IMG/VR virus record: IMGVR_UViG_3300036851_000232
Span: 1 to 61,446 of that record
Strand: one strand, 5' to 3'
Length of the DNA: 61,446 bases
DNA from: a virus
Lineage: Duplodnaviria > Caudoviricetes
The position numbers and the translations under genes were made by a program. This document shows positions 1 to 61,446 of this stretch, in pieces. The notes beneath the pieces were generated by a model. The model had not been told where the DNA came from and ran no database searches. It was given only the letters and a program-made list of their open reading frames with translations. The number at the start of each line of letters is the position of its first letter. Within the stretch, counting starts at the first letter, position 1.

Positions 1-152
1 GCGGGGTCACCGACGAGGGCGGTCCTGGCTTTGCTGGAGGGGTGGGTGCGGCCGGCGGAGGGGGCGGTGATGACGTAGCCGCCTTCGCCGCGGGTTTCGA
101 TAAGGGTGTAGATCTTCTGGTCGGGGTTGGTCGCGAGTTCAGCTGTGGTGGC
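1..152. repeat. Terminal direct repeat / assembly overlap (copy 1), indicates circular or circularly permuted genome
   Basis: 1-152 matches 61295-61446 except T26 vs A61320; an ORF reads through the join. Confidence 0.95.
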
Positions 153-554
153 GGGCCGGCGGGCGAGTTTCAGGTTGCCGCGGGTGGTGCCGTTGACGCG
201 GTATAGCCAGTGCAGCCCGCCGGAGGGGGTGAGCTCGAGGTAGCCGTCGTTGAGCCGTTTCCACAGGTCGTTGAGATCGTTGTCGGTGATGGCGGCTGTG
301 AGCCGGTCGAGGAGTTCGGTGACGGCGCGGCCTTCGAGCTCGAACATTTCCAGGTTGCCGGACACTTTGCCGCAGACGAGGCCGATGCCGTCGTAGGCGC
401 CGTTGCTGGTCCAGGCGGCGATTTGGTCGCGGCGGGGCGGGGCGGTCATGTATTGCTTCCAGAACGCGGCTGGGGCCTTGCTGCCGTCTGGGCGTGCGGG
501 TACGACGCAGCAGCCGCTGTCGTGGAAGGCGAGCGCAGCGTCGTGCAGGGTCAC
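1..554 (-). CDS. Bifunctional DNA primase/polymerase-helicase, N-terminal Prim-Pol part (continues across the join into 61294..58885; about 987 aa total)
   Basis: My translation from GTG at 554: MTLHDAALAFHDSGCCVVPARPDGSKAP...GIGLVCGKVSGNLEMFELEG...TPSGGLHWLYRV...IETRGEGGYVITAPS, typical Prim-Pol motifs; 554+2410 nt = 988 codons in frame. Confidence 0.9.
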   Translation of the reverse strand, partial: MTLHDAALAFHDSGCCVVPARPDGSKAPAAFWKQYMTAPPRRDQIAAWTSNGAYDGIGLVCGKVSGNLEMFELEGRAVTELLDRLTAAITDNDLNDLWKRLNDGYLELTPSGGLHWLYRVNGTTRGNLKLARRPATTAELATNPDQKIYTLIETRGEGGYVITAPSAGRTHPSSKARTALVGDP

Positions 555-583
555 GTGGGGCCTCCGGTTCTGGGGCGAGGTGT

Positions 584-757
584 TCAGGTGTGGCTGGCGG
601 GCTCCTCGGGGTAGCGGTCGGTCTGGTGGGGCTGCTGGGGGTTCGCGGCTGCCCTGTCCTCCTGCCTGTTGTCTTGGCCCAGGTCTTTAGCCATCTTCAG
701 GAGTTCCCGGCATGCGGGGCAGCAGTGGGGGTTGAGGGGTTGCAGGTCGGGGGTCAC
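584..757 (-). CDS. Small hypothetical protein (57 aa, CxxC)
   Basis: GTG start overlaps the stop of 754..1056 (GTGA coupling); own translation. Confidence 0.45.
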   Translation of the reverse strand: MTPDLQPLNPHCCPACRELLKMAKDLGQDNRQEDRAAANPQQPHQTDRYPEEPASHT

Positions 758-1056
758 GGTTCGCCTCTCGCGATGCGGGCGCAGTCCAGCGCGGTTTCGT
801 CATAGCCGCCGCGTGAGGCGTTGTACGCGTCGATGTTCAGCGCGATGGTTTCGGCTGTTTCGCTGGCGGGTGCCCAGCCGAGGTTGCGGAGCGCGGTGAT
901 GGCGGCCTGGGCTAGCGGCATCTGCCCGCTGGTGTCGCAGACGGCTAGGTCTTCGCTCCATGTGCAGTACGGTGCACCGTCCGCGCGTTCGTTGCAGGCT
1001 GCGTCGTGGATGGCCTCCGCGATCGCTGTCGCTGCCTGGTCGTCGGGTGCATTCAC
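754..1056 (-). CDS. Hypothetical phage protein
   Basis: ORF track; translationally coupled to neighbours. Confidence 0.65.
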   Translation of the reverse strand: MNAPDDQAATAIAEAIHDAACNERADGAPYCTWSEDLAVCDTSGQMPLAQAAITALRNLGWAPASETAETIALNIDAYNASRGGYDETALDCARIARGEP

Positions 1057-1193
1057 CGCTGCCCCCCGCTGGCCCAGTATTCGAAACGGTCAGCCTTGCG
1101 ACTCAGTTCAATCATCGCGTCAAGTAGCCGGTCGTACAGGGCTTCCTCTTCCGGGTCGCCAGGCTCGGTGGCGATCTCCCACTCAATCGCCAT
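1053..1193 (-). CDS. Small acidic hypothetical protein (46 aa)
   Basis: Own translation MAIEWEIATEPGDPEEE...; GGAGGA RBS; coupled stops/starts on both sides. Confidence 0.55.
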   Translation of the reverse strand: MAIEWEIATEPGDPEEEALYDRLLDAMIELSRKADRFEYWASGGQR

Positions 1194-1336
1194 CAATCCT
1201 CCCCCCATGTGTCAGCGTCGCCGGGCTCGTAGTCGCCCTCCTGGTAGTGCGGGTCGTAGTCCTCCTGCTCGGCTCGGCGTCGGCAGTAGCTCTCCTCCTC
1301 GCACGGGTCCAGCCCGCACATGTGGCAGCGGGTCAT
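1193..1336 (-). CDS. Small Cys-rich/acidic hypothetical protein (47 aa)
   Basis: Own translation MTRCHMCGLDPCEEESYC...; TGATG coupling to next gene. Confidence 0.5.
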   Translation of the reverse strand: MTRCHMCGLDPCEEESYCRRRAEQEDYDPHYQEGDYEPGDADTWGED

Positions 1337-1361
1337 GACGCCGCTTGGTCGTCGGGCGTGT

Positions 1362-1673
1362 TCACCGCTGCCTCCGGAGCGTGCGCGGCGTGACGCGGAG
1401 CGGGCCGTCGTCGGGGCGGATGTGCCGCCAGCACACGGCCTGTTCGCGGCCGGTGTGGTCGTGTGGGAGTTCGGTGACGTAGTAGCAGACCTCGTCGGCT
1501 AGCAGCAGATGGCCGCAGCCGGTGGCCGCGCACAGGTCGTTTGCCATGGTGTCGTGGTCGTGTGTCGGGTGGCAGCAGTTCGTGTCGCGGATGAGGCAGT
1601 CCCAGGGGATCGTTTGCGCCCACGGGTCCATGAGCGCGTAGGTCTTGGTGTGGGTCACTCGCGGCCAGGTCAT
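1362..1673 (-). CDS. Hypothetical Cys/His-rich protein
   Basis: Start MTWPRV at 1673 coupled to upstream stop; GAGGAG RBS. Confidence 0.6.
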   Translation of the reverse strand: MTWPRVTHTKTYALMDPWAQTIPWDCLIRDTNCCHPTHDHDTMANDLCAATGCGHLLLADEVCYYVTELPHDHTGREQAVCWRHIRPDDGPLRVTPRTLRRQR

Positions 1674-1966
1674 TACCGGTTCTCCTCGTCGTGTCCGCCA
1701 GCGGTGGGTTCGGCGGGGGCGGGTGCTGCTACCAGTGGAGCCGCAACGACCATTTCCCCGTCCTCGCCCCATTCCCAGCACCCGTGGCACACGAGTTGAC
1801 CGTCGATGTCCTGCCAGTCATACCGCTCCAAGAAGGGCCAGCCCGTCATGTAGTCGCGGGCGTCTTCCTCGCTATCGAAGTGCGGCCGGTAGCCGTCGCC
1901 GTCTTCTAGGCGCTCCCCGCAGCGGTCGCACTCCACGACGTAGCACTCGATCTTGACGAGCTTCAC
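1673..1966 (-). CDS. Hypothetical zinc-ribbon protein (CDRC...CHGC)
   Basis: GTG at 1966 after GAGGAG; two CxxC pairs. Confidence 0.7.
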   Translation of the reverse strand: MKLVKIECYVVECDRCGERLEDGDGYRPHFDSEEDARDYMTGWPFLERYDWQDIDGQLVCHGCWEWGEDGEMVVAAPLVAAPAPAEPTAGGHDEENR

Positions 1967-2169
1967 GCCCGCTCCTCTCCGTCTGTGCCTGCCGTGGCGT
2001 CGGCCGCCGCTGCGGCTGGATTGCCGTGGAGCACGTATCCCATGATTCGGTGCTGGTGGCAGCGGAAATGCCATGTGTCGTCAAGCGAACGCCAGGCCGT
2101 CAGGGCGCTCGTGCCGCACCAGCAGCGGGGGTCGAGCCCGTCGACGCGCAGCATTTGTGTGCCGCTCAC
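1963..2169 (-). CDS. Hypothetical protein
   Basis: ORF track; coupled overlaps. Confidence 0.6.
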   Translation of the reverse strand: MSGTQMLRVDGLDPRCWCGTSALTAWRSLDDTWHFRCHQHRIMGYVLHGNPAAAAADATAGTDGEERA

Positions 2170-2684
2170 GCCCGCTCTCCTGTCTCGTCTGTGTCCTGGT
2201 CCCGCTCGCCTGGGTTGAGATCTCCCAGCGATCTCCCAGCCGCGCTTGGACTTGGCGCTGCGGCCTCGTGCGCGGTGCCGGCGGGCCAGTAGCGGTCACG
2301 CCCCGACAGATGCCTCCGCGCGAGTGCGCGGTAGCGGTGCGCGACGATGCCGCAGTCAGCCATTGGTACGTCGAGGCAGGAGCAGAAGCCGTCAGCGGTC
2401 TCGTGCGCGGGGTCGGCGGATGCGGCGTCGATTGAGCGCACCAGCCTCATGAGGACGGCTGCCGCCTGCAACGCCTCGGCACGGGTCTCCGACCATGTCG
2501 CGTGCCCGCACAGAGGGGTGGGGCATTTGCATCGGTCAGCACGCCACGCGTCGATCGCCTCGCGCTCTAACTCGTGGATCGCGGTGGTGACGCCGAGGAA
2601 CACGCCGTCTCGTGTGGCCGGGTAGCCAGCCGGGTGGACCTGGTCCTGACGGGCGATCTCGGTCGCCAGATCAGTGAGAGCCAT
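2166..2684 (-). CDS. Hypothetical protein, N-terminal half weakly MazG/NTP-PPase-like
   Basis: E-rich helices (ELEREAIDAW...RAEALQAAAVL) resemble MazG-like phage proteins; weak. Confidence 0.55.
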   Translation of the reverse strand: MALTDLATEIARQDQVHPAGYPATRDGVFLGVTTAIHELEREAIDAWRADRCKCPTPLCGHATWSETRAEALQAAAVLMRLVRSIDAASADPAHETADGFCSCLDVPMADCGIVAHRYRALARRHLSGRDRYWPAGTAHEAAAPSPSAAGRSLGDLNPGERDQDTDETGERA

Positions 2685-3246
2685 CGCTTCCCTCCTGCTG
2701 CTGGTGCGCGGGGTCGGCGGCCTGCCGTCTGAGTGAGCCGCAGTCGCAGCGATGGCGTCCGGGGTGCCCCTCGGCGCGGTTGCAGGTGTGCCCGCCCGTG
2801 TAGTTGTCGCAGCCTTCCCAGCCGAATCGGCAGTGCGGGCCGGGGTCTTCCACGATGAGGGTCCTGGCGGCCCGGACGACCTCGGCTAGCGCGGCCTGGT
2901 CCTTCTCGTCCATGGGCTCGGCACCGTGGACGCGCACCGGTTCTCCATCGACGTCATATACACGGCAGGTGTCCTCAGCGGTCTCGTGCGCGGGGTCGGC
3001 GGACGCGGGAATGTACGTGGCGCGCTCGACCACGCGCACCGAACCCGGTCGGGCGGCCCACAGCTCCGCGTACGCCTTCCCGAGTTCCACCACGTGAACG
3101 AAATCGTCCGTCGCAGTGGGCTCGTCGCGTCGCCGTTCGGCCACGAGCCCGACGACGATGCCGGGCTCCGTCTTGCGGCGCTGCCACGCACTGTGGGTGG
3201 CAGCGCCGCAGTAGACGACCTTGTCTCCGATGTTGATCTCACTCAT
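2671..3246 (-). CDS. Hypothetical modular protein
   Basis: ORF track; AAGGAG RBS; two ADPAH motifs. Confidence 0.65.
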   Translation of the reverse strand: MSEINIGDKVVYCGAATHSAWQRRKTEPGIVVGLVAERRRDEPTATDDFVHVVELGKAYAELWAARPGSVRVVERATYIPASADPAHETAEDTCRVYDVDGEPVRVHGAEPMDEKDQAALAEVVRAARTLIVEDPGPHCRFGWEGCDNYTGGHTCNRAEGHPGRHRCDCGSLRRQAADPAHQQQEGSDGSH

Positions 3247-3448
3247 CAGCGGGCTCCTTGTCGTGCGTGGGGTCGGGCTCCGGTGGGTTCAGACCTGCTA
3301 GTGATCTCCCAGCCGCGCTTGGACTTGGTGCTGCGGGCTCGGGCGCGGGGTCGGCGGACGCGGCGGTGAAGAACGCGGGAGGCTGCATGTCAGCCGCAGC
3401 CTCCTCGACGAAGTTGTGGCTGAACAGAAGCGCCTGCCACTCATTCAT
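3239..3448 (-). CDS. Hypothetical protein sharing C-terminal peptide with 2166..2684
   Basis: AAGGAGG RBS; AAPSPSAAGRSL motif. Confidence 0.55.
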   Translation of the reverse strand: MNEWQALLFSHNFVEEAAADMQPPAFFTAASADPAPEPAAPSPSAAGRSLAGLNPPEPDPTHDKEPADE

Positions 3449-3450
3449 CG

Positions 3451-3822
3451 CTATCCCTCCTTGCCGATCTCGTCCGCGCGCTCGGCCAGCCAGTCGGCGT
3501 TATTGAGCAGAGACGATCCGTATGGTTCTTCTCGGACTTCACCCGCTGCTCGCATATCTCTGGCTGCGTCCCGAAGCGCCCCCGCTGCGGACGGGCGAGC
3601 GGGGTCGGCGGCGGTGCCGGGGACGGCGGAGAGGGCGCGGCGGATGTCCGACTCCGAGAACCACCGCTCGCCCCACATGCCCGCGCCCATCTCGTTGGCG
3701 GGGTCGATCAGCTCCCGCACGGCCTGTACTGCGGCGCGCAGGCTTGCGTTCTCGTCTGTCAGTCGCGCCAACTCCCGATGCTCAGAGCCGCATGGGTCAG
3801 GGTCCACGTGAAGCAGGTTCAT
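3451..3822 (-). CDS. Hypothetical protein
   Basis: Start MNLLHV at 3822 coupled to upstream stop; GAGGAG RBS. Confidence 0.6.
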   Translation of the reverse strand: MNLLHVDPDPCGSEHRELARLTDENASLRAAVQAVRELIDPANEMGAGMWGERWFSESDIRRALSAVPGTAADPARPSAAGALRDAARDMRAAGEVREEPYGSSLLNNADWLAERADEIGKEG

Positions 3823-4412
3823 AGCGTCTCCTCGGTGGGGTCGGCAGAGAGGGCGCGGCGGAGCGCGGCGATGTCCGCTGCGGGGATGAAGCCGTACGCC
3901 TCCCACTGGTCGGCCAGTTCCAGCACGGCCTGTTCGCGGGCGCTGCAGATGTCTTCGTGGTACTGGAATCGCCGGACGTACTGCTCGTTGAGTGAGCGCT
4001 GCGCCGTTATCTGCTCGCGCAGCCGCTCGTTCTCGGCGCTCGCTTCGTTGAATGCACGCACCGCTCCGTGGACCGGGCAGTCCGGCTCGGGGCCTTCGTA
4101 CGTCGCGTATGTCTTCCCGCACGAGCACTCAGTGGTGAGTTGCACACGGAGCCGCTCGTTCTCGGCGTTGGCCGCTGCCAGGGCGGCCTCGGCTTGGCGT
4201 GCCTGCTCCTGCCAGTGACTCGCTGCTGCCTCGTGGTCGCATTCGAGGGCTCCGGGCCGGCCGCAGCTGTGAATCGGCTTGGGGGTAGTAGTCCAGACGA
4301 AACCCCCATTCCCATGCTCGCGTTCGTGGCCGGCAGGAAGTTCACAGCGTTGGCTTGGGGCAGCTGTCCAGTGGTACTCGGCGCTGCAGCGCTCGGGGCT
4401 GCTCATGGTCAT
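3819..4412 (-). CDS. Hypothetical coiled-coil/Cys-rich protein with internal repeat (AENERLR x2)
   Basis: Start MTMSSPE at 4412 coupled to 4409..4672. Confidence 0.6.
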   Translation of the reverse strand: MTMSSPERCSAEYHWTAAPSQRCELPAGHEREHGNGGFVWTTTPKPIHSCGRPGALECDHEAAASHWQEQARQAEAALAAANAENERLRVQLTTECSCGKTYATYEGPEPDCPVHGAVRAFNEASAENERLREQITAQRSLNEQYVRRFQYHEDICSAREQAVLELADQWEAYGFIPAADIAALRRALSADPTEETL

Positions 4413-4672
4413 CCTGCTCCTGGTCGTGGCAGGTCGTCGTCGGTGGCCACGTCTGTCAGCCACTCGCCGGGGGGGCTGGGTCCGTACACAAGGTCGAGGG
4501 CGACGTGGGAGACGACGCGGAGCAGGTCGAGGGCATCGAGGAACATCGGGTCGGAATGGCCGATGGTGACGGCGACCTCGTGGTTGGTGGAGGCTTCGAT
4601 GGTGAGTGCGCGCGCGTCGTCGTAGCGGCCGGTCAGCCCAGCGCCGGTCGCGGGGCCGTCGTGGGTGGTCAT
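4409..4672 (-). CDS. Hypothetical protein
   Basis: ORF track; GGAGG RBS; ATGA coupling. Confidence 0.6.
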   Translation of the reverse strand: MTTHDGPATGAGLTGRYDDARALTIEASTNHEVAVTIGHSDPMFLDALDLLRVVSHVALDLVYGPSPPGEWLTDVATDDDLPRPGAG

Positions 4673-5919
4673 GCGGTTGCCTCCCCGAACAGGTCCATCT
4701 GGTTGTCGGGTACGGGTGGCGGCTTGGGAACCTCAAGTGCCCGCGCCCGCTCGCCGGGGTCTGTGGTCCGCCACGCCGCGAGTCGGCAATAGTCCGCGGA
4801 TAGATCAATGCTGACGCCGATGCGGCCGAGGATGGAGGCGACGAGTGCGACGGTGCCGGTGCCGCCGAAGGGGTCGAGGACAGCGGCGGGGCGGGTGGGC
4901 GCGGTGGGTTCGGGGCAGGCGCAGGCGTAGCCGGTGATGCTCACGAGCGCATCCATCGCAGGCTTGCCAGCCATGCCGGTCCCGTTCTGCCTGCCGAACG
5001 GCTCGCGTCTATCCTTGGCGAATCCAGACGTTCCGCTCTGCCCCTTCACGTACCGCTTGTCTGCCACCGGCCGCCGCCCGTCGCCGCATTCCACGCAGAT
5101 GCCGGGCGGGGACCAGCCACGGATGATCCGCCGCGGCCACTCCATCGGGAACGCCGCGAAGTGGTCGACGCCGAGGTGCGCGGGCACGGTGAGCGGCTGC
5201 GTGGGGATCTCCCACACGGAGCCGGGGAGCTTGCCCAGCGGGTTCGCAGCGCGTGTCAGCCCAGTCCCTGTCCCGTGCCTATTTCCCGACCCTTCCGCCA
5301 ATTCTGCTCGGACTTGTCGCCATGCCGGATTGACCTCACGTCCCCATACGGGCGTCTCCCGGATTTCGTCGACCGCCGAGTAGTAGCGCGGCTGCTTCAC
5401 CAGGTGGAACCAGGTCTCGTGGCTGCGCCGCACCCGGTCGGTGACTGATTCGGGCAGACCGTTCGGCTTCTGCCAGATGACCTCGGCGCGGAGGATGAGC
5501 CCGAGGTCGTCGATGCAGCGGAGGGCGTACCGCCACGGGATGCCGATGAGGGACTTCTCGCGGATGCCAACGTCTCGCCGCGCTGGCCGGGAACCCCGAC
5601 CTATCACACCATCGGAGGACCCGACGCCACCGCCACCGATGCCCGCGTACTTGTCCCCGAGGTTGACCCAGATGCTGCCGCTCGGCTTCAAAACGCGCAT
5701 CATTTCGCGAGTGGCATCGATGAGTTCGTCTAGAAATTCCGTGGGGGATGGCTCGCTTCCCAGTTGTCCGTCGTAGTGCTGACCGCCGTCTTGGTAACTG
5801 CGAAGCGACCAGAACGGCGGCGACGTCACAATGAGATCCACTGATTCGTCCGCGAGCGGTAGCTGCCGTGCATCTGCCCGGAGCACAACGGCCATGTTTG
5901 AGGAAACGGAACGGTTCAT
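4669..5919 (-). CDS. DNA methyltransferase (N4-C/N6-A, beta-class)
   Basis: DLIVTSPPF catalytic motif near N-terminus, VLKPSGSIWVNLGD, IWQKPN, HFAAFP, VLDPFGGTGT SAM-binding motif near C-terminus. Confidence 0.92.
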   Translation of the reverse strand: MNRSVSSNMAVVLRADARQLPLADESVDLIVTSPPFWSLRSYQDGGQHYDGQLGSEPSPTEFLDELIDATREMMRVLKPSGSIWVNLGDKYAGIGGGGVGSSDGVIGRGSRPARRDVGIREKSLIGIPWRYALRCIDDLGLILRAEVIWQKPNGLPESVTDRVRRSHETWFHLVKQPRYYSAVDEIRETPVWGREVNPAWRQVRAELAEGSGNRHGTGTGLTRAANPLGKLPGSVWEIPTQPLTVPAHLGVDHFAAFPMEWPRRIIRGWSPPGICVECGDGRRPVADKRYVKGQSGTSGFAKDRREPFGRQNGTGMAGKPAMDALVSITGYACACPEPTAPTRPAAVLDPFGGTGTVALVASILGRIGVSIDLSADYCRLAAWRTTDPGERARALEVPKPPPVPDNQMDLFGEATA

Positions 5920-6149
5920 GTAGTGACGTCTTTCCGCCACTGCTGTTGCACGTCGGCGGGTAGTAGCGCGAACGCCTTGCAGCCATAGCAGTCTGTTTGG
6001 TGCGGCTGGTCATGTTTGATGGCGTGGGCGAGGACTAGAAGGGTGCTGCGGGGAAGGCTGACACCAGATGAAGCTGGCGGGGCCATTGTTGGTGGCTGCG
6101 GACTGTCTTTGTGTTTGCGACGTAATAGGTTCATCCGTTGTCCCTTCAT
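5916..6149 (-). CDS. Hypothetical protein (lower GC)
   Basis: ORF track; stop overlaps methylase start. Confidence 0.5.
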   Translation of the reverse strand: MKGQRMNLLRRKHKDSPQPPTMAPPASSGVSLPRSTLLVLAHAIKHDQPHQTDCYGCKAFALLPADVQQQWRKDVTT

Positions 6150-6192
6150 GGCATGGCTTATGCTGCTGCGTCGGCTCGGATGACGTGGGCGG

Positions 6193-6606
6193 TCATGCGG
6201 CTGCTCCTGTGTCGTTGCGTCGTTGTCGCGTGTCGCGGACGTTTTTGGCGCGGTTGGTGGCGTCTCGGCAGGCGGGGCAGGGTTTCTCGCCGCGTCTGCG
6301 GTGCTGTTGGTGTCCGGCTTCGGTGCCGTGTTCGCGGTGCCGGTAGCCGGTGGGCTGGGGTGCGGTGCCGGCGGCGACGCGGGTCTGCCATTCGGCTGTG
6401 CGTTCGGCGGGTGTGAGGCCGCCGGCGATGCCGTCCCGCGCCGATGTGCCGACGCCGCCTTCCCAGGCGAGAACGTCCTCTAGGCAAAATGCTTTGACGG
6501 GGCAGGCGTGGCAGATTCGTTTGCCGGGTTCGACGGATTCGCCGGGAGCGGTGAACCACAGGCGCAGGGGCAGGCCGCGGCAGGCGGCTTCGTGGTACCA
6601 GCTCAT
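6193..6606 (-). CDS. whiB: WhiB-family transcription factor with extra C-terminal HG..C..C zinc-binding motif
   Basis: MSWYHEAAC...WF...ICHACPVKAFCL...GIAGGLTPAER: four Cys plus a GxWGG-like turn. Confidence 0.88.
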   Translation of the reverse strand: MSWYHEAACRGLPLRLWFTAPGESVEPGKRICHACPVKAFCLEDVLAWEGGVGTSARDGIAGGLTPAERTAEWQTRVAAGTAPQPTGYRHREHGTEAGHQQHRRRGEKPCPACRDATNRAKNVRDTRQRRNDTGAAA

Positions 6607-6830
6607 GCCGCGCCGCCTCTCCGCCGCTGCTGGGGTCGCCGGTAGGTGGCCCGGCGGCGGGCGATGCGGCACGGGCCGCAGTACAGGGCGGAGCCGTGGA
6701 CCGGTTCGCCGCAGGCGTTGCACGGGCCGCTGAACCGGATGGTGGCCCGGTCGTAGTCGCGGCGGGCGGCCTCGTTGGCGCGCGCGTACGCGTTCCACGC
6801 GGCCTGGGTGGCCGGGTCGAGGCGGGTCAC
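6603..6830 (-). CDS. Hypothetical zinc-finger protein (CNACG...YCGPCR)
   Basis: GTG at 6830 coupled to RuvC stop. Confidence 0.6.
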   Translation of the reverse strand: MTRLDPATQAAWNAYARANEAARRDYDRATIRFSGPCNACGEPVHGSALYCGPCRIARRRATYRRPQQRRRGGAA

Positions 6831-7513
6831 GTCGTCACTCCCTCCGGCCAGTCGACGGCGTTGAGTGCCTTGCGGTGCTCGGCGGGCATCGGCGCGATCG
6901 GCATCCCGAGCCGGTCGCAGCCCATGGCGCACAGGATCAGCGCGTCGGCCTCGTCGTTGCTGACCACCATGAACGCGGTGAAGCGACGCACCGCGGCGGC
7001 GAGCACCTCATCTTTCCCGGCGTTCCCCCGCCCGGTCGCGTACTTGGCGCGGGTCTGCGGTGATGCGACGGCCAGCAGGCAGCCGCGCCGGTCCAACGCT
7101 TCCGTGATGAGCCACCACAGCCCGCCGAGCTGATGTACGGCGTTGCCGCGGCTGCCGAACGACGGCCCTTCGACAACGACCAGCGCGTCAAGGTCGGTGA
7201 AGTCGAGGACGCTGTCGCGGATCCAGCGGAGCCGCTCGTAGCCGACCATGCGGCCGGGTGGCCGGAGGCGGTCGACCCAACCGGTGGAGCAGGCGATCCC
7301 GGTACTGGTGAGACTGAGGTCGAGGCCATACACGCGGGTGGGGGCCCCGCCCCCGGAGTTGCCGCGTCCCCGGGGGGGTGGGTCCGCGGTTGTGCTCGAC
7401 GGGGGCGGGGCTGTCCCGGCCAAGCCCTTAACCGGGACGTGGTGGGCCCGACCGGCGTCAGGGGCGTCACTGGCGGGTAGGGCCGTTTCGGGGAGGGGCA
7501 GCGGGCCGGTCAC
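6827..7513 (-). CDS. RuvC-like Holliday junction resolvase
   Basis: GLDLSLTSTG, VVVEG, KYATGRGNAGKDEV, NDEADAL motifs; low-complexity N-terminal extension, start uncertain. Confidence 0.88.
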   Translation of the reverse strand: MTGPLPLPETALPASDAPDAGRAHHVPVKGLAGTAPPPSSTTADPPPRGRGNSGGGAPTRVYGLDLSLTSTGIACSTGWVDRLRPPGRMVGYERLRWIRDSVLDFTDLDALVVVEGPSFGSRGNAVHQLGGLWWLITEALDRRGCLLAVASPQTRAKYATGRGNAGKDEVLAAAVRRFTAFMVVSNDEADALILCAMGCDRLGMPIAPMPAEHRKALNAVDWPEGVTT

Positions 7514-7884
7514 GATGCCACTCCCGGCTCGGTCGGGGCGGGAAGGACGGGTCGCCACAGGTAGCATTCATCGCCATTGGCCCACCGGTATTCGATGCGG
7601 AACGTGCCTGAGGGGGGCCGGTACGGCACGTCGAAGCCGGTGCATTCCATGGGGTAGATATCGGCGGTAATGAATGCCCCGACGTTGCAGAACGTCAGCG
7701 GAGGGCTGTCGTGCTGCGGTTGGCCGTCCTCGTCGTAGTCCTGGCGGCAGTGCGGCCGGTCGTCGTACGACACCGTGGACATGTCGGTGTTGCGGAACGG
7801 GCAGCACCATTCGAGGTGCATGCTGTCCTGTTCGAGGACGAGGGTCATGGTGTGGCCGTCGTCGTGCCACGTCGGTTCGCTCAT
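7510..7884 (-). CDS. Hypothetical protein
   Basis: ORF track; coupled overlaps. Confidence 0.6.
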   Translation of the reverse strand: MSEPTWHDDGHTMTLVLEQDSMHLEWCCPFRNTDMSTVSYDDRPHCRQDYDEDGQPQHDSPPLTFCNVGAFITADIYPMECTGFDVPYRPPSGTFRIEYRWANGDECYLWRPVLPAPTEPGVAS

Positions 7885-8051
7885 GTCGTTGCCTCGCTGA
7901 CTGGTAGTACTCGTCCGACGCGGGCGCGGGCATCCTGGTCGTACTGCCGCACCGCGAGCCGCTCAGCTTGGAGTTCCCGGTTGAGGGCGCGGACGCCGAG
8001 CGCCCAGGTGAGGGCGGCGCCAGCGGTGAACGCGACCACGAGGCGGGTCAT
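7881..8051 (-). CDS. Small membrane-anchored protein
   Basis: MTRLVVAFTAGAALTWALG hydrophobic N-terminus; GGGAGG RBS. Confidence 0.55.
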   Translation of the reverse strand: MTRLVVAFTAGAALTWALGVRALNRELQAERLAVRQYDQDARARVGRVLPVSEATT

Positions 8052-8299
8052 CGCAGCCTCCCGGCGGGGCATTGAGTGTCCAATTCGGGGACCCGCAGGA
8101 CAGGGGCGTAGTCGCGGGTGGTGGTGATGAACGCGACGCCGTGGACGCAGATGAGGGAGAGGTTGGGGAACCGGTTGATGTGCTGGTACACCTCGACCTT
8201 GTCCGGTTTCTGCGCGTGGACGCCTTCGATGTCTTGCAGGGTGGACGTGCAGCCGGTGAGCGCCAGCGCAGTCAGCGCAACGAGGATGAGGCGGGTCAC
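8048..8299 (-). CDS. Small lipoprotein
   Basis: MTRLILVALTALALTGC lipobox; AGGAGGA RBS. Confidence 0.7.
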   Translation of the reverse strand: MTRLILVALTALALTGCTSTLQDIEGVHAQKPDKVEVYQHINRFPNLSLICVHGVAFITTTRDYAPVLRVPELDTQCPAGRLR

Positions 8300-8538
8300 G
8301 TCGTCCTCCTGAGCACCCGCGTGGCCGTCTGGTGGTTGGGGGCGTTCTCGGTAGCGCCGCAGCGGAGGCAGCACAGGCGGTGTTCGGGGTCGCGCCGGAA
8401 CTCGTGGGTGAGCGGCTCCAACGCGGCTGCGAGACGCCCGTTGGTGGCCCGTTCGCGGTGCAGCAGCTCGCGGAGGTATTCGGCTTCGCGGAGCGCCCGG
8501 TCGACGTCGCTGAGGCTGACGTGGTCGACGAGGCTCAT
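8296..8538 (-). CDS. Hypothetical protein
   Basis: Start MSLVDH at 8538; coiled coil plus CxxC. Confidence 0.5.
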   Translation of the reverse strand: MSLVDHVSLSDVDRALREAEYLRELLHRERATNGRLAAALEPLTHEFRRDPEHRLCCLRCGATENAPNHQTATRVLRRTT

Positions 8539-8647
8539 GCTGGCCACCGTCTCGTCATGGCGCAGCCGGGTCTGCGGCTGGCAAACCAGATGGCGGGCCA
8601 CACCACCGCGCGGAACACGCGGCGGCACAGCTCCACGATTCGGCTGG

Positions 8648-9259
8648 TCATGTCCGCTGCCCGGCTTGGGCGAGGAGGGCCTGCAGGGCGGCAGGGTTGA
8701 GGTTCGCCAGCGCGGCCTGCGCCTCCGGGGTGAGCCCACCGTTCCCTGGTGCCGCAGCAGGCGCTGCGGCGGGAGTGGCCACCGGTTGCGGCGTGGTCTG
8801 GGTCGCCTGGCCGGTGCCGAGGAAAGCGCCCGTGGTGGTCGCTGCGGGCTTCGTGTATTCGGCGGTGTATTCCTTCGGTGCGGAGATGCCGCGCGCCGCC
8901 GGGACGCCGTCCTTCGTGTATGTGACGTACAGGTCGCCGTCGCGTTCGATGTTCTTCGCGCCAACGGCGCGGAGTGCGTCGCGGACTGCGTTGGTGAGGT
9001 TCTTGCCCTTGATATACAGGCGACGGACACCGTCGTCGTCATCGATGTCAGGGTCGCACAGCCCGGTTTGCACATCGACGATGAGCTGCATCTTCGGGTC
9101 ACCGGACGGCCAGGTCAGCGGTTCGCGAGTCTGAAAGTCGGTTTGCTGCCGCACTTCCGGGTCGTTGACGATGCGGCCACCGATGCGGGTGCCGGGGGTT
9201 TCGAACTTCGCGGCCGGCGCGCCGCCGCCGGACAGGAATTGCTCGGGGGTCATGTTCAT
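8648..9259 (-). CDS. Single-stranded DNA-binding protein (actinophage type)
   Basis: AAKFETPG...GRI...QQTDF...W..GDPKMQL...RRLYIKG pattern; directly downstream of the Cas4-like exonuclease. Confidence 0.7.
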   Translation of the reverse strand: MNMTPEQFLSGGGAPAAKFETPGTRIGGRIVNDPEVRQQTDFQTREPLTWPSGDPKMQLIVDVQTGLCDPDIDDDDGVRRLYIKGKNLTNAVRDALRAVGAKNIERDGDLYVTYTKDGVPAARGISAPKEYTAEYTKPAATTTGAFLGTGQATQTTPQPVATPAAAPAAAPGNGGLTPEAQAALANLNPAALQALLAQAGQRT

Positions 9260-10104
9260 GGTCTTGGTCCTTCCTGATGGGTTGATCCGTTGACGAGTTG
9301 TTGCAGCGGGTCGGGGTAGTGGTCCCGGTTCGGGTCGCCGGGGCATGCCCGGGTCAAGTCCGTGGCTCCCGGGACATACCAGGCGCAGTGAGTGCAGTAG
9401 TCAGGTGCGGTGGGCATGAGTGCCAGCGCTTGCGGTCCGAGCTGGTCGAGGAGCACCTTGACCTGGTTGGCGCGGTCGAACGCGTCGCGGGTGTTCGTGC
9501 AATCGTGGGGCTTGTGCCACAGGTGCGTGTCAGCGAGTTCGCCGTCGCGGGGCAGGAACATGACGGCGACCGTGGCGACGGGGAGGCCGCGTGCTTCCCA
9601 GCCGCAGCCGTAGCAGTCGGCCTGCACTTCGTACTCGGGTCCGGGGCCGTCCGCCCGGTACTGTTTGATCTTGTTGCGGGTTGTTATCTTGTAATCAATA
9701 ACCGTTGCAGTCACCCGGTCATACAGATCACATGAGCCGTCGATGTCCTGCTCGCCGATCTGGCCGGTGCGCACCTTCATTTCCACCAGCCACCGAGCCA
9801 CATCAAGGCTGCGGTTGGCTTCGGTGAACACGTCGGCGAGCCACGCGTGGACAGCAGAGCCGATAGCTGGTTTCCACGGAGCTGGTCGTCGAGTCGCTGG
9901 TGAAGTCTCCGCGATTCGATGCGCCAATTTCCGGGTGCAAGGTGTGCCTAAGCCAGATGGGCCAATCCGTGTCTGTCGACTTCGCGGAGTACCAACGATG
10001 GCCTCGCCGATGAGGTGCAGCAGCTCGTCGCGGAGCAGGCCAGGATCGGCTCCGACGCTCATGTCGAGCGGCGGCAGCTGGGACAGGTCGGCTGGTGCGG
10101 TCAT
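9256..10104 (-). CDS. Cas4/RecB-like PD-(D/E)xK exonuclease
   Basis: IGPSGLG..C, GSAVH, E...GSCDL...IDYK, Q...Y, and C-terminal CxxC...C cluster. Confidence 0.85.
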   Translation of the reverse strand: MTAPADLSQLPPLDMSVGADPGLLRDELLHLIGEAIVGTPRSRQTRIGPSGLGTPCTRKLAHRIAETSPATRRPAPWKPAIGSAVHAWLADVFTEANRSLDVARWLVEMKVRTGQIGEQDIDGSCDLYDRVTATVIDYKITTRNKIKQYRADGPGPEYEVQADCYGCGWEARGLPVATVAVMFLPRDGELADTHLWHKPHDCTNTRDAFDRANQVKVLLDQLGPQALALMPTAPDYCTHCAWYVPGATDLTRACPGDPNRDHYPDPLQQLVNGSTHQEGPRP

Positions 10105-10249
10105 TCGCTACCGCCCGATGTCCAAAGCTCAAATCGATCGGCTTGTCGTCCGCACCAGTCGAGGTAGTCGAATAGCCGGTTGTATGCGGCTTCAGTTTCG
10201 GGATCATCGTCAGGTTCCCAGATGACTTCTCCCCATTCGATCGGCGCCA

Positions 10250-10585
10250 TCACTGGATGACCACCCTCGGCTCACCGACGTCGATCATGCACAGTTCCTG
10301 GATCGCTGGCGGCAGCAGTCGCTTGACCGCCTTGGCGTCGTACACCTCGATGCGGCACAGGGCGCGTAGGTCGTCGCTGGGCAGCATCGCCGCGCCCTTG
10401 TCCGGGTCGAAGCGCCGGTTCGGCTGGACGGCGACCTTGCCGTCACCGACCGTTTCAGCAAAGCCGGGCTGGTGGGCGTCGCGAATACGGCGTTTGATCT
10501 CGGCCTGTTCCTCGCTGATGGCGGCGGCGGTGTCATTGAGCTCGAGGTAACGCTTGCGCAGGTGGGCGAGGTCATCGGGTGTCAT
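10250..10585 (-). CDS. Hypothetical protein (coiled-coil N-terminus, typical recombination-cassette neighbour)
   Basis: ORF track; ATGA coupling. Confidence 0.7.
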   Translation of the reverse strand: MTPDDLAHLRKRYLELNDTAAAISEEQAEIKRRIRDAHQPGFAETVGDGKVAVQPNRRFDPDKGAAMLPSDDLRALCRIEVYDAKAVKRLLPPAIQELCMIDVGEPRVVIQ

Positions 10586-11127
10586 AGCTGGTCGCCTTCT
10601 TCGTCATCGGTTGGTTCGGGTAGTTCCGGTTCGTCGGCCCAACCCAGCGTCCATGCGAGTGCGCAGTGGATGCCGTCCACGTAGTGCCGGTCCCCGGTCG
10701 CGGGGAAGTCCCGGGTGATGATCGCGTCGGCGTGCTTGGCGAGGCGTTCCACGTCGGCCAGCTGGGCGGGCCCGATGTGCCCGGCGCGCAGCTGCGCTAC
10801 CTCCTGCTCGAGGTGGACGGCGATGTCCTTCGCGCGGCGGTGCGACGCCCACTCGTCGAGACGCTGCTGCCGCTCTTCGTTTGCGCGTTCGCGTTGCATG
10901 GCGGAGTAGCAGGGGTTGCATAGCGCGGACGCCCAGGAGCCGCATGCGATGCCGCAGTGTTGGCAGGGGATCCGGCCGCAGTCGGGGCAGCCGTAGGCGT
11001 AGCCGCCGGGCGTCGGAACGAGTTCGCGGCCGGGGTGGTTCGGGCAGCGCTTCTCCCCGCACGGTTGTAGCGGCGCGTCTTGGTGGGCCTTTTCGGCGGA
11101 GAGGATCCGGTCGAGGTGGCCGCTCAC
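10582..11127 (-). CDS. Hypothetical multi-Cys zinc-binding protein
   Basis: Several CxxC pairs. Confidence 0.6.
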   Translation of the reverse strand: MSGHLDRILSAEKAHQDAPLQPCGEKRCPNHPGRELVPTPGGYAYGCPDCGRIPCQHCGIACGSWASALCNPCYSAMQRERANEERQQRLDEWASHRRAKDIAVHLEQEVAQLRAGHIGPAQLADVERLAKHADAIITRDFPATGDRHYVDGIHCALAWTLGWADEPELPEPTDDEEGDQL

Positions 11128-11396
11128 GATGCACCGCCTCGGCCGGCGTCTGCGATCTTGCGGAGGCGGGCGACGCCGGTGCCCGTGGACTCGATGAGGC
11201 GGCAGGCCTCCACGTAGCCGGGGAAGCCGAGGGCGAGCCGTGCCCGGTTCCCCGGGTCGGCGCGCGTGATGGCGGATAGCAGCTTGGCGATGAAGTCGCC
11301 GGGCGGGTAGCCGATACGGGCTTCATGATCGGCGCAGCCGTAATGCCACAGCACCTGGTGGGCGATCTCCGGTGTGATGACGGTGCGGTCAGACAT
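11124..11396 (-). CDS. Conserved-looking actinophage hypothetical protein
   Basis: PGDFIAKLLSAITRADPGNRARLALGFPGY motif; GGGAGG RBS. Confidence 0.7.
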   Translation of the reverse strand: MSDRTVITPEIAHQVLWHYGCADHEARIGYPPGDFIAKLLSAITRADPGNRARLALGFPGYVEACRLIESTGTGVARLRKIADAGRGGAS

Positions 11397-11625
11397 CGTT
11401 GACCTCCCGGCATCGGCGCCTCAGCGCGAGCAGGTCGACCGTTGCCATCGGCAGGTCAATCAGCATGTCCGCGTCGGCCAGGGTGAAGCCGTGGGCTTCG
11501 AGTACGGCGACCCAGCCGGTGAGGATCTGCTCGGCGCCGTCGAGCTCGCGGTCGGTGAGGCGGGTGCGTTGCAGGCGTTGCGCGGCGAGTTCGACGCGCT
11601 GCCGCGGCGTGTGCTGGGGGGTCAT
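11389..11625 (-). CDS. Hypothetical protein
   Basis: Start MTPQH coupled to upstream stop. Confidence 0.55.
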   Translation of the reverse strand: MTPQHTPRQRVELAAQRLQRTRLTDRELDGAEQILTGWVAVLEAHGFTLADADMLIDLPMATVDLLALRRRCREVNDV

Positions 11626-11792
11626 CGCCAGGCTCCTGTCGCGGTGTCGCGTTCCTTGTAGGCGAAGAACATCGACCCGGCGTTGAATCCGGCGCAGGTC
11701 CAGGCGATCGCGGCGGCCGGGTTGTCGTTGGCGATCGCGAAGGCGAGGTTCGTCACGGCGAGGATGATCAGGACGACAGCGAGGGACTTCAT
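11622..11792 (-). CDS. Small two-TM membrane protein
   Basis: MKSLAVVLIILAVTNLAFAIA...; GGAGG RBS. Confidence 0.6.
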   Translation of the reverse strand: MKSLAVVLIILAVTNLAFAIANDNPAAAIAWTCAGFNAGSMFFAYKERDTATGAWR

Positions 11793-12019
11793 GCCGCACC
11801 TCCGCAGTCGGCGTAGGGCTCGCAGCTGCGGTGGCAGTCGGTATGGATGAGCGTCTCGTGGTGATCGCAGTAGGTGGCCTGGCCCTTGACCGGGCAGGGG
11901 TGGTCCTGGCACACGTACCCGTTGCAGCCGGGGCAGGTCGCGGCCTGCTGGCAGCACACGCCCAGCTCGGGGTCCGGCGCGGTGTCCGGGATGGCGGCGC
12001 GCACTATGCGGGCGGTCAC
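11789..12019 (-). CDS. Small Cys/His-rich protein
   Basis: GTG at 12019, coupled. Confidence 0.5.
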   Translation of the reverse strand: MTARIVRAAIPDTAPDPELGVCCQQAATCPGCNGYVCQDHPCPVKGQATYCDHHETLIHTDCHRSCEPYADCGGAA

Positions 12020-12339
12020 GATGCGTCCCCGCTGGTCTGGTCGGGGTGGGGGAGGAGGACGAGTGGCCGGCCGGACAGGCACGGCAGGGCGCGGGCCTCG
12101 AGCTGGCGGTGGACGAGCCGGACGGTTTCCTCGGTGCCGGCGAGCAGGCGTCGCAGTTCCGCGTTGTCGCGGTGGGCGGCGCGGCGGGCGTCATCGGTGG
12201 TGGCGAGCTCGCGGGCGGTGTGTTCGCGGTCGGCGCGGACCGCGGCGAGTGTCTTGGTGAGGCGGTGCCGGTCGGCGAGCAGCGCGAGGGCGACCGCGGC
12301 GGTGGCGACGAGGAGGGCGGCGGTCACGGGGCCGGTCAT
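12016..12339 (-). CDS. Membrane-anchored coiled-coil protein
   Basis: MTGPVTAALLVATAAVALALL then heptad region. Confidence 0.6.
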   Translation of the reverse strand: MTGPVTAALLVATAAVALALLADRHRLTKTLAAVRADREHTARELATTDDARRAAHRDNAELRRLLAGTEETVRLVHRQLEARALPCLSGRPLVLLPHPDQTSGDAS

Positions 12340-12644
12340 GGCGTGCCCCGTTCGTCGCCGCGGACCGGTGCGTAGGCATGCACCCGGATGCCCTGCCATG
12401 TCCCGTCGGCGACGTGGTGCGCGCTACCGTCCTCGGACTCGTGCACGTGGCGGGTGTCTTCGGTGGCGCCGATCGGGGCGGCGATCTGGTCGAGGATGGC
12501 GAGGCGGGCCGCGGCGTCCCCGGCGTCGGCTGGCACCTGGATCTCGATGTCGGAGCTGATGATGATGTACAGGCGCGGCAGGTCCGGGATCTCGTCGAGG
12601 AGGTCCGCGGCGGCGCGGAGGACGCGGGCCTGGGCGGCGGTCAC
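12336..12644 (-). CDS. Hypothetical protein
   Basis: ORF track; coupled. Confidence 0.65.
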   Translation of the reverse strand: MTAAQARVLRAAADLLDEIPDLPRLYIIISSDIEIQVPADAGDAAARLAILDQIAAPIGATEDTRHVHESEDGSAHHVADGTWQGIRVHAYAPVRGDERGTP

Positions 12645-12976
12645 GACGGTTCACCGATCAGCGAGATAAGCCCTGTGAGCCGCCCTACGTCGTGCGGCCG
12701 GAAGGTTCGGTAGTCATCGGTGTGATCAAAGCCGTCTTGGTCGCAGCGGCAGTCAGGCCCCTCCTGGTCGTCGCATGGGCAGCCGAGGGAATCGGGTTGC
12801 AGGATGACGTGGCCTTCCTCGCATTCGACCTGCCACGTGCTGCTGTGCGCGTCGCCGGGCTCAATGGCCTTGCCTGCGAGCAGGTCATCCGGCAGGAGGC
12901 TGTAGCTGCCGGACCAGACGATGTGCAGTGGTACACCGCAGTTCGGCATCGGGCAGGGAACGTCGTACTCGCTCAT
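12641..12976 (-). CDS. Hypothetical Cys-rich protein
   Basis: ORF track; coupled. Confidence 0.6.
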   Translation of the reverse strand: MSEYDVPCPMPNCGVPLHIVWSGSYSLLPDDLLAGKAIEPGDAHSSTWQVECEEGHVILQPDSLGCPCDDQEGPDCRCDQDGFDHTDDYRTFRPHDVGRLTGLISLIGEPS

Positions 12977-13254
12977 CGCACACCCGCCCAGGACATGACC
13001 CCGCCGGCGAGCAGGAACAGCGCCAGCGGGGCCCAGGTGAACCCGATCGCCGTCGTCCCGGCGTCGCGGGTGGCCCAGGCGCGGAGCGCGGGTCCGGCGC
13101 CGGTGACGGCCTGGTCGAGGCGGTCCATGGCGGCGGCGAGGTGCCGGGCCTTCGCGGTCTCGAGCGCGACCATCGGGTAGTCGGTGCCGCGCTCGTCGAG
13201 CTCGTCGACGCCGACGGTGAAGCCGGGGGCGTCGGGGGTGTGGCTGTCGTTCAC
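12973..13254 (-). CDS. Hypothetical membrane protein
   Basis: C-terminal TM helix; GGAG RBS. Confidence 0.6.
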   Translation of the reverse strand: MNDSHTPDAPGFTVGVDELDERGTDYPMVALETAKARHLAAAMDRLDQAVTGAGPALRAWATRDAGTTAIGFTWAPLALFLLAGGVMSWAGVR

Positions 13255-13307
13255 GGGGTGCTCCGTTCGTGTCGTGGTGTACTTGTGGGTGCCGGGTGCT
13301 CCGGCGT

Positions 13308-13343
13308 GGCCCCGACCGGTGCAGGCGGTCGGGGCCTTTCGTT
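13308..13343 (+). terminator. Stem-loop, intrinsic terminator-like (U-tail on + strand)
   Basis: GGCCCCGACCG-N7-CGGTCGGGGCC followed by TTTCGTT. Confidence 0.55.
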
Positions 13344-13444
13344 CAGCTCCAGCTGTCAGCTGCGCGGGCGGCGACAGCGCCCCACGTGAGCAGCGCGGTG
13401 GCGGCGAGCGCCAGCACGGCGACGATGCGCTTGCGAGTGAACAT
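13343..13444 (-). CDS. Small signal-peptide/membrane peptide (33 aa)
   Basis: Own translation MFTRKRIVAVLALAATALLTWGAVAARA...; AGAGGGGGG RBS. Confidence 0.5.
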   Translation of the reverse strand: MFTRKRIVAVLALAATALLTWGAVAARAADSWS

Positions 13445-13459
13445 TGGGTTCCCCCCTCT

Positions 13460-13591
13460 CTAGGTGAGCGAGATGACGGCGACGATGATCACGCCGATGA
13501 GCAGCCATCCGGCGGCACCGAGCAGCACGCCGAACGTGAGACCACGCGCAGGGGCGAGCGAATCGTCATCGGGTGGGCGGCGGGTGATCAT
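13460..13591 (-). CDS. Small membrane protein (43 aa)
   Basis: Own translation MITRRPPDDDSLAPARGLTFGVLLGAAGWLLIGVIIVAVISLT; coupled to HNH gene stop. Confidence 0.55.
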   Translation of the reverse strand: MITRRPPDDDSLAPARGLTFGVLLGAAGWLLIGVIIVAVISLT

Positions 13592-14532
13592 GCCGATTCG
13601 CCTATGCGGTCGTTCTTGCTGGCGTTACACGGCTCACACAGCGTTTGGAGGTTGTCGAGCGCGTTCGAACCGCCGCGGCTGTACGGCCATTTGTGATCTA
13701 CGGTCAACTGGTCGCTGCGCTCGCATTCGACGCACTTCCAGCCGTCCCGCTCGTACACCTGGCGCCGCACCTTGTCGGAGATGCTTGGCCGCTCGCTCGG
13801 GATGGCGTCGAAGAGTGTGGGTGCCTCACGGATTCCGTTGAGGACGGAGATGACCAGCCATGCCGTGCGCTGGTTGTTCATGTTCCCGATGAGCAACGAC
13901 GACGACGGTTTCAGATGCAGCGCGTCGGCGAGGTTCTCCCGGAAGTAGGCTTCCCCGTTCTTCCGCTGGAGCTCGAACGCTCCCCAGTCGCGCAGCATGA
14001 GGTTGTTCCAGCCCAGCTCGTCGTGGAACTTCAGTCGCGGCATCCACGCGAACCGGCGTGCCCCGGATGCCGGTTCTTGGCCCGCGTCGAAGAGGACCAT
14101 CTGCGGTAACTCAGCGGACGCCGGGTTCGCCTCGAATGCGACTTCGATCGCGTCGGGCTGGATGACGGCGAGGCTCAAGCGCTTGGCGTTCGCCTCCTTG
14201 ACGCTGCCGATCAGGTAGGGCTTGAGAAGCTGAGCCCTCTTGTGATCGGGCATCTGGCCGACCGGTTCGAATGACTGGTTGATCCACTCGTGCGCGCCTG
14301 GGGTCCGGTCGCCGGCCACTTGGAACGATTCGTCGCGGCTGTCTTTCGGGTTGCGTTGCAGTGGGACGCGGTAGACGCCCCACCGCTTGGGTGCGTCCCG
14401 GCGGGCGAGCGGGTAGACGCGGATCAGCTTCCGGTACTCAGCGCTGACGCCAGCGGAGCAGACGAAGACGCGGCCGTCGCTGTTGGGTTCGGGCACGGTG
14501 GTGCCGAGCATCACGAAGTCTTCGAGGATCAT
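13588..14532 (-). CDS. Two-domain protein: uncharacterised N-terminal domain (possibly dual-OB type) plus C-terminal HNH endonuclease
   Basis: C-term VYERDGWKCVEC...LTVDHKWPYSRGGSNALDNLQTLCEPCNASK is canonical HNH; N-term TVPE..VCSAG..IRVYP..DSRDES. Confidence 0.8.
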   Translation of the reverse strand: MILEDFVMLGTTVPEPNSDGRVFVCSAGVSAEYRKLIRVYPLARRDAPKRWGVYRVPLQRNPKDSRDESFQVAGDRTPGAHEWINQSFEPVGQMPDHKRAQLLKPYLIGSVKEANAKRLSLAVIQPDAIEVAFEANPASAELPQMVLFDAGQEPASGARRFAWMPRLKFHDELGWNNLMLRDWGAFELQRKNGEAYFRENLADALHLKPSSSLLIGNMNNQRTAWLVISVLNGIREAPTLFDAIPSERPSISDKVRRQVYERDGWKCVECERSDQLTVDHKWPYSRGGSNALDNLQTLCEPCNASKNDRIGESA

Positions 14533-14535
14533 TGC

Positions 14536-14772
14536 TCAGCTCTCCCACACCCAGTAGCCGGGCCACCGGACCTCACCGAGATCAACACCGTTGACTTCTG
14601 ACTGCTGCTGGAGCTGAAGAGCTACGACCATGCGCAAGATCGACGTCGCTCGATCATCGGAGGCAAAGAAATCAGCGATGGCCAATTCGGTGCCCTCGTG
14701 GTTGATCCATGTGTGCTCCAACAGCGCACCCACGAGACGCCGGTACTGCTCGACTAGCTCAGTCGTGGTCAT
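14536..14772 (-). CDS. Hypothetical protein
   Basis: ORF track; coupled to ParB-DUF4326 gene. Confidence 0.6.
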   Translation of the reverse strand: MTTTELVEQYRRLVGALLEHTWINHEGTELAIADFFASDDRATSILRMVVALQLQQQSEVNGVDLGEVRWPGYWVWES

Positions 14773-15758
14773 TGATCAGCCCTCGCCTTCAGCACGTCGG
14801 CGTGGCAGGGCTCAGGGGCGCACCAGCAACCGAGTGCCTTGCCGCGAAGGGTGTCGAGCTTGGCTGCGAGGCTTGGCTTGTGTGGCAGGTAGTGGACCTC
14901 GTAGTTGCGGATGACCGTGTCGCGGTCGCCGTCCTTGCCCATCTCGAACGGGTTGCCCCAGACGGTCTGCCGATCAACGCGCACGTAGAGCCCGGCGGAG
15001 TCGGCCCAGGCGATGAGTCCGTTGTGGTCACCGCGGAGGGTGACCACGATGGTTTCACCATTGCGGAGTCTTTTTAGCAGGTGGCGTTCTTCAGGGGACC
15101 AGTCGGCGAAGATGCGTTCCTCGCGGATCTCTTCGAGGATCTGCTCACAGTCAACGGGAAGGTCTTGGGCGGCTTGGCGCAGCAACTCCTCGGTTAGGTG
15201 CGCAGTTATATTCGCCTGAATATCGTTGCGCACCTGAGCTTCGCTGATGTCCAGGTGGCCGCCGATCTTGCGCGTCGACCAGCCTGCTCGCTGCAACAGC
15301 ATGGCCTTCACCTGGCGCAGTAGTTTCCGTCGTTCTGTCAGTGGAGAGAGCCATCTGCTGACGGTGGGCTGGCTGATCCCGAGCCACTTGGCGAGATCAC
15401 GCTGCGACGTGTTGACGTTCCGCCGGGCTTCTTCAAGTGCGATCTGCTCGAGGTCGCGCGTGCTCATGCGGTCGCCGTGCCGAGTCGAGAGGGATGCGGC
15501 GTACACCTTCACCGACGGCGCGGTGGCAGGCACGTCGTGCTCTTCGATAGCGATGTGGTCGAGACCTGCCTGCTGGTGTGCTCGCAGGCGGTGCATTCCG
15601 TCTAGGAGCCGATTTGTGCCGCGCTCTATGACGATGGCTGGGAACTGTGCGCCAGCTGCGAGTGCGTCGGCGTATCTGTCGACCGTGGCTGATGACCACG
15701 AGGACCGCGGATAGATGTCCAGGTCGATAACGACCTCTGTGAGACGCATATCGGTCAC
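14769..15758 (-). CDS. ParB/Srx-like N-terminal domain + HTH(s) + DUF4326-like C-terminal domain
   Basis: LLDGMHRLRA (ParB-N); SQRDLAKWLGISQPTVSRWL and STRKIGGHLDISEAQV (HTHs); VDRQTVWGNPF...LRGKALGCWCAPEPCHADVL (DUF4326 signature). GTG at 15758 with AGGAGG RBS. Confidence 0.8.
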   Translation of the reverse strand: MTDMRLTEVVIDLDIYPRSSWSSATVDRYADALAAGAQFPAIVIERGTNRLLDGMHRLRAHQQAGLDHIAIEEHDVPATAPSVKVYAASLSTRHGDRMSTRDLEQIALEEARRNVNTSQRDLAKWLGISQPTVSRWLSPLTERRKLLRQVKAMLLQRAGWSTRKIGGHLDISEAQVRNDIQANITAHLTEELLRQAAQDLPVDCEQILEEIREERIFADWSPEERHLLKRLRNGETIVVTLRGDHNGLIAWADSAGLYVRVDRQTVWGNPFEMGKDGDRDTVIRNYEVHYLPHKPSLAAKLDTLRGKALGCWCAPEPCHADVLKARADQ

Positions 15759-15892
15759 GACGCGGCCTCCTGACCGGTGGCATCGAACATCCGCCGCAAC
15801 GTGCGCGCCTGCTCTTCGGTGATCTCGGGCGAGTCCGCGAGCTGCGCGTCGAGCCACTGCTCCTCGCGGGCGCGCGCCTCAGCGGCGGTCAC
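15755..15892 (-). CDS. Small hypothetical protein (45 aa)
   Basis: Own translation MTAAEARAREEQWLDAQLADSPEITEEQARTLRRMF...; coupled. Confidence 0.55.
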   Translation of the reverse strand: MTAAEARAREEQWLDAQLADSPEITEEQARTLRRMFDATGQEAAS

Positions 15893-15986
15893 GACGCGGC
15901 CTGGGTGGGGCTCATGGGACGGCTGTGACGTGAGTCAACTGCGCGCCGATAAGGGATCTTGTGTTCGCGGTCGTCACAGGGGGCGC

Positions 15987-16259
15987 TCATGCCGCCGGTT
16001 CCTCGTCCGTCTCGCCGTCGTCGAGGACGGTGAAGAGCTTTTCGAAGCCGAGATGGGGGAAGGCGCGGAGGACGGCGGCGATGAACTCGCCTCCGGGCCG
16101 CTGGTCCCGGTTGCGGATCCGGCCGACGGTGGTCTTGGCCACGCTGAGCTGGCGGGCGACTTCGGCGTCGGTGGTCCAGCCCCGGGCGAGGCACGCGACC
16201 TCGAAGACGTCGATGTTCAATATGACGCCTGCGGCCACTGTTAGTCCTCTCATGGTCAC
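15987..16259 (-). CDS. Cro-like XRE HTH protein, first gene of leftward lytic operon
   Basis: TDAEVARQLSVAKTTVGRIRNRDQRPG HTH; divergent from repressor. Confidence 0.8.
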   Translation of the reverse strand: MTMRGLTVAAGVILNIDVFEVACLARGWTTDAEVARQLSVAKTTVGRIRNRDQRPGGEFIAAVLRAFPHLGFEKLFTVLDDGETDEEPAA

Positions 16260-16273
16260 CTACCGTGTGGAAT

Positions 16274-16396
16274 GTTGCGCATGGGCTACAAAGTAGCCGT
16301 TGCGTGCACGCGACGCAACCACCTGGGGAAAGAAATGTCAGTGCCTCTAACAGGACGAGGTCGCGTGTGTGCGTTACCGTGTTGCGTGTACGCGCC
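16274..16396. promoter_or_regulatory. Immunity switch operators (about 16-bp palindrome GTTGCGTGCACGCAAC-like, 3-4 copies)
   Basis: GTTGCGCATGGGCTAC 16274, GTTGCGTGCACGCGAC 16299, GTCGCGTGTGTGCGTT 16360, GTTGCGTGTACGCGCC 16381, between divergent HTH genes. Confidence 0.65.
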
Positions 16397-16410
16397 GAAG
16401 GGGAGACGCG

Positions 16411-16785
16411 ATGCCTGCACGCCCGCCAAGTCCGTGGGCCGGATACGTCCGCGCCCTTCTTGACACCCGGTTCGCCGGCAACGGGGCTGCCCTCGCGGCC
16501 GAGGTCGGCGTTGGTCGGTCAGCGGTCAGCCGGTGGCTGCGCGGGGCCATCCCCCGCATCGAGCATGTCCGAGCCGTTGCGCAACTCACCGGTGATCCGC
16601 TGATCGTGCTGCTGCGTTTGGCCTACGGGATTGAGTCCGAATCGGCGATGACGCCGGAAGAAGCGATCCAGGCCGATGAGCATCTCGACCAGGCCGCGAA
16701 AGAGGTTCTGCTCGCGTTGTACCGCCAGCTCCGCGAAAAATACGGCTGGGATCCGTCGAACCGGGCACACCGCACAGCGGTCTGA
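16411..16785 (+). CDS. CI-like immunity repressor (XRE HTH)
   Basis: GAALAAEVGVGRSAVSRWLRGAIP HTH; GAAGGGGAG RBS before ATG 16411; divergent from Cro-like gene. Confidence 0.82.
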   Translation: MPARPPSPWAGYVRALLDTRFAGNGAALAAEVGVGRSAVSRWLRGAIPRIEHVRAVAQLTGDPLIVLLRLAYGIESESAMTPEEAIQADEHLDQAAKEVLLALYRQLREKYGWDPSNRAHRTAV

Positions 16786-16786
16786 G

Positions 16787-16957
16787 TCAGGCGCGGGCCT
16801 CTTCTTCCTCTTCGACCAGCCGTAGCCGTTTCAGCCCGGGGCAGCGGTTCTTGGTGTCGTATGCGCCCGCCTGGTATCCGAGTTCGTACACGGCAGCCCA
16901 TGTCTCGGCCCAGCGCCGCGTCGCGACACAGATCAGCAGGCGGCGCAGCATCGGCAT
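16787..16957 (-). CDS. Small hypothetical protein
   Basis: Start MPMLRR after GAGGGG; convergent with repressor. Confidence 0.45.
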   Translation of the reverse strand: MPMLRRLLICVATRRWAETWAAVYELGYQAGAYDTKNRCPGLKRLRLVEEEEEARA

Positions 16958-17059
16958 CGGCTTCCCTGACCCCTCGTGAGAACGGAATCCCCCACCCGGA
17001 GAGCTAACGACGCCCGGCCATAGCGCGTTACGGCCCGACACCGGTTCTTTACCTTCGGT

Positions 17060-17302
17060 TCACGCGCCGCGCGGCCCGAGGATCGCGCTTTCGATCTGGT
17101 GGAACGCGTCCACCCGGCCCTGGTCGGTGGGCGGGGCAGCGGCGACGACTCGGGCAATCACACGGAGGATCACGTACGCGTCGGCGGGCGGAAGCGCATC
17201 GACCATGCGGGCGGCCCGGTCCGCGGCCGTCCGGTCCTGCTTGTAGTGCGGCCAGGACGCGGGCCAGTTCGGGTGCGCCGGTTGGGCCGGTTGCGTGGTC
17301 AT
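17060..17302 (-). CDS. Hypothetical protein downstream of GntR regulator
   Basis: AGGAGAGG RBS; ORF track. Confidence 0.65.
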   Translation of the reverse strand: MTTQPAQPAHPNWPASWPHYKQDRTAADRAARMVDALPPADAYVILRVIARVVAAAPPTDQGRVDAFHQIESAILGPRGA

Positions 17303-17316
17303 GGGGTGGTCCTCTC

Positions 17317-18075
17317 CTAGAGGTCGGAGCCGTAGAGCAGCCGGACCCGGGTCGCGTCGGAGACGGCACGCAGCACCTCGAGCCGCTGGCCGTCGTCGGT
17401 CGAGGTGATCCGGGTGGTGTCAAGGACGGCGGCACCGGGCGGCAAGTCAAGCGCGGCAGCTTCGCTAGGGGTGACGGGGCGGGCCCTGACCTGTTCGGTG
17501 TACCGGCCGGGGCGGTACCCGGCGTCGGTGAGCGCTTGGTAGATCCCGCCGGGCAGGAACACCGGCTCGGCGAGCGGTGTGCCGCCCGCGACGCTGGCCG
17601 GTATCCAGGAGGTGGTGAGCTGCGCGGGTTGCCCGTCGGCGTGCATGGTGCGGTACCGGCACACCGCAGGGCCGTCAAGGCGCAGTGCCTTGGTCACGTC
17701 GGCCGGTACCTCGTCAAGCGGTACCACGTCCACGTCATCGAGCCGTACCTGCGGTTCCATGCCGGCGCGGGTGACGGCCACCGACCAGGGCCCGCCCGCG
17801 ATGGCGCCGTTCGCGGCGGCTGCGTGCCGGGAGGTGCGGAGTTCGATGGGCCGGACGTCACGGACGACCGTGGACTGCCGTTCGTTGCCGCCGCGATGCC
17901 GGGCGATGAGGCCTTCCGCTTCGAGTTCCCGGTAGGCGCGGCGGACGGTTTCGCGGGCGGCGCCGTGCTTGCGGGCGAGCTCGGCTTCGCTGGGCATCTG
18001 CCCGCCGGGACCGAGTTGGGCGGCGAGGGCGCGCAGGTTGGCGGCGATCTTGGCCCACGTGGGGGTGTCGGGCAC
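17317..18075 (-). CDS. GntR/HutC-family regulator with UTRA domain (KorSA/TraR-like transfer repressor)
   Basis: MPSEAELARKHGAARETVRRAYRELEAEGLI wHTH; UTRA-type C-terminus (RPVTPSEAAALDLPPGAAVL..TR); GTG 18075 with GGAGG; divergent from the transfer genes. Confidence 0.88.
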   Translation of the reverse strand: MPDTPTWAKIAANLRALAAQLGPGGQMPSEAELARKHGAARETVRRAYRELEAEGLIARHRGGNERQSTVVRDVRPIELRTSRHAAAANGAIAGGPWSVAVTRAGMEPQVRLDDVDVVPLDEVPADVTKALRLDGPAVCRYRTMHADGQPAQLTTSWIPASVAGGTPLAEPVFLPGGIYQALTDAGYRPGRYTEQVRARPVTPSEAAALDLPPGAAVLDTTRITSTDDGQRLEVLRAVSDATRVRLLYGSDL

Positions 18076-18114
18076 CGGCTGCGCACCTCCGTTCACCCGT
18101 TCGTCGTGGGGTGC

Positions 18115-18164
18115 TTGACGATCCCATGCTGACGGGGGACCATCCCATTGTCTAGACCGGTACC
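18115..18164 (+). promoter_or_regulatory. Putative transfer-operon promoter and GntR operator
   Basis: TTGACG(18115)-N17-GACCAT(18138); GTCTAGAC palindrome 18150-18157 followed by CGGTACCG. Confidence 0.5.
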
Positions 18165-18182
18165 GAATGAGGGAGGCCCGCC

Positions 18183-18974
18183 GTGTCTCACGCCGGTACC
18201 GGTACCGCCGAACCCCAGGGCCGGTCGGCGCGCGGGTCAACACCCGATGCGCGGGCGGTGCCCGGTACGCCGGCCGGTCCTGGCCGGTACCGGGACCACG
18301 ACTGGTGGAAGATCACCCTTCGGGCCGTGGCCGGTACCGCCGCCGTCGTGGCCTCGTTCGTGTTCCTGGTTGACCTGGCGCGGGCGACGGGCTGGCCGGG
18401 ATGGACCGCGTACCTGCTGCCACTCTCGCTGGACGCGCTCGCGGCGGCGGCGTGGCGGATCTACGTGACCTGCGGCCGGGACCGGTTCGCCCTGTGGTGC
18501 GGTATCGGTACGACCGGGGCGACGCTGGCGGGGAACGCGGTGTCGCACCTGATCGGTACCGGGCACGTCGCGCCGGGCTGGTTGCTGGTCGCGACGGTGG
18601 GTGCGGTGCCGGCGATGAGCTTGGCGCTGGTGATCCACCTGACCGCGCCACCGAGGCTGCTGGACGCAGGTGCTGCTAGTCCCAGTCCGGCTGGGAGTTC
18701 GCTGGTAGTTGAGCGCGACGGTGCCGGCGGTCGGGGCGGGCCGCGGCCGGGGGGGATCGCCGCAGCGGGTCGGACCGCCGGCACCACAAGCCAGCGTAGC
18801 GACGACCAGCTGCTCGCCGAGATCCGCGCGCTCGGCCTCGAGCAGGTCGGGGCGGACAAGCTGACCGAGCCGCTCGGCATCAACAAGACCAGGGCGGTCA
18901 GGTTGCGGAAGCTGCTCGCCGCCGAGCTCGTACCGGCCAGCGGGAACGGACACACAGATGGGAGCACGCCATGA
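18183..18974 (+). CDS. DUF2637/Spd-like membrane protein (4 TM + C-terminal HTH-like region)
   Basis: ASFVFLVDLARATGWPGWTAYLLPLSLD...TLAGNAVSH...VGAVPAMSLALVIHL pattern of actinomycete plasmid spread proteins; GAGGGAGG RBS. Confidence 0.75.
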   Translation: MSHAGTGTAEPQGRSARGSTPDARAVPGTPAGPGRYRDHDWWKITLRAVAGTAAVVASFVFLVDLARATGWPGWTAYLLPLSLDALAAAAWRIYVTCGRDRFALWCGIGTTGATLAGNAVSHLIGTGHVAPGWLLVATVGAVPAMSLALVIHLTAPPRLLDAGAASPSPAGSSLVVERDGAGGRGGPRPGGIAAAGRTAGTTSQRSDDQLLAEIRALGLEQVGADKLTEPLGINKTRAVRLRKLLAAELVPASGNGHTDGSTP

Positions 18975-19174
18975 CCCCCGCGCTTTTCGTGATCATGATG
19001 ATGTTGGGTGCCGCGATCTTCGTGTCGATACGCGCCAAGCAGACGAAGATCTGGGAACTCGTCATGCTCGGCACATTCGGCGCGCTACTCGGCCAAGTAA
19101 CGATCGGCTCCGCGTACCTGTCCGGGCTGAGCAGCGTGTCCACGTCCCTGTTCGCCGCGATCGGCCTCGGCTGA
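18971..19174 (+). CDS. Small two-TM membrane protein (Spd-like accessory)
   Basis: Hydrophobic 67 aa ORF coupled between Spd-like gene and translocase. Confidence 0.7.
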   Translation: MTPALFVIMMMLGAAIFVSIRAKQTKIWELVMLGTFGALLGQVTIGSAYLSGLSSVSTSLFAAIGLG

Positions 19175-19180
19175 CACCCG

Positions 19181-20743
19181 GTGACGGCCGAACTGCAGGA
19201 ACGCGCCGGTACCGTCGCCGTCATGCCACTGCCCGTTGATCCGCCGGGTGAGGACACCGAGCCGGTACCGGCGGGCAGGCTGGGGCTGGTTCGGCGCGGC
19301 TGCGGTTGGTACGCGGGTTGTGTGCGCAACTACTTCCGACGCGGTTGCTCCGAGGCGTACCAGGCGTGGCGGTCCCGGGTGGACCTGTGGGCCGAGGGTA
19401 GCCATCGACTCAGGTCCGACTGCGAGATGTACACGAACGACCGGGTGGAGTGGCGGGAGAGGGAGAAGCAGCGCCGCAAGCAGCTGGAGAGGGAGGACGA
19501 GGCAGCTGTCCGGAAGGCGCTCGAGGAGAAGCAGCCGGTACCGAAGCCGTCGAAGTTCAAGCCGCGGGACCCGTGTCGCGAGCTGCATCGGCAGAGGATC
19601 ATGCGCAAGGCCGTGTCGCCGGTTGCCGGCGTCATCGGCCCTGCCCTAGCGGCGGTCGCCCTGGTATTCGGCGGCCCGGCCCTGATCCAGCAGGCACTGG
19701 TCGCCGCGCACGGTACCGCCCTCGCGACCGGATTCGCGGTTGCTGCTGCGATGGTTCTCGCGGTGGCCGCAGTGACGGTGTTGTCGGTGTTCGGGCAGGT
19801 CCGCAGCGAGCCAGCGGTACCAGTCGATCCCGGCGGGGAGGAGGACGCGACACCGTGGTCCCGGATCACCATCGGGAGGTTCCTCGACGACGGTTCGCCG
19901 ATCGAGATCCCGTTCGGCGACCATGTGCTGATCGCCGGTGCCACCGACGCGGGGAAGTCCAACCTTGTCAACGTTGTCATCTCGAAGATCGCCCCGTTCC
20001 CGGAGGTCGAGCTGTACGGCATCGACTTGAAGGGCGGCGTGGAACTCGGCCCGTGGGAGAACGTCCTCGTGGAGCTGGCCGAGGACGACAAGGCTGCGGT
20101 CGCGTTGCTGCGGCGGCTCAGTGAGGAGATGGACCGCCGGTACCGCACGCTCCGCGCTGCCGGGCGGAAGAACTGGCGGCTGCAGGACGGCCGATTCATG
20201 AAGGTGATCGTGGATGAGTTGGCCGAGTTGCCGAAAGCGGGCGTGGATCTCCTTACCCGGTTGGCGCTGCTCGGCCGCGCCGCCGGGATCTCTTTGGTGT
20301 GCGCCACACAACAGCCCGAGGTGGCGGTGATTCCGCAGCAGGCAAGGGGTCAGCTCCGTACCGTGCTCGGTCTGCGGGTGGAGCGGGCTGAGCAGGCCCG
20401 GCAGGTGTTCGGGGAGCGGGCGACCCGCGAGGGATGGGATCCGGCGTCGCTGGACCCGACGAAGCGGGGATCGCTGCTGGTCCGGTCGAAGTGGTGCACG
20501 GAGCCGCGGCCGGGCCGGTCGACGCGGATCACGGACGGCGAGGTCCGCGCACGTGCGAAGGAGTACGCGAGGACGCCACGCGAATATGTGGCCGAGGATC
20601 GGCCAGCCGGCGAGGGGGAAGAGCGGCGGTGCTTGTACTGCGGGAAGCCGCCCACGGATCCGCGCGCGAAGTACTGCTCGCCCGCGCATCGGAAAGAGCA
20701 TTGGCGACGCTTGCGACGCTTCGGCCCAGATGGGGGTTCCTGA
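19181..20743 (+). CDS. traB: TraB-like FtsK/SpoIIIE DNA translocase
   Basis: Two TM helices, HVLIAGATDAGKS Walker A, IDLKGGVEL, VIVDELAEL Walker B, GRAAGISLVCATQQP; gene context GntR-spd-tra. Confidence 0.85.
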   Translation: MTAELQERAGTVAVMPLPVDPPGEDTEPVPAGRLGLVRRGCGWYAGCVRNYFRRGCSEAYQAWRSRVDLWAEGSHRLRSDCEMYTNDRVEWREREKQRRKQLEREDEAAVRKALEEKQPVPKPSKFKPRDPCRELHRQRIMRKAVSPVAGVIGPALAAVALVFGGPALIQQALVAAHGTALATGFAVAAAMVLAVAAVTVLSVFGQVRSEPAVPVDPGGEEDATPWSRITIGRFLDDGSPIEIPFGDHVLIAGATDAGKSNLVNVVISKIAPFPEVELYGIDLKGGVELGPWENVLVELAEDDKAAVALLRRLSEEMDRRYRTLRAAGRKNWRLQDGRFMKVIVDELAELPKAGVDLLTRLALLGRAAGISLVCATQQPEVAVIPQQARGQLRTVLGLRVERAEQARQVFGERATREGWDPASLDPTKRGSLLVRSKWCTEPRPGRSTRITDGEVRARAKEYARTPREYVAEDRPAGEGEERRCLYCGKPPTDPRAKYCSPAHRKEHWRRLRRFGPDGGS

Positions 20744-20860
20744 GCGTGGGCAGCTTCTCTGATGGAGATGCGTCGCATGCGTCGCACCGCAGGTCAGGGG
20801 GCTTGCGATGCGTCGCATCATGCGTCGCTTCGCTGGAAGCGTCGCATCATGCGTCGCATC
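20704..20860. repeat. clt-like repeat cluster at traB 3' end (ATGCGTCGC x5, AAGCGTCGC x1, two inverted copies)
   Basis: Direct copies at 20768, 20777, 20808, 20820, 20837 (variant), 20849; GCGACGCT at 20704 and 20713. Confidence 0.85.
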
Positions 20861-20864
20861 TGTC

Positions 20865-21305
20865 GTGATTCCGTCGTGGCTGGTCTCAGCAGATGGCATC
20901 CTCGACCGTGTCCTGTCGCCGCTGGATCCGCTGGTAGCCGACCGGTGGCACTGGTTGCCGGTGCTGGCCGTGGCGTGGTGGACGGTGCGCTGGTTCTCGT
21001 ATCGGCCGGGTCTGTGGCTGGCGATGCTCCGCTGCCGGTTGCTGCGCCGGGGTGGTGAGCGGACCGCCCTGTACCGGTGGTTCGACGGGTCGGGGAGGTT
21101 GCGGTATGTGGGGATCTCGAATGATGTGCGGCGGCGCACCGGTCAGCATGCGGCGGGGAAGTGGTGGTGGTTCGAGGTGCGGTCCTGCACCGTGGAGTGG
21201 TTCGACACTCGGGGTGCGGCGTTGGCGGCGGAGCGCGCTGCGATCCGGGCGGAGCGGCCCCGGCATAACGTGGTCCACAACGGGCGACGGAGGGCGGCGG
21301 CGTGA
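20865..21305 (+). CDS. GIY-YIG nuclease with hydrophobic N-terminal segment
   Basis: TALYRWFD..GRLRYVGIS...RRRTGQH...KWWW...AAERAAIRAERPRHN; start uncertain. Confidence 0.78.
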   Translation: MIPSWLVSADGILDRVLSPLDPLVADRWHWLPVLAVAWWTVRWFSYRPGLWLAMLRCRLLRRGGERTALYRWFDGSGRLRYVGISNDVRRRTGQHAAGKWWWFEVRSCTVEWFDTRGAALAAERAAIRAERPRHNVVHNGRRRAAA

Positions 21306-21574
21306 CCGAGGTCGAGCGCGGCGATCTGGTGGATGCGGCGTACGCGCTGTTGATGGCGGCGATCCTGCTGCGCGACATGGCCGGCGCGATGCCCGCCAAG
21401 ACGTTCGTGGCGATGCCGCCGGATATTGCGGACCGGCTGATGTGGACTGGTTATCAGGACGCCTTCGACCGCCTGCCGGCCGATGTTCGGGGCGAGGCGC
21501 GTGCGCGGGTGTTAGCTGACCCGGCGGTTGTCGCGGCGCGTGCGCTTGATGCTGCGAACGGTCTCCGGGCATGA
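21302..21574 (+). CDS. Hypothetical protein, last gene of transfer operon
   Basis: GGAGGG RBS; GTGA coupling. Confidence 0.65.
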   Translation: MTEVERGDLVDAAYALLMAAILLRDMAGAMPAKTFVAMPPDIADRLMWTGYQDAFDRLPADVRGEARARVLADPAVVAARALDAANGLRA

Positions 21575-21576
21575 CG

Positions 21577-21623
21577 AAAGCCGCCCCGCTCCCCGGAGGA
21601 GGAGAGCGAGGCGGCGCTTGTTG
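21577..21623. terminator. Stem-loop between convergent transfer and lysis operons
   Basis: AAA-GCCGCCCCGCTCCCC...GGAGAGCGAGGCGGC-GCTTGTT imperfect hairpin. Confidence 0.55.
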
Positions 21624-21631
21624 GTAACGAG

Positions 21632-21754
21632 TCAGTACCCGCCGGTGGCGATCGTGGATGTGAGAATCAGCCCGATCAGCAGCGCGATACAGAACGCGGT
21701 CACTTGCCAGGCGGCGAGGTGTTCGCGGTGTGGTACGCGGTGGCGGGCGCGCAT
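21632..21754 (-). CDS. Small membrane peptide (40 aa)
   Basis: Own translation MRARHRVPHREHLAAWQVTAFCIALLIGLILTSTIATGGY. Confidence 0.45.
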   Translation of the reverse strand: MRARHRVPHREHLAAWQVTAFCIALLIGLILTSTIATGGY

Positions 21755-21757
21755 GAG

Positions 21758-22111
21758 TCACACGTCGATTCGTACCCCGGTGGTGACGGCGACGAGGATG
21801 AACAGCATCACCACGATGATGAGCAGCAGGATCTCGACGGTGGTGATCCCGGCGTCGTCCGCGGGGGGTCGGGGGGCGTGCCGGGCGCGGCTGGCGGTGG
21901 CCTGCGCCTGGGCGTATTCGCGGGTCGCGTAGCCGGCGGCGGTGACGGCCGCGGTGATGATCAGCCCAGCGAGTTCCGGATCAAGGTCGTAGCCGACGAT
22001 GCGGCGCGTCGCGAAGATCAGCAGCGTCGCCGCGGCGCCGCCACCGAACACGGCGGTGACCTTGCGGGTGGGGGCGAGGCTGGGCTGGGAGGCGACGTGC
22101 CGGCCGGTCAC
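21758..22111 (-). CDS. Holin-like membrane protein
   Basis: PTRKVTAVFGGGAAATLL...AAVTAAGY plus third TM; downstream of endolysin. Confidence 0.65.
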   Translation of the reverse strand: MTGRHVASQPSLAPTRKVTAVFGGGAAATLLIFATRRIVGYDLDPELAGLIITAAVTAAGYATREYAQAQATASRARHAPRPPADDAGITTVEILLLIIVVMLFILVAVTTGVRIDV

Positions 22112-22386
22112 GCGGCACCTCTTGTCGCGAAGTACGGTTTCATCTCGCAGTCGGGGCGGTACCCGCAGCGCGGATCACGGACGGTCCCGCCGCCGGCCGT
22201 GATGGTCATGTGCTCGCATGCGTAGCCCGAGGCTCGGATCACCTCGACGGGCTCGAACTCCCGGTAGCACTCATATATCCGCATGGATGCCTGGTCCTCG
22301 ATGTTCTCCACCCAGCGTGTCGGCGCGTGGAGCCGGCGGGTCAGCCAAGCGCAGAAGATCAACGCGGTCGCGCGGGCGTACTTCAT
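22108..22386 (-). CDS. Hypothetical protein
   Basis: Start MKYARA after GGAGGA. Confidence 0.5.
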   Translation of the reverse strand: MKYARATALIFCAWLTRRLHAPTRWVENIEDQASMRIYECYREFEPVEVIRASGYACEHMTITAGGGTVRDPRCGYRPDCEMKPYFATRGAA

Positions 22387-22643
22387 CAGTCCTCCACCCG
22401 TTCGGGCCAGTGCCACGTGCCGGGACGGCGGTCCTCGTCGTGCTCGCAGTCGTTGAAAAACAGCCCGGTCGGGTTGAGGACGACCAGTGAGCACAGGTCG
22501 CCGGGGACGTCCTCCGTGTTGACGTACGGCCCGCCTATGTCGCAGACCTCAGCGATCACGGCCGCGCGGCACGTGCTGGTGTACTCCCCACCAGGGGTGC
22601 CGTAGCTGACGTAGTGGACGATTCTTCCGATGCTTGGCCTCAT
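22386..22643 (-). CDS. Conserved phage hypothetical protein (PSIGRIVHY...W.WP type)
   Basis: Recognisable MxPSIGRIVHY...RAAVI...TWHWPER pattern. Confidence 0.75.
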   Translation of the reverse strand: MRPSIGRIVHYVSYGTPGGEYTSTCRAAVIAEVCDIGGPYVNTEDVPGDLCSLVVLNPTGLFFNDCEHDEDRRPGTWHWPERVED

Positions 22644-23485
22644 GGCTGCGGCTCCGCAGCGGACTCGGCGGCCGGTGTCTCGTTCTTCACCGTCACGGTG
22701 ACGTCGATCGCCGCGTCGGCGAGGAGCTGCCGCACCTGATCCTGGGTGAGGTCGTTCGCGTCGTCCTCCGCGATCGCCTTGACCGCCACGACGGAGTTCG
22801 CGAACGTCATGTCGAGCAGGTGCTTGATCGCCGGTGGGGGCCGCTCACCCCAGATCTCCCCGGCCGACGGGCTCCAGAAGCGCACTGGGCGTCCCCAGAA
22901 ATGAGCGTCAAACGCGGCCCAGTCGGCGGCGTCCCACTTCTCCGGTCCGGTAGTCGACACGGATACCTCCGGTTGCTTGGTCAGGGTGCCGCCCCGGACG
23001 AGCGCGGTCACGGCCGCGCCGGGGCATTCGGTGGGTGCGGCTCGCACGTCGTTGTGCGTCTTCACGGCCGTCGCGCCGGGATAGCGCCTGAGGAGCCGGG
23101 TGGTGCGCCAGTCCCGGAACGCCTGCACCATCGCATCGGTGGGTTTGTCGCCCGTGCCGAGGATCCACAGGCAGGCGGTGTAATCGGCGTTCGACTGGGT
23201 GCCACCGTTCGCCGCGGTGCGGCAGTCGAGGCCACGGAGCTCCCACACGCAGCCGTGCCAGTCGATGCCGACGCCGTACGCGATGTCGGACCAGCCCTTT
23301 GAGTCCATGTGGTACGCCTGCCAGCCGCGGAGCTGCGACGCGACCTGCGCGTCGGACAGCCCGACCAGCTTCGCATCGGAGCCGGGCCAGTGGCAGGCGA
23401 CGCCGAGCGGCCGCCCGGTCGGGAACGAGGTGCAGCCGCGGCGGGCGCGTAGTCCGGCGTCGGCCCTACTCCGGTACGTCGTCAC
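22640..23485 (-). CDS. Endolysin, N-acetylmuramoyl-L-alanine amidase (Amidase_2/PGRP-like)
   Basis: HW, QAYHMDSKGWSDIAY, ELRG, HNDV..TECPG zinc-amidase motifs; start GTG 23485 inferred. Confidence 0.85.
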   Translation of the reverse strand: MTTYRSRADAGLRARRGCTSFPTGRPLGVACHWPGSDAKLVGLSDAQVASQLRGWQAYHMDSKGWSDIAYGVGIDWHGCVWELRGLDCRTAANGGTQSNADYTACLWILGTGDKPTDAMVQAFRDWRTTRLLRRYPGATAVKTHNDVRAAPTECPGAAVTALVRGGTLTKQPEVSVSTTGPEKWDAADWAAFDAHFWGRPVRFWSPSAGEIWGERPPPAIKHLLDMTFANSVVAVKAIAEDDANDLTQDQVRQLLADAAIDVTVTVKNETPAAESAAEPQP

Positions 23486-23579
23486 CGGGCTCGTCTTCGT
23501 GGTCGCCCGCGAGTTCGTCGGCAGAGACGGTGCCGGACTCGACCTCGTCGGGGGTCGGACTGGTCGGTTGTTCGGACAT
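23466..23579 (-). CDS. Small acidic peptide (37 aa)
   Basis: GAGGAGG RBS; MSEQPTSPTPDEVESG... Confidence 0.5.
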   Translation of the reverse strand: MSEQPTSPTPDEVESGTVSADELAGDHEDEPGDDVPE

Positions 23580-23595
23580 GGGGCGTTCCTCCTCG

Positions 23596-24309
23596 TCAGT
23601 CTTGGACGCACACCCACCACTGCTCCCCACCGGGAGCCGGGTCCGGGTCGCGTTGCTCGCCGTGATAACCCTCTGGACACGGCGGGCCTGCCGGGCCTGG
23701 ATCTCCGGGATCGCCCTTGCCGCCTTTCTCGCCGCGACATTCGCCATGAGCGTCGCAATAGGTAGCGACGGCTGCGGCGATCTGTTCGTCAGACGGCGGG
23801 GGTCCCTGCGATCCAGGTGTCCCATCGACACCGTCGCGGCCGTCGACACCGGCCCTGCCGTCCTGACCGGTCGATCCTCGGCATTCGCCGCGAGCGTTGC
23901 AGAACGTGGCGACCGCGGCGGCGACCTGCGCGGGCGACGGCCCATCCCCGGCGGGGCCGCGGCAACCGCTCCGCGGCGCGCAATAGGCGGCCACAGCGGC
24001 GGCCACCTGCGCGGCGCTCGGGGGTGCCCCTTCGGGGCCGCGGATGCCGCGCAGTCCAGGTTCACCGGGAGGTCCGTCCGCCCCGACGACGATCTCCGGG
24101 TTGCGGGCAATCTGCTCGGCGGGCGGGGTGACCGGCTCGTCGCCGCGCGTCTCCGTCGCCCGCTGCTCCTGTGTGAGCGCCGTGTACAGGGCGGCGATCT
24201 GCTCGTCCTGGCCGCGTTGCTGCCACGCCACCCACAAGGTGAGCACGGCCATGGCGATCACGACGACGCCGATGACCCGCAGCCCCGACAGCCTCCGATG
24301 CGCGATCAT
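23596..24309 (-). CDS. Membrane-anchored collagen-like (G-X-Y) protein of lysis region
   Basis: N-terminal TM; GXY runs alternating with three 'QVAAAVAxYC..R.EC.G' repeats. Confidence 0.75.
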   Translation of the reverse strand: MIAHRRLSGLRVIGVVVIAMAVLTLWVAWQQRGQDEQIAALYTALTQEQRATETRGDEPVTPPAEQIARNPEIVVGADGPPGEPGLRGIRGPEGAPPSAAQVAAAVAAYCAPRSGCRGPAGDGPSPAQVAAAVATFCNARGECRGSTGQDGRAGVDGRDGVDGTPGSQGPPPSDEQIAAAVATYCDAHGECRGEKGGKGDPGDPGPAGPPCPEGYHGEQRDPDPAPGGEQWWVCVQD

Positions 24310-24836
24310 TCGCATTCCTTCGGCAACATGGGCAGCGGCGTTCCGGTGCGTTTCTGATCGAGGACGCGGCGTTCTTTGGCGAGCTGGGTCCGCCCGGCTA
24401 GGTACTCCTCGGTGATCCGCTGCCTGTCCGCCGGGTCAGCGGCGAGGAGGTCTTGCAGCCATTTGCTGATGCTGTCCCGGTCCTCGCGGGCGTTTTCGCG
24501 ACCCTCGTCGGCGATCCGGTCCCGCACCCGCAGGGCATCGGTGAAGTCGTCGACGAACCGGGTCTGGCAGGCGGTGACGCGGGCCTGCTGCCGTTCGAAC
24601 ACGATCCCCTGCACGACGGTGGCGACCGCGAGCAGCAGCACGATCACGCCGAGCGCCCGCTCACCCAGCCGCCCCGACCGGTGGTGCCGCACCCGGGTCG
24701 GGGGTTCGCCGTCCACGACCACTTCCCTGATCTCACGGATCTCGCGCCGTAGCCGCCCGACGAGGAACCCGATGACGAGGCCGGCGGTGAACCATGCGAT
24801 CGAGTTCGCCACTTCGGTGAGGACTTCACCGCTCAT
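24306..24836 (-). CDS. Two-TM membrane protein (lysis region)
   Basis: ORF track; hydrophobic helices. Confidence 0.7.
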   Translation of the reverse strand: MSGEVLTEVANSIAWFTAGLVIGFLVGRLRREIREIREVVVDGEPPTRVRHHRSGRLGERALGVIVLLLAVATVVQGIVFERQQARVTACQTRFVDDFTDALRVRDRIADEGRENAREDRDSISKWLQDLLAADPADRQRITEEYLAGRTQLAKERRVLDQKRTGTPLPMLPKECE

Positions 24837-25026
24837 CGGAGTCGCCCCCGCCCCGGCGGGCCCGGTCGGCGGATAGGAACAGGTACCCGGCGATGATCCC
24901 GAACACCCCGTCGACGCCCACGGACGGCTCGTAGCCCTCGACGACGAACTTGGCGACGAAATTAGCGACCCAGACCATTGTCACTACAACAATGATCCCG
25001 TAGCGGACCCGGTCATCCATGATCAC
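24826..25026 (-). CDS. Small two-TM membrane protein (possible holin component)
   Basis: ORF track. Confidence 0.65.
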   Translation of the reverse strand: MIMDDRVRYGIIVVVTMVWVANFVAKFVVEGYEPSVGVDGVFGIIAGYLFLSADRARRGGGDSDER

Positions 25027-25153
25027 CGCCGGGTGTCGGGAGACCGGTCACCGCAGCATCGGCGGCCCGAAAGTAGGCGAGGAAAGAGTGCACCCCGTCA
25101 CCCCTTCAGCGGAAACGGCCTCGCCCGCGCATGTGGCGGGTCATGATGGCGGG

Positions 25154-25399
25154 ATGCGAACGCACGGCAAGGGCGCGACATACCGGAAAGGCGGATGCCG
25201 GTGCCCCAAATGCCGCGCGGAGAACACGGAGGACACTAGGACCGCCCGGCAGAAGCGGGCGGAGCGCCTGGCCGAGGACCCTTCGCTGGCGCCACATGGC
25301 AGCCGGTCCACCTACGACAACTGGGGTTGCCGCTGCGAGGAGTGCGTTGTCGCGCACTACGCCGCGGCGGTGGTGGCGTACCGCGCTCCGCGTGGCTAG
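25154..25399 (+). CDS. Antisense small protein with two HG...Y...GCRC..C zinc-binding repeats
   Basis: THGKGATYRKGGCRCPKCR and PHGSRSTYDNWGCRCEEC; CATGAT 6 nt before ATG. Confidence 0.72.
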   Translation: MRTHGKGATYRKGGCRCPKCRAENTEDTRTARQKRAERLAEDPSLAPHGSRSTYDNWGCRCEECVVAHYAAAVVAYRAPRG

Positions 25400-25863
25400 G
25401 TTCCGGCCTTGGTCCGGTAGAACCCGGAGGCGGGGAAGTCCAGCGGCAGATCGGTGCCGTCAGTAGTCGCGACGAACCCGAAGTGGACGAGCGGGGTTAT
25501 CTCCGCGTCGGTGCTGAGAGTTGTGTCCGGCTTGTAGCAGAGCAGCGCCTTGCCGAGGGTGTTGTTCAGCACTCCACCTGCTGCGATCCACACCTGGTTG
25601 GCGATAGAGATGTCAACCCAGTTGTTGGTGTCGTCCACCGTGATCGTCGCCGTGGTGACCGTCTTCCGGGCGTAGTTGGTGAAATCCGCCTCATCATTCG
25701 ACGCGGCGAGCAGCGCCGCCAGATCGTCATGATCGGCGAGGGTGTCGTCGGACTGGAGACCTGCGGATTTCAGCAGCACAACCACGAGACCGTCGCTGGC
25801 GCCGGTCAGCTGGCAGTAGTGCCGGATCCTGCCGCGGGCGACGTTCAAGATGCCGTCGGCCAT
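25396..25863 (-). CDS. Virion/minor tail protein
   Basis: Position; EADFTNYARKT motif typical of phage tail-associated proteins. Confidence 0.65.
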   Translation of the reverse strand: MADGILNVARGRIRHYCQLTGASDGLVVVLLKSAGLQSDDTLADHDDLAALLAASNDEADFTNYARKTVTTATITVDDTNNWVDISIANQVWIAAGGVLNNTLGKALLCYKPDTTLSTDAEITPLVHFGFVATTDGTDLPLDFPASGFYRTKAGT

Positions 25864-25867
25864 CGGG

Positions 25868-26773
25868 TTACACCGTCAAATCGATGGACTGGATGATCCG
25901 GTACGAGTCCGGGTCGGCGGTGGCGGGCCGGTCCTGCATGTTCGACCACATCTCGCCGGTGCCGCGGCGCAGCGCCCATTCACCACGCCGGAACGTGTCC
26001 GCGCCCACGTCTTCGACGAACTCGACGATCGCGACCTTCGAGGTGGAGGTCCAGTAGCCGGCGTACTGCGGGAACCCGAGCCCGGCGAGCGTGTCCTCGT
26101 GCTGCTGCGCGAACTCGGCGACGGTGAAGCTGGCCGGCCCGATCCAGTCGGTGTCGGCGAAGCTGGTGTCCACGACGATGTCTTCGTCGACGTCCATCAG
26201 CATCTCCCCGTCGCCGGGGTCGAACTGGATACCGATGTGGAAGTCGATGGCGCCGAACGCCGTCCCCGCCCCGGTCAGGTCGATGTCGGGGGTGCTGCCG
26301 TGCCGGTTGACGCCGAGGAACGCGCGAACTGAGTGGCTGCCGTCGTAGTGCCACTCCACCCGGTGCCAATCCCGCAGCGGTATCGGAATGGCCGACGTGG
26401 CGCGCAGCGTGGACGGGTCGTAGACGCGCAGCAGACCGGTCGAGGTGATCCGCAGCGTTTTCACGTTCGTGCCAGCGTCCTGGGTGCGCATGAACTCCAT
26501 CTCGGAGGTCGGGTAGCGGGAGAACCGCAGGTAGGCGCGGCGGCGGAACGAGTCGGTCAGATCCGGGTGGCTGTAGGTGGCCTTGGACGAGTGCTGCGCC
26601 CCGCCGGTGGCGGCTGTCCGGAACCTGGCCGCGGCGCCGCGGAGCCCCCCGGCGATGGCGGTGGCGGTGGCACCGGCGCCGGCAATGGCGTACGACGTGT
26701 ACCTGGTGTTGGACGTGTCGAGGACGGTGCCGGTAGCCAGACCGGTGAATGTCTCGTTGAGGATCTCGGTCAT
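25868..26773 (-). CDS. Minor tail / receptor-binding protein (beta-sandwich, lectin-like)
   Basis: Start MTEILNETF; WHRVEWH motif; position after tail genes. Confidence 0.6.
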   Translation of the reverse strand: MTEILNETFTGLATGTVLDTSNTRYTSYAIAGAGATATAIAGGLRGAAARFRTAATGGAQHSSKATYSHPDLTDSFRRRAYLRFSRYPTSEMEFMRTQDAGTNVKTLRITSTGLLRVYDPSTLRATSAIPIPLRDWHRVEWHYDGSHSVRAFLGVNRHGSTPDIDLTGAGTAFGAIDFHIGIQFDPGDGEMLMDVDEDIVVDTSFADTDWIGPASFTVAEFAQQHEDTLAGLGFPQYAGYWTSTSKVAIVEFVEDVGADTFRRGEWALRRGTGEMWSNMQDRPATADPDSYRIIQSIDLTV

Positions 26774-27192
26774 TGCGCAGCGTAGATCAGGACCATGCAC
26801 GACTCGTCGACGAACGTGAACGTCACCGCCACCCTGGAGTGCATGACCGGGGCGGCCGGTGCGCTCTTACCGTGGATCTGCGTCCACACGTTCGACGGGT
26901 AGGTGCCGGTCGCGGTCTCCACGGTCTGCCACACGCCGTCCGACAGCACCTGGTAGCGGTAGACGAATCCGACCGACCGGTTCAGCGGATCCTTGGTGAG
27001 CGCCTTCGTCTGCACCGGGTTGGCGGCACCGGAGGAGTTGAGCCATTTCACGTCGCCGCGGTGGCTGATCCCGCCCGCAGCGCAGCTTTCCCGCACGTAC
27101 GAGTAGAAGCCGCCGGACGTCGCGGCCATAGCTGGCACAGCGAGCAGCGTGAGCACTCCGACGAGACCCGCAACGATTATGCGCATGATCAT
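26770..27192 (-). CDS. Secreted protein with signal peptide
   Basis: MRIIVAGLVGVLTLLAVPAMA-A; GGGAGGA RBS. Confidence 0.65.
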   Translation of the reverse strand: MIMRIIVAGLVGVLTLLAVPAMAATSGGFYSYVRESCAAGGISHRGDVKWLNSSGAANPVQTKALTKDPLNRSVGFVYRYQVLSDGVWQTVETATGTYPSNVWTQIHGKSAPAAPVMHSRVAVTFTFVDESCMVLIYAAQ

Positions 27193-27497
27193 CCTCCCTG
27201 ACGGGTGAACCCGTCGGCCTGCCAGTGATCACGGACCCGCTCGGTCATGTCGCGGTTCAGCAGCTGCTCCACGGTGACCACGTGACCGGGCACAACGACG
27301 CGGCCGTCAGGGCTGGTCTGCGATGCGGCTGCCTGCGCGGCCGTAAACGACGTGTAGGTGACGCTGATCTCACCGCGCGTCCATATCTCGTAGGTGCCAC
27401 CGCCGCGGTCCACGACAGTAGGCCAGCGTGTCCACGTCGGCTCAACGACGACGCTTTTCACGTATTCGGCTTCGACGACCTGCCCCACGGCGACCAT
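27189..27497 (-). CDS. Hypothetical protein
   Basis: ORF track. Confidence 0.5.
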   Translation of the reverse strand: MVAVGQVVEAEYVKSVVVEPTWTRWPTVVDRGGGTYEIWTRGEISVTYTSFTAAQAAASQTSPDGRVVVPGHVVTVEQLLNRDMTERVRDHWQADGFTRQGG

Positions 27498-27524
27498 CAG
27501 ATACCGTGTCCGCTCACTTGCGCC

Positions 27525-28073
27525 TCACGACGACTTGGCGATCCAGAACGCCTGAATATAGTTCTCGTATTGGTTGATTCCGGTGGTGGATAGGGATCCC
27601 CCGGAGATCTGCTGCACGAACACTTCGATGTAGTCGCCCACAATCAGGTCGACGTCGAACGACGACCCGAAACTGAACGTGTTCGGGGAGGCCATGGCCG
27701 TGAAGTCGAACAGCTGCGTCCCGCCGGTCGCCGAGCCGGCGGAGTTCTTCCGAATGTGTGTGATCCGGGAGCCGGTGCCGTTCGCAGTCCATGCGATCCC
27801 CACATCGACGTGGAACAGCCCGGCGGCGTTGCAGGTGATCCGGGACGGGTTCGTGCCGGAGTTGTGCATGTTGTCGGAGTCGAGGACCTCGGCGTTCCAC
27901 GACATGAGCGTGGACACGTTGTTCGCCACCGACAGTACGGTGGAGTCGTAGGCCCACACCCGGGGTGGGGACAGCAGGAAGTTCAGGGCGTCCCGGAGCT
28001 CGAGGTTCAGGGTGGTCGCGTTGACCTTGCTGGTGCCGTTGACCCAGGTCTGCGGGGCCGGGACGATCGCCAC
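27525..28073 (-). CDS. Minor tail protein (C1q/jelly-roll-like)
   Basis: VNATTLN..LRD N-terminus, SRITCNAAGLF, VGDYIEVFVQQ. Confidence 0.75.
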   Translation of the reverse strand: MAIVPAPQTWVNGTSKVNATTLNLELRDALNFLLSPPRVWAYDSTVLSVANNVSTLMSWNAEVLDSDNMHNSGTNPSRITCNAAGLFHVDVGIAWTANGTGSRITHIRKNSAGSATGGTQLFDFTAMASPNTFSFGSSFDVDLIVGDYIEVFVQQISGGSLSTTGINQYENYIQAFWIAKSS

Positions 28074-28081
28074 GCGTCACC

Positions 28082-30043
28082 TCACCATCCGACGTACAGG
28101 GAGTCGCCGAGCGTGCTGGTGGTGCCCTCACCGACCACGGCGTAGTTCTTGGACGGCCGCGGCGACGTCCGCGCTGTGAGCAGCCATTCCCGGCCGCGGA
28201 ACTCGTGACCGACCCCTTCCACGTCGAACTCCATCGTCGAGGTGGGCGCGTTCGCCGGCATGCCAGAGACCGCGAACGCGTCCCCGACCTCCAGCGCCAG
28301 CAGGGTTCGCCCCAACGCCAGGTCGGTGGGGAGGACCGGCACCGCCCCGACCCGGTGTCTGGGCTGCGCCGCCCGGTCGACCACCGCTTGGGCGCGGTAG
28401 GTGAGCTCGGATGCGGGCAGCACCGTGTCGATCGACTCGGACTGGACGTCGTAGTCGTCGATGCTGCCCTGGTCGGAGACGACCACTTCCTGCCCGCCGG
28501 CGCCGCCCCGCGATTGTTTGGTGACCTTCGCCTCGTTCCGGACGTGGGTGAGGTCGTAGTCGAGGGCGAGGTTCTTCCCGACCTGGCTGCTGGCGCTGAC
28601 CGTGAACGACACGGCCCGGTTGACGCGGTGCCAACGGTTGTGGAACCGCAGGGCCCCGGCCCGGTCGATGAACACGAGCCCGTCTTCGGAGTTGATGGCG
28701 GCCATGTCGAGAGCGTCGCGGACCGTGCTCCCGGCCGTGGCCTGTCCCGCGAGGGTGGAGTCACCGGCTGCGAACGCCGTCGTGTGGTACCCCCAGTATC
28801 CGGCGATCTTCGTGAGGCGGGTGTCGGTGGTCTGGTCTGGCCAGCCCTGCCATGCCTGGTAGTGGGCGGTGACCTTCCCGCCGCCGAGGGTGAGCCCGAT
28901 CGGGAACACGGCGACATGGGAGATGGTGCCGTCGAAGCCGCGCCACTCCCCGGTGCCGGCTATCGCCGCGCCGACATCGAGTCGCCCCGCCCCGGCCGCG
29001 GTGCCGTGGGTGCCGCCAGTGTGGGTGGCGTTCGCGCGTTGCACCCCGTCTACGTACAGGGTGCCCTCGGTGGTGTCGGCCCCGAAGTCGTCGGTGATCC
29101 GGAAGATGGCGTGGTGGGTGCGGCCGTCCCACACGTCGTAGCCGGTGGAGCGGATCGACCGGACCACGACGGTGCCGTTGGTCTGGGTTTGCGCCCACCG
29201 GGCCACCAGCGTGCCGTCCGCGGAGTCCAAGTAGAGGGAAAAGAACACGTCCGCCGACGCGGCCCGCATCGCCCCCAGCAGCCCCATCGACGGGGTGGAC
29301 TGCGCCACCGACGTGGCGAAGCTGACCTCGTACGACACCGACGGGGCACCCGAGGTTGGGACCGGGGCGGTGGGGGTGCCCTCCAGGTACAGGTAGTCCT
29401 CGAACCGCCCGTCCGGTCCGGACGTCCATTGCGGCGCCGACAGCCCGTCCACGCCGGGGCCGGTGCCGGACCCGAACTCCAGTGTCGCCCCGGTGCCTTT
29501 CGTTTTCACCGCGAGCTCGGCACCAGACTTCCCCGACGACTCGGCCGCGAATGACGCTCCCGACGGGTCCGCCAGCGTCCAGTAGTAGGCGGGCGCGTCA
29601 GCGAGGATCTCGTGTTCGTACAGGGAGCGGAGTTTGCGGCGCGCGGCGAGCGTCAACGCGTCGGTGGCGGTGATCCGGGCGCGCCCGTAGGCGACGAGCT
29701 GGTCCCATTGCAGCGGCCAGGCGTTGACGTGCCCGTCGAACAGGGTTTCGGTGACGCCGCCGAGGGTGCCTTGCACGCGGACCCTGCGGAAAATCTTGAC
29801 GTTCGGGTAGTGGGGTGAGGTGGCGAGGTCGGCGGTGAACCGGCCGTCGTCGTTGCGGAGTGTGAACGACAGGGCGCCGGGCTGGATCGTGTCGGTTTCG
29901 TGGGACCGGCCCCGGCTGATGGTCAGCGGGTGTTGGTTGCTGCATATCAGGTACGGGCTGATGTCGACCCAGTTCGGGGACGCCGAGAACGGGGTTGTGG
30001 TGAGCGCGGTCTCGACCTTGAGGGTCGGGTAGACGTCAGCCAT
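28082..30043 (-). CDS. Minor tail / baseplate hub protein with LamG-like domain
   Basis: WVDISPY..ISRGRS..QPG.LSFTLRNDDGRF; WDGRTHH, LYVDG, FDGTISHVAVF; directly after tape measure. Confidence 0.8.
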   Translation of the reverse strand: MADVYPTLKVETALTTTPFSASPNWVDISPYLICSNQHPLTISRGRSHETDTIQPGALSFTLRNDDGRFTADLATSPHYPNVKIFRRVRVQGTLGGVTETLFDGHVNAWPLQWDQLVAYGRARITATDALTLAARRKLRSLYEHEILADAPAYYWTLADPSGASFAAESSGKSGAELAVKTKGTGATLEFGSGTGPGVDGLSAPQWTSGPDGRFEDYLYLEGTPTAPVPTSGAPSVSYEVSFATSVAQSTPSMGLLGAMRAASADVFFSLYLDSADGTLVARWAQTQTNGTVVVRSIRSTGYDVWDGRTHHAIFRITDDFGADTTEGTLYVDGVQRANATHTGGTHGTAAGAGRLDVGAAIAGTGEWRGFDGTISHVAVFPIGLTLGGGKVTAHYQAWQGWPDQTTDTRLTKIAGYWGYHTTAFAAGDSTLAGQATAGSTVRDALDMAAINSEDGLVFIDRAGALRFHNRWHRVNRAVSFTVSASSQVGKNLALDYDLTHVRNEAKVTKQSRGGAGGQEVVVSDQGSIDDYDVQSESIDTVLPASELTYRAQAVVDRAAQPRHRVGAVPVLPTDLALGRTLLALEVGDAFAVSGMPANAPTSTMEFDVEGVGHEFRGREWLLTARTSPRPSKNYAVVGEGTTSTLGDSLYVGW

Positions 30044-33000
30044 TCGCGGTGACGAGCCGGACGCCGCGGGCCTGCGCTGCGGCGAGCAGGTCGTTCACGA
30101 CCGCGCCGGCTGCGGCCCGGTCGCCGTAGAAGTTCGGGAAGTGGATGTGGACCACGGCCCCGCCGCCCTGGCCGCCGCCTCGGACCTGCATCATCTGCGT
30201 GTTCTGCCACGCCGGGATGATCCGCTCACCCCTGTGCAGCATCGCCGGGCCGGTCTCCGGCACGTAGTCGGTGCCGTGCTCGTACCAGTTGTGGCCGAGG
30301 TGGAATGAGAGTGCGGCGGACGGCGTGCCGTACCGCTGCGCGATGTACCGGAGCCCGTACACGGTCTGCGCGCGAGGATCCGACGTCTTATGACCACCCA
30401 CCGACGCCCACGTCGAATTGAGGAACTGGAACATGCCGTACGCGGTCGACGTCGGGTTCTGCGCGGTGTTCCGGAACCCCGACTCCTTCATGACCAGCCG
30501 GTAGAGAGCGTCCCACTGCCCGCCGGACCAGCCGTACATTGATGCGGCCATGGAGCGGACCAGCGCCGCGTTCCCGGACACGTTCGCCGGGGCGCCCGGG
30601 GCGAATGCGGAGCCGATCGCCGGGGTGATGGCCTGGTTCAGTCGTTTCACGTACGCGGAGATGGCGCGTTCGGAGAAGCTCCGCGTCGCCCTCTCTACCG
30701 CGTCCGCGCCCGCACCGACCGCGCCCAACCCCGACTCGGCCGCGCGCATGCTGACGACCGGCCCGCCGGCCGCGTACCGGCCCGTGTTGATCGCCTCAAG
30801 CAGCGGCCGGTGCCGTGACGTCGACTGGGCGTTCACCACGTACTCGCCCGCCGACGCCCAGATCGGGATGTTGTCCTGAGTCGGCCCGCCAGCGCCGCGC
30901 ACCGGCCCGCCGGCCGCGAGCCCCTGGTGCCGCAGGTCATAGGCGAGCCGCTGCGCGTTCGACGAGAACTTGATCGTGGAGACGACCACCTCGTCCCGGA
31001 TCTGGTCGAGGGTGATGTTCGCGTAGTCGCGGTATTTGCGGAGGTCTTCCTTCGCCTTGGCCGTGTTCGCCTTCACGTCGGTCTGGATCTGGTTCGGTAC
31101 GTCGTCTAGGACGCGGATGTACCGGGCGGTGTCGTCCTTGTTCAGTCCGAGCTGACGTGCCGTGCGGGATAGCTCGTCCTTGAAGAACTTCGTTTTCTGG
31201 GTGACCTTGTCCTTCGTCGCGCCGTGTTCGATGTCCCATTTGATCGCGTCGGCGGCAGTCTGGATCAGGCCGCGCATCCGATCCCGGTTCTCCAGCGCCG
31301 CCTCGCTGTTCCCCTTCAACGAGCGGGCATGCTTGTCGTGCTCGTCCCGCGCGCCCTTGACCTGTTCCCGCAGGCCGTGCAGCTGCTCCTGGAACCGGTC
31401 CATCGACGCCTCGCCGCCGAGTTGCGCGTCGACCACGGCGTCGATCTTGTCTTTCAGGTCGGAGAGTTCCTTGGCGGCTTTGTCGGCTTGCTCGACGACC
31501 TTCTTCTCGGCCTCCGACATCGCGCCGGCAGACCCGGCCGCCTCCTTCTGTGCCGCGTTCGCGCCGGCCAACGCGCCCGTGTACTGCGGCAGCTGCCCGT
31601 TCAGCCACTGCACCGATTTGCCCTTGGCGCGGACGGCCTGTTCGGTGCGGACGAACAGTTCCCGGGCTGCCTCCGCGTTCCCGGACGACAGCAGCGCCGC
31701 CATCGTCGCGTCGAGATCCTCGAATGTCTTCTTGCCCTCACCGAGGGCGTCGGTGAACGGGTTGAAGTCGTTGAGGAACTTCCCGATTCCGGACCCGAAT
31801 CGGTCGAGGTAGTCGGTGGCCAGGCCGACGTTCTTGAAATCCTCCCCGACCAGCTTCGCCGCAGACCCGGCGAGCTTCCCGGTGTCCGCCCACCGGGCGA
31901 ACGACCCCGACAGGTCGGCGACGTCCTCGTCGAGCCCGTACAGGTTCTTCTTCAGGAAGCCGACGCCCTCGCCGACCGCGTAGATCGCGGTGATCGTGCC
32001 GCCGATCTTCGCGAGGGTGCCGAGTGCCCCTGCGGCGCGGCTGGCGCTGATGCCCATCTCGTCCAGCGCGACCTTCGTCGCGTGGATCTTCGGGAGCAGG
32101 ATCAGCAACGCGCCGCCGACCGTCCCGGCCGCGCCCGCGACCCCGAGGACGGCCAGTGTCGCGGTCTGCACCGGCTTCGGCAGGTCGTTGTACACGTTCA
32201 CTGCAGCGGTGGCGGCCTGCACCATGTCTCGGAGCACCGTGTTCCCCGCCGACCCGGTCTGGATCAGCGCGGTCTCGATCGACCCGGATAGCTCCTCCAG
32301 GTCGCCGCGCAGGTTGTCGAGCTGGGTGGCGGCCATCCGCGCCGCCGCGCCCTCATCGTCAACGGCCTGCGTGTACTCGCGGACCCCTCGCTCGCCGAGC
32401 TCGTACAACACGTTCGCCGCGCGGACCGCGTCCGACCCGAAGATCGTCGCGAGGGCGGCGTTCCGCTGCTCCGTGGACAGCCCCGACAGGCCCTTCTGCA
32501 ACCGGCCGGCGAACGCCTCCAGGCCGATGAAGTTGCCCTGCGCGTCGTAGGCGGTGATGCCGAGCCGCTGCATCAGGTCGGCGGCCTCGTCGGACTGCGG
32601 GTTGAGTCGCTGCAGCATTGTCTTCAGCGACGTGCCGGCGTCGGAGCCGATCAGCGCCCGGTCCGCGAACGCGGACAGCGTGCCGACGGTGTCCTCAAGC
32701 GATAGGCCAGTCTGCGCGGCGACGAGGCCGCCCTGCCGCAGCGCGTCACCGAGCTGCCCCACGTCGGCGGCGCTCTTGTTCGCCCCGGCGGCGAGGACGT
32801 CGGCGATGTGACCGACGTCGGAGCCGCGCAGCTTGAAAATGTTCATCGCCTGCGCGGAGATCTCCGCGGCGTTCCCGAGCTGCAGTTGCCCGGCGGCGGC
32901 GAGGTCGAGGGAACCAGCTAGTGCGCCACCGAGAATGTCTGCGGTGGAGATGCCGGCCTTCGCGAGCTCGCCCTGCGCGGTGGCGGCCTCAGATGCGGAG

Positions 33001-33323
33001 AACGCGGTATCGGCACCGGCCCGGATCGCGGCCTCGCGGAGCTTGTTCATCTCGGCGGCGGACGCGCCGGTGACGGCCTTCACCCCGGACATGGCCTTGT
33101 CGAAATCGGCGAACTTCTTCACCGCGATCGCGGCCATCGCCCCGGCGGCGACCCCGATCCCGGCGACGGTGACGCCGATCTCCCGGTAGGCCTGCTTGTG
33201 CTTTCCCCCGTGGGTGATCGCCTGGTTGGTGAACTGCGCGGTTGCGGCCTGCGCCTGCCGGACCCCGGCGAGGTATCCCGACACGTCGGCGCGGAGACGG
33301 GCGGTTACGGTGCGATCAGCCAA
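30036..33323 (-). CDS. Tape measure protein (TP901-like core) with C-terminal lytic transglycosylase
   Basis: TTG 33323 after GAGGAGG; FDKAMSGV..GSDAGTSLK core; KESGFRNTAQNPTSTAYGMFQFL...YIAQRYG. Confidence 0.92.
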   Translation of the reverse strand: MADRTVTARLRADVSGYLAGVRQAQAATAQFTNQAITHGGKHKQAYREIGVTVAGIGVAAGAMAAIAVKKFADFDKAMSGVKAVTGASAAEMNKLREAAIRAGADTAFSASEAATAQGELAKAGISTADILGGALAGSLDLAAAGQLQLGNAAEISAQAMNIFKLRGSDVGHIADVLAAGANKSAADVGQLGDALRQGGLVAAQTGLSLEDTVGTLSAFADRALIGSDAGTSLKTMLQRLNPQSDEAADLMQRLGITAYDAQGNFIGLEAFAGRLQKGLSGLSTEQRNAALATIFGSDAVRAANVLYELGERGVREYTQAVDDEGAAARMAATQLDNLRGDLEELSGSIETALIQTGSAGNTVLRDMVQAATAAVNVYNDLPKPVQTATLAVLGVAGAAGTVGGALLILLPKIHATKVALDEMGISASRAAGALGTLAKIGGTITAIYAVGEGVGFLKKNLYGLDEDVADLSGSFARWADTGKLAGSAAKLVGEDFKNVGLATDYLDRFGSGIGKFLNDFNPFTDALGEGKKTFEDLDATMAALLSSGNAEAARELFVRTEQAVRAKGKSVQWLNGQLPQYTGALAGANAAQKEAAGSAGAMSEAEKKVVEQADKAAKELSDLKDKIDAVVDAQLGGEASMDRFQEQLHGLREQVKGARDEHDKHARSLKGNSEAALENRDRMRGLIQTAADAIKWDIEHGATKDKVTQKTKFFKDELSRTARQLGLNKDDTARYIRVLDDVPNQIQTDVKANTAKAKEDLRKYRDYANITLDQIRDEVVVSTIKFSSNAQRLAYDLRHQGLAAGGPVRGAGGPTQDNIPIWASAGEYVVNAQSTSRHRPLLEAINTGRYAAGGPVVSMRAAESGLGAVGAGADAVERATRSFSERAISAYVKRLNQAITPAIGSAFAPGAPANVSGNAALVRSMAASMYGWSGGQWDALYRLVMKESGFRNTAQNPTSTAYGMFQFLNSTWASVGGHKTSDPRAQTVYGLRYIAQRYGTPSAALSFHLGHNWYEHGTDYVPETGPAMLHRGERIIPAWQNTQMMQVRGGGQGGGAVVHIHFPNFYGDRAAAGAVVNDLLAAAQARGVRLVTANG

Positions 33324-33412
33324 CGAGTCACCTCCTCGCCGGTTCGGGTGTCGCTGAGACGCGGTCGGTGCTGTACTGGCAGTGACCACTCACCGCAGGG
33401 GGGACGAGTTCG

Positions 33413-33580
33413 ATGACCGAGATGGCGCACATGGACCGACAGGATGAGCAGCAGGGCAATCCGCCGCAGCGCGGCTTCGATGAGTTCGGCTGGCTGGCGA
33501 CGTTCTTCACCAGCCCGCTAGTGCAGTTCCTGCTGGTGGTCGCCGTGATCGTGCTCGTCGCGGTCTGGGTCAACGCCTAG
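33413..33580 (+). CDS. Antisense small membrane protein (55 aa)
   Basis: Own translation ...FGWLATFFTSPLVQFLLVVAVIVLVAVWVNA; fills the TAC-TMP gap. Confidence 0.6.
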   Translation: MTEMAHMDRQDEQQGNPPQRGFDEFGWLATFFTSPLVQFLLVVAVIVLVAVWVNA

Positions 33581-33987
33581 CGCTGGAGCTCCACGGGGAT
33601 CAGGAGCGCGCGGGGCTGCGGGGACTCCCGGTATGTGACGGAAGCCTGCTCGGTGGCGGTGCAGCGGTGGCAGCGCACCGCCGGGCCCGGCACGTAGCGG
33701 CCCTCGTTCTCCGCCTTCGTCGTCTCCGACAGCGGTTCCCGGCAGCCGGGGCACAGCGCCGCCTCGTAGGCGAGCAGCGCCAGCGCCCAGCCGCGTTCCC
33801 TCTCATCCCACTCCGGCTCGACCGCAGTCACCGACCTGACCAGCCGGCCGGCCTCGTCGTAGTTGTAGCTGGTTTCCCGTCGCGGCTCCCAGCCGCCGAA
33901 GCGGCGCAGCGAGACGCCCCATGCCCGTGCCGCTGTCAGCTCTCGTCTGAGGGCCTGGTTCTCATGGATGAGGCGAGACTGAAAGGC
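33577..33987 (-). CDS. Tail assembly chaperone, post-frameshift (GT) segment
   Basis: -1 frame ORF overlapping the TAC 3' end; EPEWDERER..ALA, CPGC...CHRC. Confidence 0.65.
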   Translation of the reverse strand, partial: AFQSRLIHENQALRRELTAARAWGVSLRRFGGWEPRRETSYNYDEAGRLVRSVTAVEPEWDERERGWALALLAYEAALCPGCREPLSETTKAENEGRYVPGPAVRCHRCTATEQASVTYRESPQPRALLIPVELQR

Positions 33988-34514
33988 ACGTCGACCTTGA
34001 CGAGGTTCAGGGTCTGGCACGCGCCGTACAGGTTGCCGTACTGGTTGGCGGTGAGCACCTCGTCAAGGAGGTGCGTCCACTGCTCGTCGGACAGCTCCGG
34101 CTCCCACACGCACGCTTTGATCAGCGCCGGTTCGAACGCCTCGTAGTTGTGGCCGAGGGCCTTGTCCCGGTCGTTGTCCTCGCGGGGCGGGTGCGCGAGC
34201 AGCAGGTCGAGGAACTGGCGGCGGGGCAGCGCGCGTGCCCGGAACACAACCGTGGACGCCGCCATCTCCTCCCGCAGCGCCTCGATCCGCTCCGCGAGCT
34301 CGGCCGTGATCCCACCATCGGCAAGACTCGTGCGGGGCTTCGCGGACTCGGCCTGGAGCTGCCGCTCGAGGTCTTCGAACTGGGCCTGCAGGTCGCCGCG
34401 CAGGCACAGTTCGACAGTGCGTTCGGGGAGTTTCGCGGCGGCGATCAGCGCGCCCACGTCCACGGCCGGCGCGGCGTCGGGGGTGTCGCCGTTGAGCTTC
34501 TTCTGGTTGCTCAT
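33936..34514 (-). CDS. Tail assembly chaperone (G)
   Basis: FRARALPR...HPPR...DVPFS; between major tail and TMP. Confidence 0.8.
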   Translation of the reverse strand: MSNQKKLNGDTPDAAPAVDVGALIAAAKLPERTVELCLRGDLQAQFEDLERQLQAESAKPRTSLADGGITAELAERIEALREEMAASTVVFRARALPRRQFLDLLLAHPPREDNDRDKALGHNYEAFEPALIKACVWEPELSDEQWTHLLDEVLTANQYGNLYGACQTLNLVKVDVPFSLASSMRTRPSDES

Positions 34515-34780
34515 CGCAGCGGCTCCGGGAAGTCCGTGACGAGCGGAACGGTGACGGTTCGGGTGGCGACCCGATTCGGGTTCTCCTTATCGAGAACCAG
34601 CTTGCCGCCATCGTCTCGTTCCCACACCTCGGCCGTGATGGTGCGCGCGGCCTCGTCGACCGTGATGACTGACTCGGCGGGGATGCTGTCCGGGTCTAGG
34701 CCGTTGGCCCGCGCCCAGTCGCTGGCCGCCAACCGCCACACCTCGTTGTCGCTGCCGCGACTCACGTCGATCTTGAGCAT
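34511..34780 (-). CDS. Hypothetical protein
   Basis: AGGAGA RBS; ORF track. Confidence 0.65.
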   Translation of the reverse strand: MLKIDVSRGSDNEVWRLAASDWARANGLDPDSIPAESVITVDEAARTITAEVWERDDGGKLVLDKENPNRVATRTVTVPLVTDFPEPLR

Positions 34781-34820
34781 GTGCTTCTCCTAGCCGTTGC
34801 CCTAGCCGACAGGTGAGGGC

Positions 34821-34853
34821 GCGGGCTGGCCCCGGCTAGGTAGGCCAGCCCGC
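34821..34853. terminator. Hairpin downstream of major tail gene
   Basis: GCGGGCTGGCC-N11-GGCCAGCCCGC. Confidence 0.5.
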
Positions 34854-34867
34854 TACTCGTGGGGAGG

Positions 34868-35347
34868 TCAGGCGACGGTGGCGCGCAGGTTCGGCTGGGT
34901 CGTGACCTTGGTGGGAACTTCGTACTTGTGCAGGCTGTTCGCCTCCGGGGGCAGGTTCCGCACCTCACCGCACTGCACCGGATACACCTCCACCTTGTCC
35001 GCCGCAGTCCACGCCGTGGATGAGGTGACGTCGCGGCGGACCACGATGTTCGTCACGTAGTCGCGGACCAGGGTGTTGTACACGCTGTCCGTGCCGGTCT
35101 GCTTCGTCAGCCGCAGCATCGTGTTCGCGAACCCGGCCCGGCCCGGCAGGCGGGTGTCGAACGTCGAGTTGAGCTTCGAGTTGTCGACATCTGCGGTGTC
35201 AGGCTCGAAGCCCACCAGCCCGTCAGGCGTCATGAGGCCCTCAAGCGACGTCCCTGCGTTGAGTTCCCCCGTGGTGGGGGCGGCGATGTTCGCGATGCTG
35301 GGGACGCTCCATACCTTGGTGCGGCCGTCAGTGGTCGAATCGGCGAT
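34868..35347 (-). CDS. Major tail protein (apparent ATC start)
   Basis: ADSTTDGRTKVWSVPSIANIAAPTTGELNAG...IVVRR...DKVEVYPVQCG; reading frame opens right after TGA at 35351. Confidence 0.85.
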   Translation of the reverse strand: MADSTTDGRTKVWSVPSIANIAAPTTGELNAGTSLEGLMTPDGLVGFEPDTADVDNSKLNSTFDTRLPGRAGFANTMLRLTKQTGTDSVYNTLVRDYVTNIVVRRDVTSSTAWTAADKVEVYPVQCGEVRNLPPEANSLHKYEVPTKVTTQPNLRATVA

Positions 35348-35350
35348 GAC

Positions 35351-35740
35351 TCAGCCCTCCTTGTCAGTGCCGGGCTCACCGGCGGCGATGGTTGTCTCGT
35401 CAGGCGCCAGCGCGAGTTCGGGTTCCGGCTCGGCGGGCTCGACCGGCAGCGGCTCCGGCTCAGCGGCGACCTGCCAGCCCGCCTCGTACGCCCCGGCGAG
35501 CGCGTCCGGGTTGTTCGGCACCCGCTGCACGCCACCGGACTCCGGGTGCACGAGTTCGACCCACTCGGTCTCGGCGGCGACCTGCCCGCCGTCCTTCGGC
35601 GGCACGAACGGCGCCGAGGTGTCCGGCGGGTCGACGACGCTCCAGCCCTTCGCCTCGTGCACCCGGATCACGTCCGGGTCATCGGGGACACGGGTGGTGC
35701 CACCGGTCTCCTCGTGCTCGAGATAGATCCAGTCGCTCAT
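35351..35740 (-). CDS. Hypothetical protein with tandem duplicated domain
   Basis: WIYLEHEETGGTTRVPDDPD...KGW and WVELVHPESGGVQRVPNNPD...AGW. Confidence 0.7.
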   Translation of the reverse strand: MSDWIYLEHEETGGTTRVPDDPDVIRVHEAKGWSVVDPPDTSAPFVPPKDGGQVAAETEWVELVHPESGGVQRVPNNPDALAGAYEAGWQVAAEPEPLPVEPAEPEPELALAPDETTIAAGEPGTDKEG

Positions 35741-36084
35741 CGGCGGACCACCTTCACGGTGAGGCTCGTGACTGCGGAGTAGGTGATGTTCACGAGCCCG
35801 GTCGCCGGGTCGATGTACTGCGGGTGGACTGGGATGTCGACGTCCCCGGTGGTCGCCGCGACCGTGACCGTGGTGTCGGGGTTCGCGTATCCCAGATCCG
35901 TGGTGCGGGGGTCCGCGAGGGTGACGTCGCGGGTAGCGGCGTTGGTGTTCTTGACCTTGAGGACCACGCCGCCGGACAGGACGGTGCCGCCGTCGATGGT
36001 GTCCCCACCGGCGGCTGCGGCAACGAACCCGGTCGCGTTGCTGAGCCCGCCGACGGGCATCGCGGTGATGGTCAGTGCTGCCAT
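35737..36084 (-). CDS. Small virion protein (beta-rich)
   Basis: GAGGAG RBS; AAAAGGDT..VKNT..VNITYS pattern. Confidence 0.7.
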   Translation of the reverse strand: MAALTITAMPVGGLSNATGFVAAAAGGDTIDGGTVLSGGVVLKVKNTNAATRDVTLADPRTTDLGYANPDTTVTVAATTGDVDIPVHPQYIDPATGLVNITYSAVTSLTVKVVRR

Positions 36085-36152
36085 GTCTCTCCTCGTCGTG
36101 GCATGCGAGCGGGGCCGCGCGACGAGGGTCGGCGGCTACGGGTGAGTGGAGG

Positions 36153-36584
36153 TCAGGCGGGTGTGCTGCCGAGGCGGAACAGCAGCGGCACGTAGTAGCG
36201 GCGCGGCGACACCGTGGGCGGGTCCTGCCGCACCGGGCCAGGTTCGCCGTCCTGGTAGATCCGCCACGTCGAACGGCCCGCCACGGTGGGCTGCACGTCG
36301 AGCAGCGCGGCGCACACCTTGTCAACCGCCCACAGGCACTCGTTCGGGTCGCCGCCCACGGCGGTGACCTGGAACGGCCAGTCGAAGTCGACACTCGCCC
36401 CGTCGAGCCCACCCGCGAACCGGGTCCCGGCGCCGCCGTACAGCGCGGCGTACGGGTTCACGGCGCCGCCCGCGTCGGTGGGCACGTCGGTTGGTTCCCC
36501 GTCGTACACGTCGAGGTTCGCGATGGCGTCGAGGAGGGCGAGGACGGCGTCCTTGTGGGTGCGGGCGTCGGCGGTGACGGTCAT
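36153..36584 (-). CDS. Tail terminator
   Basis: VYDGEP..PYAALY..FQVTAVG; position before major tail. Confidence 0.75.
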   Translation of the reverse strand: MTVTADARTHKDAVLALLDAIANLDVYDGEPTDVPTDAGGAVNPYAALYGGAGTRFAGGLDGASVDFDWPFQVTAVGGDPNECLWAVDKVCAALLDVQPTVAGRSTWRIYQDGEPGPVRQDPPTVSPRRYYVPLLFRLGSTPA

Positions 36585-36928
36585 AGCGGCACAATCAGCC
36601 TGAGCGCCTTCATGGCCTCGGCGACCTGGTAGTCGAAGGCTGGCCCCATGTAGGAGGCCGGGCCCTGCCGGCTGGTCCCGTACTCGACGTAGTGTCCGTA
36701 CGAGGCAGTGGGTCCGGCCTCGAAGCCGAGCCCGTCCGGGTCGAGGTCCACGCCGATGGAGTTCCGCAGGTTCCCGGTGTCCACCGGCACGATCTGCTGC
36801 GCCCGCGCGACGGTGCCGTGCCCGGTCTTGGCGATGACCTGCTGCGCCCGCTTGATGCCCCGGTATCCGGCCGCGCCGAGGTCGATGGTGAGCCGGTTTA
36901 GCTCGGTCAGGTCCCAGTCGCCGGCCAT
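36581..36928 (-). CDS. HK97 gp10-like neck/tail-completion protein
   Basis: PVDTGNLRNSI...YVEYGTSRQGPASYMGPAF. Confidence 0.88.
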   Translation of the reverse strand: MAGDWDLTELNRLTIDLGAAGYRGIKRAQQVIAKTGHGTVARAQQIVPVDTGNLRNSIGVDLDPDGLGFEAGPTASYGHYVEYGTSRQGPASYMGPAFDYQVAEAMKALRLIVPL

Positions 36929-36940
36929 GTCGCCTCCCCG

Positions 36941-37360
36941 CTACCCGAGGTCGTCTTGGGCAACGATGTTGCGTTGCCATTGCTCGGAGCCGTACTGCGC
37001 GTCCAGGACCCGCAGGGTCCGGCCGGCCAGGTCCGCGTCCACGGCGTCGGTGATCTCGATCAGGTCGTCCACCTCGACGAGCGGCACGTCGTGGGGCAGC
37101 GACACGAGGTAGGAGCGGATCGTGACGACCTGGTCGCCCTGGAGGACGGCGCGTTCCCGGGTGGGCCGGGCCTGCACCCGGCACGCCGCGTCGGTGGCGA
37201 CGACGATCCGGGCGGGCGGGGTGGTCTTCCCGGTGGCGGGGTCGAAGGTTCCGGGCCCGGTGCCGTCGCGGGTGATGTCGCAGGTGGCGGTGAGGGTGGC
37301 GAGCGCGGTGGGGCGGTGGTGTGAGCTCCAGCCGGGGCCGATCACATGGGCGCGGCGCAT
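36941..37360 (-). CDS. Head-to-tail stopper
   Basis: CDITR..FDPATG..CRVQ..YLVSLP..DDLIEIT; synteny. Confidence 0.75.
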   Translation of the reverse strand: MRRAHVIGPGWSSHHRPTALATLTATCDITRDGTGPGTFDPATGKTTPPARIVVATDAACRVQARPTRERAVLQGDQVVTIRSYLVSLPHDVPLVEVDDLIEITDAVDADLAGRTLRVLDAQYGSEQWQRNIVAQDDLG

Positions 37361-38035
37361 CTACTCCGCCAGCTCCGCCGCAGTAACCCACGCATACGGG
37401 TCGTACTCCACGATGTGGAAGCCGCCGGTGTCGTCAGCGTCGCCCTCCGCGACCTGCCGCCTGAGTTCGGTGGCGCGTTCCCGGAGTTCCTTCGCCACCG
37501 CCGGCCCATCAGTGGACATGTCCTGCGACTTGATCTTCTTCGAGACCAGAGCCTCGTTCGACGCGATCGCATCCAGTCCGGCCGCCGCCGCCAGCCGCAC
37601 GTTGGCGTTCTCCAGGGCGAGCAGCGCGTCGATCTCCGCGTCCGAGAAGATCACCCGGGCCGGGTCATGCACGTCCGTGTCCGGGATCAGCAGCCGCACC
37701 CGGCCCCGGTCCGTGGCCGGGTCGTACGTGTTCGCCGCGGTGCCGACCTCGTCGGGGCGGACATAGAAAGTGCCGCCCTCGGCGGAGTCCGCAGTGCCGG
37801 TGGCGGTCAGCCGGAACGCCCACTGCCCGGCCAGATCCGGGTCGACGGTGATCCGGTACAGCCTGCCGCCGTCCGCAGCCGCACCGACCTCGGTGACGGT
37901 ACCGGCCGTGGTCGCGCCGGTCGGTTTGGTGAACGTGCCGGCGACGGTCGCGCCAGCCGCTGCGGTGCCGTCCAACTTCTTCAGCGACCAGTCGATGACG
38001 ACGGTCTTGGAAATCCAGTACGGCTCGACACTCAC
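37361..38035 (-). CDS. Head-to-tail adaptor with extra N-terminal Ig-like domain
   Basis: C-half TYDPATDRGRVRLLIPDTD..IFSDAEIDALL..RLAAA..LDAIA; N-half beta-sandwich. Confidence 0.75.
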   Translation of the reverse strand: MSVEPYWISKTVVIDWSLKKLDGTAAAGATVAGTFTKPTGATTAGTVTEVGAAADGGRLYRITVDPDLAGQWAFRLTATGTADSAEGGTFYVRPDEVGTAANTYDPATDRGRVRLLIPDTDVHDPARVIFSDAEIDALLALENANVRLAAAAGLDAIASNEALVSKKIKSQDMSTDGPAVAKELRERATELRRQVAEGDADDTGGFHIVEYDPYAWVTAAELAE

Positions 38036-40632
38036 CGCATGCTCACCTCCGACCGGTCGGCGTGGGTGACGGCGGATCGGGACACCAGCGTCAATGTGCC
38101 GCGGGCCGCCGGGGCGGGAGCCCCGGCCGGGATGACGGCCCCGGTAGCGGTGTCGGTCCCGGTCGCGGTGTCGGAGGCGACGCGAGCGAACACGAGCGCG
38201 CGTGCGGCCGTCGTGGTGGCCGGGGCGGCGTCAGTGACCGACCGGGCCAGGGCGGCACCCGCCGATGCCGTGTCGCCCGCCGTGGCCGTGTCCGCGGCGG
38301 TCCCGGCGGCGAGCAAGGACCGTGCGGCGACGTCCGCAGCGGCGGCCAGGTCCGCGGCGGAGCGGGCCGTGAACACACTGCGGGTGATCACGTCTGGGGT
38401 GGTCGCACCATCGGCGACTACCCGCGCAAGCGCGACCTGACGGTCAGCCGAATCAGTCGCGGGCGCGGTGTCCGCGGCGCTGCGGCCGGTGCCACCGGCA
38501 GGGGTGACCGTACCGCTGGCCGAATCCGTCGCTGCGGCGCCGTCCGACACGGCCCGGGACTGGGTCAGCGACCGCGCAGGTGCATCGGCCGCCGAGGCGG
38601 TGTCCGCGGCGGCGCGAGCGAAAACCTGCGCGGCGCGGGCCGCCGTGTCAGTGGCCGACGCGGCATCGGCGGCGGTGCGTGCGGTGGCGAGCTGGCCGGT
38701 GACCGTGTCCGTGATCGCCGCAGTGTCCGCAGCGGTGCGCGCGGTGGTGAGGCTACGTGTCGCGGCATCGGTGGCCGGCACCGCATCGGTGGCCGAGCGG
38801 GCTGCCGTGACAGTCCGGGTCGCCGCGTCGGCAGCGGATGCTGTATCGGAAACGGGGCGGGCCACGGCGAGGCTGCGGGTTCCCGCGTCCGTGGCCAGCG
38901 CGGGGTCGGTGACGCTCCTGGGGAACGTTGCTGCCCGGCTGATTGTGTCGGTCGCCACGGCCGTGTCGGCGGCAACCCGGGCGAGGGTCTGCGGCGCGGT
39001 CTGCAGCAGGTCCCGGCCGTCGAGCTGAGTGAGGGTCACCCAGGCGGCCTTCATCGGGTTGTAGTCCCACGCCCGGCCCTGCCCGACCGCGCGGGTCCGC
39101 ACGTTCCGCCAGTACTGCCGGGCCCGGGTGGTGTCCCCGACCTGTGTGAACGCCAACCCGACCAGCGCGTCATACCGACCGGAGAGCGCGGGCTTGTCCG
39201 CGTTGGGCTGCGAGGCGTCGAACTGGGTCGTCAACCCGGAGTGCCGGGAGCTGGGGAAGATCCGGAACAGCACGGTCCACGCCTGCTGCAACGCGTCCCC
39301 GAGCGTCGCCCAGGTGGTGACGGTGTGCACCCCGACGTCAGACACGGCCCAGTCGTAGGCGGCCGCGGTCGGGGTCGCCGGGTTCCACAACGCATCCACG
39401 CCGGCGAGCTGCTTCACGGCGACCGCGCGGGCACGTTCCCGCACGGCCTGGCTGGACGCAACCTCGACGGCGGCCCACAGCCCGGCGACGGCCTCGTCCT
39501 GGTCCATCAGGTACTTGGCGTGAAACTCCGGTTTCGCCCAGGTGAGCCCGTCGGAGGTCTGGGTGAGCTCCACCGCGGCGACGGCCTGCCCGACCGCGGT
39601 CTGCAGCGCCGCCAGCCTCGACGGCCGCGGGTCCACGAGGTTAGCGGCCCGCACCGCCAGGAGGAACAGCCCGGCGTACGCGTCGGTGGAGTCGCGGGTG
39701 GTCAGCTTCGTCAGGGTGGTCCCGGACCGGTCGTAGTCGTACATGGTGCCGTCGGGTTCCTGGTGCGCGGCGTACCAGTCGCACCAGTTCCACACGGCGT
39801 CCGCGTACGAGGCGATGCCCCACTTGCGGTAGGCGGCGGCCAGCCCGACTGCGGCGAAGCCCGCCTCGTAGGGCCGGATCGCGGCCTTGTCGATGTACCA
39901 GCCGATGGCGCCCCCGGCGCCGACGGCGTCGGTCTCGGTCATCACGGCCTGCATCGCCCAGTCGGCCTCGTTCGACACCCACGCGGTGGCGGCGGTGCCG
40001 ACCTCCAACTGGGCGGCGTCGATGACGGCCTCGCCACCGCCTTCGATGGCGAGGAAGACCCGGGCCTTGGTGGCGCCGGCGCCTGGGGTGGAGGTGACGG
40101 TGCGGCGGGTCAGCGCGGCGTCGACCGCGCCGACGGTCGTGTAGTCGTAGTTGACGAGGACGTCGGTGGCGTCGAGCCATTCGACTTTGAGGACGAAGTT
40201 CGCGCCGGTGTTCAGCGAGTTGACTTTGACGTAGGCGGACAGGGTGTGCGGTTGCTGCGCGGTGATGGCGACGGTCGCCCAGCGGACGTCTTCGTTCAGC
40301 CCGTTCGCGACGGTGATCTTCTGCGCCTTGGTGCCGGACTGGACTGGGGTGGTGACGATGGCGGTGGTGGGTGTGCCGAACTTCGACAGGCCATCCGCGA
40401 GCCCGTCGCTGTTGGCGTCCAGTTCGAAGGAGGTGTTGGGCAGCAGGTTGTCGGCGACGGCGTCCGATGTGGTGGTGTCGGTCGCTGTGGCGGTGTCGGC
40501 GGCGGTGCGGGTGAGGGTCAGCGACCGTGAGGCCGTGTCTGTGGCCGGGGCCGAGTCCGAGGCGGTGCGGGCTAGGTCCGCCTGCCCGGCGGCGTCCTCG
40601 ACGTAATGGGCGGTGAGCCTCGCGTACGACAC
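38032..40632 (-). CDS. Large virion-associated protein: CBM-like domain, glycosidase-like helical domain, Ala/Thr ~18-aa repeats
   Basis: NLLPNTSFE..IDAAQLEVG; DSTDAYAGLFL..YLMDQDE; repeated R.aaDtA.AtD units. Confidence 0.65.
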   Translation of the reverse strand: MSYARLTAHYVEDAAGQADLARTASDSAPATDTASRSLTLTRTAADTATATDTTTSDAVADNLLPNTSFELDANSDGLADGLSKFGTPTTAIVTTPVQSGTKAQKITVANGLNEDVRWATVAITAQQPHTLSAYVKVNSLNTGANFVLKVEWLDATDVLVNYDYTTVGAVDAALTRRTVTSTPGAGATKARVFLAIEGGGEAVIDAAQLEVGTAATAWVSNEADWAMQAVMTETDAVGAGGAIGWYIDKAAIRPYEAGFAAVGLAAAYRKWGIASYADAVWNWCDWYAAHQEPDGTMYDYDRSGTTLTKLTTRDSTDAYAGLFLLAVRAANLVDPRPSRLAALQTAVGQAVAAVELTQTSDGLTWAKPEFHAKYLMDQDEAVAGLWAAVEVASSQAVRERARAVAVKQLAGVDALWNPATPTAAAYDWAVSDVGVHTVTTWATLGDALQQAWTVLFRIFPSSRHSGLTTQFDASQPNADKPALSGRYDALVGLAFTQVGDTTRARQYWRNVRTRAVGQGRAWDYNPMKAAWVTLTQLDGRDLLQTAPQTLARVAADTAVATDTISRAATFPRSVTDPALATDAGTRSLAVARPVSDTASAADAATRTVTAARSATDAVPATDAATRSLTTARTAADTAAITDTVTGQLATARTAADAASATDTAARAAQVFARAAADTASAADAPARSLTQSRAVSDGAAATDSASGTVTPAGGTGRSAADTAPATDSADRQVALARVVADGATTPDVITRSVFTARSAADLAAAADVAARSLLAAGTAADTATAGDTASAGAALARSVTDAAPATTTAARALVFARVASDTATGTDTATGAVIPAGAPAPAARGTLTLVSRSAVTHADRSEVSMR

Positions 40633-40633
40633 G

Positions 40634-40963
40634 TCAGTCCAAGCTCAACACGGACCACTCGAAGCTGCGGCCGGTCCCGGCGGTCTGCTTCAGCGTGAAC
40701 GTGGCGCCGTCCACGGTGGCGACCGGCGGGGACTCGTAACGCAGCTCGGTCACGGGGCCGACGACGGTGGCGAGCCGACCGAGCACTTCGCTGCCCGCCG
40801 CGAGCACCTTCGACTTGATCCGCAGCTCCAGGATGTCCCCGGCGGCGAGGTTGGTCAGGTTGACGACCAGCACCCGCGTCTTGGCGGTGGTCGGCGTGGC
40901 CAGGCTGTGCTCGGTACCAATTGTCGCGGTCTGTGTCCCCGAGGATTCCCGCGCCAGCGCCAT
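40634..40963 (-). CDS. Small virion-associated protein
   Basis: ORF track; TLKQTAGTGRSFEWSV C-terminus. Confidence 0.65.
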   Translation of the reverse strand: MALARESSGTQTATIGTEHSLATPTTAKTRVLVVNLTNLAAGDILELRIKSKVLAAGSEVLGRLATVVGPVTELRYESPPVATVDGATFTLKQTAGTGRSFEWSVLSLD

Positions 40964-41781
40964 TAATCTACTCCAACCGCTAACACTCGGGGAATAGCTG
41001 TCGCGGCTACACTTGATCCCGCATGACGCGCCACAAGCCGAATACCTGCTGGAAGATTAGTCGGGACAGTCACATGTGGTGTGTGACATACCTCCGAAGT
41101 CGAAATACGCGCGCCCAGATCGGCGATTAATACCTGTTCATTACCCGCCGATCCATAACCAATATCCACCAGGACGCCCGTGGCCGTTAGGACAGCGTTA
41201 TTCGTTGGTGCTATACATGGAATTAACCACCTAATAGGATTGGCTGTAGATGCAGACAACTCAGTCCATGCACCTTTGGTATTTACAGCACCCGGAGTAG
41301 CCATAAGTGTTCCAGAGGAAACAGCCGTACTAGCTCCGTACGTCGTCGCTCGGCCACCATGTTCACCTGGCATCCACCCGCCACCAATAATTAAACATTG
41401 AGCATCAACTGTCTCAGAAACTACAGCCGATTGGCAGCGCGCCGCGATCCGTTCACCAGACGGAATGTAAACCGGAAGGAATATGGACCGGGTGCTACCC
41501 GAGAAACCCACCGCGATATTCTCCACCAAAACTCGCTCGGAAGCTGCCGCGCCCAATCCAATGTCGATCAACATCGACGTGTCGACCGCGGAGACACTGA
41601 TGCCATCTCGGTGCATCATCCAAATACCAGATACATCGAAGTCCGTAGCTGCAATCAGTTGTGTCCATGCGCCTTTAATATGCGCGGTACCCGAGGCGGT
41701 GAGAGTCTCCGGGACGCTGGACGCGGCGACCACGCCGCCGGTCTCGGAGCGGCCCGCGTCCGACAACGGCCACTGCGGCAC
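40963..41781 (-). CDS. Virion-associated protein with two-fold internal repeat, low GC
   Basis: KGAWTQLIAAT / KGAWTELSAST and IDIGLGAAASERVL / VDIGYGSAGNEQVL; GTG after GGAG. Confidence 0.7.
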   Translation of the reverse strand: MPQWPLSDAGRSETGGVVAASSVPETLTASGTAHIKGAWTQLIAATDFDVSGIWMMHRDGISVSAVDTSMLIDIGLGAAASERVLVENIAVGFSGSTRSIFLPVYIPSGERIAARCQSAVVSETVDAQCLIIGGGWMPGEHGGRATTYGASTAVSSGTLMATPGAVNTKGAWTELSASTANPIRWLIPCIAPTNNAVLTATGVLVDIGYGSAGNEQVLIADLGARISTSEVCHTPHVTVPTNLPAGIRLVARHAGSSVAATAIPRVLAVGVD

Positions 41782-41783
41782 GG

Positions 41784-42119
41784 CTACTCCATGTCCGTCG
41801 GCTGATGGGTCAGCCGGTAGCGGTGCGGGCCGAGCAGCCGGACGAGGCGGTCCCGTAGCGTCTGCCGTTGCGTGACGGTGAGCCGCTGCCACACCGCGGA
41901 CAGGTCCGGGTCGTCGGCCAAGTCCTGGACGCGGTCGGCCCTCGCCGGCTCGGGGCGGGCCACGAACACGCGCAGTGTCCTGTCCCAAATCTGTGTCGCC
42001 GCGTCTGGCCGCTGCGCCTGCTCGAGCGCCACCATGCCCTCGGGCATCGGCTCGGCAAGCACGGTGCCGATGGAGATCAGCTCACCGTCGACGTCGCGGC
42101 AGACTGCGTACCAGGCCAT
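41784..42119 (-). CDS. Hypothetical protein (fibre-assembly-like)
   Basis: Start MAWYAV after GGAGGG. Confidence 0.6.
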   Translation of the reverse strand: MAWYAVCRDVDGELISIGTVLAEPMPEGMVALEQAQRPDAATQIWDRTLRVFVARPEPARADRVQDLADDPDLSAVWQRLTVTQRQTLRDRLVRLLGPHRYRLTHQPTDME

Positions 42120-42121
42120 GT

Positions 42122-43105
42122 TCAGCACCCTCCGGGAATGCACTCGCCAGCCGTGACCTCGACAGTCGGCTCAGGTTCCGTGGTCGGCTCAGCGGTCGGC
42201 TCCGCGTCGGGGTTGTCCACGTGGAACTGCGCGACCAGCACGCCCGAGTTGCCCTGGCCGTCCTTCTCGCAGTCCACCCGCTGCACCAGCCGATGCGGGC
42301 CGTCCGCCAACTGCGTCGTGTCAATGCTCAACGTCGTCTCCGGCAGCGGCCCCGGCCCGTCCAGCAACACCGTGCCAGGAATCCCGGCGTGCGCGTCCGC
42401 ATCCAGCGCCACCCGGTGATGCGACGGGTCCACGTCCCCCGAGCCGTGGTCCACCTGCTTCACCTTCGGCTCCCACACGCCCGACACCGGGCCGTCCGGC
42501 AGCGGCACGCTCAACACGTCCGGCTCGCAGTACCCGAAGTCCGTGTACCAGCCCTTACCGCGCAGGTACGGCTTCCGGGTCACGTCCGACTTCGACTTGC
42601 CGTTGGCGATGTACGTCTGCCAGTTCAGCGAGGCGTGCATCCGCTTGCCGTCCGGCTCGTCAACGAAGCCGCGGACGCGGATCTCCTGCAAGCCCGAATG
42701 GCCGAACTTCGCGATGTCGACCGGGGCGGTCAGCCACTGCTCGCACGTGGTCTCCGCACACGTCCGCCACGCAGGGACCAGCTTCGCGACCGTCGTCTCA
42801 TAGTCGGTGCCCTTGAACACCAGCGACAGGTCCAGCAACTTCCCAGGGTTGTTGTGCATGACCACGCGAACCGGAATCGTCGTGTTCGCGGACAACGTGT
42901 CCCGCTCCGGGATGCACGCCCCGACGTGGAGGTGCCCGAAGTCCGTCGTCGCAGCCGGGTCGGCCCCATCTGCTCGGGACCACCACGACTGCGCCTCCGT
43001 CCACACGCGGGGCTCCGGGAAGTCGGAGCAGTCGATGGCAGCCGACGCAGGGGTGGGGGACAGCATCACCGCGACGAGTGCGAGCAAGGCAAGGACGCGG
43101 CGCAT
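42122..43105 (-). CDS. Secreted protein with signal peptide
   Basis: MRRVLALLALVAVMLSPTPASA-A; TGATG coupling. Confidence 0.7.
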   Translation of the reverse strand: MRRVLALLALVAVMLSPTPASAAIDCSDFPEPRVWTEAQSWWSRADGADPAATTDFGHLHVGACIPERDTLSANTTIPVRVVMHNNPGKLLDLSLVFKGTDYETTVAKLVPAWRTCAETTCEQWLTAPVDIAKFGHSGLQEIRVRGFVDEPDGKRMHASLNWQTYIANGKSKSDVTRKPYLRGKGWYTDFGYCEPDVLSVPLPDGPVSGVWEPKVKQVDHGSGDVDPSHHRVALDADAHAGIPGTVLLDGPGPLPETTLSIDTTQLADGPHRLVQRVDCEKDGQGNSGVLVAQFHVDNPDAEPTAEPTTEPEPTVEVTAGECIPGGC

Positions 43106-43737
43106 CAGCTCAAGGTCACGGTCTGCGTTGTCGTGAGGGCATCGCCCGAAGCGGACAGCGTCGCCGTCGCTGATAGCAGTGTCGTGAAGCACATCCGGGA
43201 CGCCCCGGTCAGGGACTGGAACACCCCGATCTTCGCCACCGTCACCGGCAGCGTGTCGCTGCCGTTCGCCGTGAACGCCGTCGTCAGCGTGTAGCTCGCG
43301 GCCCCGGCGGTGTGCGCGTACGCGGAGATCTTCCGGATCAGCCCGCCACCGGCCGTGGTGATCTCCCCGGTCAGCGTCGTGTCACCCAGCGCCGGGGCCG
43401 TCGAGTTCGCTGTCAACGCGGTGAACCACGCCGCCGCGTTCCCCGCCAGGATCTGGTATTGCGCGTTCGCGGACGGGGTCGTGCCCGCCGCGCCACCCGG
43501 GGTGGCCGGGACGTTCCACCGGTCCACCGTCAACACCGTCGCCGTGTTTGAGATCACCACCCCGTACACCGCGCCCGAGACGACCACGTGCCCGGCCCAA
43601 GCATTCGTCGTCCACGCCTTCGCCGTATCGGTGACCGTGGTCGCCGCATAGGTGACCGTCGCGCCGGTGTTCTGGTCCCCGACGATGTCACCGCCCATCG
43701 CCGCCGACTGCAGATCGCGCCCACTGTTGACGAGCAC
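43105..43737 (-). CDS. Virion fibre/structural protein
   Basis: LVNSGRD, DTTLTGEI, GDALTTTQTVT; Thr/Ala/Gly-rich. Confidence 0.7.
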   Translation of the reverse strand: MLVNSGRDLQSAAMGGDIVGDQNTGATVTYAATTVTDTAKAWTTNAWAGHVVVSGAVYGVVISNTATVLTVDRWNVPATPGGAAGTTPSANAQYQILAGNAAAWFTALTANSTAPALGDTTLTGEITTAGGGLIRKISAYAHTAGAASYTLTTAFTANGSDTLPVTVAKIGVFQSLTGASRMCFTTLLSATATLSASGDALTTTQTVTLS

Positions 43738-43740
43738 CGG

Positions 43741-44049
43741 TCAGCCCTCCCCATCCCAGTCGTCGGGGCGGCCCACCGGGCAGCCCAACTGCGCGGCGAG
43801 CAGCATCGCCAGCCCACCGTTGTCGGACTCCACCCAGTCCGGGGTCGAATCGGTCACGTTGTCGCCGCGGCTGTGGTGGTTCCACACCCCGTCCTGCGCG
43901 GTCACGACCGCGACCGCCTCCAGCAGCGAATAGGTGTCGGGGATGTGCACGGTGGTGACGCGGGCGCCCTCCAGCGGCTTGTGCCGCAGGGTGCCTTTGG
44001 CGTCGAGGTAGGCCTCTTTCGCGGCCGAATTGCCGAGCAGGACGCGCAC
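43741..44049 (-). CDS. Hypothetical protein
   Basis: AAGGAGG RBS; ORF track. Confidence 0.65.
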   Translation of the reverse strand: MRVLLGNSAAKEAYLDAKGTLRHKPLEGARVTTVHIPDTYSLLEAVAVVTAQDGVWNHHSRGDNVTDSTPDWVESDNGGLAMLLAAQLGCPVGRPDDWDGEG

Positions 44050-44052
44050 GCG

Positions 44053-44292
44053 TCAGCCCTCCTTCGACTTGTGGGACGTCGCCTTGCGGGGCTGCTGGGC
44101 CGGCCGTGCCTTCCCCGGCGCGGACGGCTCCAGCAACTCCACCTCACCCGCGGGACGCTCGGCCGGCACCGGCGCAGCGGCCGGCAGCCGGTCGAGGATC
44201 CCGCGCAGCAGCACGGTCTGCTCCTCCAACCGGTCGTGCACGGCCCGGACCAGCAGGTCGTTCACCGTCACCGGAGACGGCAGATCAGCCAC
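44053..44292 (-). CDS. Hypothetical protein after capsid
   Basis: ORF track. Confidence 0.6.
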   Translation of the reverse strand: MADLPSPVTVNDLLVRAVHDRLEEQTVLLRGILDRLPAAAPVPAERPAGEVELLEPSAPGKARPAQQPRKATSHKSKEG

Positions 44293-44296
44293 CGGC

Positions 44297-45487
44297 TCAG
44301 GCGACCGTGCTTGCGCATGAACTCTTCGGGTCCATCAGGACGCCCCCGAAGACCACTCTCAATTTCCACTCGACCGCATCGGTGTCGAAATCGCCGTCCT
44401 CCGGCGCGGTCAGCCCGCCACCGACGCGGGTCGCGTTCGGGGACTTCTGGAACAGCTCCGGTGTCTCGTGCCCGGTGAGGAACCCGACCTCCATCGCCGG
44501 CCGGCCTGCGGTGGGCGCGGCGAACAGGTACCACGAGTTCTCGTTGGACGTGTTGATCACCGGCAGCCACGGGTTCACCAACAGCGAAACCCGGTTCCGC
44601 ATCCAGTTCTCCGCCCGCACCGTCTGGTTCGCGGTGCCGCCGGCCTCGTTCACGTCGATGTGGATGGCGTTGAGGATGTTCCGCGCCGTCACCTCCAGCG
44701 CCGGTGGCACCACCAGGACGACACCCTCGACGAAGATGGGGTTCCCGTCGGTGTCGAGCTGCGCGGCCAGCACCGTGAACGCGGTCTGCAACCCAGCGAT
44801 GGACAGCGCCGGGTTGGCGGTGACGATGTTGTTGTTCGCGGCCGCGTAGAACGTGGTGTCCGGCCCAGCCGCCGACGTGTACAGGTCGGTGGCGAACTTC
44901 TCCACGGAGCGACGGGCCGCACCGGCGAGCCGGTCGGGGATGTCCCGGAACGCGTCCAGGTCATCGTTGATCAGCGTCTCCCACGACAGCGGGATCCGGC
45001 GGCCGTACTTCTTCACGCTGTACTCGTACTTGCCGTCGGTGAGCTTCGCGGCCTTGTACTCGCCGAGCTGCGGCACCTCGTCCAGGGTCGCCTCCCCGCC
45101 GTCCATCGTGAACCGCTTCACGGTGCGGAAGTCCCGGACGGTGCCGCGCCGGGCGATCCGGTCCCACTGCACCGGCATGGAGGCGTAGCGGGCGAGGAGC
45201 TGCCGGTCGAGGATGTCCGCGAACAGGATGCTGAAGTCGCTCGTGGACATGGCCTCGGAGAAGTCCAGGGCGGCGCGGCGGGAGCCGTGCAGCACCTTCG
45301 CGTACAGCCCGGCGACCTCCAGCAGGTTCTGCTGGTAGGCCGGGTTGTGTTCCCGGCGGCGGCGGCGGGCGGACAGGTTGACGCCTTCCCCGGCGTAGAT
45401 CGCCTGGGTGGACGCGTCCTCGGCCTTCCACGAGCCGACCTCGGTGAGGTTGTCGAGGCCGAGGGCGTCGAGCGTTGCAGTAGTCAT
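44297..45487 (-). CDS. Major capsid protein (Mu gpT-like, HK97 fold)
   Basis: EAMSTSDF, V.DFR, KKYGRRIPLSWETLINDDL, LVVPPALE, FL.G.E.P, GDFDTD. Confidence 0.88.
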   Translation of the reverse strand: MTTATLDALGLDNLTEVGSWKAEDASTQAIYAGEGVNLSARRRRREHNPAYQQNLLEVAGLYAKVLHGSRRAALDFSEAMSTSDFSILFADILDRQLLARYASMPVQWDRIARRGTVRDFRTVKRFTMDGGEATLDEVPQLGEYKAAKLTDGKYEYSVKKYGRRIPLSWETLINDDLDAFRDIPDRLAGAARRSVEKFATDLYTSAAGPDTTFYAAANNNIVTANPALSIAGLQTAFTVLAAQLDTDGNPIFVEGVVLVVPPALEVTARNILNAIHIDVNEAGGTANQTVRAENWMRNRVSLLVNPWLPVINTSNENSWYLFAAPTAGRPAMEVGFLTGHETPELFQKSPNATRVGGGLTAPEDGDFDTDAVEWKLRVVFGGVLMDPKSSCASTVA

Positions 45488-45500
45488 TTCTCGTCGCTCC

Positions 45501-45878
45501 TCAGTAGCCGAGCTTCACGGCGATGGTGGTGGTCGCGCCGCTGCTCACGGCCGCCAGCGCGTACCCGAAACGGATCGAGCTCGCGGACCCGGGCGTCTTC
45601 TCGAGGGTGCCCCCGGCGTTGTCCCACACGACGATGTCGCCGACCGCGATGGCCGCGTTCGCGGTGCCGTCGTGGCCGAGCACCGCGAGGTCGAATACCC
45701 CGTCGGTCTTCACGGTGGCGAGCCCGGCGGAGTCCTCATCCGTCAAGGCGACGAACGGGATGTTGCCGACCGCGCCGGGGTCGCCGGACTTCACGAGATC
45801 GCCGGTGCCGGTGCCGTTGACGGCGGACACGTTGAGCGGGAACTGCACGCCCTCGTCGTAGACCTGGTTCTTCGCCAA
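45501..45878 (-). CDS. Capsid cement/decoration protein (DUF2190-like)
   Basis: MAKN...VKSGDP..VALTD...GVFDL...FGYAL. Confidence 0.8.
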   Translation of the reverse strand: MAKNQVYDEGVQFPLNVSAVNGTGTGDLVKSGDPGAVGNIPFVALTDEDSAGLATVKTDGVFDLAVLGHDGTANAAIAVGDIVVWDNAGGTLEKTPGSASSIRFGYALAAVSSGATTTIAVKLGY

Positions 45879-45883
45879 CGGAC

Positions 45884-47752
45884 TCAGCCCCTTCCGGAAG
45901 CGGCGAGCTTCGCCGTCTTCTCATCGAGCCCGATGGACTCGTAGAACTCAGCCAGCCCCTCCTGGAACTTGGCCTCGGTCAGCTCCGCGCCCTTCCCGTC
46001 GCCGCCCAGGCCACGCACGCTGCCCATGCCGAGCGACTCGGCCACCGACGCGATGTAGGTGCGCTCGGAGTCGACCGCGGCCTTGATCGCGGCCTTCAGC
46101 TTCTCCGCGTCCACGGTCGCGGACTCGGTGAGCGGAACGCCGCGGCCCTCGTGCCCGACCACGGCGGCCGTCACGCGGGCGAACGCCGGCTCCGGCAGCC
46201 CCGACTCGGCGAGCGCGGCGGCGGTCTGGGTGCGGGCGACCTCTGCGGCGCGGAGCCGGGCGAGCTCGCTGCGGGACTCGGTGAGCTGCTGCTCCGCCTC
46301 TGCGGCGCGGACCTGGTGGTTGGAGCGGGTCTCCAACGCGGCGCGGGCCTCGGTGAGGTCCTTCTCGAGCTGTTCGACGCGGGCGGCGGCCTCGCCGATC
46401 TCGGCCGGCTGCTGCGTCGTGGTGGTGGTGGTGGAGCCGCCACCTTCGGGGGGCGCTCCGGTGCTGCTTCCGGACACGGAAGCCTCCTTCGGGATGTTGG
46501 TCGGCGGTGCTCCGCCCTTGCTCTCTTCCATCGCTGCGGCGACCGGCGCCGGGTCGGCCCACGGGTCCCGCTCGTACAGCTGCGGCGCGTCCGCCTCGAC
46601 CCGGGACGTGAACGCGGCCAGGGCGTCCCCGATCCCGCCGGACAGGGTGATGCGTTCCTCGCGGGTCAGCCGGCCGTCGCCGTACATGCCGTCCGTCAGC
46701 TCTGTGAACGCGGTGTGCAGCCGGGCCTCCAGCCACCCGCCGACGTTCCGGGCCTCCGCGAGCTCGGCGCGCTTCGACTCCAGCAGCGCCAGCACCTTCC
46801 CGCCCCGCCCCGCCTCAGCCACGAAATCGACACTGAGCGCGCGGTCGATGGACTGCACGATCAGGCCCTCCCGGCCCTCAGCCTCGCCCATCTCCGCCTG
46901 CCCGATCGCGCGGATGGACACGCCGATCTGGTCGGCCATGTCGGCCAGCACCGGCCGCCACGGCCCGAACGACTCGACCTCCGCGACCAGCGCCCTGCCA
47001 TCCCAGTGGGCGTCCTCCACGAACCGGGCGGCGAGGTCCTTCACGGACCGTTCGCCGTGGATCCGGTCCTGCGACTCGGAGATCGTCTGGTGGTCGATGA
47101 ACATCTGGGTGCCGGCGGGGAACGCCTTGTCGGCGGCGGCCTGCTTCAGCACGGTCTCGCTGTAGTGCCCGCTCGATCCCCAGCCGGGGGTGATGAGCTG
47201 CACGCTCATGCGCCGCCCCGTCGGGGTGCCGCGCACCGCCTCGGACAGCGGCGTGGTCTCCGCGAGCGCCGACTCCTTGAGCCCGCCGCCCTTCCCCCAC
47301 GAGTCCGGGATCGCGTCGGACTTGCCCAGCGCCTTCGCCCGGCCGGTGATGTACTTGCGGATCCGGTTGTGCCCGGCCCCGCCCCGCCCGACCGCGTGGA
47401 TCGCCTTGCGGAGGTCTTCCTCGTCGCCGATCGGGTAGGACCAGTCGCCCTGGTCGTTCTTCAGCGCGTGGCCCTTCGCGCCGAGGTCCCGAAGCTGCTC
47501 CGCCGTGTACTTCGCCTCGTCCAACAACCCGGTCACGCGGGCCTGCTCAATCAGCGTCGCCATGGGTGACGTGCCGGTCGTGGTCGTCTTCGGCACGTCG
47601 GACTCCTTCACGTTCGCGTTCAGGGCTGCGAGTTGGCGTTTCGCGGACTGCTCCGAGTCGTGGCAGCCCTTGACGTCGCCGGTCTGCCTGTTCACCACGG
47701 CGAATTGGTCGGCCCGGCATGAGCCGCCACCCTTCACCACGTCCCAGGGCAT
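45884..47752 (-). CDS. Capsid maturation protease / scaffold fusion
   Basis: LITPGWGSSGHY, MFIDH, IGVSI, SVDFVAEAGRGG; coiled-coil C-terminus; start ATG 47752 after GGGAGG. Confidence 0.82.
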   Translation of the reverse strand: MPWDVVKGGGSCRADQFAVVNRQTGDVKGCHDSEQSAKRQLAALNANVKESDVPKTTTTGTSPMATLIEQARVTGLLDEAKYTAEQLRDLGAKGHALKNDQGDWSYPIGDEEDLRKAIHAVGRGGAGHNRIRKYITGRAKALGKSDAIPDSWGKGGGLKESALAETTPLSEAVRGTPTGRRMSVQLITPGWGSSGHYSETVLKQAAADKAFPAGTQMFIDHQTISESQDRIHGERSVKDLAARFVEDAHWDGRALVAEVESFGPWRPVLADMADQIGVSIRAIGQAEMGEAEGREGLIVQSIDRALSVDFVAEAGRGGKVLALLESKRAELAEARNVGGWLEARLHTAFTELTDGMYGDGRLTREERITLSGGIGDALAAFTSRVEADAPQLYERDPWADPAPVAAAMEESKGGAPPTNIPKEASVSGSSTGAPPEGGGSTTTTTTQQPAEIGEAAARVEQLEKDLTEARAALETRSNHQVRAAEAEQQLTESRSELARLRAAEVARTQTAAALAESGLPEPAFARVTAAVVGHEGRGVPLTESATVDAEKLKAAIKAAVDSERTYIASVAESLGMGSVRGLGGDGKGAELTEAKFQEGLAEFYESIGLDEKTAKLAASGRG

Positions 47753-47779
47753 GCGGCCTCCCGGTGGGACAATCAGCGG

Positions 47780-48085
47780 ATGGACCGCGTCGAGATGGCG
47801 ATCGACATTCTGACTAAGCCGACCCCCGCCGAAAGCGAACGTCTGGCTGCCGGATGGCGTCGCCGTGAGGCCGACCGTCGGGAACGCGTGATGATCGCCC
47901 ACGAACGCCTGGCCGAGGTCACCGACCCGGTCGCCCGCGCCGTCCTCGACCTGCACCGCGAAAACGGGCGCGGTCAGTGCGAAGGCGACGAGTTCGGCGG
48001 CTGGGATGGTGAACGCCCCGACTGGCCGTGCGACACCGTCCGCGCCGTGGCCAAGGCCGTTGGCATCGAGATGCCGGACCTGTAA
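47780..48085 (+). CDS. Antisense hypothetical protein (LDLH...C...WPC.T motif)
   Basis: ORF track; TGG-GACAAT 6 nt before ATG suggests leaderless mRNA. Confidence 0.65.
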   Translation: MDRVEMAIDILTKPTPAESERLAAGWRRREADRRERVMIAHERLAEVTDPVARAVLDLHRENGRGQCEGDEFGGWDGERPDWPCDTVRAVAKAVGIEMPDL

Positions 48086-48240
48086 TGGCCGCTGACGACG
48101 ACGACACGGCATGCCCGCACATGTGGCGGCTCGCCGTCGTCACCCTCGACCACGAAGGCGGCCATGCCAAATACGTGTGCGAACTCGTCGGGTGCGTGCT
48201 ACTCGTCCCACCCGGCGGGACGCACCCGCAGACGGTCTAG
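48085..48240 (+). CDS. Antisense small hypothetical protein
   Basis: TAATG coupling; CPH.W...C..C. Confidence 0.5.
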   Translation: MAADDDDTACPHMWRLAVVTLDHEGGHAKYVCELVGCVLLVPPGGTHPQTV

Positions 48241-48434
48241 CTTGCGTGCTTCTCCCCGCTCGACTCTGCCGGGCCGACGATCCACATCTCGCCGTTGCAC
48301 GCCACGCACATGAACCGCGGCATCGCCAGCACGCCAGGCGCCGCGTAGGGCACCGGCACATCGTGGCGGACACCGCACGCCGGGCAGCCTCTCGACCGGC
48401 ACTCCACGGTCAGCGTCGCCGTCATCTGGAACAT
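48237..48434 (-). CDS. Small zinc-ribbon protein
   Basis: CPAC...CVAC. Confidence 0.5.
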   Translation of the reverse strand: MFQMTATLTVECRSRGCPACGVRHDVPVPYAAPGVLAMPRFMCVACNGEMWIVGPAESSGEKHAS

Positions 48435-48444
48435 CCTGACCGCC

Positions 48445-48804
48445 CTACTCGGTGATCACACCCGTGTTCAACTTCCCCACCACCGCCACCCCCGCCGCAG
48501 CCAACGTCACCGTCAACGCCTGCCCCGCCGTGCCCTCCAACCCGGAACCCGGCAACACAACCACATACGGGCCACCCGCCGTCACATCCAGGTCCAAGAT
48601 CGTCGTGCCACCGTCCGCGACAGTGACCCGGCCCCCAGTCGGCGCGGAGCTGTAAGAGAACGCCAGGAAAACCAGCCGGTGCGACTCCCCGGCCACCGCC
48701 GTGATCGTCTGCGTCACGGCCGTGTTCGCCGCCGCGGTCGCGGTACGGCCCACCGCCGCAAGCGTGGTCGTCTCCGCGAGAGTGCTGCGCGATATCACGG
48801 ACAT
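48445..48804 (-). CDS. Beta-rich structural/decoration protein
   Basis: Start MSVISRS after GAGGAG. Confidence 0.65.
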   Translation of the reverse strand: MSVISRSTLAETTTLAAVGRTATAAANTAVTQTITAVAGESHRLVFLAFSYSSAPTGGRVTVADGGTTILDLDVTAGGPYVVVLPGSGLEGTAGQALTVTLAAAGVAVVGKLNTGVITE

Positions 48805-48814
48805 GACGCACTCC

Positions 48815-49873
48815 TCACGCCGCAGCTGCGAGCCGCGCGACCGGGGTCGGCCCAAACGAATCGCGCCAGTCCGGCGTGGACCGGCGCTGCGACAAGTCCT
48901 CCCAGCGAGCACGACCCGACCGCAAAAGCTCAAGGCGTTGCGCCCCCATGACGCGGATCTGGTCCTTCTCGGGTAGCGCGTCGAACACCTGCCTGGCGTC
49001 CGGCACCAGTGGCGGCGGCTCGTCCAGCTGGAAGCCCAGTTGCCGCCACGACTTCGTCACGCAAAGTCGCGCACAACGACCTTGCTGATGGTCTAGCGGT
49101 CCAGCTTCGATCAGCGAATGCATCGAACCGTGCTGCGACCAACAGCTAGGACAGGTGCGCCGGTCGAGCTGCGCCAGCCACTGCCAGCCCGCCAGGGTCT
49201 GGTGGTTTACCAGCTGAGCCTGCGCTGCGGCGAGCCGGTGCGCATCGAGCATCTCGGTCCGTGCCACCCGCAGAGCCCTTGTGGCGCCGAAGTTGCCCAT
49301 GAACGCGCCCTCGAGCCGGCGCAGCATCAGCCTCGCCGCCGCCCGCGGGTTCAGCCCCTCCGCGACCCCGCGGATCAGTACCCGGCGCATCGCCTCACCG
49401 GCCTCCACCGAGATCGGCAACGTCGCGGCGGTGATCTGCTGCGTGGTGCGCTGCACAATCATGTCGAGCGCGCGCGGGTCGACCCGGTCGAACCGGGCCA
49501 CCATCGACGCGACGTCGGCCTTGTCGACGGGCAGCTGCGACACGATCAGGCGGGGCTGCATCGCCGCGGCCTCGGCCACGATCCCCGCCAGGTCACCGCT
49601 GACCGTGACACCGGTGAGCCGGGCCAGGTCGCGCAGCTGCTCCGCCGTGGCGGCGAGCGCCTGCTGCGCCCTCGACGCGCGGAGGATCTGCGCCTGGCTG
49701 GGCCACGAGCCCTCGCCCACGGACAGCAAGTCGGTTACGACGGCATCCCAGGAACTCGAGATCTCATCGAACGCGCGCGCCCACGCCTTCACGAGTTCCC
49801 TCGTTCGTTGGTCGACGATGGCCGACAAGTCGATGCGCAGACGCCTCGCCAGCCGCAGTGTCTCCCGGGTCAC
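48815..49873 (-). CDS. MuF-like minor capsid protein
   Basis: RALRVARTE, WQWLAQLDRRTCPSC, DHQQGRC. Confidence 0.85.
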   Translation of the reverse strand: MTRETLRLARRLRIDLSAIVDQRTRELVKAWARAFDEISSSWDAVVTDLLSVGEGSWPSQAQILRASRAQQALAATAEQLRDLARLTGVTVSGDLAGIVAEAAAMQPRLIVSQLPVDKADVASMVARFDRVDPRALDMIVQRTTQQITAATLPISVEAGEAMRRVLIRGVAEGLNPRAAARLMLRRLEGAFMGNFGATRALRVARTEMLDAHRLAAAQAQLVNHQTLAGWQWLAQLDRRTCPSCWSQHGSMHSLIEAGPLDHQQGRCARLCVTKSWRQLGFQLDEPPPLVPDARQVFDALPEKDQIRVMGAQRLELLRSGRARWEDLSQRRSTPDWRDSFGPTPVARLAAAA

Positions 49874-49962
49874 CGCCACAGCAGCCAACCCCACGCCAGC
49901 CCGCACAACGCGCCGAACACCAGAGCGCCGCAGATCACCAGGATCACGGCCAGCGGATGCAC
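49870..49962 (-). CDS. 30-aa single-TM peptide
   Basis: Own translation MHPLAVILVICGALVFGALCGLAWGWLLWR; exactly fills portal-MuF gap. Confidence 0.45.
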   Translation of the reverse strand: MHPLAVILVICGALVFGALCGLAWGWLLWR

Positions 49963-49964
49963 CG

Positions 49965-51599
49965 TCAGGCCGTCTCGTCCTCGGGCTCGCGGTCCTCGTC
50001 CTCGTCCCCGCCGCTGACCAGCCTCGCCGGGTCCTCACCCCTGCGGAACGCGTCCACCGCAGCCTGACCGGCAGACGCGTTCGGGTCGATGAAGTTCCCG
50101 TCCTCGTCCATCATCTCCTCGATCAGGGCGTCCACATCCGTCACTCCGAGGACCTGCAACAGCAGCCGCGCCGTCACGAGCGGCGGCACCTTGCCGGTGG
50201 CGTCCGCCTCTGTGATGGCCTTGACGAGCTTCTCCGTCTCGATGTCGTCGAGCGCCGGCCAGTCCACGTCGATGGTCCGGTCTTCCTCGTCCGCGAGCTC
50301 CACAACCTCACGGCCGTCCTCATCCCGCGTCACCGTGCCCTGCAACGGGCCGGCGGGGGCCTTCACCGCCTGATCGATCACGTAGTCGAACACGTCGCCC
50401 AGCACCTCGCCGTACAGGCCCCGCCTGGCGGCCATCGTCAACTCGGTCGGGCGGTCCAGGGTGGTCGCCACCGCCCGGGCCCCGGTCTGCCCCGGATCCT
50501 CGAGCAGCATCGTGATCGGCACGTCCAACGCGGACGCGACCATCATCGCCAGCGGCCGACCCGCCTCCACATCAATCGTGGCGCCGGTCTTGGGTATGGC
50601 CTCAAGGGACTGGTCAGGGCCCATGATCGCGGTCGCGCCGGCGTGCAGCGGCGCACCCGTCGCGTCCGTGCCCGGCGCGGTCGCGATGGTCTTCTTCACC
50701 GCGGCCTGCTTGCTGCCCTTCGCCGTGGTGCGCCACGCGAACCGGGACAGCGCCTTCACGAGCCGGGCCCAGTCCTCCAGCAGCTCCTTGTACGCCCGCG
50801 CCCAGTCGATCGCCGCGTACGCGGTCGGCACCCCGAACTTCCAGCCGTCCGGGCGGTCCTCCACCACATGCAACACGGGCGCGTCCCACTGCACCGGATA
50901 CCCGTCGATGCGGGGCAGTCGCGCGCCGCGCGGGGTGTACCCGAGCGCCGGGTAGAACACCGTCCGCGGCTCCTGCCGCATCCGCGCCGTCCCCGGATCC
51001 ACGGTGGTGACGGTCCAGACCCGCTTGTAGAACCACGGGTCCGCCCGGTCCTCCGGGTTGGAGATCACGTCGCTGATTTCCACGAACGGGATCGAGCGGA
51101 CCTGCACCCGGCCCGTGCGCGGCGCGGTGAACAGCGCGAGGAACAGGTTCCCGTCGGTGCCCAACGCCTTGTCCAACGCCAGCCGGGCCTGCTGCCCGGT
51201 GAACGACCGCCGGTTGCTCTTGTCGTCGAGGAACCGCTGCACGATGGCGTTGACGTCCTGCCCGCCGTCCTTCCCGGTCGCCCGGGCGGCGACCGCGACG
51301 CCCTGCCCCCACGTGTAGATGAACCGCAGATTCAGGCCGCGCTTTATGAGCGGGTTCTTGAGCGCCATGAGCTGGCACAGCGCGGCGATGCGCCTGAGCC
51401 CGTCGTGGGAGAACTCGACCTGACCCTCGGCCGCCAGCCTGCGCCAGCCGGCGTCCTCGAGGCTGAGCTCCAGCTCGGTGATGGTTTCGAGGAGGAGCAC
51501 GTTCGTTTCGCGTTCCTGCCCGAGCGCCTCCGACAGATGCGCGATCTCGTGGCCGAGGACAGCGGCGGACTCCGCAAGCGCCGTCGAGTTAGCCGCCAC
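49965..51599 (-). CDS. Portal protein
   Basis: 544 aa after terminase; NPLIKRG, DGNLF, GGGAGG RBS. Confidence 0.85.
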   Translation of the reverse strand: MAANSTALAESAAVLGHEIAHLSEALGQERETNVLLLETITELELSLEDAGWRRLAAEGQVEFSHDGLRRIAALCQLMALKNPLIKRGLNLRFIYTWGQGVAVAARATGKDGGQDVNAIVQRFLDDKSNRRSFTGQQARLALDKALGTDGNLFLALFTAPRTGRVQVRSIPFVEISDVISNPEDRADPWFYKRVWTVTTVDPGTARMRQEPRTVFYPALGYTPRGARLPRIDGYPVQWDAPVLHVVEDRPDGWKFGVPTAYAAIDWARAYKELLEDWARLVKALSRFAWRTTAKGSKQAAVKKTIATAPGTDATGAPLHAGATAIMGPDQSLEAIPKTGATIDVEAGRPLAMMVASALDVPITMLLEDPGQTGARAVATTLDRPTELTMAARRGLYGEVLGDVFDYVIDQAVKAPAGPLQGTVTRDEDGREVVELADEEDRTIDVDWPALDDIETEKLVKAITEADATGKVPPLVTARLLLQVLGVTDVDALIEEMMDEDGNFIDPNASAGQAAVDAFRRGEDPARLVSGGDEDEDREPEDETA

Positions 51600-51633
51600 C
51601 GGTCACCCCCTCCCAGAACTTTGTCCAAGGGTC

Positions 51634-51662
51634 TTGACATGCTGGGTGGCGCAGGCTAACGT
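51634..51662 (+). promoter_or_regulatory. Sigma70/HrdB-type promoter of antisense moron
   Basis: TTGACA(51634)-N17-TAACGT(51657). Confidence 0.75.
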
Positions 51663-51701
51663 TGTCTATGTAAGGACGACAACGAATCGAGGAGCCGGAA
51701 A

Positions 51702-51893
51702 ATGACCTACGCAGACGGATACGCAGCAGCGACCACGTCCATCGAGATCCTGACCCAAACCCTCAGCTCAGACCAGATGCGCGTTCTCGCAGCTCAGAAC
51801 ATCATCCCCGTTCAGCACCGCGACCGCAGCGAGTACGACCACGGCGCAAGCGACGCGTGGGCCGACTACCAGGCACGCCAGCGCCGCCGCTGA
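51702..51893 (+). CDS. Antisense hypothetical protein
   Basis: GAGGAG RBS; downstream of consensus promoter. Confidence 0.7.
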   Translation: MTYADGYAAATTSIEILTQTLSSDQMRVLAAQNIIPVQHRDRSEYDHGASDAWADYQARQRRR

Positions 51894-52007
51894 CCACACA
51901 CTTCCCCGGCCGGGGGACCCGCCCCCGGCCCCGACCCCGAAAGGGGGTGGCCCAGTGGCCACCATCACCACCTCCGAGCGCGACGTCCGCGAGTTCGCGA
52001 CGAGATC

Positions 52008-52235
52008 ATGACCGAGTATCTCGACACCGCCGCGGTGGCCCGCATGCTCGACGTGCGGGCCGAAACGGTCAGCCGGTACAAGCACCGCGACCCCACGTTC
52101 CCCGACCCCGACATCACGCTGTCCGGCCGGCCCGGCTGGAAACGCTCCACCATCCGCGCCTGGATGCGCCAACGCCCCGGCCGCGGTGCTGGTGGCGGCC
52201 GGCCCAGCAAGGACGCTCAGTACCGCGCCATGTAG
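52008..52235 (+). CDS. AlpA/excisionase-like HTH protein
   Basis: YLDTAAVARMLDVRAETVSRY...FPDPD....RPGW...TIRAW..RPGRG. Confidence 0.78.
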   Translation: MTEYLDTAAVARMLDVRAETVSRYKHRDPTFPDPDITLSGRPGWKRSTIRAWMRQRPGRGAGGGRPSKDAQYRAM

Positions 52236-53701
52236 CCGAACGCGTCGTCCAACGACTCGTCCTCCACGATCTGCTCCTCCAGCAGCGGGTTCAGCAGCAG
52301 CCGGTTGATCGCCTGGGAGAACGCGTCCACTTGGTCGTCATGCGCCGAATTAGGGAACGCCGCGAGTTCCTCGATCCACTCGCCCACCCATGGCGCCAGC
52401 TCGTCCGCTGGCACGTGCACGTTCCCGGCCTCCGCGAATGGGCTGACGGCCGACGCCCGCGCCAATTTGCTGCCGTCCGGCTGCACTGGCACCAATCCAG
52501 GCACAATCCGCGCCAGCGCGTTGATGACCGCAGGGCCGTTCGCGGTGTCCTCAACCAGCTTCAACACCGCCTGCGGCCACCTGGCCGACAACGACCGCAC
52601 CGCCGCGCACGTGTCCGTGAACGACATCCGGCCCCGCACCTGATCCAGCAGATACGCGTCCACGCCACGGCGCATCCACACCTGCCCCACCACGAAGTCG
52701 GAGCCCTTCGTGTCCTTGAATGCCATGTCCCACGACTGCACGATCTCGTGATCCGCGCCGGGCACGATCCGGGCGCCGTCCGCCCGGTCGATCCACAAAG
52801 GGTGCTCGAACCGGCGCCACCAATGCCGTTTGAGGATGCCGCCCTCGGCCGGCGACGGCCGGCCCTGGTACAGCGACGCCCATGTTCTGGCCCCCGACCG
52901 GACCTTGATGGCCTCCCACTGCGCAACCGTCCGCCCGCGGGCCGAGGCCATGAACTCGCCCGGCTCCCGGCCCAGCGGATCCGACTCGCCCCGCTCCGGC
53001 CGGTAATCCGCCTGCGCCGGGATGTTCAGCACCCGCCACAGCGCCCCGTCCTCCGCCGCCAGCAGCCGACCGATCAGGTCGTCCTCATGCCAGCGGGTGG
53101 CGATCACCACCACCGGCGCGCCCGGTGCCAAACGGGTGGAGGCGACCTCCAGCCACCAGTCCCACACGTTCTGCCGATAGGTCTCCGAGTCCGCCTCCCG
53201 GCGGTCCTTGATCGGGTCGTCGATCACCATCAGGTTCGACGGCCGGCCGGTCAGCGCGGTGCCGATACCGGCCGCGTACACCCCGCCGTCGTGGCCCTGA
53301 ACCTGCCACTCGTGCTGCGCCGCCACGTCGATCCGCACCCGCAGGCCCAGCTCCGGATGCCCGACGATCGCGTCGCGGATCGACCGGCCGTTGCGGCGCG
53401 CCAGGTCGTGCCCGTAGGAGGCGACCACGATGCGCCGGTCCGGGTCCTGCTGCAGCGCTTTGACCGGGAACACCTTCGCCACCCGGACCGACTTGCCCTC
53501 CTGCGGGGGCATCGACAGGATCAGCCGACCGTCCGGGATGTCCAGCAGCAGGTCCAGCTCGGCGTCGATCCGGTCCAGCGCCGGGGTCTGCACGGTGCGC
53601 GGGTCGAGGATGCGGGCCAGCTCGGCGAGCGGCTGCGCCCGCCGCAGCTTGCGCGGCTCGAACGCCCGGACCATGTGCTCGAACGCCAGATCCAGCGACA
53701 C
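52217..53701 (-). CDS. terL: Terminase large subunit
   Basis: MPPQEGKS Walker A, MVIDDP Walker B, ATRWHEDDL, SWDMAF, HDDQVDA nuclease motif. Confidence 0.95.
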   Translation of the reverse strand: MSLDLAFEHMVRAFEPRKLRRAQPLAELARILDPRTVQTPALDRIDAELDLLLDIPDGRLILSMPPQEGKSVRVAKVFPVKALQQDPDRRIVVASYGHDLARRNGRSIRDAIVGHPELGLRVRIDVAAQHEWQVQGHDGGVYAAGIGTALTGRPSNLMVIDDPIKDRREADSETYRQNVWDWWLEVASTRLAPGAPVVVIATRWHEDDLIGRLLAAEDGALWRVLNIPAQADYRPERGESDPLGREPGEFMASARGRTVAQWEAIKVRSGARTWASLYQGRPSPAEGGILKRHWWRRFEHPLWIDRADGARIVPGADHEIVQSWDMAFKDTKGSDFVVGQVWMRRGVDAYLLDQVRGRMSFTDTCAAVRSLSARWPQAVLKLVEDTANGPAVINALARIVPGLVPVQPDGSKLARASAVSPFAEAGNVHVPADELAPWVGEWIEELAAFPNSAHDDQVDAFSQAINRLLLNPLLEEQIVEDESLDDAFGYMARY

Positions 53702-54035
53702 CGGTCCACCTCACAGCGCCCGGGCGTGGCGGCGCTGCGCCAACAGCAGCACCCGCCTGATCCGCCGGTCCACGCACCCGGCGTGCGCCCGGCCCGGCCG
53801 GGCCGTGCGCTGGCATGTGCCGCACACCCTGCGCGGCCTCACGCCGCCTCCACCAACGCCCGGCGCAACACCGCGCCCGGCAACGGCAGCCATCGCAGCG
53901 GGGCCCGGCGGTCCAGTGCCTCGCACCGGGACCAGCACAGCGACGACACCGCCACCCGGTCTCACCGCCTCGCCTGGAACCGGGGCCCGGCCCCGGCAAC
54001 GTGGGGAACGACAGGCCGGGCCCCGGGTGTGTGGG

Positions 54036-54302
54036 TTACTCTTCGCCGCCCGTCTCGTCCTCCGCCGGTATCGGCGCGGCGACGGGCTCGGGCTCGAACG
54101 TCAACGTGTATGCCCGGCCGGGCTCGAACCTGTCCGCGACATCGCCGCGCAGCAGCATCCGCAGCTCAAGCGACGGGGTCGCCGCCGCCCAGTCCTTGTT
54201 CCGCCCGTCCTGGTAATCCGGGCAGAAACCCACGGTGGCCTGCCGCTCGGTGCCGTAGGTGAACTCCTGCTTCAGGTTGCACACCACCTTCGCGGTGATC
54301 AC
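54036..54302 (-). CDS. Conserved phage hypothetical protein
   Basis: ITAKV...NKDWAAATPS...FEPGRAYTLTF; GAGGAGG RBS. Confidence 0.75.
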   Translation of the reverse strand: MITAKVVCNLKQEFTYGTERQATVGFCPDYQDGRNKDWAAATPSLELRMLLRGDVADRFEPGRAYTLTFEPEPVAAPIPAEDETGGEE

Positions 54303-54357
54303 AGCGCCTCCTCGGGCACGCGGAAGCCCCGGCACTCGGGAGGAAGACCGGGGCTAG

Positions 54358-54431
54358 TGGCGGGTGTCGGAGTCGAACCGACCTGGCTCGGCGTATGAAA
54401 CCGTTCAGCACGACCGGTGCTGCTACCCGCT
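54358..54431 (-). tRNA. tRNA-Met(CAU)-like, initiator-like/degenerate
   Basis: Folds as AGCGGGT/ACCCGCC acceptor, CAGC/GCTG D-stem, TTCATAC anticodon loop, GTCGG-TTCGACT-CCGAC T-arm. Confidence 0.75.
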
Positions 54432-54490
54432 TCGGTGGTTGCTGGCGATAGATCATCCAGCTTCGCGATCCTATGGAAACCCCTAGAACC

Positions 54491-54757
54491 TCAAGATGCA
54501 AGTTCCTCATCTTTCCCGGCCTGTCGGGCGGGTCGCGGCCGACCCTGCCGCGCGGCACGCCGGGTGTCCCGCTCCACGTCCAACGCGTCCGCCTTGGGCA
54601 CCAACCGCAGCCCCGCCAGACTGATCACGCGCAGCCGACCGTCCCGGATCCATCCGTTGACGGCCTGCGGTGACCGACCGCAGATGACAGCGGCCTCCGC
54701 GACGGTCAGCCATGACCGGGCCACGTCCGGGACGTCATCAAAGCGGGCAGCGGTCAC
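54491..54757 (-). CDS. HTH DNA-binding protein (HTH_17/MerR-like)
   Basis: WLTVAEAAVICGRSPQAVNGWIRDGRL. Confidence 0.75.
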   Translation of the reverse strand: MTAARFDDVPDVARSWLTVAEAAVICGRSPQAVNGWIRDGRLRVISLAGLRLVPKADALDVERDTRRAARQGRPRPARQAGKDEELAS

Positions 54758-55242
54758 AGCGCGAGCCCCAACTGCGCGCCGTCAGGCGGGATCGGGGCGG
54801 GCATCCCGTCCGGCAGCAGCTGCAGCGCGACAAGGCCCGACCCCGTGTAGCCGACCGGTTCGAACCCGGCGCGGCGGAAGCACCGGCCCGGGTCGCGCTT
54901 GCGGCGGACCTTCGACGGGTCAACGAACGTGACCATGCCGAGGTCGGGCACGTCGGGCCACTGCCAACGAGTCGCGGCGACAGCGGCGGTGATCAACTCG
55001 GAGGACAGCACCGCGCCTTCGTTGCGGAACGCGGAGCACACCCAGGCCCCAGCCCACGCGTGCTTCACATACTCAGCGAACGGCCACGACGTGATCCACA
55101 GCGCGGTGTCAGTGGTGAGAACGAGGCAACGGCCGGGAGGGACGAACTGCGGGGCACCGATCGCCTGCCGGTTGTAGTGCCGGTCAGCGATGGCCCGGGC
55201 ATGCGGGTCTGCCCGCCATGACATGTGCCAGCTCGTTGTCAC
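54754..55242 (-). CDS. Mom-like GNAT-fold DNA modification protein (putative)
   Basis: ADRHY, PPG, CSAFRNE..LSSELI, VTFVD, DPGRCFRRAGF pattern resembling Mu Mom-like proteins. Confidence 0.55.
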   Translation of the reverse strand: MTTSWHMSWRADPHARAIADRHYNRQAIGAPQFVPPGRCLVLTTDTALWITSWPFAEYVKHAWAGAWVCSAFRNEGAVLSSELITAAVAATRWQWPDVPDLGMVTFVDPSKVRRKRDPGRCFRRAGFEPVGYTGSGLVALQLLPDGMPAPIPPDGAQLGLAL

Positions 55243-55946
55243 GACACCGCCCGCGCGGTCGCCGCCACCATGTCGTCGTACTCCTGGAGCGTGAGCAGCC
55301 GCCCGCACGTGTCGACCTCGCATTTCACGTGCTTATCCCCACCCTTATGGATCAAGGACCGGCGGTTACAGCGCGGACATGGGATCGGCTTCCGGACGGT
55401 GTCCGGGCTAGTCCGCGACGCCTCCTGCGCCATCCGGTGCAGCCGCAGGATCTCCGCGCCGAAGTCGACGGCCATAGGCGAACCGAGGATCCCGTCGAGG
55501 TGCCGGGTGAGCCAGGACACGCAGCCGATGCCCCTGGGCGCTGTCCGACCCCTCAGCGGCCGCGCGGGCCACTGCCTGAGATCCCGGTAGGCCTGCTCCC
55601 ATTCCTCCAGCGTGGTGAGGATCTCGTCCACGTCGTCGGCCTTCGGCGCCGGGCTGGGCGAGCCCGCGCTGCCGGACACCTTGTCGCCGGCCTGGCCGCG
55701 CTTACCGGCGACCTCGGCCTCCAGGATCGCGGTCAGGTCGTCGAGCTCGGCCAGGCACGCGCGGATGATGCTGGCGCAGCGGCGACACCACACGGGCTGG
55801 CCGGGCTCGGGCCTGAGGGTGTGCGGCTGAGGCGGGTCGCTGTCCTCGCCGCCCAGGACCCGGTTCATGTGGCCGGCCACCGCGGCCCGGTACGCCTCCT
55901 CGGCCTTGCGGTGGGCGGCGTTGCACGGGCCGGGGCAGTTGCTCAT
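55239..55946 (-). CDS. Zinc-finger protein, possible late-gene regulator
   Basis: WCRRC and CPRC...C...CG; common position before HTH and terminase. Confidence 0.6.
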   Translation of the reverse strand: MSNCPGPCNAAHRKAEEAYRAAVAGHMNRVLGGEDSDPPQPHTLRPEPGQPVWCRRCASIIRACLAELDDLTAILEAEVAGKRGQAGDKVSGSAGSPSPAPKADDVDEILTTLEEWEQAYRDLRQWPARPLRGRTAPRGIGCVSWLTRHLDGILGSPMAVDFGAEILRLHRMAQEASRTSPDTVRKPIPCPRCNRRSLIHKGGDKHVKCEVDTCGRLLTLQEYDDMVAATARAVS

Positions 55947-56296
55947 TGCCGCCTCCGCAGCAGCAGCCCGCCGCGCTGTACGTGGTCACGTGTCTCGGCG
56001 TCCAGACCTTGCACGGTCCGGGGCCGGAACCATTCCCAGGCCGGTTCGGGGATGTGCGCTGGCCGCGGCCCCTGCGGGTACATCATCGACCCCGCTGTGC
56101 CGGGGCAGTCGCCCTCGCGGCCGGATGCTCGGCAGGCGAGAAACATCGGGGTGACACCGTCGTCCACGTCGATGGTGACGGTCAAGCCACCGCAGTCGCG
56201 GCACCGGTAGGCGTTCTCACGGCCGTTGAACCCGGACGGCGAGTTGGGGGGCGGGGGACTCGTCCGACCGGTCCCGAGTCGTCTGCGGTTGCTCAC
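55943..56296 (-). CDS. Hypothetical zinc-ribbon protein
   Basis: NAYRCRDCG...GVTPMFLAC...HVQRGGL. Confidence 0.6.
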   Translation of the reverse strand: MSNRRRLGTGRTSPPPPNSPSGFNGRENAYRCRDCGGLTVTIDVDDGVTPMFLACRASGREGDCPGTAGSMMYPQGPRPAHIPEPAWEWFRPRTVQGLDAETRDHVQRGGLLLRRRQ

Positions 56297-56520
56297 CCGA
56301 ACATCGCCTCCTGAACCTCGACGCCCCGGCAGCCGCCGCACACCGGGTCGGCCGCATCCGGGGGCACCTCGAGCCACAGCTCGGCTGGCACGAGCTCCCG
56401 GCCGCACACCGTCCAGCCCGACGGGTAGCCCTCACCTGGGCCGGGCAGGACGGTGTCGCGGCCGTGGTCGAGGAGGTGCGCGCCGGACCAGGGCTCACGC
56501 GCCGAGGCGACGAACGTCAT
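56293..56520 (-). CDS. Hypothetical protein
   Basis: Start MTFVAS, coupled. Confidence 0.5.
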   Translation of the reverse strand: MTFVASAREPWSGAHLLDHGRDTVLPGPGEGYPSGWTVCGRELVPAELWLEVPPDAADPVCGGCRGVEVQEAMFG

Positions 56521-57002
56521 CGCCTCATCACCTTCAACGCTTGCGCCGCCCACCCGCCGCAGTAGTCCGCCGGCGTGCCGTCGGCCTTGTACGGCCGGCC
56601 GTCGATGATCGGCGGCGAATACGCGAACGGCGACCCGGGCACGGTCGCCCCGGACGGGTGCCGCCAATGGGTCGGCCGGCGGATGCCCTGGTGGCACCAG
56701 AACGGGTCGCCAGACTCAACCAGTCGCCGCAGCAAATACTCGTCGCCGGCCGCCTTCGGATCACCCGTGCGTTCCGGGCTGCCGGGCCGGTACGCGCAGT
56801 CCACGCACATCGACGGCCGCACGGCCGCGTCCAGGTCGGTGCGCGGCTCGGTCTGCTCCACCTCGTACACCGACTCCCAGCAGGTACACCGGGCCGGGCC
56901 GTACTCGGCGGAGCCGTAACAGCAGGGCACCTCGGCGTTGCCGACGTCCGGCCAGTCCCCGTCGATGCATTTGTCCATGCACATGAAACCGCCGTCGCTC
57001 AC
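56517..57002 (-). CDS. Cys-rich hypothetical protein (C.DCAYRP...F.CH...CGGW)
   Basis: GTG 57002 after GGGAGGG. Confidence 0.65.
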   Translation of the reverse strand: MSDGGFMCMDKCIDGDWPDVGNAEVPCCYGSAEYGPARCTCWESVYEVEQTEPRTDLDAAVRPSMCVDCAYRPGSPERTGDPKAAGDEYLLRRLVESGDPFWCHQGIRRPTHWRHPSGATVPGSPFAYSPPIIDGRPYKADGTPADYCGGWAAQALKVMRR

Positions 57003-57241
57003 AGCAGCCCTCCCGCTGGCCCGTCCTTCGGCATGCCGTCCCGGTCGGCCCCGCAGCGGCAGCAGAACCAGCGGATCATCGCGTCCGCTGGATGCCACCA
57101 GTGCCCGCCCGCCTGGCGGCAACGCCGCTCACGTCGCCATTGGTGCCACCACGACGAGTCGCGGATCGGCGGGGCGGGCATCCACACGCCGGGCGCGACC
57201 TCCTGCTGGATCGGGTGCTCCGGATGAGTCGTCTGGCTCAT
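56999..57241 (-). CDS. Hypothetical protein
   Basis: ORF track; coupled. Confidence 0.55.
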   Translation of the reverse strand: MSQTTHPEHPIQQEVAPGVWMPAPPIRDSSWWHQWRRERRCRQAGGHWWHPADAMIRWFCCRCGADRDGMPKDGPAGGLL

Positions 57242-57399
57242 GTCAATCCTCTCGTCTCAACGTCGACCACCGGCCGGGGCAGCACGCACCAGTCGCAGCC
57301 GCACCCCGGCGGGCACTCCTCATCGGCGTCGTCGAGGCAGAGCAGACACACCTGCCAGTCGTCCCATTCGGTCAGGAGGCCGCAGCGCACGCAGATCAC
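57238..57399 (-). CDS. Small Cys-rich protein
   Basis: VICVRCG...CLLC...CGCDWC; coupled. Confidence 0.45.
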   Translation of the reverse strand: MICVRCGLLTEWDDWQVCLLCLDDADEECPPGCGCDWCVLPRPVVDVETRGLT

Positions 57400-57836
57400 A
57401 GCCCGGTCACCACCCTCAGCACGCGGAAGAACCCGCGCACCACCCGACCGCGCCAGCCGTCCGCCTCCCCGATGTCGCGGATCGACAGCAGGTTCGGGCA
57501 CAGCGCACGCGGCTTGACCGTCATGCTCGACCCGAGGTACGGCGTCTTCGCGCTCGTCGCCTTCCACGCCGCGGCCCGCGCATCGGCGCACGACGGGCAG
57601 GCGTACAGGTCGCCGCCGTCCCACGACCTGTCCTGCGAGCAGTCCGCGCCGCAGTACCGGCAATGCGGCCCGGTCGGCGCGGTGGACTCGGTGCCGCCGA
57701 TTCGCTCATCCGGCGCGTCCGGAGGCGTGACACCGGACCCGCCGGGTGGCGGTCGATCTGGTTTCGCCCTGTCGCTGACTGGCTGACCCGGCGGACGCTG
57801 CGGCCTGCCGGAGGTCCAGTCCCAACGCCACATCAC
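57396..57836 (-). CDS. Hypothetical protein
   Basis: ORF track; GGAGG RBS. Confidence 0.5.
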   Translation of the reverse strand: MMWRWDWTSGRPQRPPGQPVSDRAKPDRPPPGGSGVTPPDAPDERIGGTESTAPTGPHCRYCGADCSQDRSWDGGDLYACPSCADARAAAWKATSAKTPYLGSSMTVKPRALCPNLLSIRDIGEADGWRGRVVRGFFRVLRVVTGL

Positions 57837-58459
57837 GCCGCACCTCCCGCCTCGAGCTCCCCCGCCGCCCCGAACAGCCGGCGGATACCGGCCGCCACCA
57901 CCACCCGCACCGCCTCATCGTCCGGGTCATGACCCAGCTCGGCCAGGATCCAGCGCTGCGCCTCCGCCAACCGGTCACCCTGCTGCTCAGCCACCCGCAC
58001 CATCCGATCCCCCAGCTGCGCGTCGTCCATCACCTTCGCCGTCGCCCTGAGTTCGGCCTCGGCGCGCCACAGCAGCTCCACCCACACCGCCGGCTTCTCG
58101 AACCGGCCCGTCATGTCGGTCTGCTTCAGCTCGCCGACCGGCAGGCTGGCGACGATCGCGTGCAGGAACATCACCTGCCCCACCCAGCGGGCCAGCTGGT
58201 CGGTCAGGACCTGGCCGGGTGGCTGATCCTGCGGCAGATTCCGGTCGGCGAGGTATGCGGCGATGGACCGTTCCGCGGCCTGCGCCTCGAGGCGGCGGGC
58301 GGCGGCGGCGATGACTTGTGGGGCGTGGCCGCCGTGGCGGGGGCACACCGCCGATCCGTTCCGCGGGTATCGCATGCATGGCTGCTCGGCTTGGTTGTGC
58401 GCGGTGCAGCGTGGATGCGGTTTCCCGCAGCGGGGGCAGTCGATGGGGTCGGTCATCAT
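57833..58459 (-). CDS. HGG-motif protein, terminase small subunit-like
   Basis: CTAH....PC......VCPRHGGHAPQV..AA.RR N-terminus, helical C-terminus. Confidence 0.6.
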   Translation of the reverse strand: MMTDPIDCPRCGKPHPRCTAHNQAEQPCMRYPRNGSAVCPRHGGHAPQVIAAAARRLEAQAAERSIAAYLADRNLPQDQPPGQVLTDQLARWVGQVMFLHAIVASLPVGELKQTDMTGRFEKPAVWVELLWRAEAELRATAKVMDDAQLGDRMVRVAEQQGDRLAEAQRWILAELGHDPDDEAVRVVVAAGIRRLFGAAGELEAGGAA

Positions 58460-58471
58460 GCTGCTGCGATC

Positions 58472-58888
58472 TCAGAACGGTGGTTCGTCATCGAGCCGCT
58501 CCTCTTCTCGATTCGGGGCCGGGACCGGCGGCGAGGCGTCGAGCGGCGGCAGGGGGTCGTGGCATTTGTGATCAGCGACCACATGAGCGTCGGTGCCGGC
58601 GGGTCGTCCGGTGATCCTCAAAGCGTCGCGGCGGTTGATCTCGTAGTGGTCGCCGCGCCAGGTGAGCTGGTAGGTGGCGCGGCCGGTGAGGAGCGCGGAG
58701 GCCTCGCCGCAGGGTTCGAGGGGGTGGGGGTCGCAGGTGGCGGGGAGAGCGGCCCGGTCATCGTCGAGGCCTCGGAGGACTACTTGCCCGCAGTTGCGGC
58801 AGAGGGTGGTGCGAGCGCGACGGCTGATGCCGTCGGGGTTGTGGCGGCCGATGGTTTCGAGGTGGGTCTGCAGCCAGGTGGGGATCAT
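58472..58888 (-). CDS. Conserved actinophage hypothetical protein after primase
   Basis: CRNCG.VVLRGLD...DPHPL...GE..ALLTGR.TY; AGGAGG RBS. Confidence 0.65.
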   Translation of the reverse strand: MIPTWLQTHLETIGRHNPDGISRRARTTLCRNCGQVVLRGLDDDRAALPATCDPHPLEPCGEASALLTGRATYQLTWRGDHYEINRRDALRITGRPAGTDAHVVADHKCHDPLPPLDASPPVPAPNREEERLDDEPPF

Positions 58889-61446
58889 GTGGGGATTTCC
58901 TCCTGGATGGTGCTGGCGGAGCAGAGGTCGGCGGTGGCGCCGCAGGTGAGGCAGACCTCGCCAGGTGTTTTCGGTGTCCAGGGCGGACACGCGGCCCGTG
59001 CGGGGTTTGCGGGCTTTGCGGGGTCTGTTTCCGGCCCACGCTCATGGCCATTTTCTGTTGATCTTTCCCCTAGTCCGGTTTGTACCGTATTGATCTGGAG
59101 GTCTTCTCGCGCGGTGAGGAAATTAGAACCCGCAAACACCGCAAACCCCGCAGGTTCATATCGCTGGACCCGCCATAACTTGATCTTGTCGTGGGCGTTT
59201 TGCCCGGCCTGCCGGACCGACAGGTCACCCGCCCAGCGGCCATCCCGGTTGGCCAACCAGCGGCCCAACGACTTGCCGATCACCGACAACCCGGCCTTGG
59301 ACCTGGCCGCCTTGTCCGCGAGATCGGCAGGCAGCGCGTCGAGGGGGATCGGGTGCGCGGCCTTCCACTGCCTGACGATTTCGCTGTCGTCGGCGAACCG
59401 TGCCGTGTCGTCGCCGGTGTCGACCTTGGCCAGCAGCTCCTTGACCGACCACGTGCCCTCGCCGAACGCGGCCTGGGCGGCAGCGAGGAAGTTGTGCCAG
59501 TCGTCGTCGTCGGTGCCGACGTCGAGTCGCGTGTCATCGTGATCGAACACCCCGGGCATGCCCGCATGGGCGAGGATGCCGCGGATGGTGCGGACCCAGG
59601 TCGTGTAGCTGTCGCTGCCTGCCTGCCCGCCAAGCGGCTTACCGGCGATGATCCAGGCGCGGGCGAAGGTGAGCAGCGCGGCCAGGAGTTCGCCGCGGCG
59701 GTCCCGGACCCAGGTCTCGAGGTCGGTGATGGCGAAGCCGGTGCGGCGTTCCGGGTTGGGCACACCCGGGTCGATTTCGACGGGGATGGTGCGCCGGGGC
59801 AGGTCACCGCCGATCGCGATGTTGTTCCCGGTGATCATCCACAGCCGGTCGTTGCGGCGGGAGATCATCTCGTTGGAGCCGAGCCGGCGGTCGTCCCATT
59901 GGGGGGAGGTGAGCAGCCCCGACAGGGTGGAGGAGCGGAGCACGCCGGTGACGTTGTCGATGTGGATGACGGGGCCGGTGGTGACGTCGAGGATCGCGCT
60001 GATCTGTTTCCGAAGTTCCGCGTCGTCTTCGGGCATTTCGGCGCGGAACACGCCGCCGTGGATGATGCGGTTGACGGTGGCGAGGAGGGTTTTGCCGCTG
60101 CCGGGTTGCGGCGCGGTGATCGCGGTGAGCTTGTACGGCGGTGGTGTGATCTGGCGGAGCAGGGGGGTGAGCAGTGCCCCGAGGTAGTTCGCCTTGTGGT
60201 GGTCGGTGACGAACGGGAACCCGGCGACCATCTCGTGTATCAGCGCGACCGCTGCGCCGAGTTGCGTCGTGGTGGGTGTGTCGGGGACGGGGGGCATGTC
60301 GAAGCCGGGTTCGGGGAGGTGGAGGAGGCCGCTGGCCTGGTCGTAGCCGGGGGCGGTGAGCATGGTGCCGTCGCGTCGCAGGATCGGGGTGTGGGTGACG
60401 CCGCGTAGCCTGCGAAGGTTGGGCAGCATGTCGGGCACGTCTACCGGGATTTTCGCGGCGGCGGCGGGGAATGTGGCGTGCACCTTGACGGGGTCGTCTT
60501 TCGGGCCGGCGCGCCGATAGCACCAGTACATGTAGGTCATCCTTGCGGCGAGCGCGGAGGCGGTGACGGGGCGGACCTGCGCGGGCCCGTCGGTGTCGTC
60601 GTCGTCGCCGGTGAGGGGGACGTACCCGTCTTCGTTCTCCCGCGGGGTGTGGACGATGTCTCCGGTGCGGTTGAACATGCCGGCGAGCCGGCCGGTGCCG
60701 GTGTTGTCGCGGAGCCAGTCGGCGGCGTCGGCGGGGAGAGTGACGTCGAACTCCGGTCGTGTCATCTCGGTGTCTGGCTGATCGGGGGCCGGTTCGTCAG
60801 TGTCGGGGCCGGCGAGTTCGCACAGGTCGCTGTCGGGCTTGGGTGCTGGCCCGCCGTAGCCCTGCCGTCGAAGTTCTTTGGCGGCGGTGCTGTAGTTCCC
60901 GCCGTGTTCGAGGTGGGTGTGTGCGGCGAACTTCGAGTAGGGCTTCTCGGTGTCGAAGATCGTGGAGGTGGAGAAAACGTAGAGCCGGTCCGCGCCGTCG
61001 GCGGAGGTGCCGGTGGTGGCGGAGATGACGGTGCCGGTCTTGCCGGGGCGGCACCAGCCGAGGCCGCCGCCGGTGAGGCGGCGGGTGATGCGCCAGCCGT
61101 GGGGTTCGAGGATGTCGGTCCAGGTGGCTTTCTGGTTGTAGTCGTCGCCGGGCCGGGCTCCTGTCCCGTCATAGGTCGCCGTGTTCTGGTTGCCCCATGT
61201 TTCTGCTGGCAAAGTTTCGGCGGGCATCTGGTCGAGCAGCGTGGCGACGGCGTGCAGGGCGTCGCGTTCGTCTTCCGAAATGAGGGGGATGGTGGCGGGG
61301 TCACCGACGAGGGCGGTCCAGGCTTTGCTGGAGGGGTGGGTGCGGCCGGCGGAGGGGGCGGTGATGACGTAGCCGCCTTCGCCGCGGGTTTCGATAAGGG
61401 TGTAGATCTTCTGGTCGGGGTTGGTCGCGAGTTCAGCTGTGGTGGC
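58885..61446 (-). CDS. Bifunctional primase/polymerase-helicase, central and C-terminal P-loop part (starts at 554 across the join)
   Basis: RPGDDYN..W.DILEPHGW, WCRPGK, LYVFSTST; APQPGSGKT Walker A, IDNV, ITGNN. Confidence 0.88.
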   Translation of the reverse strand, partial: ATTAELATNPDQKIYTLIETRGEGGYVITAPSAGRTHPSSKAWTALVGDPATIPLISEDERDALHAVATLLDQMPAETLPAETWGNQNTATYDGTGARPGDDYNQKATWTDILEPHGWRITRRLTGGGLGWCRPGKTGTVISATTGTSADGADRLYVFSTSTIFDTEKPYSKFAAHTHLEHGGNYSTAAKELRRQGYGGPAPKPDSDLCELAGPDTDEPAPDQPDTEMTRPEFDVTLPADAADWLRDNTGTGRLAGMFNRTGDIVHTPRENEDGYVPLTGDDDDTDGPAQVRPVTASALAARMTYMYWCYRRAGPKDDPVKVHATFPAAAAKIPVDVPDMLPNLRRLRGVTHTPILRRDGTMLTAPGYDQASGLLHLPEPGFDMPPVPDTPTTTQLGAAVALIHEMVAGFPFVTDHHKANYLGALLTPLLRQITPPPYKLTAITAPQPGSGKTLLATVNRIIHGGVFRAEMPEDDAELRKQISAILDVTTGPVIHIDNVTGVLRSSTLSGLLTSPQWDDRRLGSNEMISRRNDRLWMITGNNIAIGGDLPRRTIPVEIDPGVPNPERRTGFAITDLETWVRDRRGELLAALLTFARAWIIAGKPLGGQAGSDSYTTWVRTIRGILAHAGMPGVFDHDDTRLDVGTDDDDWHNFLAAAQAAFGEGTWSVKELLAKVDTGDDTARFADDSEIVRQWKAAHPIPLDALPADLADKAARSKAGLSVIGKSLGRWLANRDGRWAGDLSVRQAGQNAHDKIKLWRVQRYEPAGFAVFAGSNFLTAREDLQINTVQTGLGERSTENGHERGPETDPAKPANPARAACPPWTPKTPGEVCLTCGATADLCSASTIQEEIPT
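58999..59152. repeat. Inverted 9-bp-period triplets flanking AT-richer spacer, candidate replication origin
   Basis: TGCGGGGTTTGCGGGCTTTGCGGGG (58999-59023) and CCCGCAAACACCGCAAACCCCGCA (59129-59152). Confidence 0.55.
61295..61446. repeat. Terminal direct repeat / assembly overlap (copy 2)
   Basis: Matches 1-152 with one mismatch. Confidence 0.95.

What the first reader, a model, noticed from the sequence alone, without database searches (positions are those of the whole stretch)
15987..17041. Lysogeny switch present but no integrase and no ParA anywhere in a closed genome
Seen: a divergent CI/Cro-like pair with operators is present. I found no ORF with tyrosine- or serine-recombinase motifs, no ParA-type Walker ATPase and no protelomerase, although the contig closes into a circle. 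Inference: the prophage is extrachromosomal, replicated by the Prim-Pol-helicase (Prim-Pol replicases are also used by some AICEs). It may be kept in the population by TraB/Spd spreading rather than by ParAB partition.
Basis: inference. Interest (0 to 1): 0.7.

Follow-up and report, generated by a model that had tools for sequence, protein, structure and literature searches.

The report
Integrase-less actinophage with plasmid-transfer cassette
A complete soil actinophage genome has a lysogeny-type switch and a Streptomyces-plasmid-style DNA-pump cassette but no integrase or ParA, while its nearest relative carries an integrase, so how or whether it persists in its host is open.

Summary
The window is a whole IMG/VR virus record. 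Its ends overlap by 152 nt (151/152 identical) inside one Prim-Pol/helicase gene, so it closes to about 61.3 kb. A divergent Cro-like (15987-16259, -) and CI-like (16411-16785, +) HTH pair is present.

Six-frame HMM searches found no tyrosine or serine recombinase, rve transposase, protelomerase, Gp3-like RDF or ParA. A positive control (FtsK) was found. All 39 predicted ORFs of 150 aa or more were scanned and none is recombinase-like.

- The nearest complete relative (terminase 93% identical) has a large serine integrase and an RDF. The integrase sits in the slot between the CI-like and GntR genes, where this phage has two small ORFs. That relative also carries the same GntR / DUF2637 / TraB-like cassette, so the cassette does not replace integration.
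- The palindrome CGGTACCG occurs 13 times (1.4 expected), 12 of them inside the cassette. The relative has 4 of 4 copies of CCGGTACCG inside its own traB-like gene.

Episomal carriage is the likeliest reading (about 0.4) but has no direct support. A non-lysogenising derivative is nearly as likely.

The parts
1..152 (.). Left copy of the terminal overlap. It equals 61295-61446 at 151/152. The unit genome is about 61294 bp.
   Evidence: blastn of the first 3 kb against the last 3 kb
61295..61446 (.). Right copy of the terminal overlap.
153..554 (-). N-terminal part of the Prim-Pol/helicase gene. It continues in frame through the overlap into 61446->58885.
   Evidence: Pfam Prim-Pol E 4.1e-14. 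Frame arithmetic and colinear alignment to the relative's 1002-aa protein.
58885..61446 (-). C-terminal part of the Prim-Pol/helicase replicase (about 987 aa when joined).
   Evidence: PHROG 19930 'DNA polymerase/primase' E 1.9e-84
14769..15857 (-). ParB_N-like + HTH + DUF4326 protein. It is the second gene of the early operon after the Cro-like gene. The likely start is the ATG at residue 37.
   Evidence: DUF4326 E 4.8e-23 and HTH_23 E 6.4e-8. ParB_N six-frame hit at E 0.0046, 13 bits, below cut-off. PHROG 1033 'ParB-like partition protein' E 4.6e-6. The sequence reads LLDGMHRLRA.
15987..16259 (-). Cro-like HTH protein (90 aa), first gene of the leftward early operon.
   Evidence: PHROG 3642 E 2.7e-15. 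tblastn hits HTH proteins in 22 phage records, 13 Mycobacterium and 7 Arthrobacter.
16260..16410 (.). Divergent control region with GTTGCG-type repeats: 16274, the 16299-16319 palindrome, and 16381.
16411..16785 (+). CI-like HTH_3 repressor candidate (124 aa).
   Evidence: Pfam HTH_3 28.3 bits, over cut-off, for the longer ORF 16369-16785. PHROG 3949 'transcriptional repressor' E 2.9e-8. No tblastn match in 50,697 phage records.
16787..17302 (-). The 'empty slot': two small ORFs (84 aa, weak coding signal; 80 aa, GC3 0.88) with no family. They sit between the CI-like and GntR genes, where relative G001 carries a serine integrase, a 178-aa ORF and a GNAT gene.
   Evidence: No Pfam or PHROG hit. 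G001 annotation. GC3.
17317..18075 (-). GntR/UTRA (HutC-type) repressor. The longest ORF runs to 18243. GTG 18075 with GGAGG upstream is the likelier start.
   Evidence: UTRA E 1.7e-17, GntR E 4.4e-11. Start codons. 33% identical to the G001 GntR and 31% to the G002 GntR.
18150..18157 (.). GTCTAGAC. This is the only GT-N-TA-N-AC site in the genome, just upstream of the DUF2637 ribosome-binding site. It is the presumed GntR operator.
   Evidence: The same octamer lies in the divergent GntR spacer of G002 at 4054. That GT-N-TA-N-AC is the HutC-family consensus is recalled.
18183..18974 (+). DUF2637 membrane protein with a C-terminal HTH-like tail (SpdB-like by position).
   Evidence: DUF2637 E 8.6e-5, 22.9 bits against cut-off 22.8. 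Hydrophobic segments. The C-terminal 69 aa are 45% identical to the G001 counterpart, E 4e-8.
18971..19174 (+). 67-aa membrane protein, conserved in G001 (39% identity).
19181..20743 (+). TraB-like protein. It has a charged helical N-terminus, TM segments at 143-209, an FtsK/SpoIIIE motor (Walker A GATDAGKS at 253) and a C-terminal CxxC...CxxxH tail.
   Evidence: Pfam FtsK_SpoIIIE E 2.6e-19.. AlphaFold model: motor blocks at pLDDT 56-92, mostly 70 or more; Foldseek 2ius_D E 5.6e-16, rmsd 2.6 over 273 columns.
17651..20145 (.). Array of 12 copies of the palindrome CGGTACCG, spread over the GntR gene, the spacer, the DUF2637 gene and the 5' two-thirds of the TraB-like gene.
   Evidence: 13 in the genome against 1.43 expected; 0 of 100 shuffles reach 13. 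The five copies inside the TraB-like gene fall in all three frames, by my arithmetic on the coordinates. G001 has 4 of 4 CCGGTACCG inside its traB-like gene; G002, which has no TraB, has 6 dispersed copies of CGGTACCG.
20704..20865 (.). Local array of GCGTCGC-core repeats straddling the stop of the TraB-like gene. There are 5 direct ATGCGTCGC copies and 2 inverted copies.
   Evidence: The octamer is not over-represented genome-wide (8 found, 10.2 expected), and 5 of the 8 lie within 90 bp. No counterpart in G001.
20808..21305 (+). GIY-YIG nuclease-domain protein with a hydrophobic N-terminus. It is the fourth of the five + strand ORFs of the cluster; a 90-aa ORF (21302-21574) with no significant family hit follows.
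   Evidence: GIY-YIG E 5.5e-7.. 55% identical over 69 aa to the G001 neighbour of traB.
22640..23758 (-). Endolysin. It lies near the end of the late (virion and lysis) minus-strand operon, which abuts the cassette.
   Evidence: PHROG 1493 E 6.9e-17
25868..53701 (-). Virion module: large terminase 52217-53701, MuF-like 48815-50038, major capsid 44297-45487, tape measure 30036-33389.
   Evidence: Pfam Terminase_6C/6N, Phage_Mu_F, Phage_capsid_4 E 3.7e-50, PhageMin_Tail E 3.3e-48

Best explanation
SHOWN:
- This is the complete, circularly closing 61.3-kb genome of a tailed phage of a high-GC actinomycete. It belongs to a lineage whose other members integrate.
- It keeps a divergent Cro-like / CI-like switch.
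- It has no integrase, RDF, ParA, protelomerase or rve transposase.
- The slot between the CI-like and GntR genes holds two small ORFs. In the nearest complete relative that slot holds a large serine integrase.
- Next to the slot lies a Streptomyces-plasmid-type cassette. It comprises a HutC/GntR repressor with a GTCTAGAC operator, divergent from a DUF2637 membrane/HTH protein, a 67-aa membrane protein and a membrane-anchored FtsK-fold pump. Twelve copies of CGGTACCG are strewn over it.

INFERRED:
- When the CI-like repressor wins, the genome stays as an unintegrated circle, copied by its own Prim-Pol/helicase and with no ParA-type partition.
- In a multinucleate, sparsely septate mycelium, loss would be offset by copy number. 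It would also be offset by the pump, which, once the GntR repressor is relieved, moves phage DNA marked by the palindromes across septa or into neighbouring hyphae.
- The cassette is a lineage accessory, not a replacement for the integrase.
For: - Closure: a 152-nt overlap at 151/152 in frame inside one gene, colinear with the orthologue. Relatives of 61.5 and 62.0 kb close in the same way.
- Absences: eight families gave no hit in six frames, and the FtsK control was found. All 39 predicted ORFs of 150 aa or more were scanned with no recombinase-like or ParA-like hit.
- Temperate lineage: G001 has a serine integrase convergent on an HTH_3 repressor, a Cro-like gene and a Gp3-like RDF. G002 has two tyrosine integrases. 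Terminase relatives at 52-68% identity sit inside long actinomycete contigs.
- Own replicase.
- Cassette.
- Palindrome array: conserved with TraB in G001 although the proteins are only 34% identical, and not clustered in the TraB-less G002.
- Literature. Spreading is discussed as a stability function, and a short palindrome inside an spd gene affects segregational stability (PMC4170104, abstract and section 22). [quoted passage not shown] Integration cassettes are swapped for episomal maintenance in Cluster A mycobacteriophages (PMC7157519, abstract and section 6).
Against: - No direct sign of lysogeny or of an episome. One soil run holds the sequence, and only as short contigs at depth about 9-13. 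Its joints have 20-48-nt sides and look like noise.
- G001 has both the cassette and an integrase, so the cassette predicts nothing about integration.
- HTH pairs also occur in lytic phages. The CI-like protein has no tblastn match in the phage collection and no BLAST hit to the G001 repressor at 1e-5.
- The TraB-like C-terminus lacks the winged-helix-like tail seen in G001, P0003 and P0004.
- The host is unknown, so mycelial growth is assumed.
- Known actinobacterial plasmid prophages carry ParAB (PMC7157519; PMC4487206, section 12).
- No other genome with this lysogeny region was found, so there is no evolutionary replication of the integrase-less state.
Confidence: 0.4

Rival explanations
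1. The phage does not lysogenise, or is at most a carrier-state phage. Its lineage lost or never received the integration cassette during mosaic exchange. The HTH pair now only times early transcription. The GntR/TraB-like cassette serves the lytic cycle or competition with other elements, for instance moving replicating phage DNA through the mycelium ahead of lysis, or excluding other elements.
For: - No integrase, RDF or ParA.
- No remnant of an integrase in the 516-bp slot.
- The early region is almost wholly different from G001: only 27 of 95 predicted ORFs have a G001 hit. This points to modular replacement rather than a designed episomal system.
- The CI-like gene has lower third-position GC (about 0.74-0.78) than most genes.
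- FtsK-like ATPases are widespread in viral contigs. 196 of 583 pattern-matching stretches encode relatives, and 225 phage records match.
Against: - The CI-like ORF is intact and sits exactly where G001 has its repressor.
- The cassette lies on the strand opposite the lytic operons and under its own repressor, as lysogeny-expressed genes usually do.
- A repressor-controlled membrane DNA pump is hard to place in a purely lytic cycle.
Confidence: 0.3
2. It integrates after all. It would use a recombinase that profile searches cannot see (one of the ORFs without a family), a host enzyme such as XerCD acting on a dif-like site, or an integrase supplied in trans by a co-resident element.
For: - Many early ORFs have no family. 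Examples are 2166-2684, 2671-3246, 10582-11127, 56517-57122 and 3451-4128.
- The lineage is otherwise integrative, and with different enzymes: serine in G001, tyrosine in G002. This shows frequent swapping of the integration module.
Against: - No unassigned ORF lies in the slot except two of 80-84 aa.
- Eight six-frame searches at E<=10 found nothing.
- No dif-like or attP-like site was looked for, so this rests on absence of evidence only.
Confidence: 0.15
3. Assembly artefact. The soil sample holds several related strains, and the assembler followed a path that skips an integrase cassette present in the real genomes.
For: - The run contains variants. 440 contigs were laid: 151 at 99% or more, 166 at 95-99% and 123 at 90-95% likeness.
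- A Logan contig covering the switch ends at 17102, inside the slot.
- An indel variant lies at 16970.
- The end overlap itself carries a mismatch.
Against: - A Logan contig matches 15833-17102 with 0 differences, and another matches 13453-15821.
- The genome length (61.3 kb) equals that of its two closed relatives.
- The 80-aa slot ORF has strong coding signal (GC3 0.88).
Confidence: 0.07

Closest known systems
IMG/VR relative G001 (record of locus L001; 61,539 bp, exact 127-nt terminal repeat)
   Same: - Terminase 93%, capsid 78% and portal-position protein 73% identical.
- Prim-Pol/helicase about 50% identical over the aligned N-terminal stretches (198 and 229 aa).
- The same GntR/UTRA, DUF2637-with-HTH-tail, 67-aa membrane protein, TraB-like and GIY-YIG cassette.
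- CCGGTACCG copies inside traB.
- A divergent HTH pair in the same position.
   Different: G001 has a 464-aa serine integrase (Resolvase + Recombinase), a GNAT gene and a Gp3-like RDF. Its TraB-like protein ends in a winged-helix-like tail rather than a Cys/His tail. Most early genes differ.
Cluster A mycobacteriophages with parABS (RedRock and others; PMC7157519, abstract and passages read)
   Same: Temperate actinophages in which the integration cassette is missing from its colinear position and the prophage replicates extrachromosomally.
   Different: They carry ParA, ParB and parS arrays in that position. Here no ParA exists, only a ParB_N-like protein in the early operon, and nothing shows episomal replication.
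Streptomyces plasmid-phages pZL12 and pSLE1 (PMC4487206 section 12, PMC3583192 passages; the pZL12 paper itself was not held)
   Same: Circular elements of mycelial actinomycetes that combine virion genes with a plasmid replication locus and a tra locus.
   Different: They are 86-90 kb and encode ParA and ParB; pSLE1 also has two integrases. No sequence similarity to this window was seen in the plasmid collection (megablast with window 14000-24000). The capsid tblastn gave no actinomycete plasmid among the 15 records listed of 52.
TraB / TraR / Spd transfer and spreading system of pSVH1 and pIJ101 (PMC4447253, PMC4170104)
   Same: - A GntR-type repressor divergent from an operon of small membrane proteins ending in a membrane-bound FtsK-like dsDNA pump.
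- Short repeats inside the genes.
- A published idea that spreading also stabilises the element.
   Different: - Similarity is limited to the ATPase core. It is 30.6% identical, E 6e-6, to a 12.65-kb S. venezuelae plasmid record.
- The C-terminal recognition domain differs.
- The DUF2637 protein has no tblastn match in plasmids.
- The repeat is a palindrome, not the published TRS or tre sequences.
- The carrier is a tailed phage.
phiC31 and VWB (cited in PMC4447253 section 13 as actinophages with SpdB2 homologues) and Streptomyces phage Gilgamesh
   Same: Temperate Streptomyces phages that carry Spd-like or FtsK-like genes. The Gilgamesh FtsK-like protein is the best phage match (35.6% identity).
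   Different: Gilgamesh has an annotated tyrosine integrase. That phiC31 and VWB encode integrases is recalled, not checked. None is described with the full GntR + DUF2637 + pump cassette in the sources I read.
AICEs (pSAM2, SLP1, pMEA300; PMC2440964 passages)
   Same: A Kor/GntR regulator, a TraB-type pump, Spd proteins and, in some, a Prim-Pol replication protein.
   Different: AICEs have int/xis and no virion genes. This element has a full virion module and no int/xis.

Membership tests
Integrating temperate phage | Tyrosine or serine integrase gene | tested here: not met
   PF00589, PF00239 and PF07508 gave no hit in six frames at E<=10. The same searches found integrases in relatives G001, G002 and G005.
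Integrating temperate phage | Excisionase or recombination directionality factor | tested here: not met
   PF18897 (Gp3-like) is absent here and present in G001. Only a weak PHROG 'excisionase' hit, E 0.0055, in the DUF2637 protein. Xis-type HTH_17 was not searched in six frames.
CI/Cro-type lysogeny switch | Divergent pair of HTH regulator genes | tested here: met
CI/Cro-type lysogeny switch | Repeated operators in the spacer | tested here: inconclusive
   A 21-bp palindrome plus partial copies. Chance gives 2 or more matches in 11 of 100 shuffles.
CI/Cro-type lysogeny switch | The repressor maintains a prophage | not testable with these tools
   No host, no expression data.
parABS plasmid prophage (P1, Cluster A, pZL12 type) | ParA Walker-type ATPase | tested here: not met
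   PF01656 and PF13614 gave no hit. Actin-like ParM and tubulin-like TubZ were not searched in six frames. No such hit appeared in the ORF scans.
parABS plasmid prophage (P1, Cluster A, pZL12 type) | ParB centromere-binding protein | tested here: inconclusive
   ParB_N at 13 bits against cut-off 26.3. PHROG ParB-like E 4.6e-6. The gene lies in the early lytic operon and has a DGxHR-type motif. The single-sequence model was too poor to use, pLDDT 43.5.
parABS plasmid prophage (P1, Cluster A, pZL12 type) | Array of short repeats serving as centromere | tested here: inconclusive
   The CGGTACCG array exists, but its binding protein is unknown.
N15-type linear plasmid prophage | Protelomerase | tested here: not met
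   PF16684 gave no hit. The control rang in only 3 of 14 genomes, so sensitivity is poorly gauged.
Transposable (Mu-like) phage | DDE transposase of the rve type | tested here: not met
   PF00665 gave no hit. The genome closes on itself rather than ending in host DNA.
Streptomyces TraB transfer/spreading system | Membrane-anchored FtsK/SpoIIIE-fold dsDNA motor | tested here: met
Streptomyces TraB transfer/spreading system | C-terminal winged-helix domain reading 8-bp TRS repeats (clt) | tested here: not met
   The C-terminus is a CxxC...CxxxH tail. G001, P0003 and P0004 have a winged-helix-like tail by alignment. That TraB reads TRS through a wHTH is partly recalled; PMC4447253 section 12 says the C termini recognise clt.
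Streptomyces TraB transfer/spreading system | GntR-type repressor (TraR/Kor) divergent from the operon | tested here: met
Streptomyces TraB transfer/spreading system | Spd membrane proteins (SpdB2 homologue) | tested here: inconclusive
   A DUF2637 protein with 2-3 hydrophobic segments and a 67-aa membrane protein. No tblastn match to plasmids or phages. The equivalence of DUF2637 and SpdB2 was not tested.
Streptomyces TraB transfer/spreading system | Transfers or spreads its own DNA between hyphae | not testable with these tools
   Needs a host and mating or pock assays.
AICE | int/xis module and no virion genes | tested here: not met
   No integrase. A full virion module is present.

The most novel reading that the evidence does not exclude
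A tailed phage that persists as a ParA-less, integrase-less episome in a mycelial actinomycete. A repressor-controlled septal DNA pump plus an array of CGGTACCG palindromes would serve as its segregation and spreading device. In effect this is a 'conjugative prophage' that moves horizontally both as virions and, like a Streptomyces plasmid, as naked double-stranded DNA. In the integrase-bearing relative the same cassette would make an AICE-like phage.
Probability: 0.2. Interest if true: 0.8.

Novelty: new variant of a known kind. Interest (0 to 1): 0.5.

Why it matters
Extrachromosomal prophages of actinomycetes are known only with ParAB, in the sources I read. Streptomyces plasmids are the only elements shown to use the one-protein TraB route.

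A phage lineage carrying a conserved GntR / DUF2637 / TraB-like cassette with its own repeated DNA mark suggests that phage DNA may travel through mycelia without virions. This idea has been raised in print only in passing for SpdB2 homologues.

The pair of relatives, one with a serine integrase and one with none, is a natural comparison. It could be used to ask what the cassette contributes to prophage stability.

The practical limits are that the host is unknown and only one sample holds this genome.

Tried and rejected
- **Close relatives in curated collections.** Megablast of 14000-24000 found nothing in phages or plasmids. Capsid tblastn gave only distant hits, best 45.7%.
- **Other carriers of this lysogeny region.**
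  - Viral contigs with the TraB-like protein: no pattern match.
  - Viral contigs with the GntR: 16 stretches, none a relative.
  - Viral contigs with the ParB-like protein: 3 of 27 stretches are relatives, all distant.
  - Metagenome contigs, searched twice: 159 and 67 stretches, none a relative.
  - The big protein search found only one protein above 40% identity besides the window's own, P0002 at 69% on a 2.2-kb contig.
- **Host junctions and copy number.** One run (X1, soil) holds 0.93 of the sampled words and is probably the source sample. Laying its Logan contigs on 1-20000 gave short pieces, many strain variants, joints with 20-48-nt sides and hundreds of loose ends. No usable phage-host junction and no host to compare depth with.
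- **ParB-like protein structure.** The single-sequence model had pLDDT 43.5 and was not searched.
- **Whole-phage contigs in isolates.** I guessed contig numbers. Only the Kribbella MAG contig (62,477 bp) was right. Its ends share 90%- and 84%-identical stretches, not a clean overlap. I dropped this line.
- **Rfam.** No family at gathering score, not even for the tRNA-Met that ARAGORN calls.
- **Promoter and terminator scan of 15800-18400.** Nothing found.
- **CGGTACCG as the GntR operator.** pSVH1 TraR binds TTTGGTACACAACT (PMC4447253, section 8), which shares GGTAC. I considered this reading less likely, because the motif follows TraB (G0, G001) and not GntR (G002), while GTCTAGAC follows GntR (G0, G002).
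- **Literature.** Four full-text searches turned up no description of a tailed actinophage with this cassette and neither integrase nor ParA. The searches were narrow, supplements are closed, and the pZL12 and pFP4 papers were not held.
Full report
**What the window is.**
- The 61,446-base window is the whole of an IMG/VR virus record.
- Its GC content is 64-74% in 2-kb windows.
- A crude third-position-GC gene call gives 95 ORFs, 80 of them on the minus strand.
- Pfam finds a large terminase, a MuF-like protein, a major capsid protein and a tape measure between 30 and 54 kb.
- PHROGs add an endolysin, a RuvC-like resolvase, an exonuclease and a WhiB-like regulator.
- It is therefore a tailed phage of an actinomycete.
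- Nothing close exists in the phage or plasmid collections.

**Is it closed?**
- IMG/VR classes the record as linear and CheckV estimates 76% completeness.
- However, bases 1-152 repeat at 61295-61446 with one mismatch.
- The repeat lies inside a gene. The Prim-Pol domain ORF that runs off the left end (Pfam E 4.1e-14) continues in frame into the ORF that is open at the right end (PHROG 'DNA polymerase/primase' E 1.9e-84).
- The two halves align colinearly, with the expected 50-residue overlap, to one 1002-aa protein of the nearest relative.
- That relative (G001, 61,539 bp) has an exact 127-nt terminal repeat. A second relative (G002, 62,034 bp) has a 169-nt repeat with one mismatch.
No gene can be hiding at the junction.

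**The switch.**
- The minus-strand ORF 15987-16259 is an HTH protein (PHROG 3642, E 2.7e-15). It heads the long leftward early operon.
- Across a 150-bp spacer lies a plus-strand HTH_3 gene. It scores 28.3 bits, over the Pfam cut-off, and matches PHROG 'transcriptional repressor' at E 2.9e-8. It is best read from the ATG at 16411.
- The spacer holds a 21-bp palindrome and partial copies of its half-site. Statistically this is only suggestive.
- My own gene caller preferred an antisense ORF here. The homology evidence decides for the plus-strand gene.

**The absences.**
- Six-frame profile searches of the window at E<=10 returned nothing for these families:
  - Phage_integrase, Resolvase and CbiA/ParA
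  - Recombinase (33)
  - AAA_31 (34)
  - rve (39)
  - the protelomerase catalytic domain (40)
  - Gp3-like RDF (41)
- The tool does see what is there. It found FtsK_SpoIIIE in the window at E 1.5e-17 and integrases in relatives.
- All 39 predicted ORFs of 150 aa or more went through Pfam or PHROGs with no recombinase, transposase or ParA hit. This covered 50 window ORFs in Pfam and 30 in PHROGs.
The second early gene (14769-15857) has a weak ParB_N-like N-terminus (13 bits; PHROG ParB-like E 4.6e-6), then HTH motifs and DUF4326. Its place in the lytic operon and its DGxHR-type motif make a partition role doubtful.

**What the relatives show.** A terminase scan of IMG/VR gave 18 loci.

G001 is 93% identical in terminase, and 27 of 95 ORFs are shared at E 1e-5. 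In the region between lysis genes and early genes it carries:
- a TraB-like gene and a GntR/UTRA gene;
- a GNAT gene and a 178-aa ORF;
- a 464-aa serine integrase (Resolvase E 5.7e-26, Recombinase E 1.9e-12);
- an HTH_3 repressor convergent on the integrase, and a divergent Cro-like gene;
- further on, a Gp3-like RDF.

G002 (65% terminase identity) has two tyrosine integrases, each beside a GntR/UTRA gene, and a DUF2637 gene, but no FtsK-like gene.

Terminase relatives at 52-68% identity lie inside long contigs of Streptosporangium, Nonomuraea, Nocardioides, Arthrobacter and others.

So the lineage is temperate and integrative. The window is the odd one out. Between its CI-like gene and its GntR gene there are only two small ORFs without any family (16787-17302).

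**The cassette.**
- The repressor is a HutC-type GntR/UTRA protein.
- GTCTAGAC is the only GT-N-TA-N-AC site in the genome. It lies in the spacer just before the ribosome-binding site of the divergent operon. The same octamer lies in the corresponding spacer of G002.
- The divergent operon encodes four proteins:
  - a DUF2637 membrane protein whose C-terminal HTH-like tail is conserved in G001 (45% identity over 69 aa);
  - a 67-aa membrane protein;
  - a 520-aa protein with a charged helical N-terminus, transmembrane segments, an FtsK-fold motor (Foldseek 2ius_D E 5.6e-16) and a Cys/His tail;
  - a GIY-YIG protein.
- This is the layout of the TraR / Spd / TraB regions of pSVH1 and pIJ101 (PMC4447253). 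Sequence similarity is confined to the ATPase core, at 29-37% identity to the Streptomyces plasmid proteins listed and 35.6% to phage Gilgamesh.

**A repeated DNA mark.**
- The palindrome CGGTACCG occurs 13 times against 1.43 expected, and 0 of 100 shuffles reach 13.
- Twelve copies lie between 17651 and 20145. Within the TraB-like gene they fall in all three reading frames, so they are not a repeated peptide.
- G001 has four copies of CCGGTACCG, all inside its own traB-like gene, although the two proteins are only 34% identical. G002, without a pump, has six scattered copies of CGGTACCG.
- I read this as a cis-acting site tied to the pump cassette. It is comparable in kind to clt/TRS repeats, or to the sps palindromes inside spdA that affect segregational stability (PMC4170104).
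- Which protein binds it is unknown. The pump's C-terminal domain differs between the two phages, whereas the DUF2637 tail and the GntR protein are conserved.
- A second, local array of ATGCGTCGC repeats straddles the end of the pump gene in the window only.

**Weighing the readings.**
- The integrase-less state is real in this assembly. The lineage is temperate, the repressor candidate is intact, and the phage has its own replicase.
- Small Streptomyces plasmids do without ParAB (recalled), and spreading has been argued to act as a stability function (PMC4170104, section 22).
- This makes unintegrated carriage the single most likely state (0.4).
- The case is indirect. No read evidence could be obtained. 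No second genome shares this lysogeny region.
- G001 shows that the cassette coexists with integration, so the cassette cannot be taken as the maintenance system.
- Rivals: a phage that has simply lost lysogeny (0.3), a hidden or borrowed recombinase (0.15), or an assembly path that skipped a cassette in a mixed population (0.07).

**Comparison with what is known.**
- Actinophage prophages known to be episomal carry parABS in place of the integration cassette (PMC7157519).
- The Streptomyces plasmid-phages pZL12 and pSLE1 carry ParA and ParB and a tra locus (PMC4487206, PMC3583192).
- SpdB2 homologues on phiC31 and VWB have been noted, with the remark that they might help phage DNA spread (PMC4447253, section 13).
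- The present genome is a new variant: a full Kor/Spd/TraB-like cassette with its own repeat array on a tailed phage, here without any integrase or ParA.

Noticed in passing
window 1-152 and 61295-61446; G002 ends: IMG/VR labels this record and G002 'linear', with CheckV 76% and 82%. Both close through terminal overlaps that carry a single mismatch (152 and 169 nt). I suspect an exact-match repeat test missed them.
   Followed up: yes
G002 (loci L030-L033), 4887-7365: G002 lacks a TraB-like gene. It has its own clustered repeat, CGGACCGGAC, with 7 of 7 genome copies around its DUF2637 gene and a 343-aa ORF. It also has two separate tyrosine-integrase + GntR/UTRA pairs (953-1954 with 3192-3998; 55484-56629 with 57107-57931).
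   Followed up: partly
L120 (Gilgamesh, MN234216.1) and L121 (CP108533.1): At least five Streptomyces plasmid records of 129.7-132.6 kb match the TraB-like query about as well as the 129-kb phage Gilgamesh. The one opened (CP108533.1, circular) shows a similar gene order around the FtsK-like gene. These may be Gilgamesh-like phage-plasmids. Gilgamesh itself has an annotated tyrosine integrase.
   Followed up: partly
window 20704-20865: A dense local array of ATGCGTCGC / GCGACGC repeats across the stop of the TraB-like gene. It covers the predicted start of the GIY-YIG ORF, whose first 19 codons are encoded by the repeats, so its true start may lie further down. This is a candidate clt-like or origin-like site. 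G001 has no counterpart.
   Followed up: partly
window 54357-54431 (-): ARAGORN calls a tRNA-Met (CAT), but Rfam at gathering threshold reports no family anywhere in the window, not even tRNA.
   Followed up: no
window 20808-21305 (+): A GIY-YIG nuclease domain is preceded by hydrophobic segments. It is conserved next to the pump gene in G001. A membrane-associated nuclease in a DNA-translocation operon is unexplained.
   Followed up: no
window 44297-45487 (-): The best tblastn match of the capsid protein in the phage collection is to two Methanoculleus (archaeal) virus records (45.7% identity over 78% of the query), ahead of Arthrobacter phages (33.5%).
   Followed up: no
window 1-20000, run X1: The soil run holds several related variants. 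Contigs laid at 99% or more, 95-99% and 90-95% likeness numbered 151, 166 and 123. Depth was raised at 11.3-13.3 kb. There is an indel variant at 16970 and a contig break at 17102 inside the empty slot.
   Followed up: partly
window 4669-5940, 6193-6798, 13588-14532 (all -): The early region also encodes an N6/N4 DNA methylase, a WhiB-like regulator and an HNH endonuclease.
   Followed up: no

Follow-up and report, generated by a model that had tools for sequence, protein, structure and literature searches.

The window analysed here, the whole 61,446 nt of the viral record IMGVR_UViG_3300036851_000232, is one tailed-phage genome that carries a 4.5-kb module (17060..21574) between its holin/endolysin genes and its cI/Cro-like switch. 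Judging from its sequence, we consider it slightly more probable than even (about 0.55) that this module is truly related to the TraR/Spd/TraB/clt machinery with which Streptomyces plasmids and AICEs transfer and spread naked dsDNA between hyphae, and that it has been built into a phage, where it would drive capsid-free spread of the phage DNA. The features of the module and its flanks are as follows.

15987..16259, minus strand: Cro-like gene, divergent from the cI-like gene (Pfam and PHROG searches)
16369..16785, plus strand: cI-like repressor, left flank (HTH_3 and phrog_3949)
17060..17302, minus strand: 80-aa ORF starting 15 nt after the regulator stop; no family, GC3 0.88
17317..18075, minus strand: TraR/KorA-like GntR-UTRA regulator, 252 aa (Pfam GntR 42.7 bits, UTRA 64 bits)
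17651..20145, unstranded: palindrome CGGTACCG in 12 copies, which may serve the GntR repressor as operators
18076..18182, unstranded: divergent control region with the window's only GTCTAGAC (18150), abutting CCGGTACC (18157)
18183..18974, plus strand: membrane protein of the DUF2637 type, four hydrophobic helices, located where SpdB2 would be (Pfam 22.9 bits)
18971..19174, plus strand: 67-aa hydrophobic protein, its ATG overlapping the stop of the DUF2637 gene (ATGA)
19181..20743, plus strand: TraB-like dsDNA translocase, 520 aa (Pfam FtsK_SpoIIIE 70 bits)
20704..20865, plus strand: clt-like array of two inverted and six direct GCGTCGC-core copies, -39 to +114 of the translocase stop
20808..21305, plus strand: small GIY-YIG nuclease (Pfam 30.2 bits; phrog_3312/16880 endonuclease)
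21302..21574, plus strand: 90-aa ORF, no family; overlaps the stop of the GIY-YIG gene (GTGA)
21758..23758, minus strand: holin (21758-22111) and endolysin (22640-23758), right flank (phrog_9284, phrog_1493)

The phage genome carrying the module

All of the genes named in the preliminary description were present at these positions, as judged from Pfam and repeat counts, and the remainder of the contig proved, as it had supposed, to be a tailed phage, with TerL, portal, protease, capsid, a 1117-aa tape measure, endolysin and holin. The window has the complete set of genes for virion, packaging and lysis that is expected of a phage-plasmid. The genome closes on itself, the first 152 nt repeating the last 152 nt at 151 of 152 positions. 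Such circular assembly is expected of any circularly permuted phage too, and would look alike for a plasmid and for a virion genome with circular permutation. The earlier remark that an integrase is missing was borne out by a six-frame search of the window, which returned no match to PF00589 or PF00239 and hence neither a tyrosine nor a serine recombinase. Profile searches of the window likewise found no ParA (AAA_31) or RepSA, and ParB_N, at 13 bits, stayed under its cut-off; genes for plasmid replication or partition were not recognized there, nor was a Nudix gene found. The pairing of integrase and RepSA-type replication initiator that marks an AICE is accordingly absent from the window. 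The lack of an integrase is compatible with a plasmid state without being proof of one. No close relative of the phage was found in the collections searched; as a whole, it is a complete, temperate-looking, integrase-less siphovirus of a soil actinomycete, and its host is probably mycelial.

It is most improbable that an AICE or plasmid fragment was mis-assembled onto a phage here. The record is a metagenome assembly and GC content is slightly higher in the 17-19 kb region (0.72 vs about 0.69), both of which would fit an artefact of this kind. However, contigs from a public run cross 15833-17102 (the left edge) and 19346-21756 (from the translocase to the module end) at an even depth of about 10-14, with no sign of the chimeric join that the preliminary description had allowed for at the module edges, although this run may be the source sample and is weak evidence. 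Moreover, without int and rep the module is not an autonomous element, and a similar insertion recurs in unrelated phage contigs.

The FtsK-type translocase and its relatives

The translocase is composed of a coiled-coil N-terminus, two hydrophobic helices (about 146-205), an FtsK-type motor (about 225-470) and a tail in which residues 484-513 contain Cys/His and RRLRR. Its N-terminal membrane anchor was read from the sequence as two long hydrophobic stretches (~146-205) and modelled as helices at 131-207. The Walker A (G253..G258-K259-S260) and Walker B (D345-E346) motifs, previously described as intact, are invariant across 17 relatives. In the AF2 model, where pLDDT of the motor is above 93, the protein folds like the FtsK dsDNA motor, and FtsK itself is the best structural match (Foldseek, 2IUS, E 7e-17). 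Amongst NCBIfam models, plasmid_TraB ranked first (53.7 bits), ahead of FtsK (36) and EccCa (34.5); the same model ranks first for TraB of pSVH1 (41 bits), with both proteins falling short of the TraB equivalog cut-off of 800. Identity to pSVH1 TraB is 31% over 265 aa (E 5e-17).

In a 68-row tree, made by a quick method and without EccC rows, the chromosomal FtsK clade (SH-aLRT 96-98) leaves out the translocase, which is placed only by this exclusion, whilst the FtsK-like proteins of mycobacteriophages (cluster J) fall inside that clade. In the same tree the plasmid Tra proteins fall in more than one clade.

The protein ends 50 aa past the motor with CxxC..C..H and RRLRR, which are also kept in the protein P0002, where the full length is conserved. 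The AF2 model of this C-terminus consists of loops plus one helix (501-513), and the C-terminal winged helix of TraB is absent from both sequence and model; the relatives P0122-P0124 and the L011 protein do carry a wHTH/MarR-like C-terminus.

Where the context of a relative could be read, it was a pSAM2-type AICE, a small integrated island, a Streptomyces plasmid or another phage contig. All four of the annotated genome loci (29 were found) are AICEs, hosted by Krasilnikovia, Actinopolymorpha, Parafrankia and Actinoplanes and containing Nudix, GntR, FtsK-like and RepSA genes with an integrase or serine recombinase; in two of the four (L104 and L118) a GntR-UTRA gene lies upstream of the ATPase relative. 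Five of 16 longer metagenome loci have RepSA and an integrase, and five more are small islands in chromosomal context. The other phage contigs with such genes include L020, L028, L011 and L040; in L020 and L028, portal and protease adjoin a GntR gene, two ORFs and an FtsK-like gene. Gilgamesh-type phages are entered in the databases as circular plasmids, about 125-130 kb in size.

We regard it as very unlikely that the module is a defence or exclusion moron, with a membrane ATPase that keeps out or ejects foreign DNA on entry (exclusion of superinfection or conjugation) without exporting that of the phage. PHROGs do class such genes as 'moron, auxiliary metabolic gene and host takeover', and PADLOC returned ATPase-domain matches to SspH (68.5 bits), mad8 and HerA. 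These matches are, however, limited to the P-loop domain, the partner genes of those systems are absent, and a defensive role would leave the cis repeat array and the TraR-type control unexplained.

Candidate control and loading sites

The regulator ORF is open to 18243 (17317-18243), with a start at 18075 more likely, giving 252 aa as in TraR. It is 32% identical over 246 aa, i.e. its full length, to pSVH1 TraR, also of 252 aa, and 32% identical to pZL12.80; 139 of its 161 matching PLSDB records are Streptomyces plasmids. The 80-aa ORF downstream (17060..17302) had no match in Pfam, PHROG, PADLOC or NCBIfam. Within the control region (18076..18182), GGGAGG precedes the GTG at 18183. Copies of CGGTACCG begin at 17651, 18158, 18194, 18200, 18285, 18332, 18554, 19207, 19263, 19536, 19711 and 20138, such that 12 of the 13 in the window fall inside the module, and the intragenic sites occupy all three codon phases. 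Furthermore, CCGGTACC has 16 two-strand matches, compared with a mean of 2.14 and a maximum of six in 100 shuffles. The published TraR operator is TTTGGTACACAACT, with which CGGTACCG has the GGTAC core in common; as such, these palindromes are candidate operators of the GntR repressor.

This arrangement bears on whether the module might serve the lytic phase, moving replicating phage DNA to neighbouring hyphal compartments and widening the infected zone rather than acting for the lysogen. Two phage genomes, L040 and Gilgamesh, hold both a TraB-like gene and an integrase, which would agree with this, such genes not being tied to a plasmid lifestyle; the discussion by Thoma et al. (2015) speaks for it too. 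Nevertheless, the operon and the cI-like gene are the sole blocks transcribed against the remainder of the genome; because of this opposite transcription and of a dedicated repressor with 12 candidate sites, operon control looks independent of the lytic cascade, and we think a purely lytic role unlikely.

The DUF2637 assignment of the 18183-18974 product is borderline (22.9 bits against a Pfam cut-off of 22.8), but 27 of its 30 matches in an Atlas feature search were in the DUF2637 set, and DUF2637 genes adjoin Tra genes in three of three small Streptomyces plasmids examined. BLAST found no similarity to pSVH1 SpdB2, a protein that itself has no Pfam match at 1e-4. The gene for the 67-aa protein is translationally coupled to the DUF2637 gene, and its product matched no family in Pfam, PHROG or NCBIfam. 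The GIY-YIG protein is 44% identical to gp88 of Gordonia phage Holliday. As its domain begins only at residue 88 of ORF 20808-21305, the region from 20744 to about 21022, holding the array, is probably non-coding, with a likely start near 21023. The 90-aa ORF that follows (21302..21574) had no Pfam or PHROG match.

The repeat cluster reported previously is real. It consists of five exact copies of ATGCGTCGC, one variant and two inverted GCGACGC (20704, 20713), making eight cores in about 160 bp; all five window occurrences of ATGCGTCGC lie in 20768-20857, and five of the eight window copies of TGCGTCGC fall within 89 bp. Its position, unit length and copy number match the arrays of pSVH1 (five exact and three near copies, +5 to +135 of the traB stop) and of an S. 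longwoodensis plasmid, and repeat arrays 3' of the translocase gene recur in L028, L011 and L133. We therefore propose the array as a candidate clt; its recognition by the translocase is conjecture, because the C-terminus of this protein, like that of P0002, is a Cys/His tail and not the TraB winged helix. Equally, a 9-bp array of this kind may represent iterons or a centromere.

A centromere or loading site is what would be expected if the module had a maintenance function only, with the pump and its membrane partners acting as septal FtsK/SffA-type translocases that replace parABS for a non-integrated prophage and clear or deliver its copies across sporulation and vegetative septa, without transfer to other individuals. 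In keeping with this are the missing integrase and ParA, the 13-bit ParB_N score, FtsK as best structural match, and a small membrane protein gene directly upstream of the ATPase gene, an arrangement also seen in smeA-sffA. The module also occupies the site where actinophages carry int or parABS, and extrachromosomal cluster A phages have been discussed (PMC7157519). We nonetheless find a role confined to maintenance doubtful, as the translocase is not part of the chromosomal FtsK clade, those relatives whose context is readable sit in conjugative elements, and the regulator, DUF2637 gene and array match the pSVH1 transfer region, where traB is the sole gene essential for transfer. The maintenance and transfer readings overlap, since spreading and transfer use one machine in those plasmids.

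Under the favoured interpretation of a transfer-and-spread system, the GntR-UTRA repressor would bind the CGGTACCG palindromes and hold the divergent operon off until relieved by a ligand, following kil/kor logic. The membrane-anchored FtsK-type hexamer would then load at the ATGCGTCGC repeats that lie immediately 3' of the gene encoding it. With the DUF2637 pore-type protein and the 67-aa membrane protein as partners, it would drive the phage or prophage genome, as double-stranded DNA, across septal cross-walls and points of hyphal contact. This would give the phage a means of spreading without capsids, and in the absence of int and parA the same route could also carry a non-integrated prophage throughout the mycelium. 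It is possible, and put forward only tentatively, that an integrase-less temperate phage persists as free DNA in the mycelium, that a TraB-type pump both distributes it through hyphae and spores and conjugates it into new hosts, and that a zinc-ribbon-like tail, replacing the winged helix, reads a new 9-bp repeat; if such a two-job pump exists, this would be a virus with two independent infection routes.

Actinomycete phages with a one-protein TraB system recur, including pZL12, the Gilgamesh-type plasmids, several IMG/VR contigs and the present window. As TraB conjugation works without either a relaxase or a type IV secretion system, it is missed by the usual conjugation-gene screens. If these modules work, a capsid-free route would have to be reckoned with both in gene flow in soil bacteria that produce antibiotics and in how temperate actinophages persist and which hosts they reach. 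At a compact 4.5 kb, and with clear candidates for both operator and loading sites, the present module offers a convenient test case.

Comparison with known systems

The claimed likeness to Streptomyces plasmid and AICE transfer regions was confirmed against the annotated record of pSVH1 (Streptomyces venezuelae), whose transfer/spread region reads traR, spdB3-spd79-spdB2-orf108-traB and clt (compare pIJ101 korA/kilA and pSN22). Common to both is the order GntR gene (minus strand), small/membrane genes, small ORF, FtsK-type gene (plus strand) and an 8-9-bp array from its stop. Both have a divergent GntR repressor of equal length, a membrane-protein operon ending in a membrane-anchored FtsK-type ATPase (motors 31% identical), short direct repeats with inverted copies at the stop, and operator repeats with a GGTAC core. 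Unlike pSVH1, the module resides on a 61-kb tailed-phage genome without a rep gene, its ATPase has 520 rather than 772 aa and no winged helix for clt recognition at the C-terminus, BLAST finds no similarity between its membrane protein and SpdB2, and the repeat unit is ATGCGTCGC rather than GACCCGGA.

From pSAM2-type AICEs (pif-korSA-spd-traSA-repSA-xis-int), in which sequence relatives of the ATPase occur, the phage differs in having no RepSA, integrase or Nudix gene and in possessing full virion and lysis genes.

The preliminary description knew of no characterized example, which has to be corrected: a plasmid-type transfer module in a phage is known but little recognized, and pZL12 (2010) is the precedent. 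This cultured Streptomyces plasmid-phage reportedly carries a transfer locus, as Zhong et al. are said to have described in 2010, and is reported to spread without virions. Like the present phage, pZL12 (phage ZL12, GQ919031) is a tailed-phage genome in which a GntR gene (pZL12.80; 32% identity) and an operon diverge, the operon encoding a membrane protein and ending in the FtsK/SpoIIIE-like gene pZL12.71c; a Nudix gene lies nearby, and the TerL proteins are 37% identical. In contrast, pZL12 is 90 kb in size and carries ParA/ParB (PMC4487206), its FtsK-like protein gave no BLAST match to the module ATPase at E 1e-3, and no 8-mer array was found after the FtsK-like gene.

The best phage match to the translocase is gp10 of Streptomyces phage Gilgamesh (35.6% over residues 229-475), which also ranks plasmid_TraB first in NCBIfam, although in Gilgamesh an integrase is present and neither GntR nor DUF2637 genes adjoin gp10. 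Finally, SpdB2 homologues in phiC31 and VWB, which likewise precede this work, have been discussed as possible aids to the spreading of phage DNA (Thoma et al., 2015).

The phage genome and the genes of the module

The window, which corresponds to an entire IMG/VR record of 61,446 bp, has a G+C content of ~69 % and carries a direct terminal repeat (1–152 and 61295–61446, identical at 151 of 152 positions), whilst a single primase/polymerase (Prim-Pol) gene is cut by both window ends (phrog_19930 residues 10–187 at 554..3 and 160–808 at 61446..58885). The assembly thus closes to a circle of ~61.3 kb without host flanks, although the record carries the labels linear and 76 % complete. The minus strand encodes nearly all genes, the opposite strand carrying only a cI-like gene (16369–16785) and the operon at 18183–21574.

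Features of the genome (position, strand, assignment)
52217–53701, minus: terminase large subunit
49965–51599, minus: portal
45884–48112, minus: protease
44297–45487, minus: capsid
30036–33389, minus: tape measure (1117 aa)
22640–23758, minus: endolysin (longest ORF reading; start probably near 23485)
21758–22111, minus: holin
17317–18075, minus: GntR-UTRA regulator of the module
18183–18974, plus: DUF2637 membrane protein of the module
19181–20743, plus: FtsK-type ATPase of the module (520 aa)
Minus strand: early genes (Cro-like, ParB-like/DUF4326, HNH, exonuclease, RuvC-like, WhiB, methylase, Prim-Pol)

A single tRNA-Met gene (CAT; 54357–54431, minus strand) separates the terminase region from the upstream genes, and a collagen-repeat protein with minor tail/fibre-like PHROG matches (23596–24315, minus strand) overlaps the longest endolysin reading. 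The best identity of the portal to any phage was at most 53 %, with no match among plasmids. Using the endolysin and the ParB-like protein as probes, we obtained five IMG/VR loci, which had at most one gene in common with the window by tblastn of the GC3-filtered window ORFs, a set that holds neither probe gene.

The preliminary description placed a TraB-type conjugation module where the integrase would be expected, and its gene content was confirmed: every gene that it listed was found in the window (Pfam), and six-frame searches of the window returned no tyrosine integrase or serine recombinase. The same searches yielded neither an AAA_31 ParA nor RepSA, and the best ParB_N score in the window was only 13 bits. 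The weakly ParB-like N-terminus (13 bits) belongs to a fusion protein (14769–15857, minus strand) that also holds several HTH motifs and, at its C-terminus, DUF4326 (82 bits). This protein is encoded just downstream of the Cro-like gene and is the sole partition-like candidate in the genome.

Assignment of the DUF2637 protein is borderline in Pfam (22.9 bits against a cut-off of 22.8) and is backed by 27 of 30 Atlas feature neighbours; by tblastn this protein had no match in phages or plasmids. Stop and start codons overlap within the operon (ATGA at 18971 and GTGA at 21302), as in translationally coupled spd operons. When the GntR protein was searched in phages, its sole match was pMLP1 of Micromonospora. 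A GIY-YIG gene is also present near the GntR/DUF2637 region (5935–10146) of a linear 124-kb plasmid of Streptomyces sp. NBC_00105, but a relationship of its product to the GIY-YIG protein of the window was rejected, as no alignment was obtained. A promoter and terminator scan gave no promoters, and two terminator-like sites against 1.8 expected.

Repeated DNA motifs and the ATPase

The sequence ATGCGTCGC has five copies in the window, every one inside 20768–20857, and one variant plus two inverted copies (20704 and 20713) bring the array to eight GCGTCGC cores, spread over ~160 bp on both sides of the ATPase stop codon (20743). The palindrome CGGTACCG has 13 copies, 12 of them within 17651–20145, and the 8-mer CCGGTACC gave 16 two-strand matches, where 100 shuffles gave 2.1 on average and six at most. 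As the CGGTACCG sites inside genes occupy all three codon phases, they represent signals in the DNA rather than a repeated peptide. Within the divergent control region (107 bp), one copy directly adjoins GTCTAGAC, which occurs nowhere else in the window. In pSVH1, the Streptomyces venezuelae model transfer plasmid, TraR binds TTTGGTACACAACT repeats, according to Thoma et al. (2015; PMC4447253). Given the GGTAC core common to these sites and the palindrome, the 12 clustered CGGTACCG sites are likely, as putative operators, to be bound by the GntR repressor of the window. Of the 24 GGTACC (KpnI) sites of the window, 16 fall within the 2.6-kb module and just eight in the other 58.8 kb.

With respect to the ATPase, the highest-ranking NCBIfam model was plasmid_TraB (53.7 bits), ahead of FtsK (36 bits) and EccCa (34.5 bits). 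The equivalog cut-off of plasmid_TraB is 800 bits; as TraB of pSVH1 itself scores merely 41 bits, this cut-off marks a narrow subfamily. An exhaustive search returned 10,631 relatives at E 1e-3 and just 16 at 1e-30. The sole close relative, P0002, is encoded on a 2.2-kb contig and shares 69 % identity across 99 % of the length; none was found among 185,579 species genomes with a two-sequence alignment as query. We also built a motor tree by a quick method (68 rows, 258 columns), comprising the window, 12 of 120 first hits, 40 of 150 representatives, eight reference proteins from annotated records and seven named chromosomal FtsK proteins. The chromosomal FtsK proteins form a clade (SH-aLRT 96–98) that takes in an Actinomadura plasmid 'FtsK' and gp183 of mycobacteriophage Bobby and leaves out the window ATPase. 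The remaining rows, among them Gilgamesh gp10, pSVH1 TraB and the Tra proteins of small plasmids, form a poorly resolved radiation, and the proposed TraB affinity is thus possible.

In an AlphaFold model the motor is predicted with confidence (pLDDT >93 for residues 230–470), and the top structural matches of the model were Escherichia coli FtsK (2IUS, E 7e-17) and FtsK on dsDNA, followed by the conjugation coupling protein TcpA and EccC. Both the window ATPase and P0002 end in CxxC..C..H and then RRLRR instead of a winged helix, so that a defining TraB feature is missing or replaced; a winged-helix/MarR-like C-terminal domain is present in the relatives P0122–P0124 and in the protein of phage locus L011. 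Kinship of the tail with the Streptomyces plasmid 'RRQRL zinc-binding protein' was rejected for want of an alignment.

Distribution of relatives and continuity of the assembly

Species genomes held 29 loci with relatives, in Actinoplanes, Cryptosporangium, Parafrankia, Nocardia, Krasilnikovia and others, ten of them with a GntR-like match 2–3 kb upstream. Three of the four annotated loci are pSAM2-type elements with FtsK-like, RepSA and tyrosine integrase genes (two with GntR-UTRA upstream); in the fourth, a Nudix gene lies upstream of the FtsK-like gene, which is directly followed by a serine recombinase. RepSA and integrase were also present at five of 16 metagenome loci of >7 kb, and five closer metagenome loci are small islands amid housekeeping genes, two with an integrase and two splitting a methyltransferase gene. 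In contigs L145 (2239–13413) and L135, a TraB-like island of ~10 kb interrupts an S-adenosyl methyltransferase (Methyltransf_19) gene, which is left in two halves.

Among 80 IMG/VR loci, 72 are of low G+C with FtsK-like genes of ~440 aa, and eight have a G+C of at least 0.60, seven of which we annotated. Two related contigs, L020 (6555–11209) and L028 (6527–11209), carry a GntR-UTRA gene (minus strand) in PHROG 10724, as does the window regulator, divergent from two unknown ORFs and an FtsK-like gene (plus strand; 650–670 aa), with CCGGAC-type 8-mer repeats just past the ATPase stop and with portal, head-morphogenesis and protease genes directly adjoining the block. A single-protein query of IMG/VR with the window ATPase returned no close relative. 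L011 has the order endolysin, DUF2637 and FtsK-like genes, early phage genes, and L012 has phage replication genes; in L014 and L090 hallmark genes were absent within reach. In L040 (11–13247) tape measure, endolysin and FtsK-like genes are followed by a tyrosine integrase, and the pump is thus also found in integrating phages. Minor-tail phrog_5313 and endolysin phrog_1493 are common to L040 and the window.

Contigs of a public soil run, of even depth, cover 15833–17102 without mismatch; another piece spans 19346–21756, with five differences close to where it ends. The stretch 17103–17247 is without a piece among the matches listed (short contigs, one soil run), as are 17629–18135, 18617–19345 and 21757–23062. 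Short-sided joints in the read lay-out (sides of 20–34 nt) were treated as noise. As the soil run may be the source sample, this coverage argues just weakly against a chimera; the better argument is that the arrangement recurs in unrelated phage contigs. PADLOC matches were at P-loop level only, and thus no defence system was assigned. To an assembly artefact and an exclusion function we jointly leave the small remainder of the probability.

Comparison with known transfer systems

We conclude that the module is real, looks intact and shares its ancestry with the transfer system of plasmids and AICEs. The annotated order in pSVH1 is a GntR gene (minus strand), two small genes, SpdB2, a small ORF and TraB, a 772-aa FtsK/SpoIIIE protein (plus strand), which is the same gene order as in the window. 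TraR and the window regulator have the same length (252 aa) and share 32 % identity from end to end, and the motors of the two ATPases share 31 % across 265 aa (E 5e-17), whilst BLAST similarity is absent between SpdB2 and the window membrane protein. The TRS 8-mer has five exact and three one-mismatch copies, some inverted, at +5 to +135 of the pSVH1 traB stop; this array and that of the window agree in place, unit size and copy number. A curated TraB plasmid of Streptomyces longwoodensis has another 8-mer, in five copies at −5 to +85. As set out by Thoma et al. (2015; PMC4447253), transfer depends on no gene other than traB, intramycelial spreading requires the spd genes, traR could not be deleted and direct 8-bp repeats are present in clt regions. 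A pSVH1 derivative devoid of tra reportedly gives a transfer background of ~1e-6. For the phage, we infer that the module would move phage DNA from one hyphal compartment or cell to another without a capsid, at a probability of about 0.55. We consider it unlikely that it serves maintenance pure and simple; that it serves spreading in the lytic phase instead is, in our estimation, quite improbable.

In the GenBank record of pZL12, described in PMC4487206 as a well-characterised plasmid with ParA/ParB, a GntR gene likewise faces away from an operon that encodes a membrane protein and an FtsK/SpoIIIE-like ATPase, the latter being of a different lineage from that of the window. The literature found on phage-plasmids, Streptomyces and TraB in combination consisted of plasmid reviews and overviews (PMC12282955 among them), and a functional study of an FtsK-like DNA translocase in prophages was absent among the matches listed.

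The best cultured-phage match to the ATPase was gp10 of Streptomyces phage Gilgamesh (129 kb, with an integrase). Two Streptomyces genomes each have a circular 'plasmid' (129.7 and 125.4 kb) that aligns with a 7.8-kb Gilgamesh segment over 87 and 73 % of the segment length, respectively, with an identity of 76 %. Close relatives of this phage are on deposit as circular 'plasmids' of 125–133 kb in several Streptomyces genomes (L002, H133–H139), all with an FtsK-like gene, and these Gilgamesh-type 'plasmids' look like unrecognised phage-plasmids. Modules of this kind have one cultured precedent, pZL12, and are largely overlooked; new here is the compact pSVH1-like operon, with int, par and rep absent and the DNA-reading tail replaced.

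Follow-up and report, generated by a model that had tools for sequence, protein, structure and literature searches.

A palindromic 8-mer repeated through the coding sequence of a plasmid-like transfer cassette in a phage genome

The window analyzed here is a stretch of 61,446 nucleotides, the whole of which is one 61-kb siphophage-like virus record. Within it, the coding sequence of a plasmid-like transfer cassette has been altered to accommodate copies of the palindrome CGGTACCG, through the use of rare codons and amino-acid changes, and selection acts on these copies at the DNA level. The copies are most likely protein-binding sites on double-stranded DNA that control or serve the cassette genes.

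The transfer cassette

The cassette resembles those of Streptomyces plasmids and encodes a GntR/HutC repressor, a DUF2637 Spd-like membrane protein, a small membrane protein and a TraB/FtsK-like translocase (Table 1). The virus is an actinobacterial phage with a plasmid-like DNA-transfer gene set, and the cassette sits in a phage genome, not in a plasmid. The genes appear to form two divergent transcription units, with the GntR gene reading leftward and the DUF2637, small membrane protein and traB genes reading rightward.

The regulator matched Pfam GntR (4.4e-11), UTRA (1.7e-17) and PHROG 10724 (2.4e-38), and showed 33-36% identity to Streptomyces plasmid GntR genes. The DUF2637 protein matched ESM Atlas DUF2637 clusters (0.91-0.93) and its N-terminal part is rich in Gly-Thr. 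Its C-terminus was modeled as a three-helix HTH-like domain (pLDDT 72.5), for which all fold matches were weak (HTH) and none reached E <= 0.001.

The translocase scored 53.7 bits against NCBIfam plasmid_TraB (cut-off 800) with only the ATPase part matched, so that by its sequence it is classed as TraB-like and as no equivalog of the Streptomyces-type TraB. The long traB reading frame is supported by the homologue P0002, whose BLASTP match covered 99% of the query at 69% identity (72% in the alignment). No FtsK gamma winged helix was found in the protein (Pfam gave FtsK_SpoIIIE only; C-terminal model, pLDDT 65). At the C-terminus, a basic helix comes after a zinc-ribbon pattern (CxxC...CxxxH) with weak zinc-ribbon matches. 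BLASTP of this C-terminus against pIJ101 SpdA2 was not significant (best E 3.3), and a search for a short homologue of it found none.

Table 1. Coordinates of the cassette, its repeat elements and neighboring or related genes in the window.
Feature	Position	Strand	Remarks
Array of 16 GGTACC sites	17513..20145	both strands' genes	12 are the full CGGTACCG
GntR/HutC-type regulator (wHTH + UTRA), 252 aa	17317..18075	-	TraR/KorA-like in position
GTCTAGAC, HutC operator core	18150..18157		exact match to GTMTAKAC, unique in window
Three promoter-proximal sites	18158..18207		one 5' of ribosome-binding site, double site at DUF2637 codons 5-8
DUF2637 (SpdB2-like) membrane protein, 263 aa	18183..18974	+	Pfam DUF2637 8.6e-5
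Small hydrophobic protein, 67 aa	18971..19174	+	no GGTACC site
TraB/FtsK-SpoIIIE-like translocase, 520 aa	19181..20743	+	Pfam FtsK_SpoIIIE 2.6e-19; 6 sites
Second array, of GCGTCGCA	20704..20858		differs from GGTACC array; clt-like candidate
GIY-YIG nuclease ORF, 3' of cassette	20808..21305	+	no GGTACC site
CI-like HTH gene	16369-16785	+	neighbor, another possible binder
Cro-like HTH gene	15987-16259	-	neighbor, another possible binder
N6/N4 methylase	4669-5940		N6_N4 methyltransferase Pfam 5.7e-32; PHROG 67

Number and placement of the GGTACC sites

The sixteen GGTACC sites start at 17514, 17652, 17705, 17720, 18159, 18195, 18201, 18286, 18333, 18555, 19208, 19264, 19537, 19712, 19816 and 20139, precisely where an earlier note on this DNA had placed them. 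The site contexts also bore out its reading that every site is preceded by C (16/16) and that twelve extend to the full palindrome CGGTACCG, an 8-bp word that is its own reverse complement. About four additional half-sites (CGGTAC/GTACCG) also lie in the array region. Its figure of about seven GGTACC elsewhere was slightly low, as we counted eight outside the array.

The window held 24 GGTACC in total, 16 of them within 17514-20144, against 9.55 ± 2.73 (maximum 17) in dinucleotide shuffles (n = 100). CGGTACCG occurred 13 times where 1.43 were expected, and 12 of the 13 were inside the array region. When all words in the window were ranked by clustering in a 2.7-kb sliding window, the top four 6-mers, the top four 8-mers and four of the top five 7-mers were parts of the motif. 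With both strands counted, 28 of 33 CGGTACC were clustered (binomial p = 2e-33).

All but one of the sites (15/16) lie in coding sequence, the exception being the intergenic site at 18159. As the earlier note had described, they occupy three genes on both coding strands, and we found them in all three reading frames: six read GGT-ACC (Gly-Thr), five read xxG-GTA-CCx (Val-Pro, with the rare GTA codon) and four read xGG-TAC-Cxx (x-Tyr-x). The GntR gene on the minus strand has four, all within its UTRA-coding part, the DUF2637 gene has five full and three partial sites, and the traB-like gene on the plus strand has six. Gaps between sites ranged from 6 to 653 bp over 2.6 kb, and the array stops at the ends of the GntR gene and traB.

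Selection on the DNA

The 15 coding sites in the four coding sequences were compared with two kinds of shuffle. Synonymous shuffles gave a mean of 4.16 sites (sd 1.67, maximum 10) and codon-order shuffles gave a mean of 1.81 (maximum 8); none of 2000 reached 15 in either case. The enrichment thus survives codon-preserving shuffles, the control that the earlier note had named as able to refute it, and its claim that the sites are no amino-acid artefact is upheld.

Codon contexts able to hold a site were used 15 times out of 23 in the cassette, compared with 6 out of 190 in the 78 other ORFs. The Val-Pro pair was written GTA-CCx in five of eight cases in the cassette and in none of 64 elsewhere. 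Use was complete in traB (6/6) and nearly so in the GntR gene (4/5), and fell to 1/7 in the seven flanking ORFs. The site-bearing residues of the GntR protein (VP, RYR, GYR) were not conserved in its nearest homologue (48% identity).

The operator and the divergent promoter region

In the divergent intergenic region (18076-18182), GTCTAGAC directly abuts the CGGTACCG copy at 18158-18165, with the two centers 8 nt apart. The canonical HutC core is GTMTAKAC, and the GT-AC distance is 4 in most HutC sites (PMC4494728). GGTACC has a GT-AC distance of 0 and so departs from the canonical HutC operator, whereas the adjacent GTCTAGAC conforms to it. The suggestion that the repeats are GT-N-AC operators of the GntR protein needs correction on this point, as GGTACC is no canonical HutC/GntR operator (distance 0 versus 4).

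Two variants from a source-like soil run bear on these sites. Between 18166 and 18192, a diverged variant contig differed by 9 substitutions and 2 indels, with no change in the operator and its adjoining site among the differences listed. A second variant had lost the intragenic sites at 17652 and 17705, with 17720 unchanged among the differences listed. Such variation fits a pattern of conserved core sites and individually dispensable auxiliary sites.

A second array at the 3' end of traB

Just past the traB stop codon, the plus strand carries five exact copies and one 1-mismatch copy of (AT)GCGTCGCA(TC) in about 95 bp. Two further copies on the other strand, one exact and one with 1 mismatch, lie within traB at its 3' end. 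The repeat unit, ATGCG-T-CGCAT, is nearly palindromic. By our analysis of its layout, which is that of a classical clt, this array is a better candidate than CGGTACCG for recognition by TraB. Of 50 distant FtsK-like viral loci, four carried an 8-mer array of 21-41 copies that occupies the 3' end of the gene and the sequence immediately after it.

Proposed repressor sites along the transcription units

The earlier note had offered three options for the repeats, namely operators of the GntR protein, sites for the HTH of the Spd-like protein, or a centromere-like or loading region. A protein-binding array still accounts best for the data, and each of the three options keeps some probability, with the loading region made less likely for CGGTACCG. 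We tentatively favor, as one possibility, that the GntR repressor uses CGGTACCG as auxiliary or roadblock sites and so silences a toxic operon. The GntR/HutC repressor would nucleate at GTCTAGAC in the shared promoter region and would also fill the CGGTAC-type boxes from the edge of the operator through both transcription units. There the boxes would serve as auxiliary, bridging or roadblock sites, and the potentially lethal traB operon and the repressor gene would be kept tightly off until a transfer trigger. The array, its selection at the DNA level, the neighboring operator and the gene content are direct results of the analysis; the identity of the binder and the silencing role of the array we infer.

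The placement of the sites is consistent with this proposal. The compact intergenic array in the same phage shows that cheap non-coding arrays are within its means, and the presence of CGGTACCG inside genes, at a cost in codons and amino acids, suggests that position along the transcription units matters. The GntR option is further supported by pSVH1, where the repeats bound by the GntR-type TraR are 14 bp long and start with TTTGGTAC (the repeat is TTTGGTACACAACT, and its inverted copy, TTTGGTACCTAAGT, is imperfect; PMC4447253). In that plasmid, traR could not be deleted while traB was present (PMC4447253). A 14-kb Streptomyces plasmid carries a related GTAC-containing candidate element, TGTTGTACCAACAAC, upstream of its GntR gene; the korA-type intergenic region of pIJ101 and one other plasmid locus contained no GGTAC. 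GGTA is also the half-site core of repeat-binding HutC/FadR-type regulators (TGGTATT, TGGTATAW), and in operators of the GntR family a further, weaker box is often present 7-12 nt away from the center (PMC4494728).

Several points weigh against the GntR protein as the binder. An 8-bp palindrome is short for a winged-helix dimer, and with a GT-AC distance of 0 in place of the 4 of most HutC sites (PMC4494728) one dimer cannot fit one site canonically. In an EMSA over the whole of pSVH1, TraR retarded one fragment only, which leaves intragenic TraR sites without precedent (PMC4447253). A search for relatives gave none with retrievable DNA in which motif and protein could be compared. The right flank of the operator overlaps the motif, and the CCGG that they share is therefore no independent evidence. 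[quoted passage not shown]

Alternative explanations

The main alternative to repressor sites, possible but somewhat unlikely, is that CGGTACCG works as sps or clt does and tethers the phage DNA to, or loads it onto, the transfer apparatus. The reader would be the C-terminal zinc ribbon of the TraB-like protein or the HTH-like C-terminal domain of the DUF2637 protein, and the phage genome would be translocated in preference to other DNA between hyphal compartments or cells. Streptomyces TraB proteins read the 8-bp repeats of clt (PMC4447253), and CGGTACCG shares the 8-bp length of known translocase motifs. The TraB-like protein has the CxxC...CxxxH pattern and basic helix in place of a gamma winged helix, and the DUF2637 C-terminus is predicted to form a three-helix HTH-like unit. 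The presumed binders are encoded where the sites cluster, and every available context in traB is taken. A palindrome within the gene of its own binder has a precedent in SpdA2 of pIJ101, a zinc-finger protein whose coding sequence contains the short perfect palindrome that it binds (PMC4170104); we checked that sequence and found CGTCACGTGACG in it twice. SpdA was proposed by its authors to be an adaptor between DNA and apparatus (PMC4447253).

However, a compact array of clt layout is already present at the 3' end of traB, the position at which the four distant FtsK-like viral loci likewise place their 8-mer arrays, and this weakens the reading of CGGTACCG as a loading region. Known TraB recognition sequences (TRS) are asymmetric, direct and tightly clustered, whereas CGGTACCG is palindromic and irregularly spaced over 2.6 kb, which disfavors hexamer assembly. 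Loading also leaves unexplained why a costly intragenic placement was used over a non-coding array. The zinc ribbon of TraB resembles SpdA2 by pattern alone, as the BLASTP result above indicates; SpdB2 was reported to bind DNA non-specifically (PMC4447253), and the fold matches of the DUF2637 C-terminus were weak. The fuller version of this alternative is rather improbable: a temperate actinophage would have adopted the Streptomyces dsDNA conjugation motor and marked its own genome with a coding palindromic 8-mer, read by a zinc-ribbon TraB or a membrane-anchored HTH, with the compact traB-3' array as a second element, and its DNA would spread between hyphal compartments or cells without virions.

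We consider it improbable that the motif acts in mRNA, where self-complementary CGGUACCG copies would pair, or form a target for an RNA-binding protein or RNase, and the GntR and traB-operon messages would become less stable or less well translated. Site occurrence is restricted to the two transcription units, and as RNA 18156-18165 could pair with 18194-18203 in a 10-bp stem around the SD and GTG start of the gene that opens the operon. Among the differences listed for the diverged variant contig, all fell in the loop of this hairpin and none in either arm. However, the predicted hairpin was no more stable than shuffled sequence (z = -0.31; 71 of 200 shuffles folded equally well or better) and involves only 3 of the 16 sites. 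Ribosomes are little hindered by helices of 8 bp. An RNA-binding protein does not require a palindromic target, whereas a perfect palindrome is what marks the binding of a dimer to duplex DNA.

There is equally little likelihood that the sites are targets of the phage N6/N4 or a host methyltransferase or restriction-type enzyme, with the cluster acting as an epigenetic switch or as another host-factor target. Clusters of GATC do work as epigenetic switches, GGTACC and its 8-bp extension have the shape of type II recognition sites, and the phage encodes an N6_N4 methyltransferase. However, this methylase has no link to GGTACC, its best named relatives being weak CcrM-type matches (38 bits). Outside the cluster GGTACC occurred at chance frequency (8 in about 58.8 kb, with about 9.5 expected in the whole window), so there is no genome-wide avoidance or enrichment, and the confinement to three genes is left unexplained.

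Clustering without function, as a by-product of amino-acid composition, Gly-Thr-rich peptides or a local mutational quirk, was rejected as highly improbable on the shuffles (0/2000 of each type), the codon-context use (15/23 versus 6/190) and the flanking-ORF comparison, and because three frames, two strands and three unrelated proteins carry the sites with an invariant C flank; the Gly-Thr-rich N-terminal part of the DUF2637 protein would suit it, as would other viral contigs with the double-site 14-mer, whose local GGTACC runs resemble, judged by context, tandem Gly-Thr coding repeats.

Significance

The known cis sites of Streptomyces-type transfer modules (clt, tre, sps) are short and local and lie mostly outside coding sequence. 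In the phage module, a single 8-bp palindrome is forced into most of the possible codon contexts across three genes. Binding sites rarely saturate coding sequence in this way, and the saturation implies that they act collectively, through their number or their location along the genes. As repressor roadblocks, the sites would be a second, independent invention of stoperator-like silencing, aimed at a lethal translocase. As translocase or tether sites, they would define a new way for FtsK-like motors to recognize DNA and would lend support to a virion-independent spread of phage DNA in mycelial hosts. The array also offers an experimental handle, with sixteen identical sites that can each be erased by synonymous recoding.

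Comparison with known systems

The clt/TRS systems of pSVH1 and other Streptomyces conjugative plasmids (PMC4447253) share with the array an 8-bp word repeated in cis, a GntR-Spd-TraB module and an FtsK-like translocase. In clt the repeats are direct, asymmetric and packed in a short locus, whereas CGGTACCG is palindromic and extends over 2.6 kb, both within traB and upstream of it. In the clt systems the repeats are bound by a winged helix at the C-terminus of their TraB, and the TraB here has none of the gamma type.

The tre/TraR operators (pSVH1 TTTGGTACACAACT, PMC4447253) have in common with the array a GntR repressor divergent from spd-traB, a kil/kor logic and a GGTAC core, and one array site lies in the divergent intergenic region. 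The tre repeats are 12-14 bp long and intergenic, whereas the array sites are 8 bp and palindromic, 15 of 16 are intragenic, and a canonical HutC core (GTCTAGAC) lies beside them. The intergenic location typical of TraR/KorA sites thus holds for 1 of the 16.

With HutC operators (PMC4494728) the array shares the GT...AC symmetry; GTCTAGAC is an exact fit, and extra boxes 7-12 nt off center occur in that family. The GT-AC distance is 4 in those operators and 0 in the array motif.

The sps of pIJ101 is likewise a short perfect palindrome in transfer-gene coding sequence with a fixed peptide; a zinc-finger protein binds it, and its effect is on the handling of DNA and not on transcription (PMC4170104). 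It is a 12-bp word, CGTCACGTGACG, with or without a central T, in 2-3 copies in or beside spdA; the array uses another, 8-bp word 16 times in three genes. The array does not belong to sps, as its word differs, and no SpdA homologue was detected by BLASTP of the TraB C-terminus against pIJ101 SpdA2.

In Cluster A mycobacteriophages, stoperators are many copies of a repressor site along transcription units and are thought to block elongation. They are asymmetric, oriented 13-14-bp sites, found genome-wide and mostly between genes. Both systems place many copies along phage transcription units, but the array described here is palindromic, intragenic and restricted to one module.

Exactness and clustering of the palindrome array

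The window of 61,446 bases contained 24 GGTACC hexamers, against 9.55 ± 2.73 (maximum 17) in 100 dinucleotide shuffles. All 16 array positions listed in the earlier note (17514-20144) matched exactly, and all 16 sites carried C on the 5' side of GGTACC, as had been observed. The same note had put about seven further copies outside the array; eight were counted elsewhere in the window. The full palindrome CGGTACCG was found 13 times against 1.43 expected, with 12 of the 13 copies inside the array region. When all 6-, 7- and 8-mers of the window were ranked by clustering in a 2.7-kb sliding window, the top four 6-mers, the top four 8-mers and four of the top five 7-mers were parts of the motif. 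The array is exact and not a fuzzy family, because the common relative of the motif outside it, CGGTGCCG, is an ordinary GC-rich word. We thus confirm the array as a strongly non-random feature, selected at the DNA level and part of a phage-borne TraB module.

Genome and cassette genes

The window is one contig and a complete record, classed as a virus record. Most genes lie on the minus strand, and the array spans a plus-strand island plus the divergent regulator. No integrase was noticed among the window ORFs scanned, so an integrating, a plasmid-like or a lytic lifestyle are all possible. A scan of 16900-21400 found no sigma-70-type promoters. Two of the eight off-array GGTACC copies (40913 and 41686) fall in a stretch of about 1.1 kb of lower G+C (0.64) that is without a high-GC3 ORF.

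Coordinates and strands of the array, the cassette and other features of the window
Feature	Position	Strand	Remarks
Large terminase, major capsid protein, tape-measure protein			phage genes
RuvC-like resolvase	6827-7567		phage gene
Exonuclease, endolysin, N6/N4 DNA methylase			other phage genes
HNH nuclease
ParB-like/HTH/DUF4326 protein	14769-15857		362 aa
CI-like/Cro-like divergent HTH pair	15987-16785		adjoins cassette
GntR/HutC regulator	17317-18075	-	UTRA domain
CGGTACCG array	17513-20145		16 GGTACC sites
Intergenic region, GntR gene / DUF2637 gene			107 bp
HutC-type operator match GTCTAGAC	18150-18157		intergenic
Possible RNA stem, ACCGGTACCG + CGGTACCGGT	18156-18203		10 bp
DUF2637 membrane protein	18183-18974	+
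Hydrophobic protein	18971-19174	+	67 aa
FtsK/SpoIIIE-family (TraB-like) protein	19181-20743	+	520 aa; top NCBIfam match plasmid TraB, far under cut-off
Compact GCGTCGCA array	20704-20858	both
GIY-YIG nuclease gene			after traB-like gene
Low-G+C stretch	40645-41783

The TraB-like protein is without the FtsK gamma winged helix that many database relatives have, and its C-terminus carries a CxxC...CxxxH pattern and, after it, a basic helix. In the database this protein is called as a 438-aa product that begins 82 codons after GTG 19181 (19181-19426). We preferred the 520-aa ORF, which has two array sites in its extra part, because the 530-aa protein P0002, the nearest TraB homologue, aligns from residue 1. 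The last 74 residues of the DUF2637 protein formed three helices in the model and showed weak matches to assorted HTH domains.

Coding-sequence controls

Fifteen of the array sites lie in coding sequence: four in the minus-strand GntR gene, five in the DUF2637 gene and six in the plus-strand traB-like gene. They are read in three frames, six as GGT-ACC (Gly-Thr), five as xxG-GTA-CCx (Val-Pro) and four as xGG-TAC-Cxx (x-Tyr-x). The codon-preserving control that the earlier note had proposed was run as within-gene synonymous shuffles, which gave 4.16 ± 1.67 sites (maximum 10), and none of 2000 reached 15. Shuffling of codon order in the cassette genes gave a mean of 1.81 and a maximum of 8, again with 0 of 2000 reaching 15. 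The synonymous shuffle is a conservative control because the raised GTA and GGT usage of each gene is carried over into it.

Protein contexts that permit the hexamer were filled in 15 of 23 cases in the four cassette genes versus 6 of 190 in 78 other ORFs. By gene, the filled contexts were 6 of 6 in traB, 4 of 5 in the GntR gene, 5 of 11 in the DUF2637 gene, where three further contexts match five of six bases or a half-site, and 0 of 1 in the small membrane gene; the seven flanking ORFs filled 1 of 7. The rare codon GTA was used in 5 of the 8 cassette Val-Pro pairs versus 0 of 64 elsewhere, and the GTA share of Val codons was 10 of 93 versus 47 of 1273. The three frames, the shuffles and the context usage bear out the earlier claim that the array is no amino-acid artefact, and a coding artefact is ruled out by both sets of shuffles together with the contexts. 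In an alignment with eight relatives, the site-bearing GntR residues (VP twice, RYR and GYR) differ from those of the nearest homologue (48% identity), which suggests that some array sites were gained at the expense of the protein sequence.

Promoter region and the GntR repressor

The intergenic word GTCTAGAC is an exact match to the HutC core GTMTAKAC (consensus from an excerpt of PMC4494728) and the sole exact copy in the window. It directly adjoins a CGGTACCG site at 18158, with a centre-to-centre distance of 8 nt, and the same excerpt describes a weaker additional box that often lies 7-12 nt off the centre of GntR-family sites (PMC4494728).

We tentatively read the array sites as sites at which the GntR protein would silence transcription or form roadblocks. 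The intragenic sites come at codon and amino-acid cost despite the ability to build a non-coding array, and would thus indicate a role tied to position along the transcripts, whether as roadblocks, by bridging, or by extended repression of a kil function. This reading is consistent with the adjoining operator and with the limitation of the sites to two divergent transcription units. Among GntR-family proteins that bind repeats, GGTA is known as a half-site core (PMC4494728, excerpt), and one plasmid has an element containing GTAC upstream of its GntR gene. The excerpted part of PMC4447253 describes repeats starting TTTGGTAC as bound by TraR of pSVH1, and traR as not deletable in the presence of traB. 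Against a GntR role, a winged-helix dimer would sit on a rather short motif here, with a GT-AC spacing of 0 versus 4, the pSVH1 TraR bound one fragment (PMC4447253, excerpt), and no GGTAC-type word was found in the corresponding region of pIJ101 or of the compared locus L174.

Other candidate roles

Slightly less likely than the GntR reading, the sites may instead serve as tether or loading sites for the transfer apparatus (TraB zinc ribbon or DUF2637 HTH). Translocase motifs are 8-mers, traB is saturated with array sites, and the zinc-finger protein SpdA2 of pIJ101 binds a perfect palindrome within its own gene (PMC4170104, excerpt). Against this, the array consists of scattered palindromes, the compact array at the traB 3' end makes a stronger clt candidate, and the likeness of the TraB zinc ribbon to SpdA2 was seen by eye, with no significant BLASTP match.

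A role at the RNA level is improbable. It is possible for the three sites near the operon start, where ACCGGTACCG and CGGTACCGGT may pair as a stem around the SD sequence and GTG start codon of the DUF2637 gene, but the predicted fold of this stretch was no better than shuffled sequence (z -0.31) and the other thirteen sites are left unexplained. We likewise think poorly of the chances of a methylation or restriction role or a host factor. A methylation or restriction role is favoured solely by the form of the word, and GGTACC outside the cluster is at chance frequency. That the array is without function is scarcely credible, and a small share of the probability goes to none of these roles.

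The decamer d(TCGGTACCGA), close to the array motif, is a model Holliday-junction sequence (PMC13763174, excerpt). Its likeness, beside the RuvC-like resolvase of the phage, is probably a coincidence. The sequence d(CCGGTACCGG) likewise crystallises as a junction.

Relatives and variants

With the window TraB protein as query, no pattern match was obtained in viral contigs. Against genome contigs the two-sequence TraB alignment gave 93 pattern matches and the single TraB 46, and against metagenome contigs the single TraB gave 67, none of which was confirmed. The nearest TraB (P0002; BLASTP identity 69%, alignment identity 72%) and the nearest GntR (P0122; 47% and 48%, respectively) were both on short Logan contigs. 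In blastn searches with 17000-21500, nothing matched among phages and a single match of 143 bp was found among plasmids. By tblastn against phages, the GntR protein matched pMLP1 alone (34% identity) and the DUF2637 protein gave no match. A narrow literature search found no such array, and among the matches listed the 8-mer was seen in cloning primers or as a Holliday-junction oligonucleotide.

In 50 viral-contig loci obtained with a distant FtsK-like alignment, no palindrome was among the top three 8-mers listed per locus. The 14-mer double site was present in at least 120 viral-contig loci, and tblastn of these with 15 window proteins showed no GntR, DUF2637 or TraB homologue. Some loci (L154, L097, L056, L146, L064 and L090) had 10-14 GGTACC per 3 kb, in contexts such as GGTACCGGTG or in tandem units of about 105 bp. 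The GGTACC runs in the 14-mer-matched contigs look like Gly-Thr coding repeats.

A Streptomyces plasmid whose DUF2637 gene holds a run of eight GCGTGAAC copies was considered for a parallel array; this run was dropped because seven of its eight exact copies share a frame and all share an orientation; it is an ERER-type peptide repeat. The same plasmid encodes an 'RRQRL zinc-binding protein', which is unrelated to the TraB C-terminus. The Micromonospora phage/plasmid pMLP1 (L173) carries 13 copies of CGGAAGAG in 600 bp (5254-5860) against 0.34 expected, about 1.1 kb from its GntR homologue, and is thus another GntR-bearing element with a dense 8-mer array.

The window stretch was present in one soil-metagenome run (X1; 0.89 of sampled words), which may be where the stretch came from and is not independent support. 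Contigs of this run were compared with the window at 80% likeness. One variant contig (about 18135-18229) showed nine substitutions and two indels, all within 18166-18192, among the differences listed, with the operator, the adjoining site and the double site unchanged among them. In a second variant (84% identical, 17305-17780), sites 17652 and 17705 were altered and 17720 was unchanged among the differences listed. These comparisons are suggestive only, and would fit conserved promoter-proximal sites and singly replaceable intragenic ones. A diverged variant contig joined 18229 to 18714, with 484 bases skipped or replaced, which is most of the DUF2637 membrane part, and had ATG at 18183 in place of GTG.

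Compact array and comparison with known transfer modules

The second array, (AT)GCGTCGCA(TC), comprises five exact copies and one with a single mismatch on the plus strand, and runs to about 95 bp directly past the traB stop. Two copies on the opposite strand (one exact, one with one mismatch) lie within the final traB codons. The unit is a near-palindrome with T at its centre. Across the window GCGTCGCA is at chance (11 versus 10.2 expected), yet six of the 11 exact copies fall in 150 bp. TraB may in truth recognise this array, or the array may serve the downstream genes as a set of operators. It shares the layout of clt, in which TraB reads short repeats in a compact locus (PMC4447253, excerpt).

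Four of the 50 distant FtsK-like viral loci (L004, L030, L033 and L046, high-GC IMG/VR contigs) contained an 8-mer array of 21-41 copies. The repeat was CCGGGACA, in both orientations and often overlapping as TGTCCCGGGACA. In L004 the array (6711-7764) is packed into the final part of the FtsK-like ORF (5215-7236) and the next 300 bp, and in L030, L033 and L046 the copies are at similar locus positions.

In gene set and order the cassette matches the transfer modules of Streptomyces plasmids and AICEs, with traR/korA, spd genes and traB (PMC4447253, excerpt). A 14-kb plasmid has its GntR gene divergent from DUF2637...TraA-TraB, as the GntR and DUF2637 genes are here. Some actinophages are described as carrying SpdB2 homologues, with a possible role in the spread of phage DNA (PMC4447253, excerpt). 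The array itself belongs with the cis-acting repeats already known from Streptomyces-type transfer modules, but is unusual in that it saturates coding sequence and sits in a phage.
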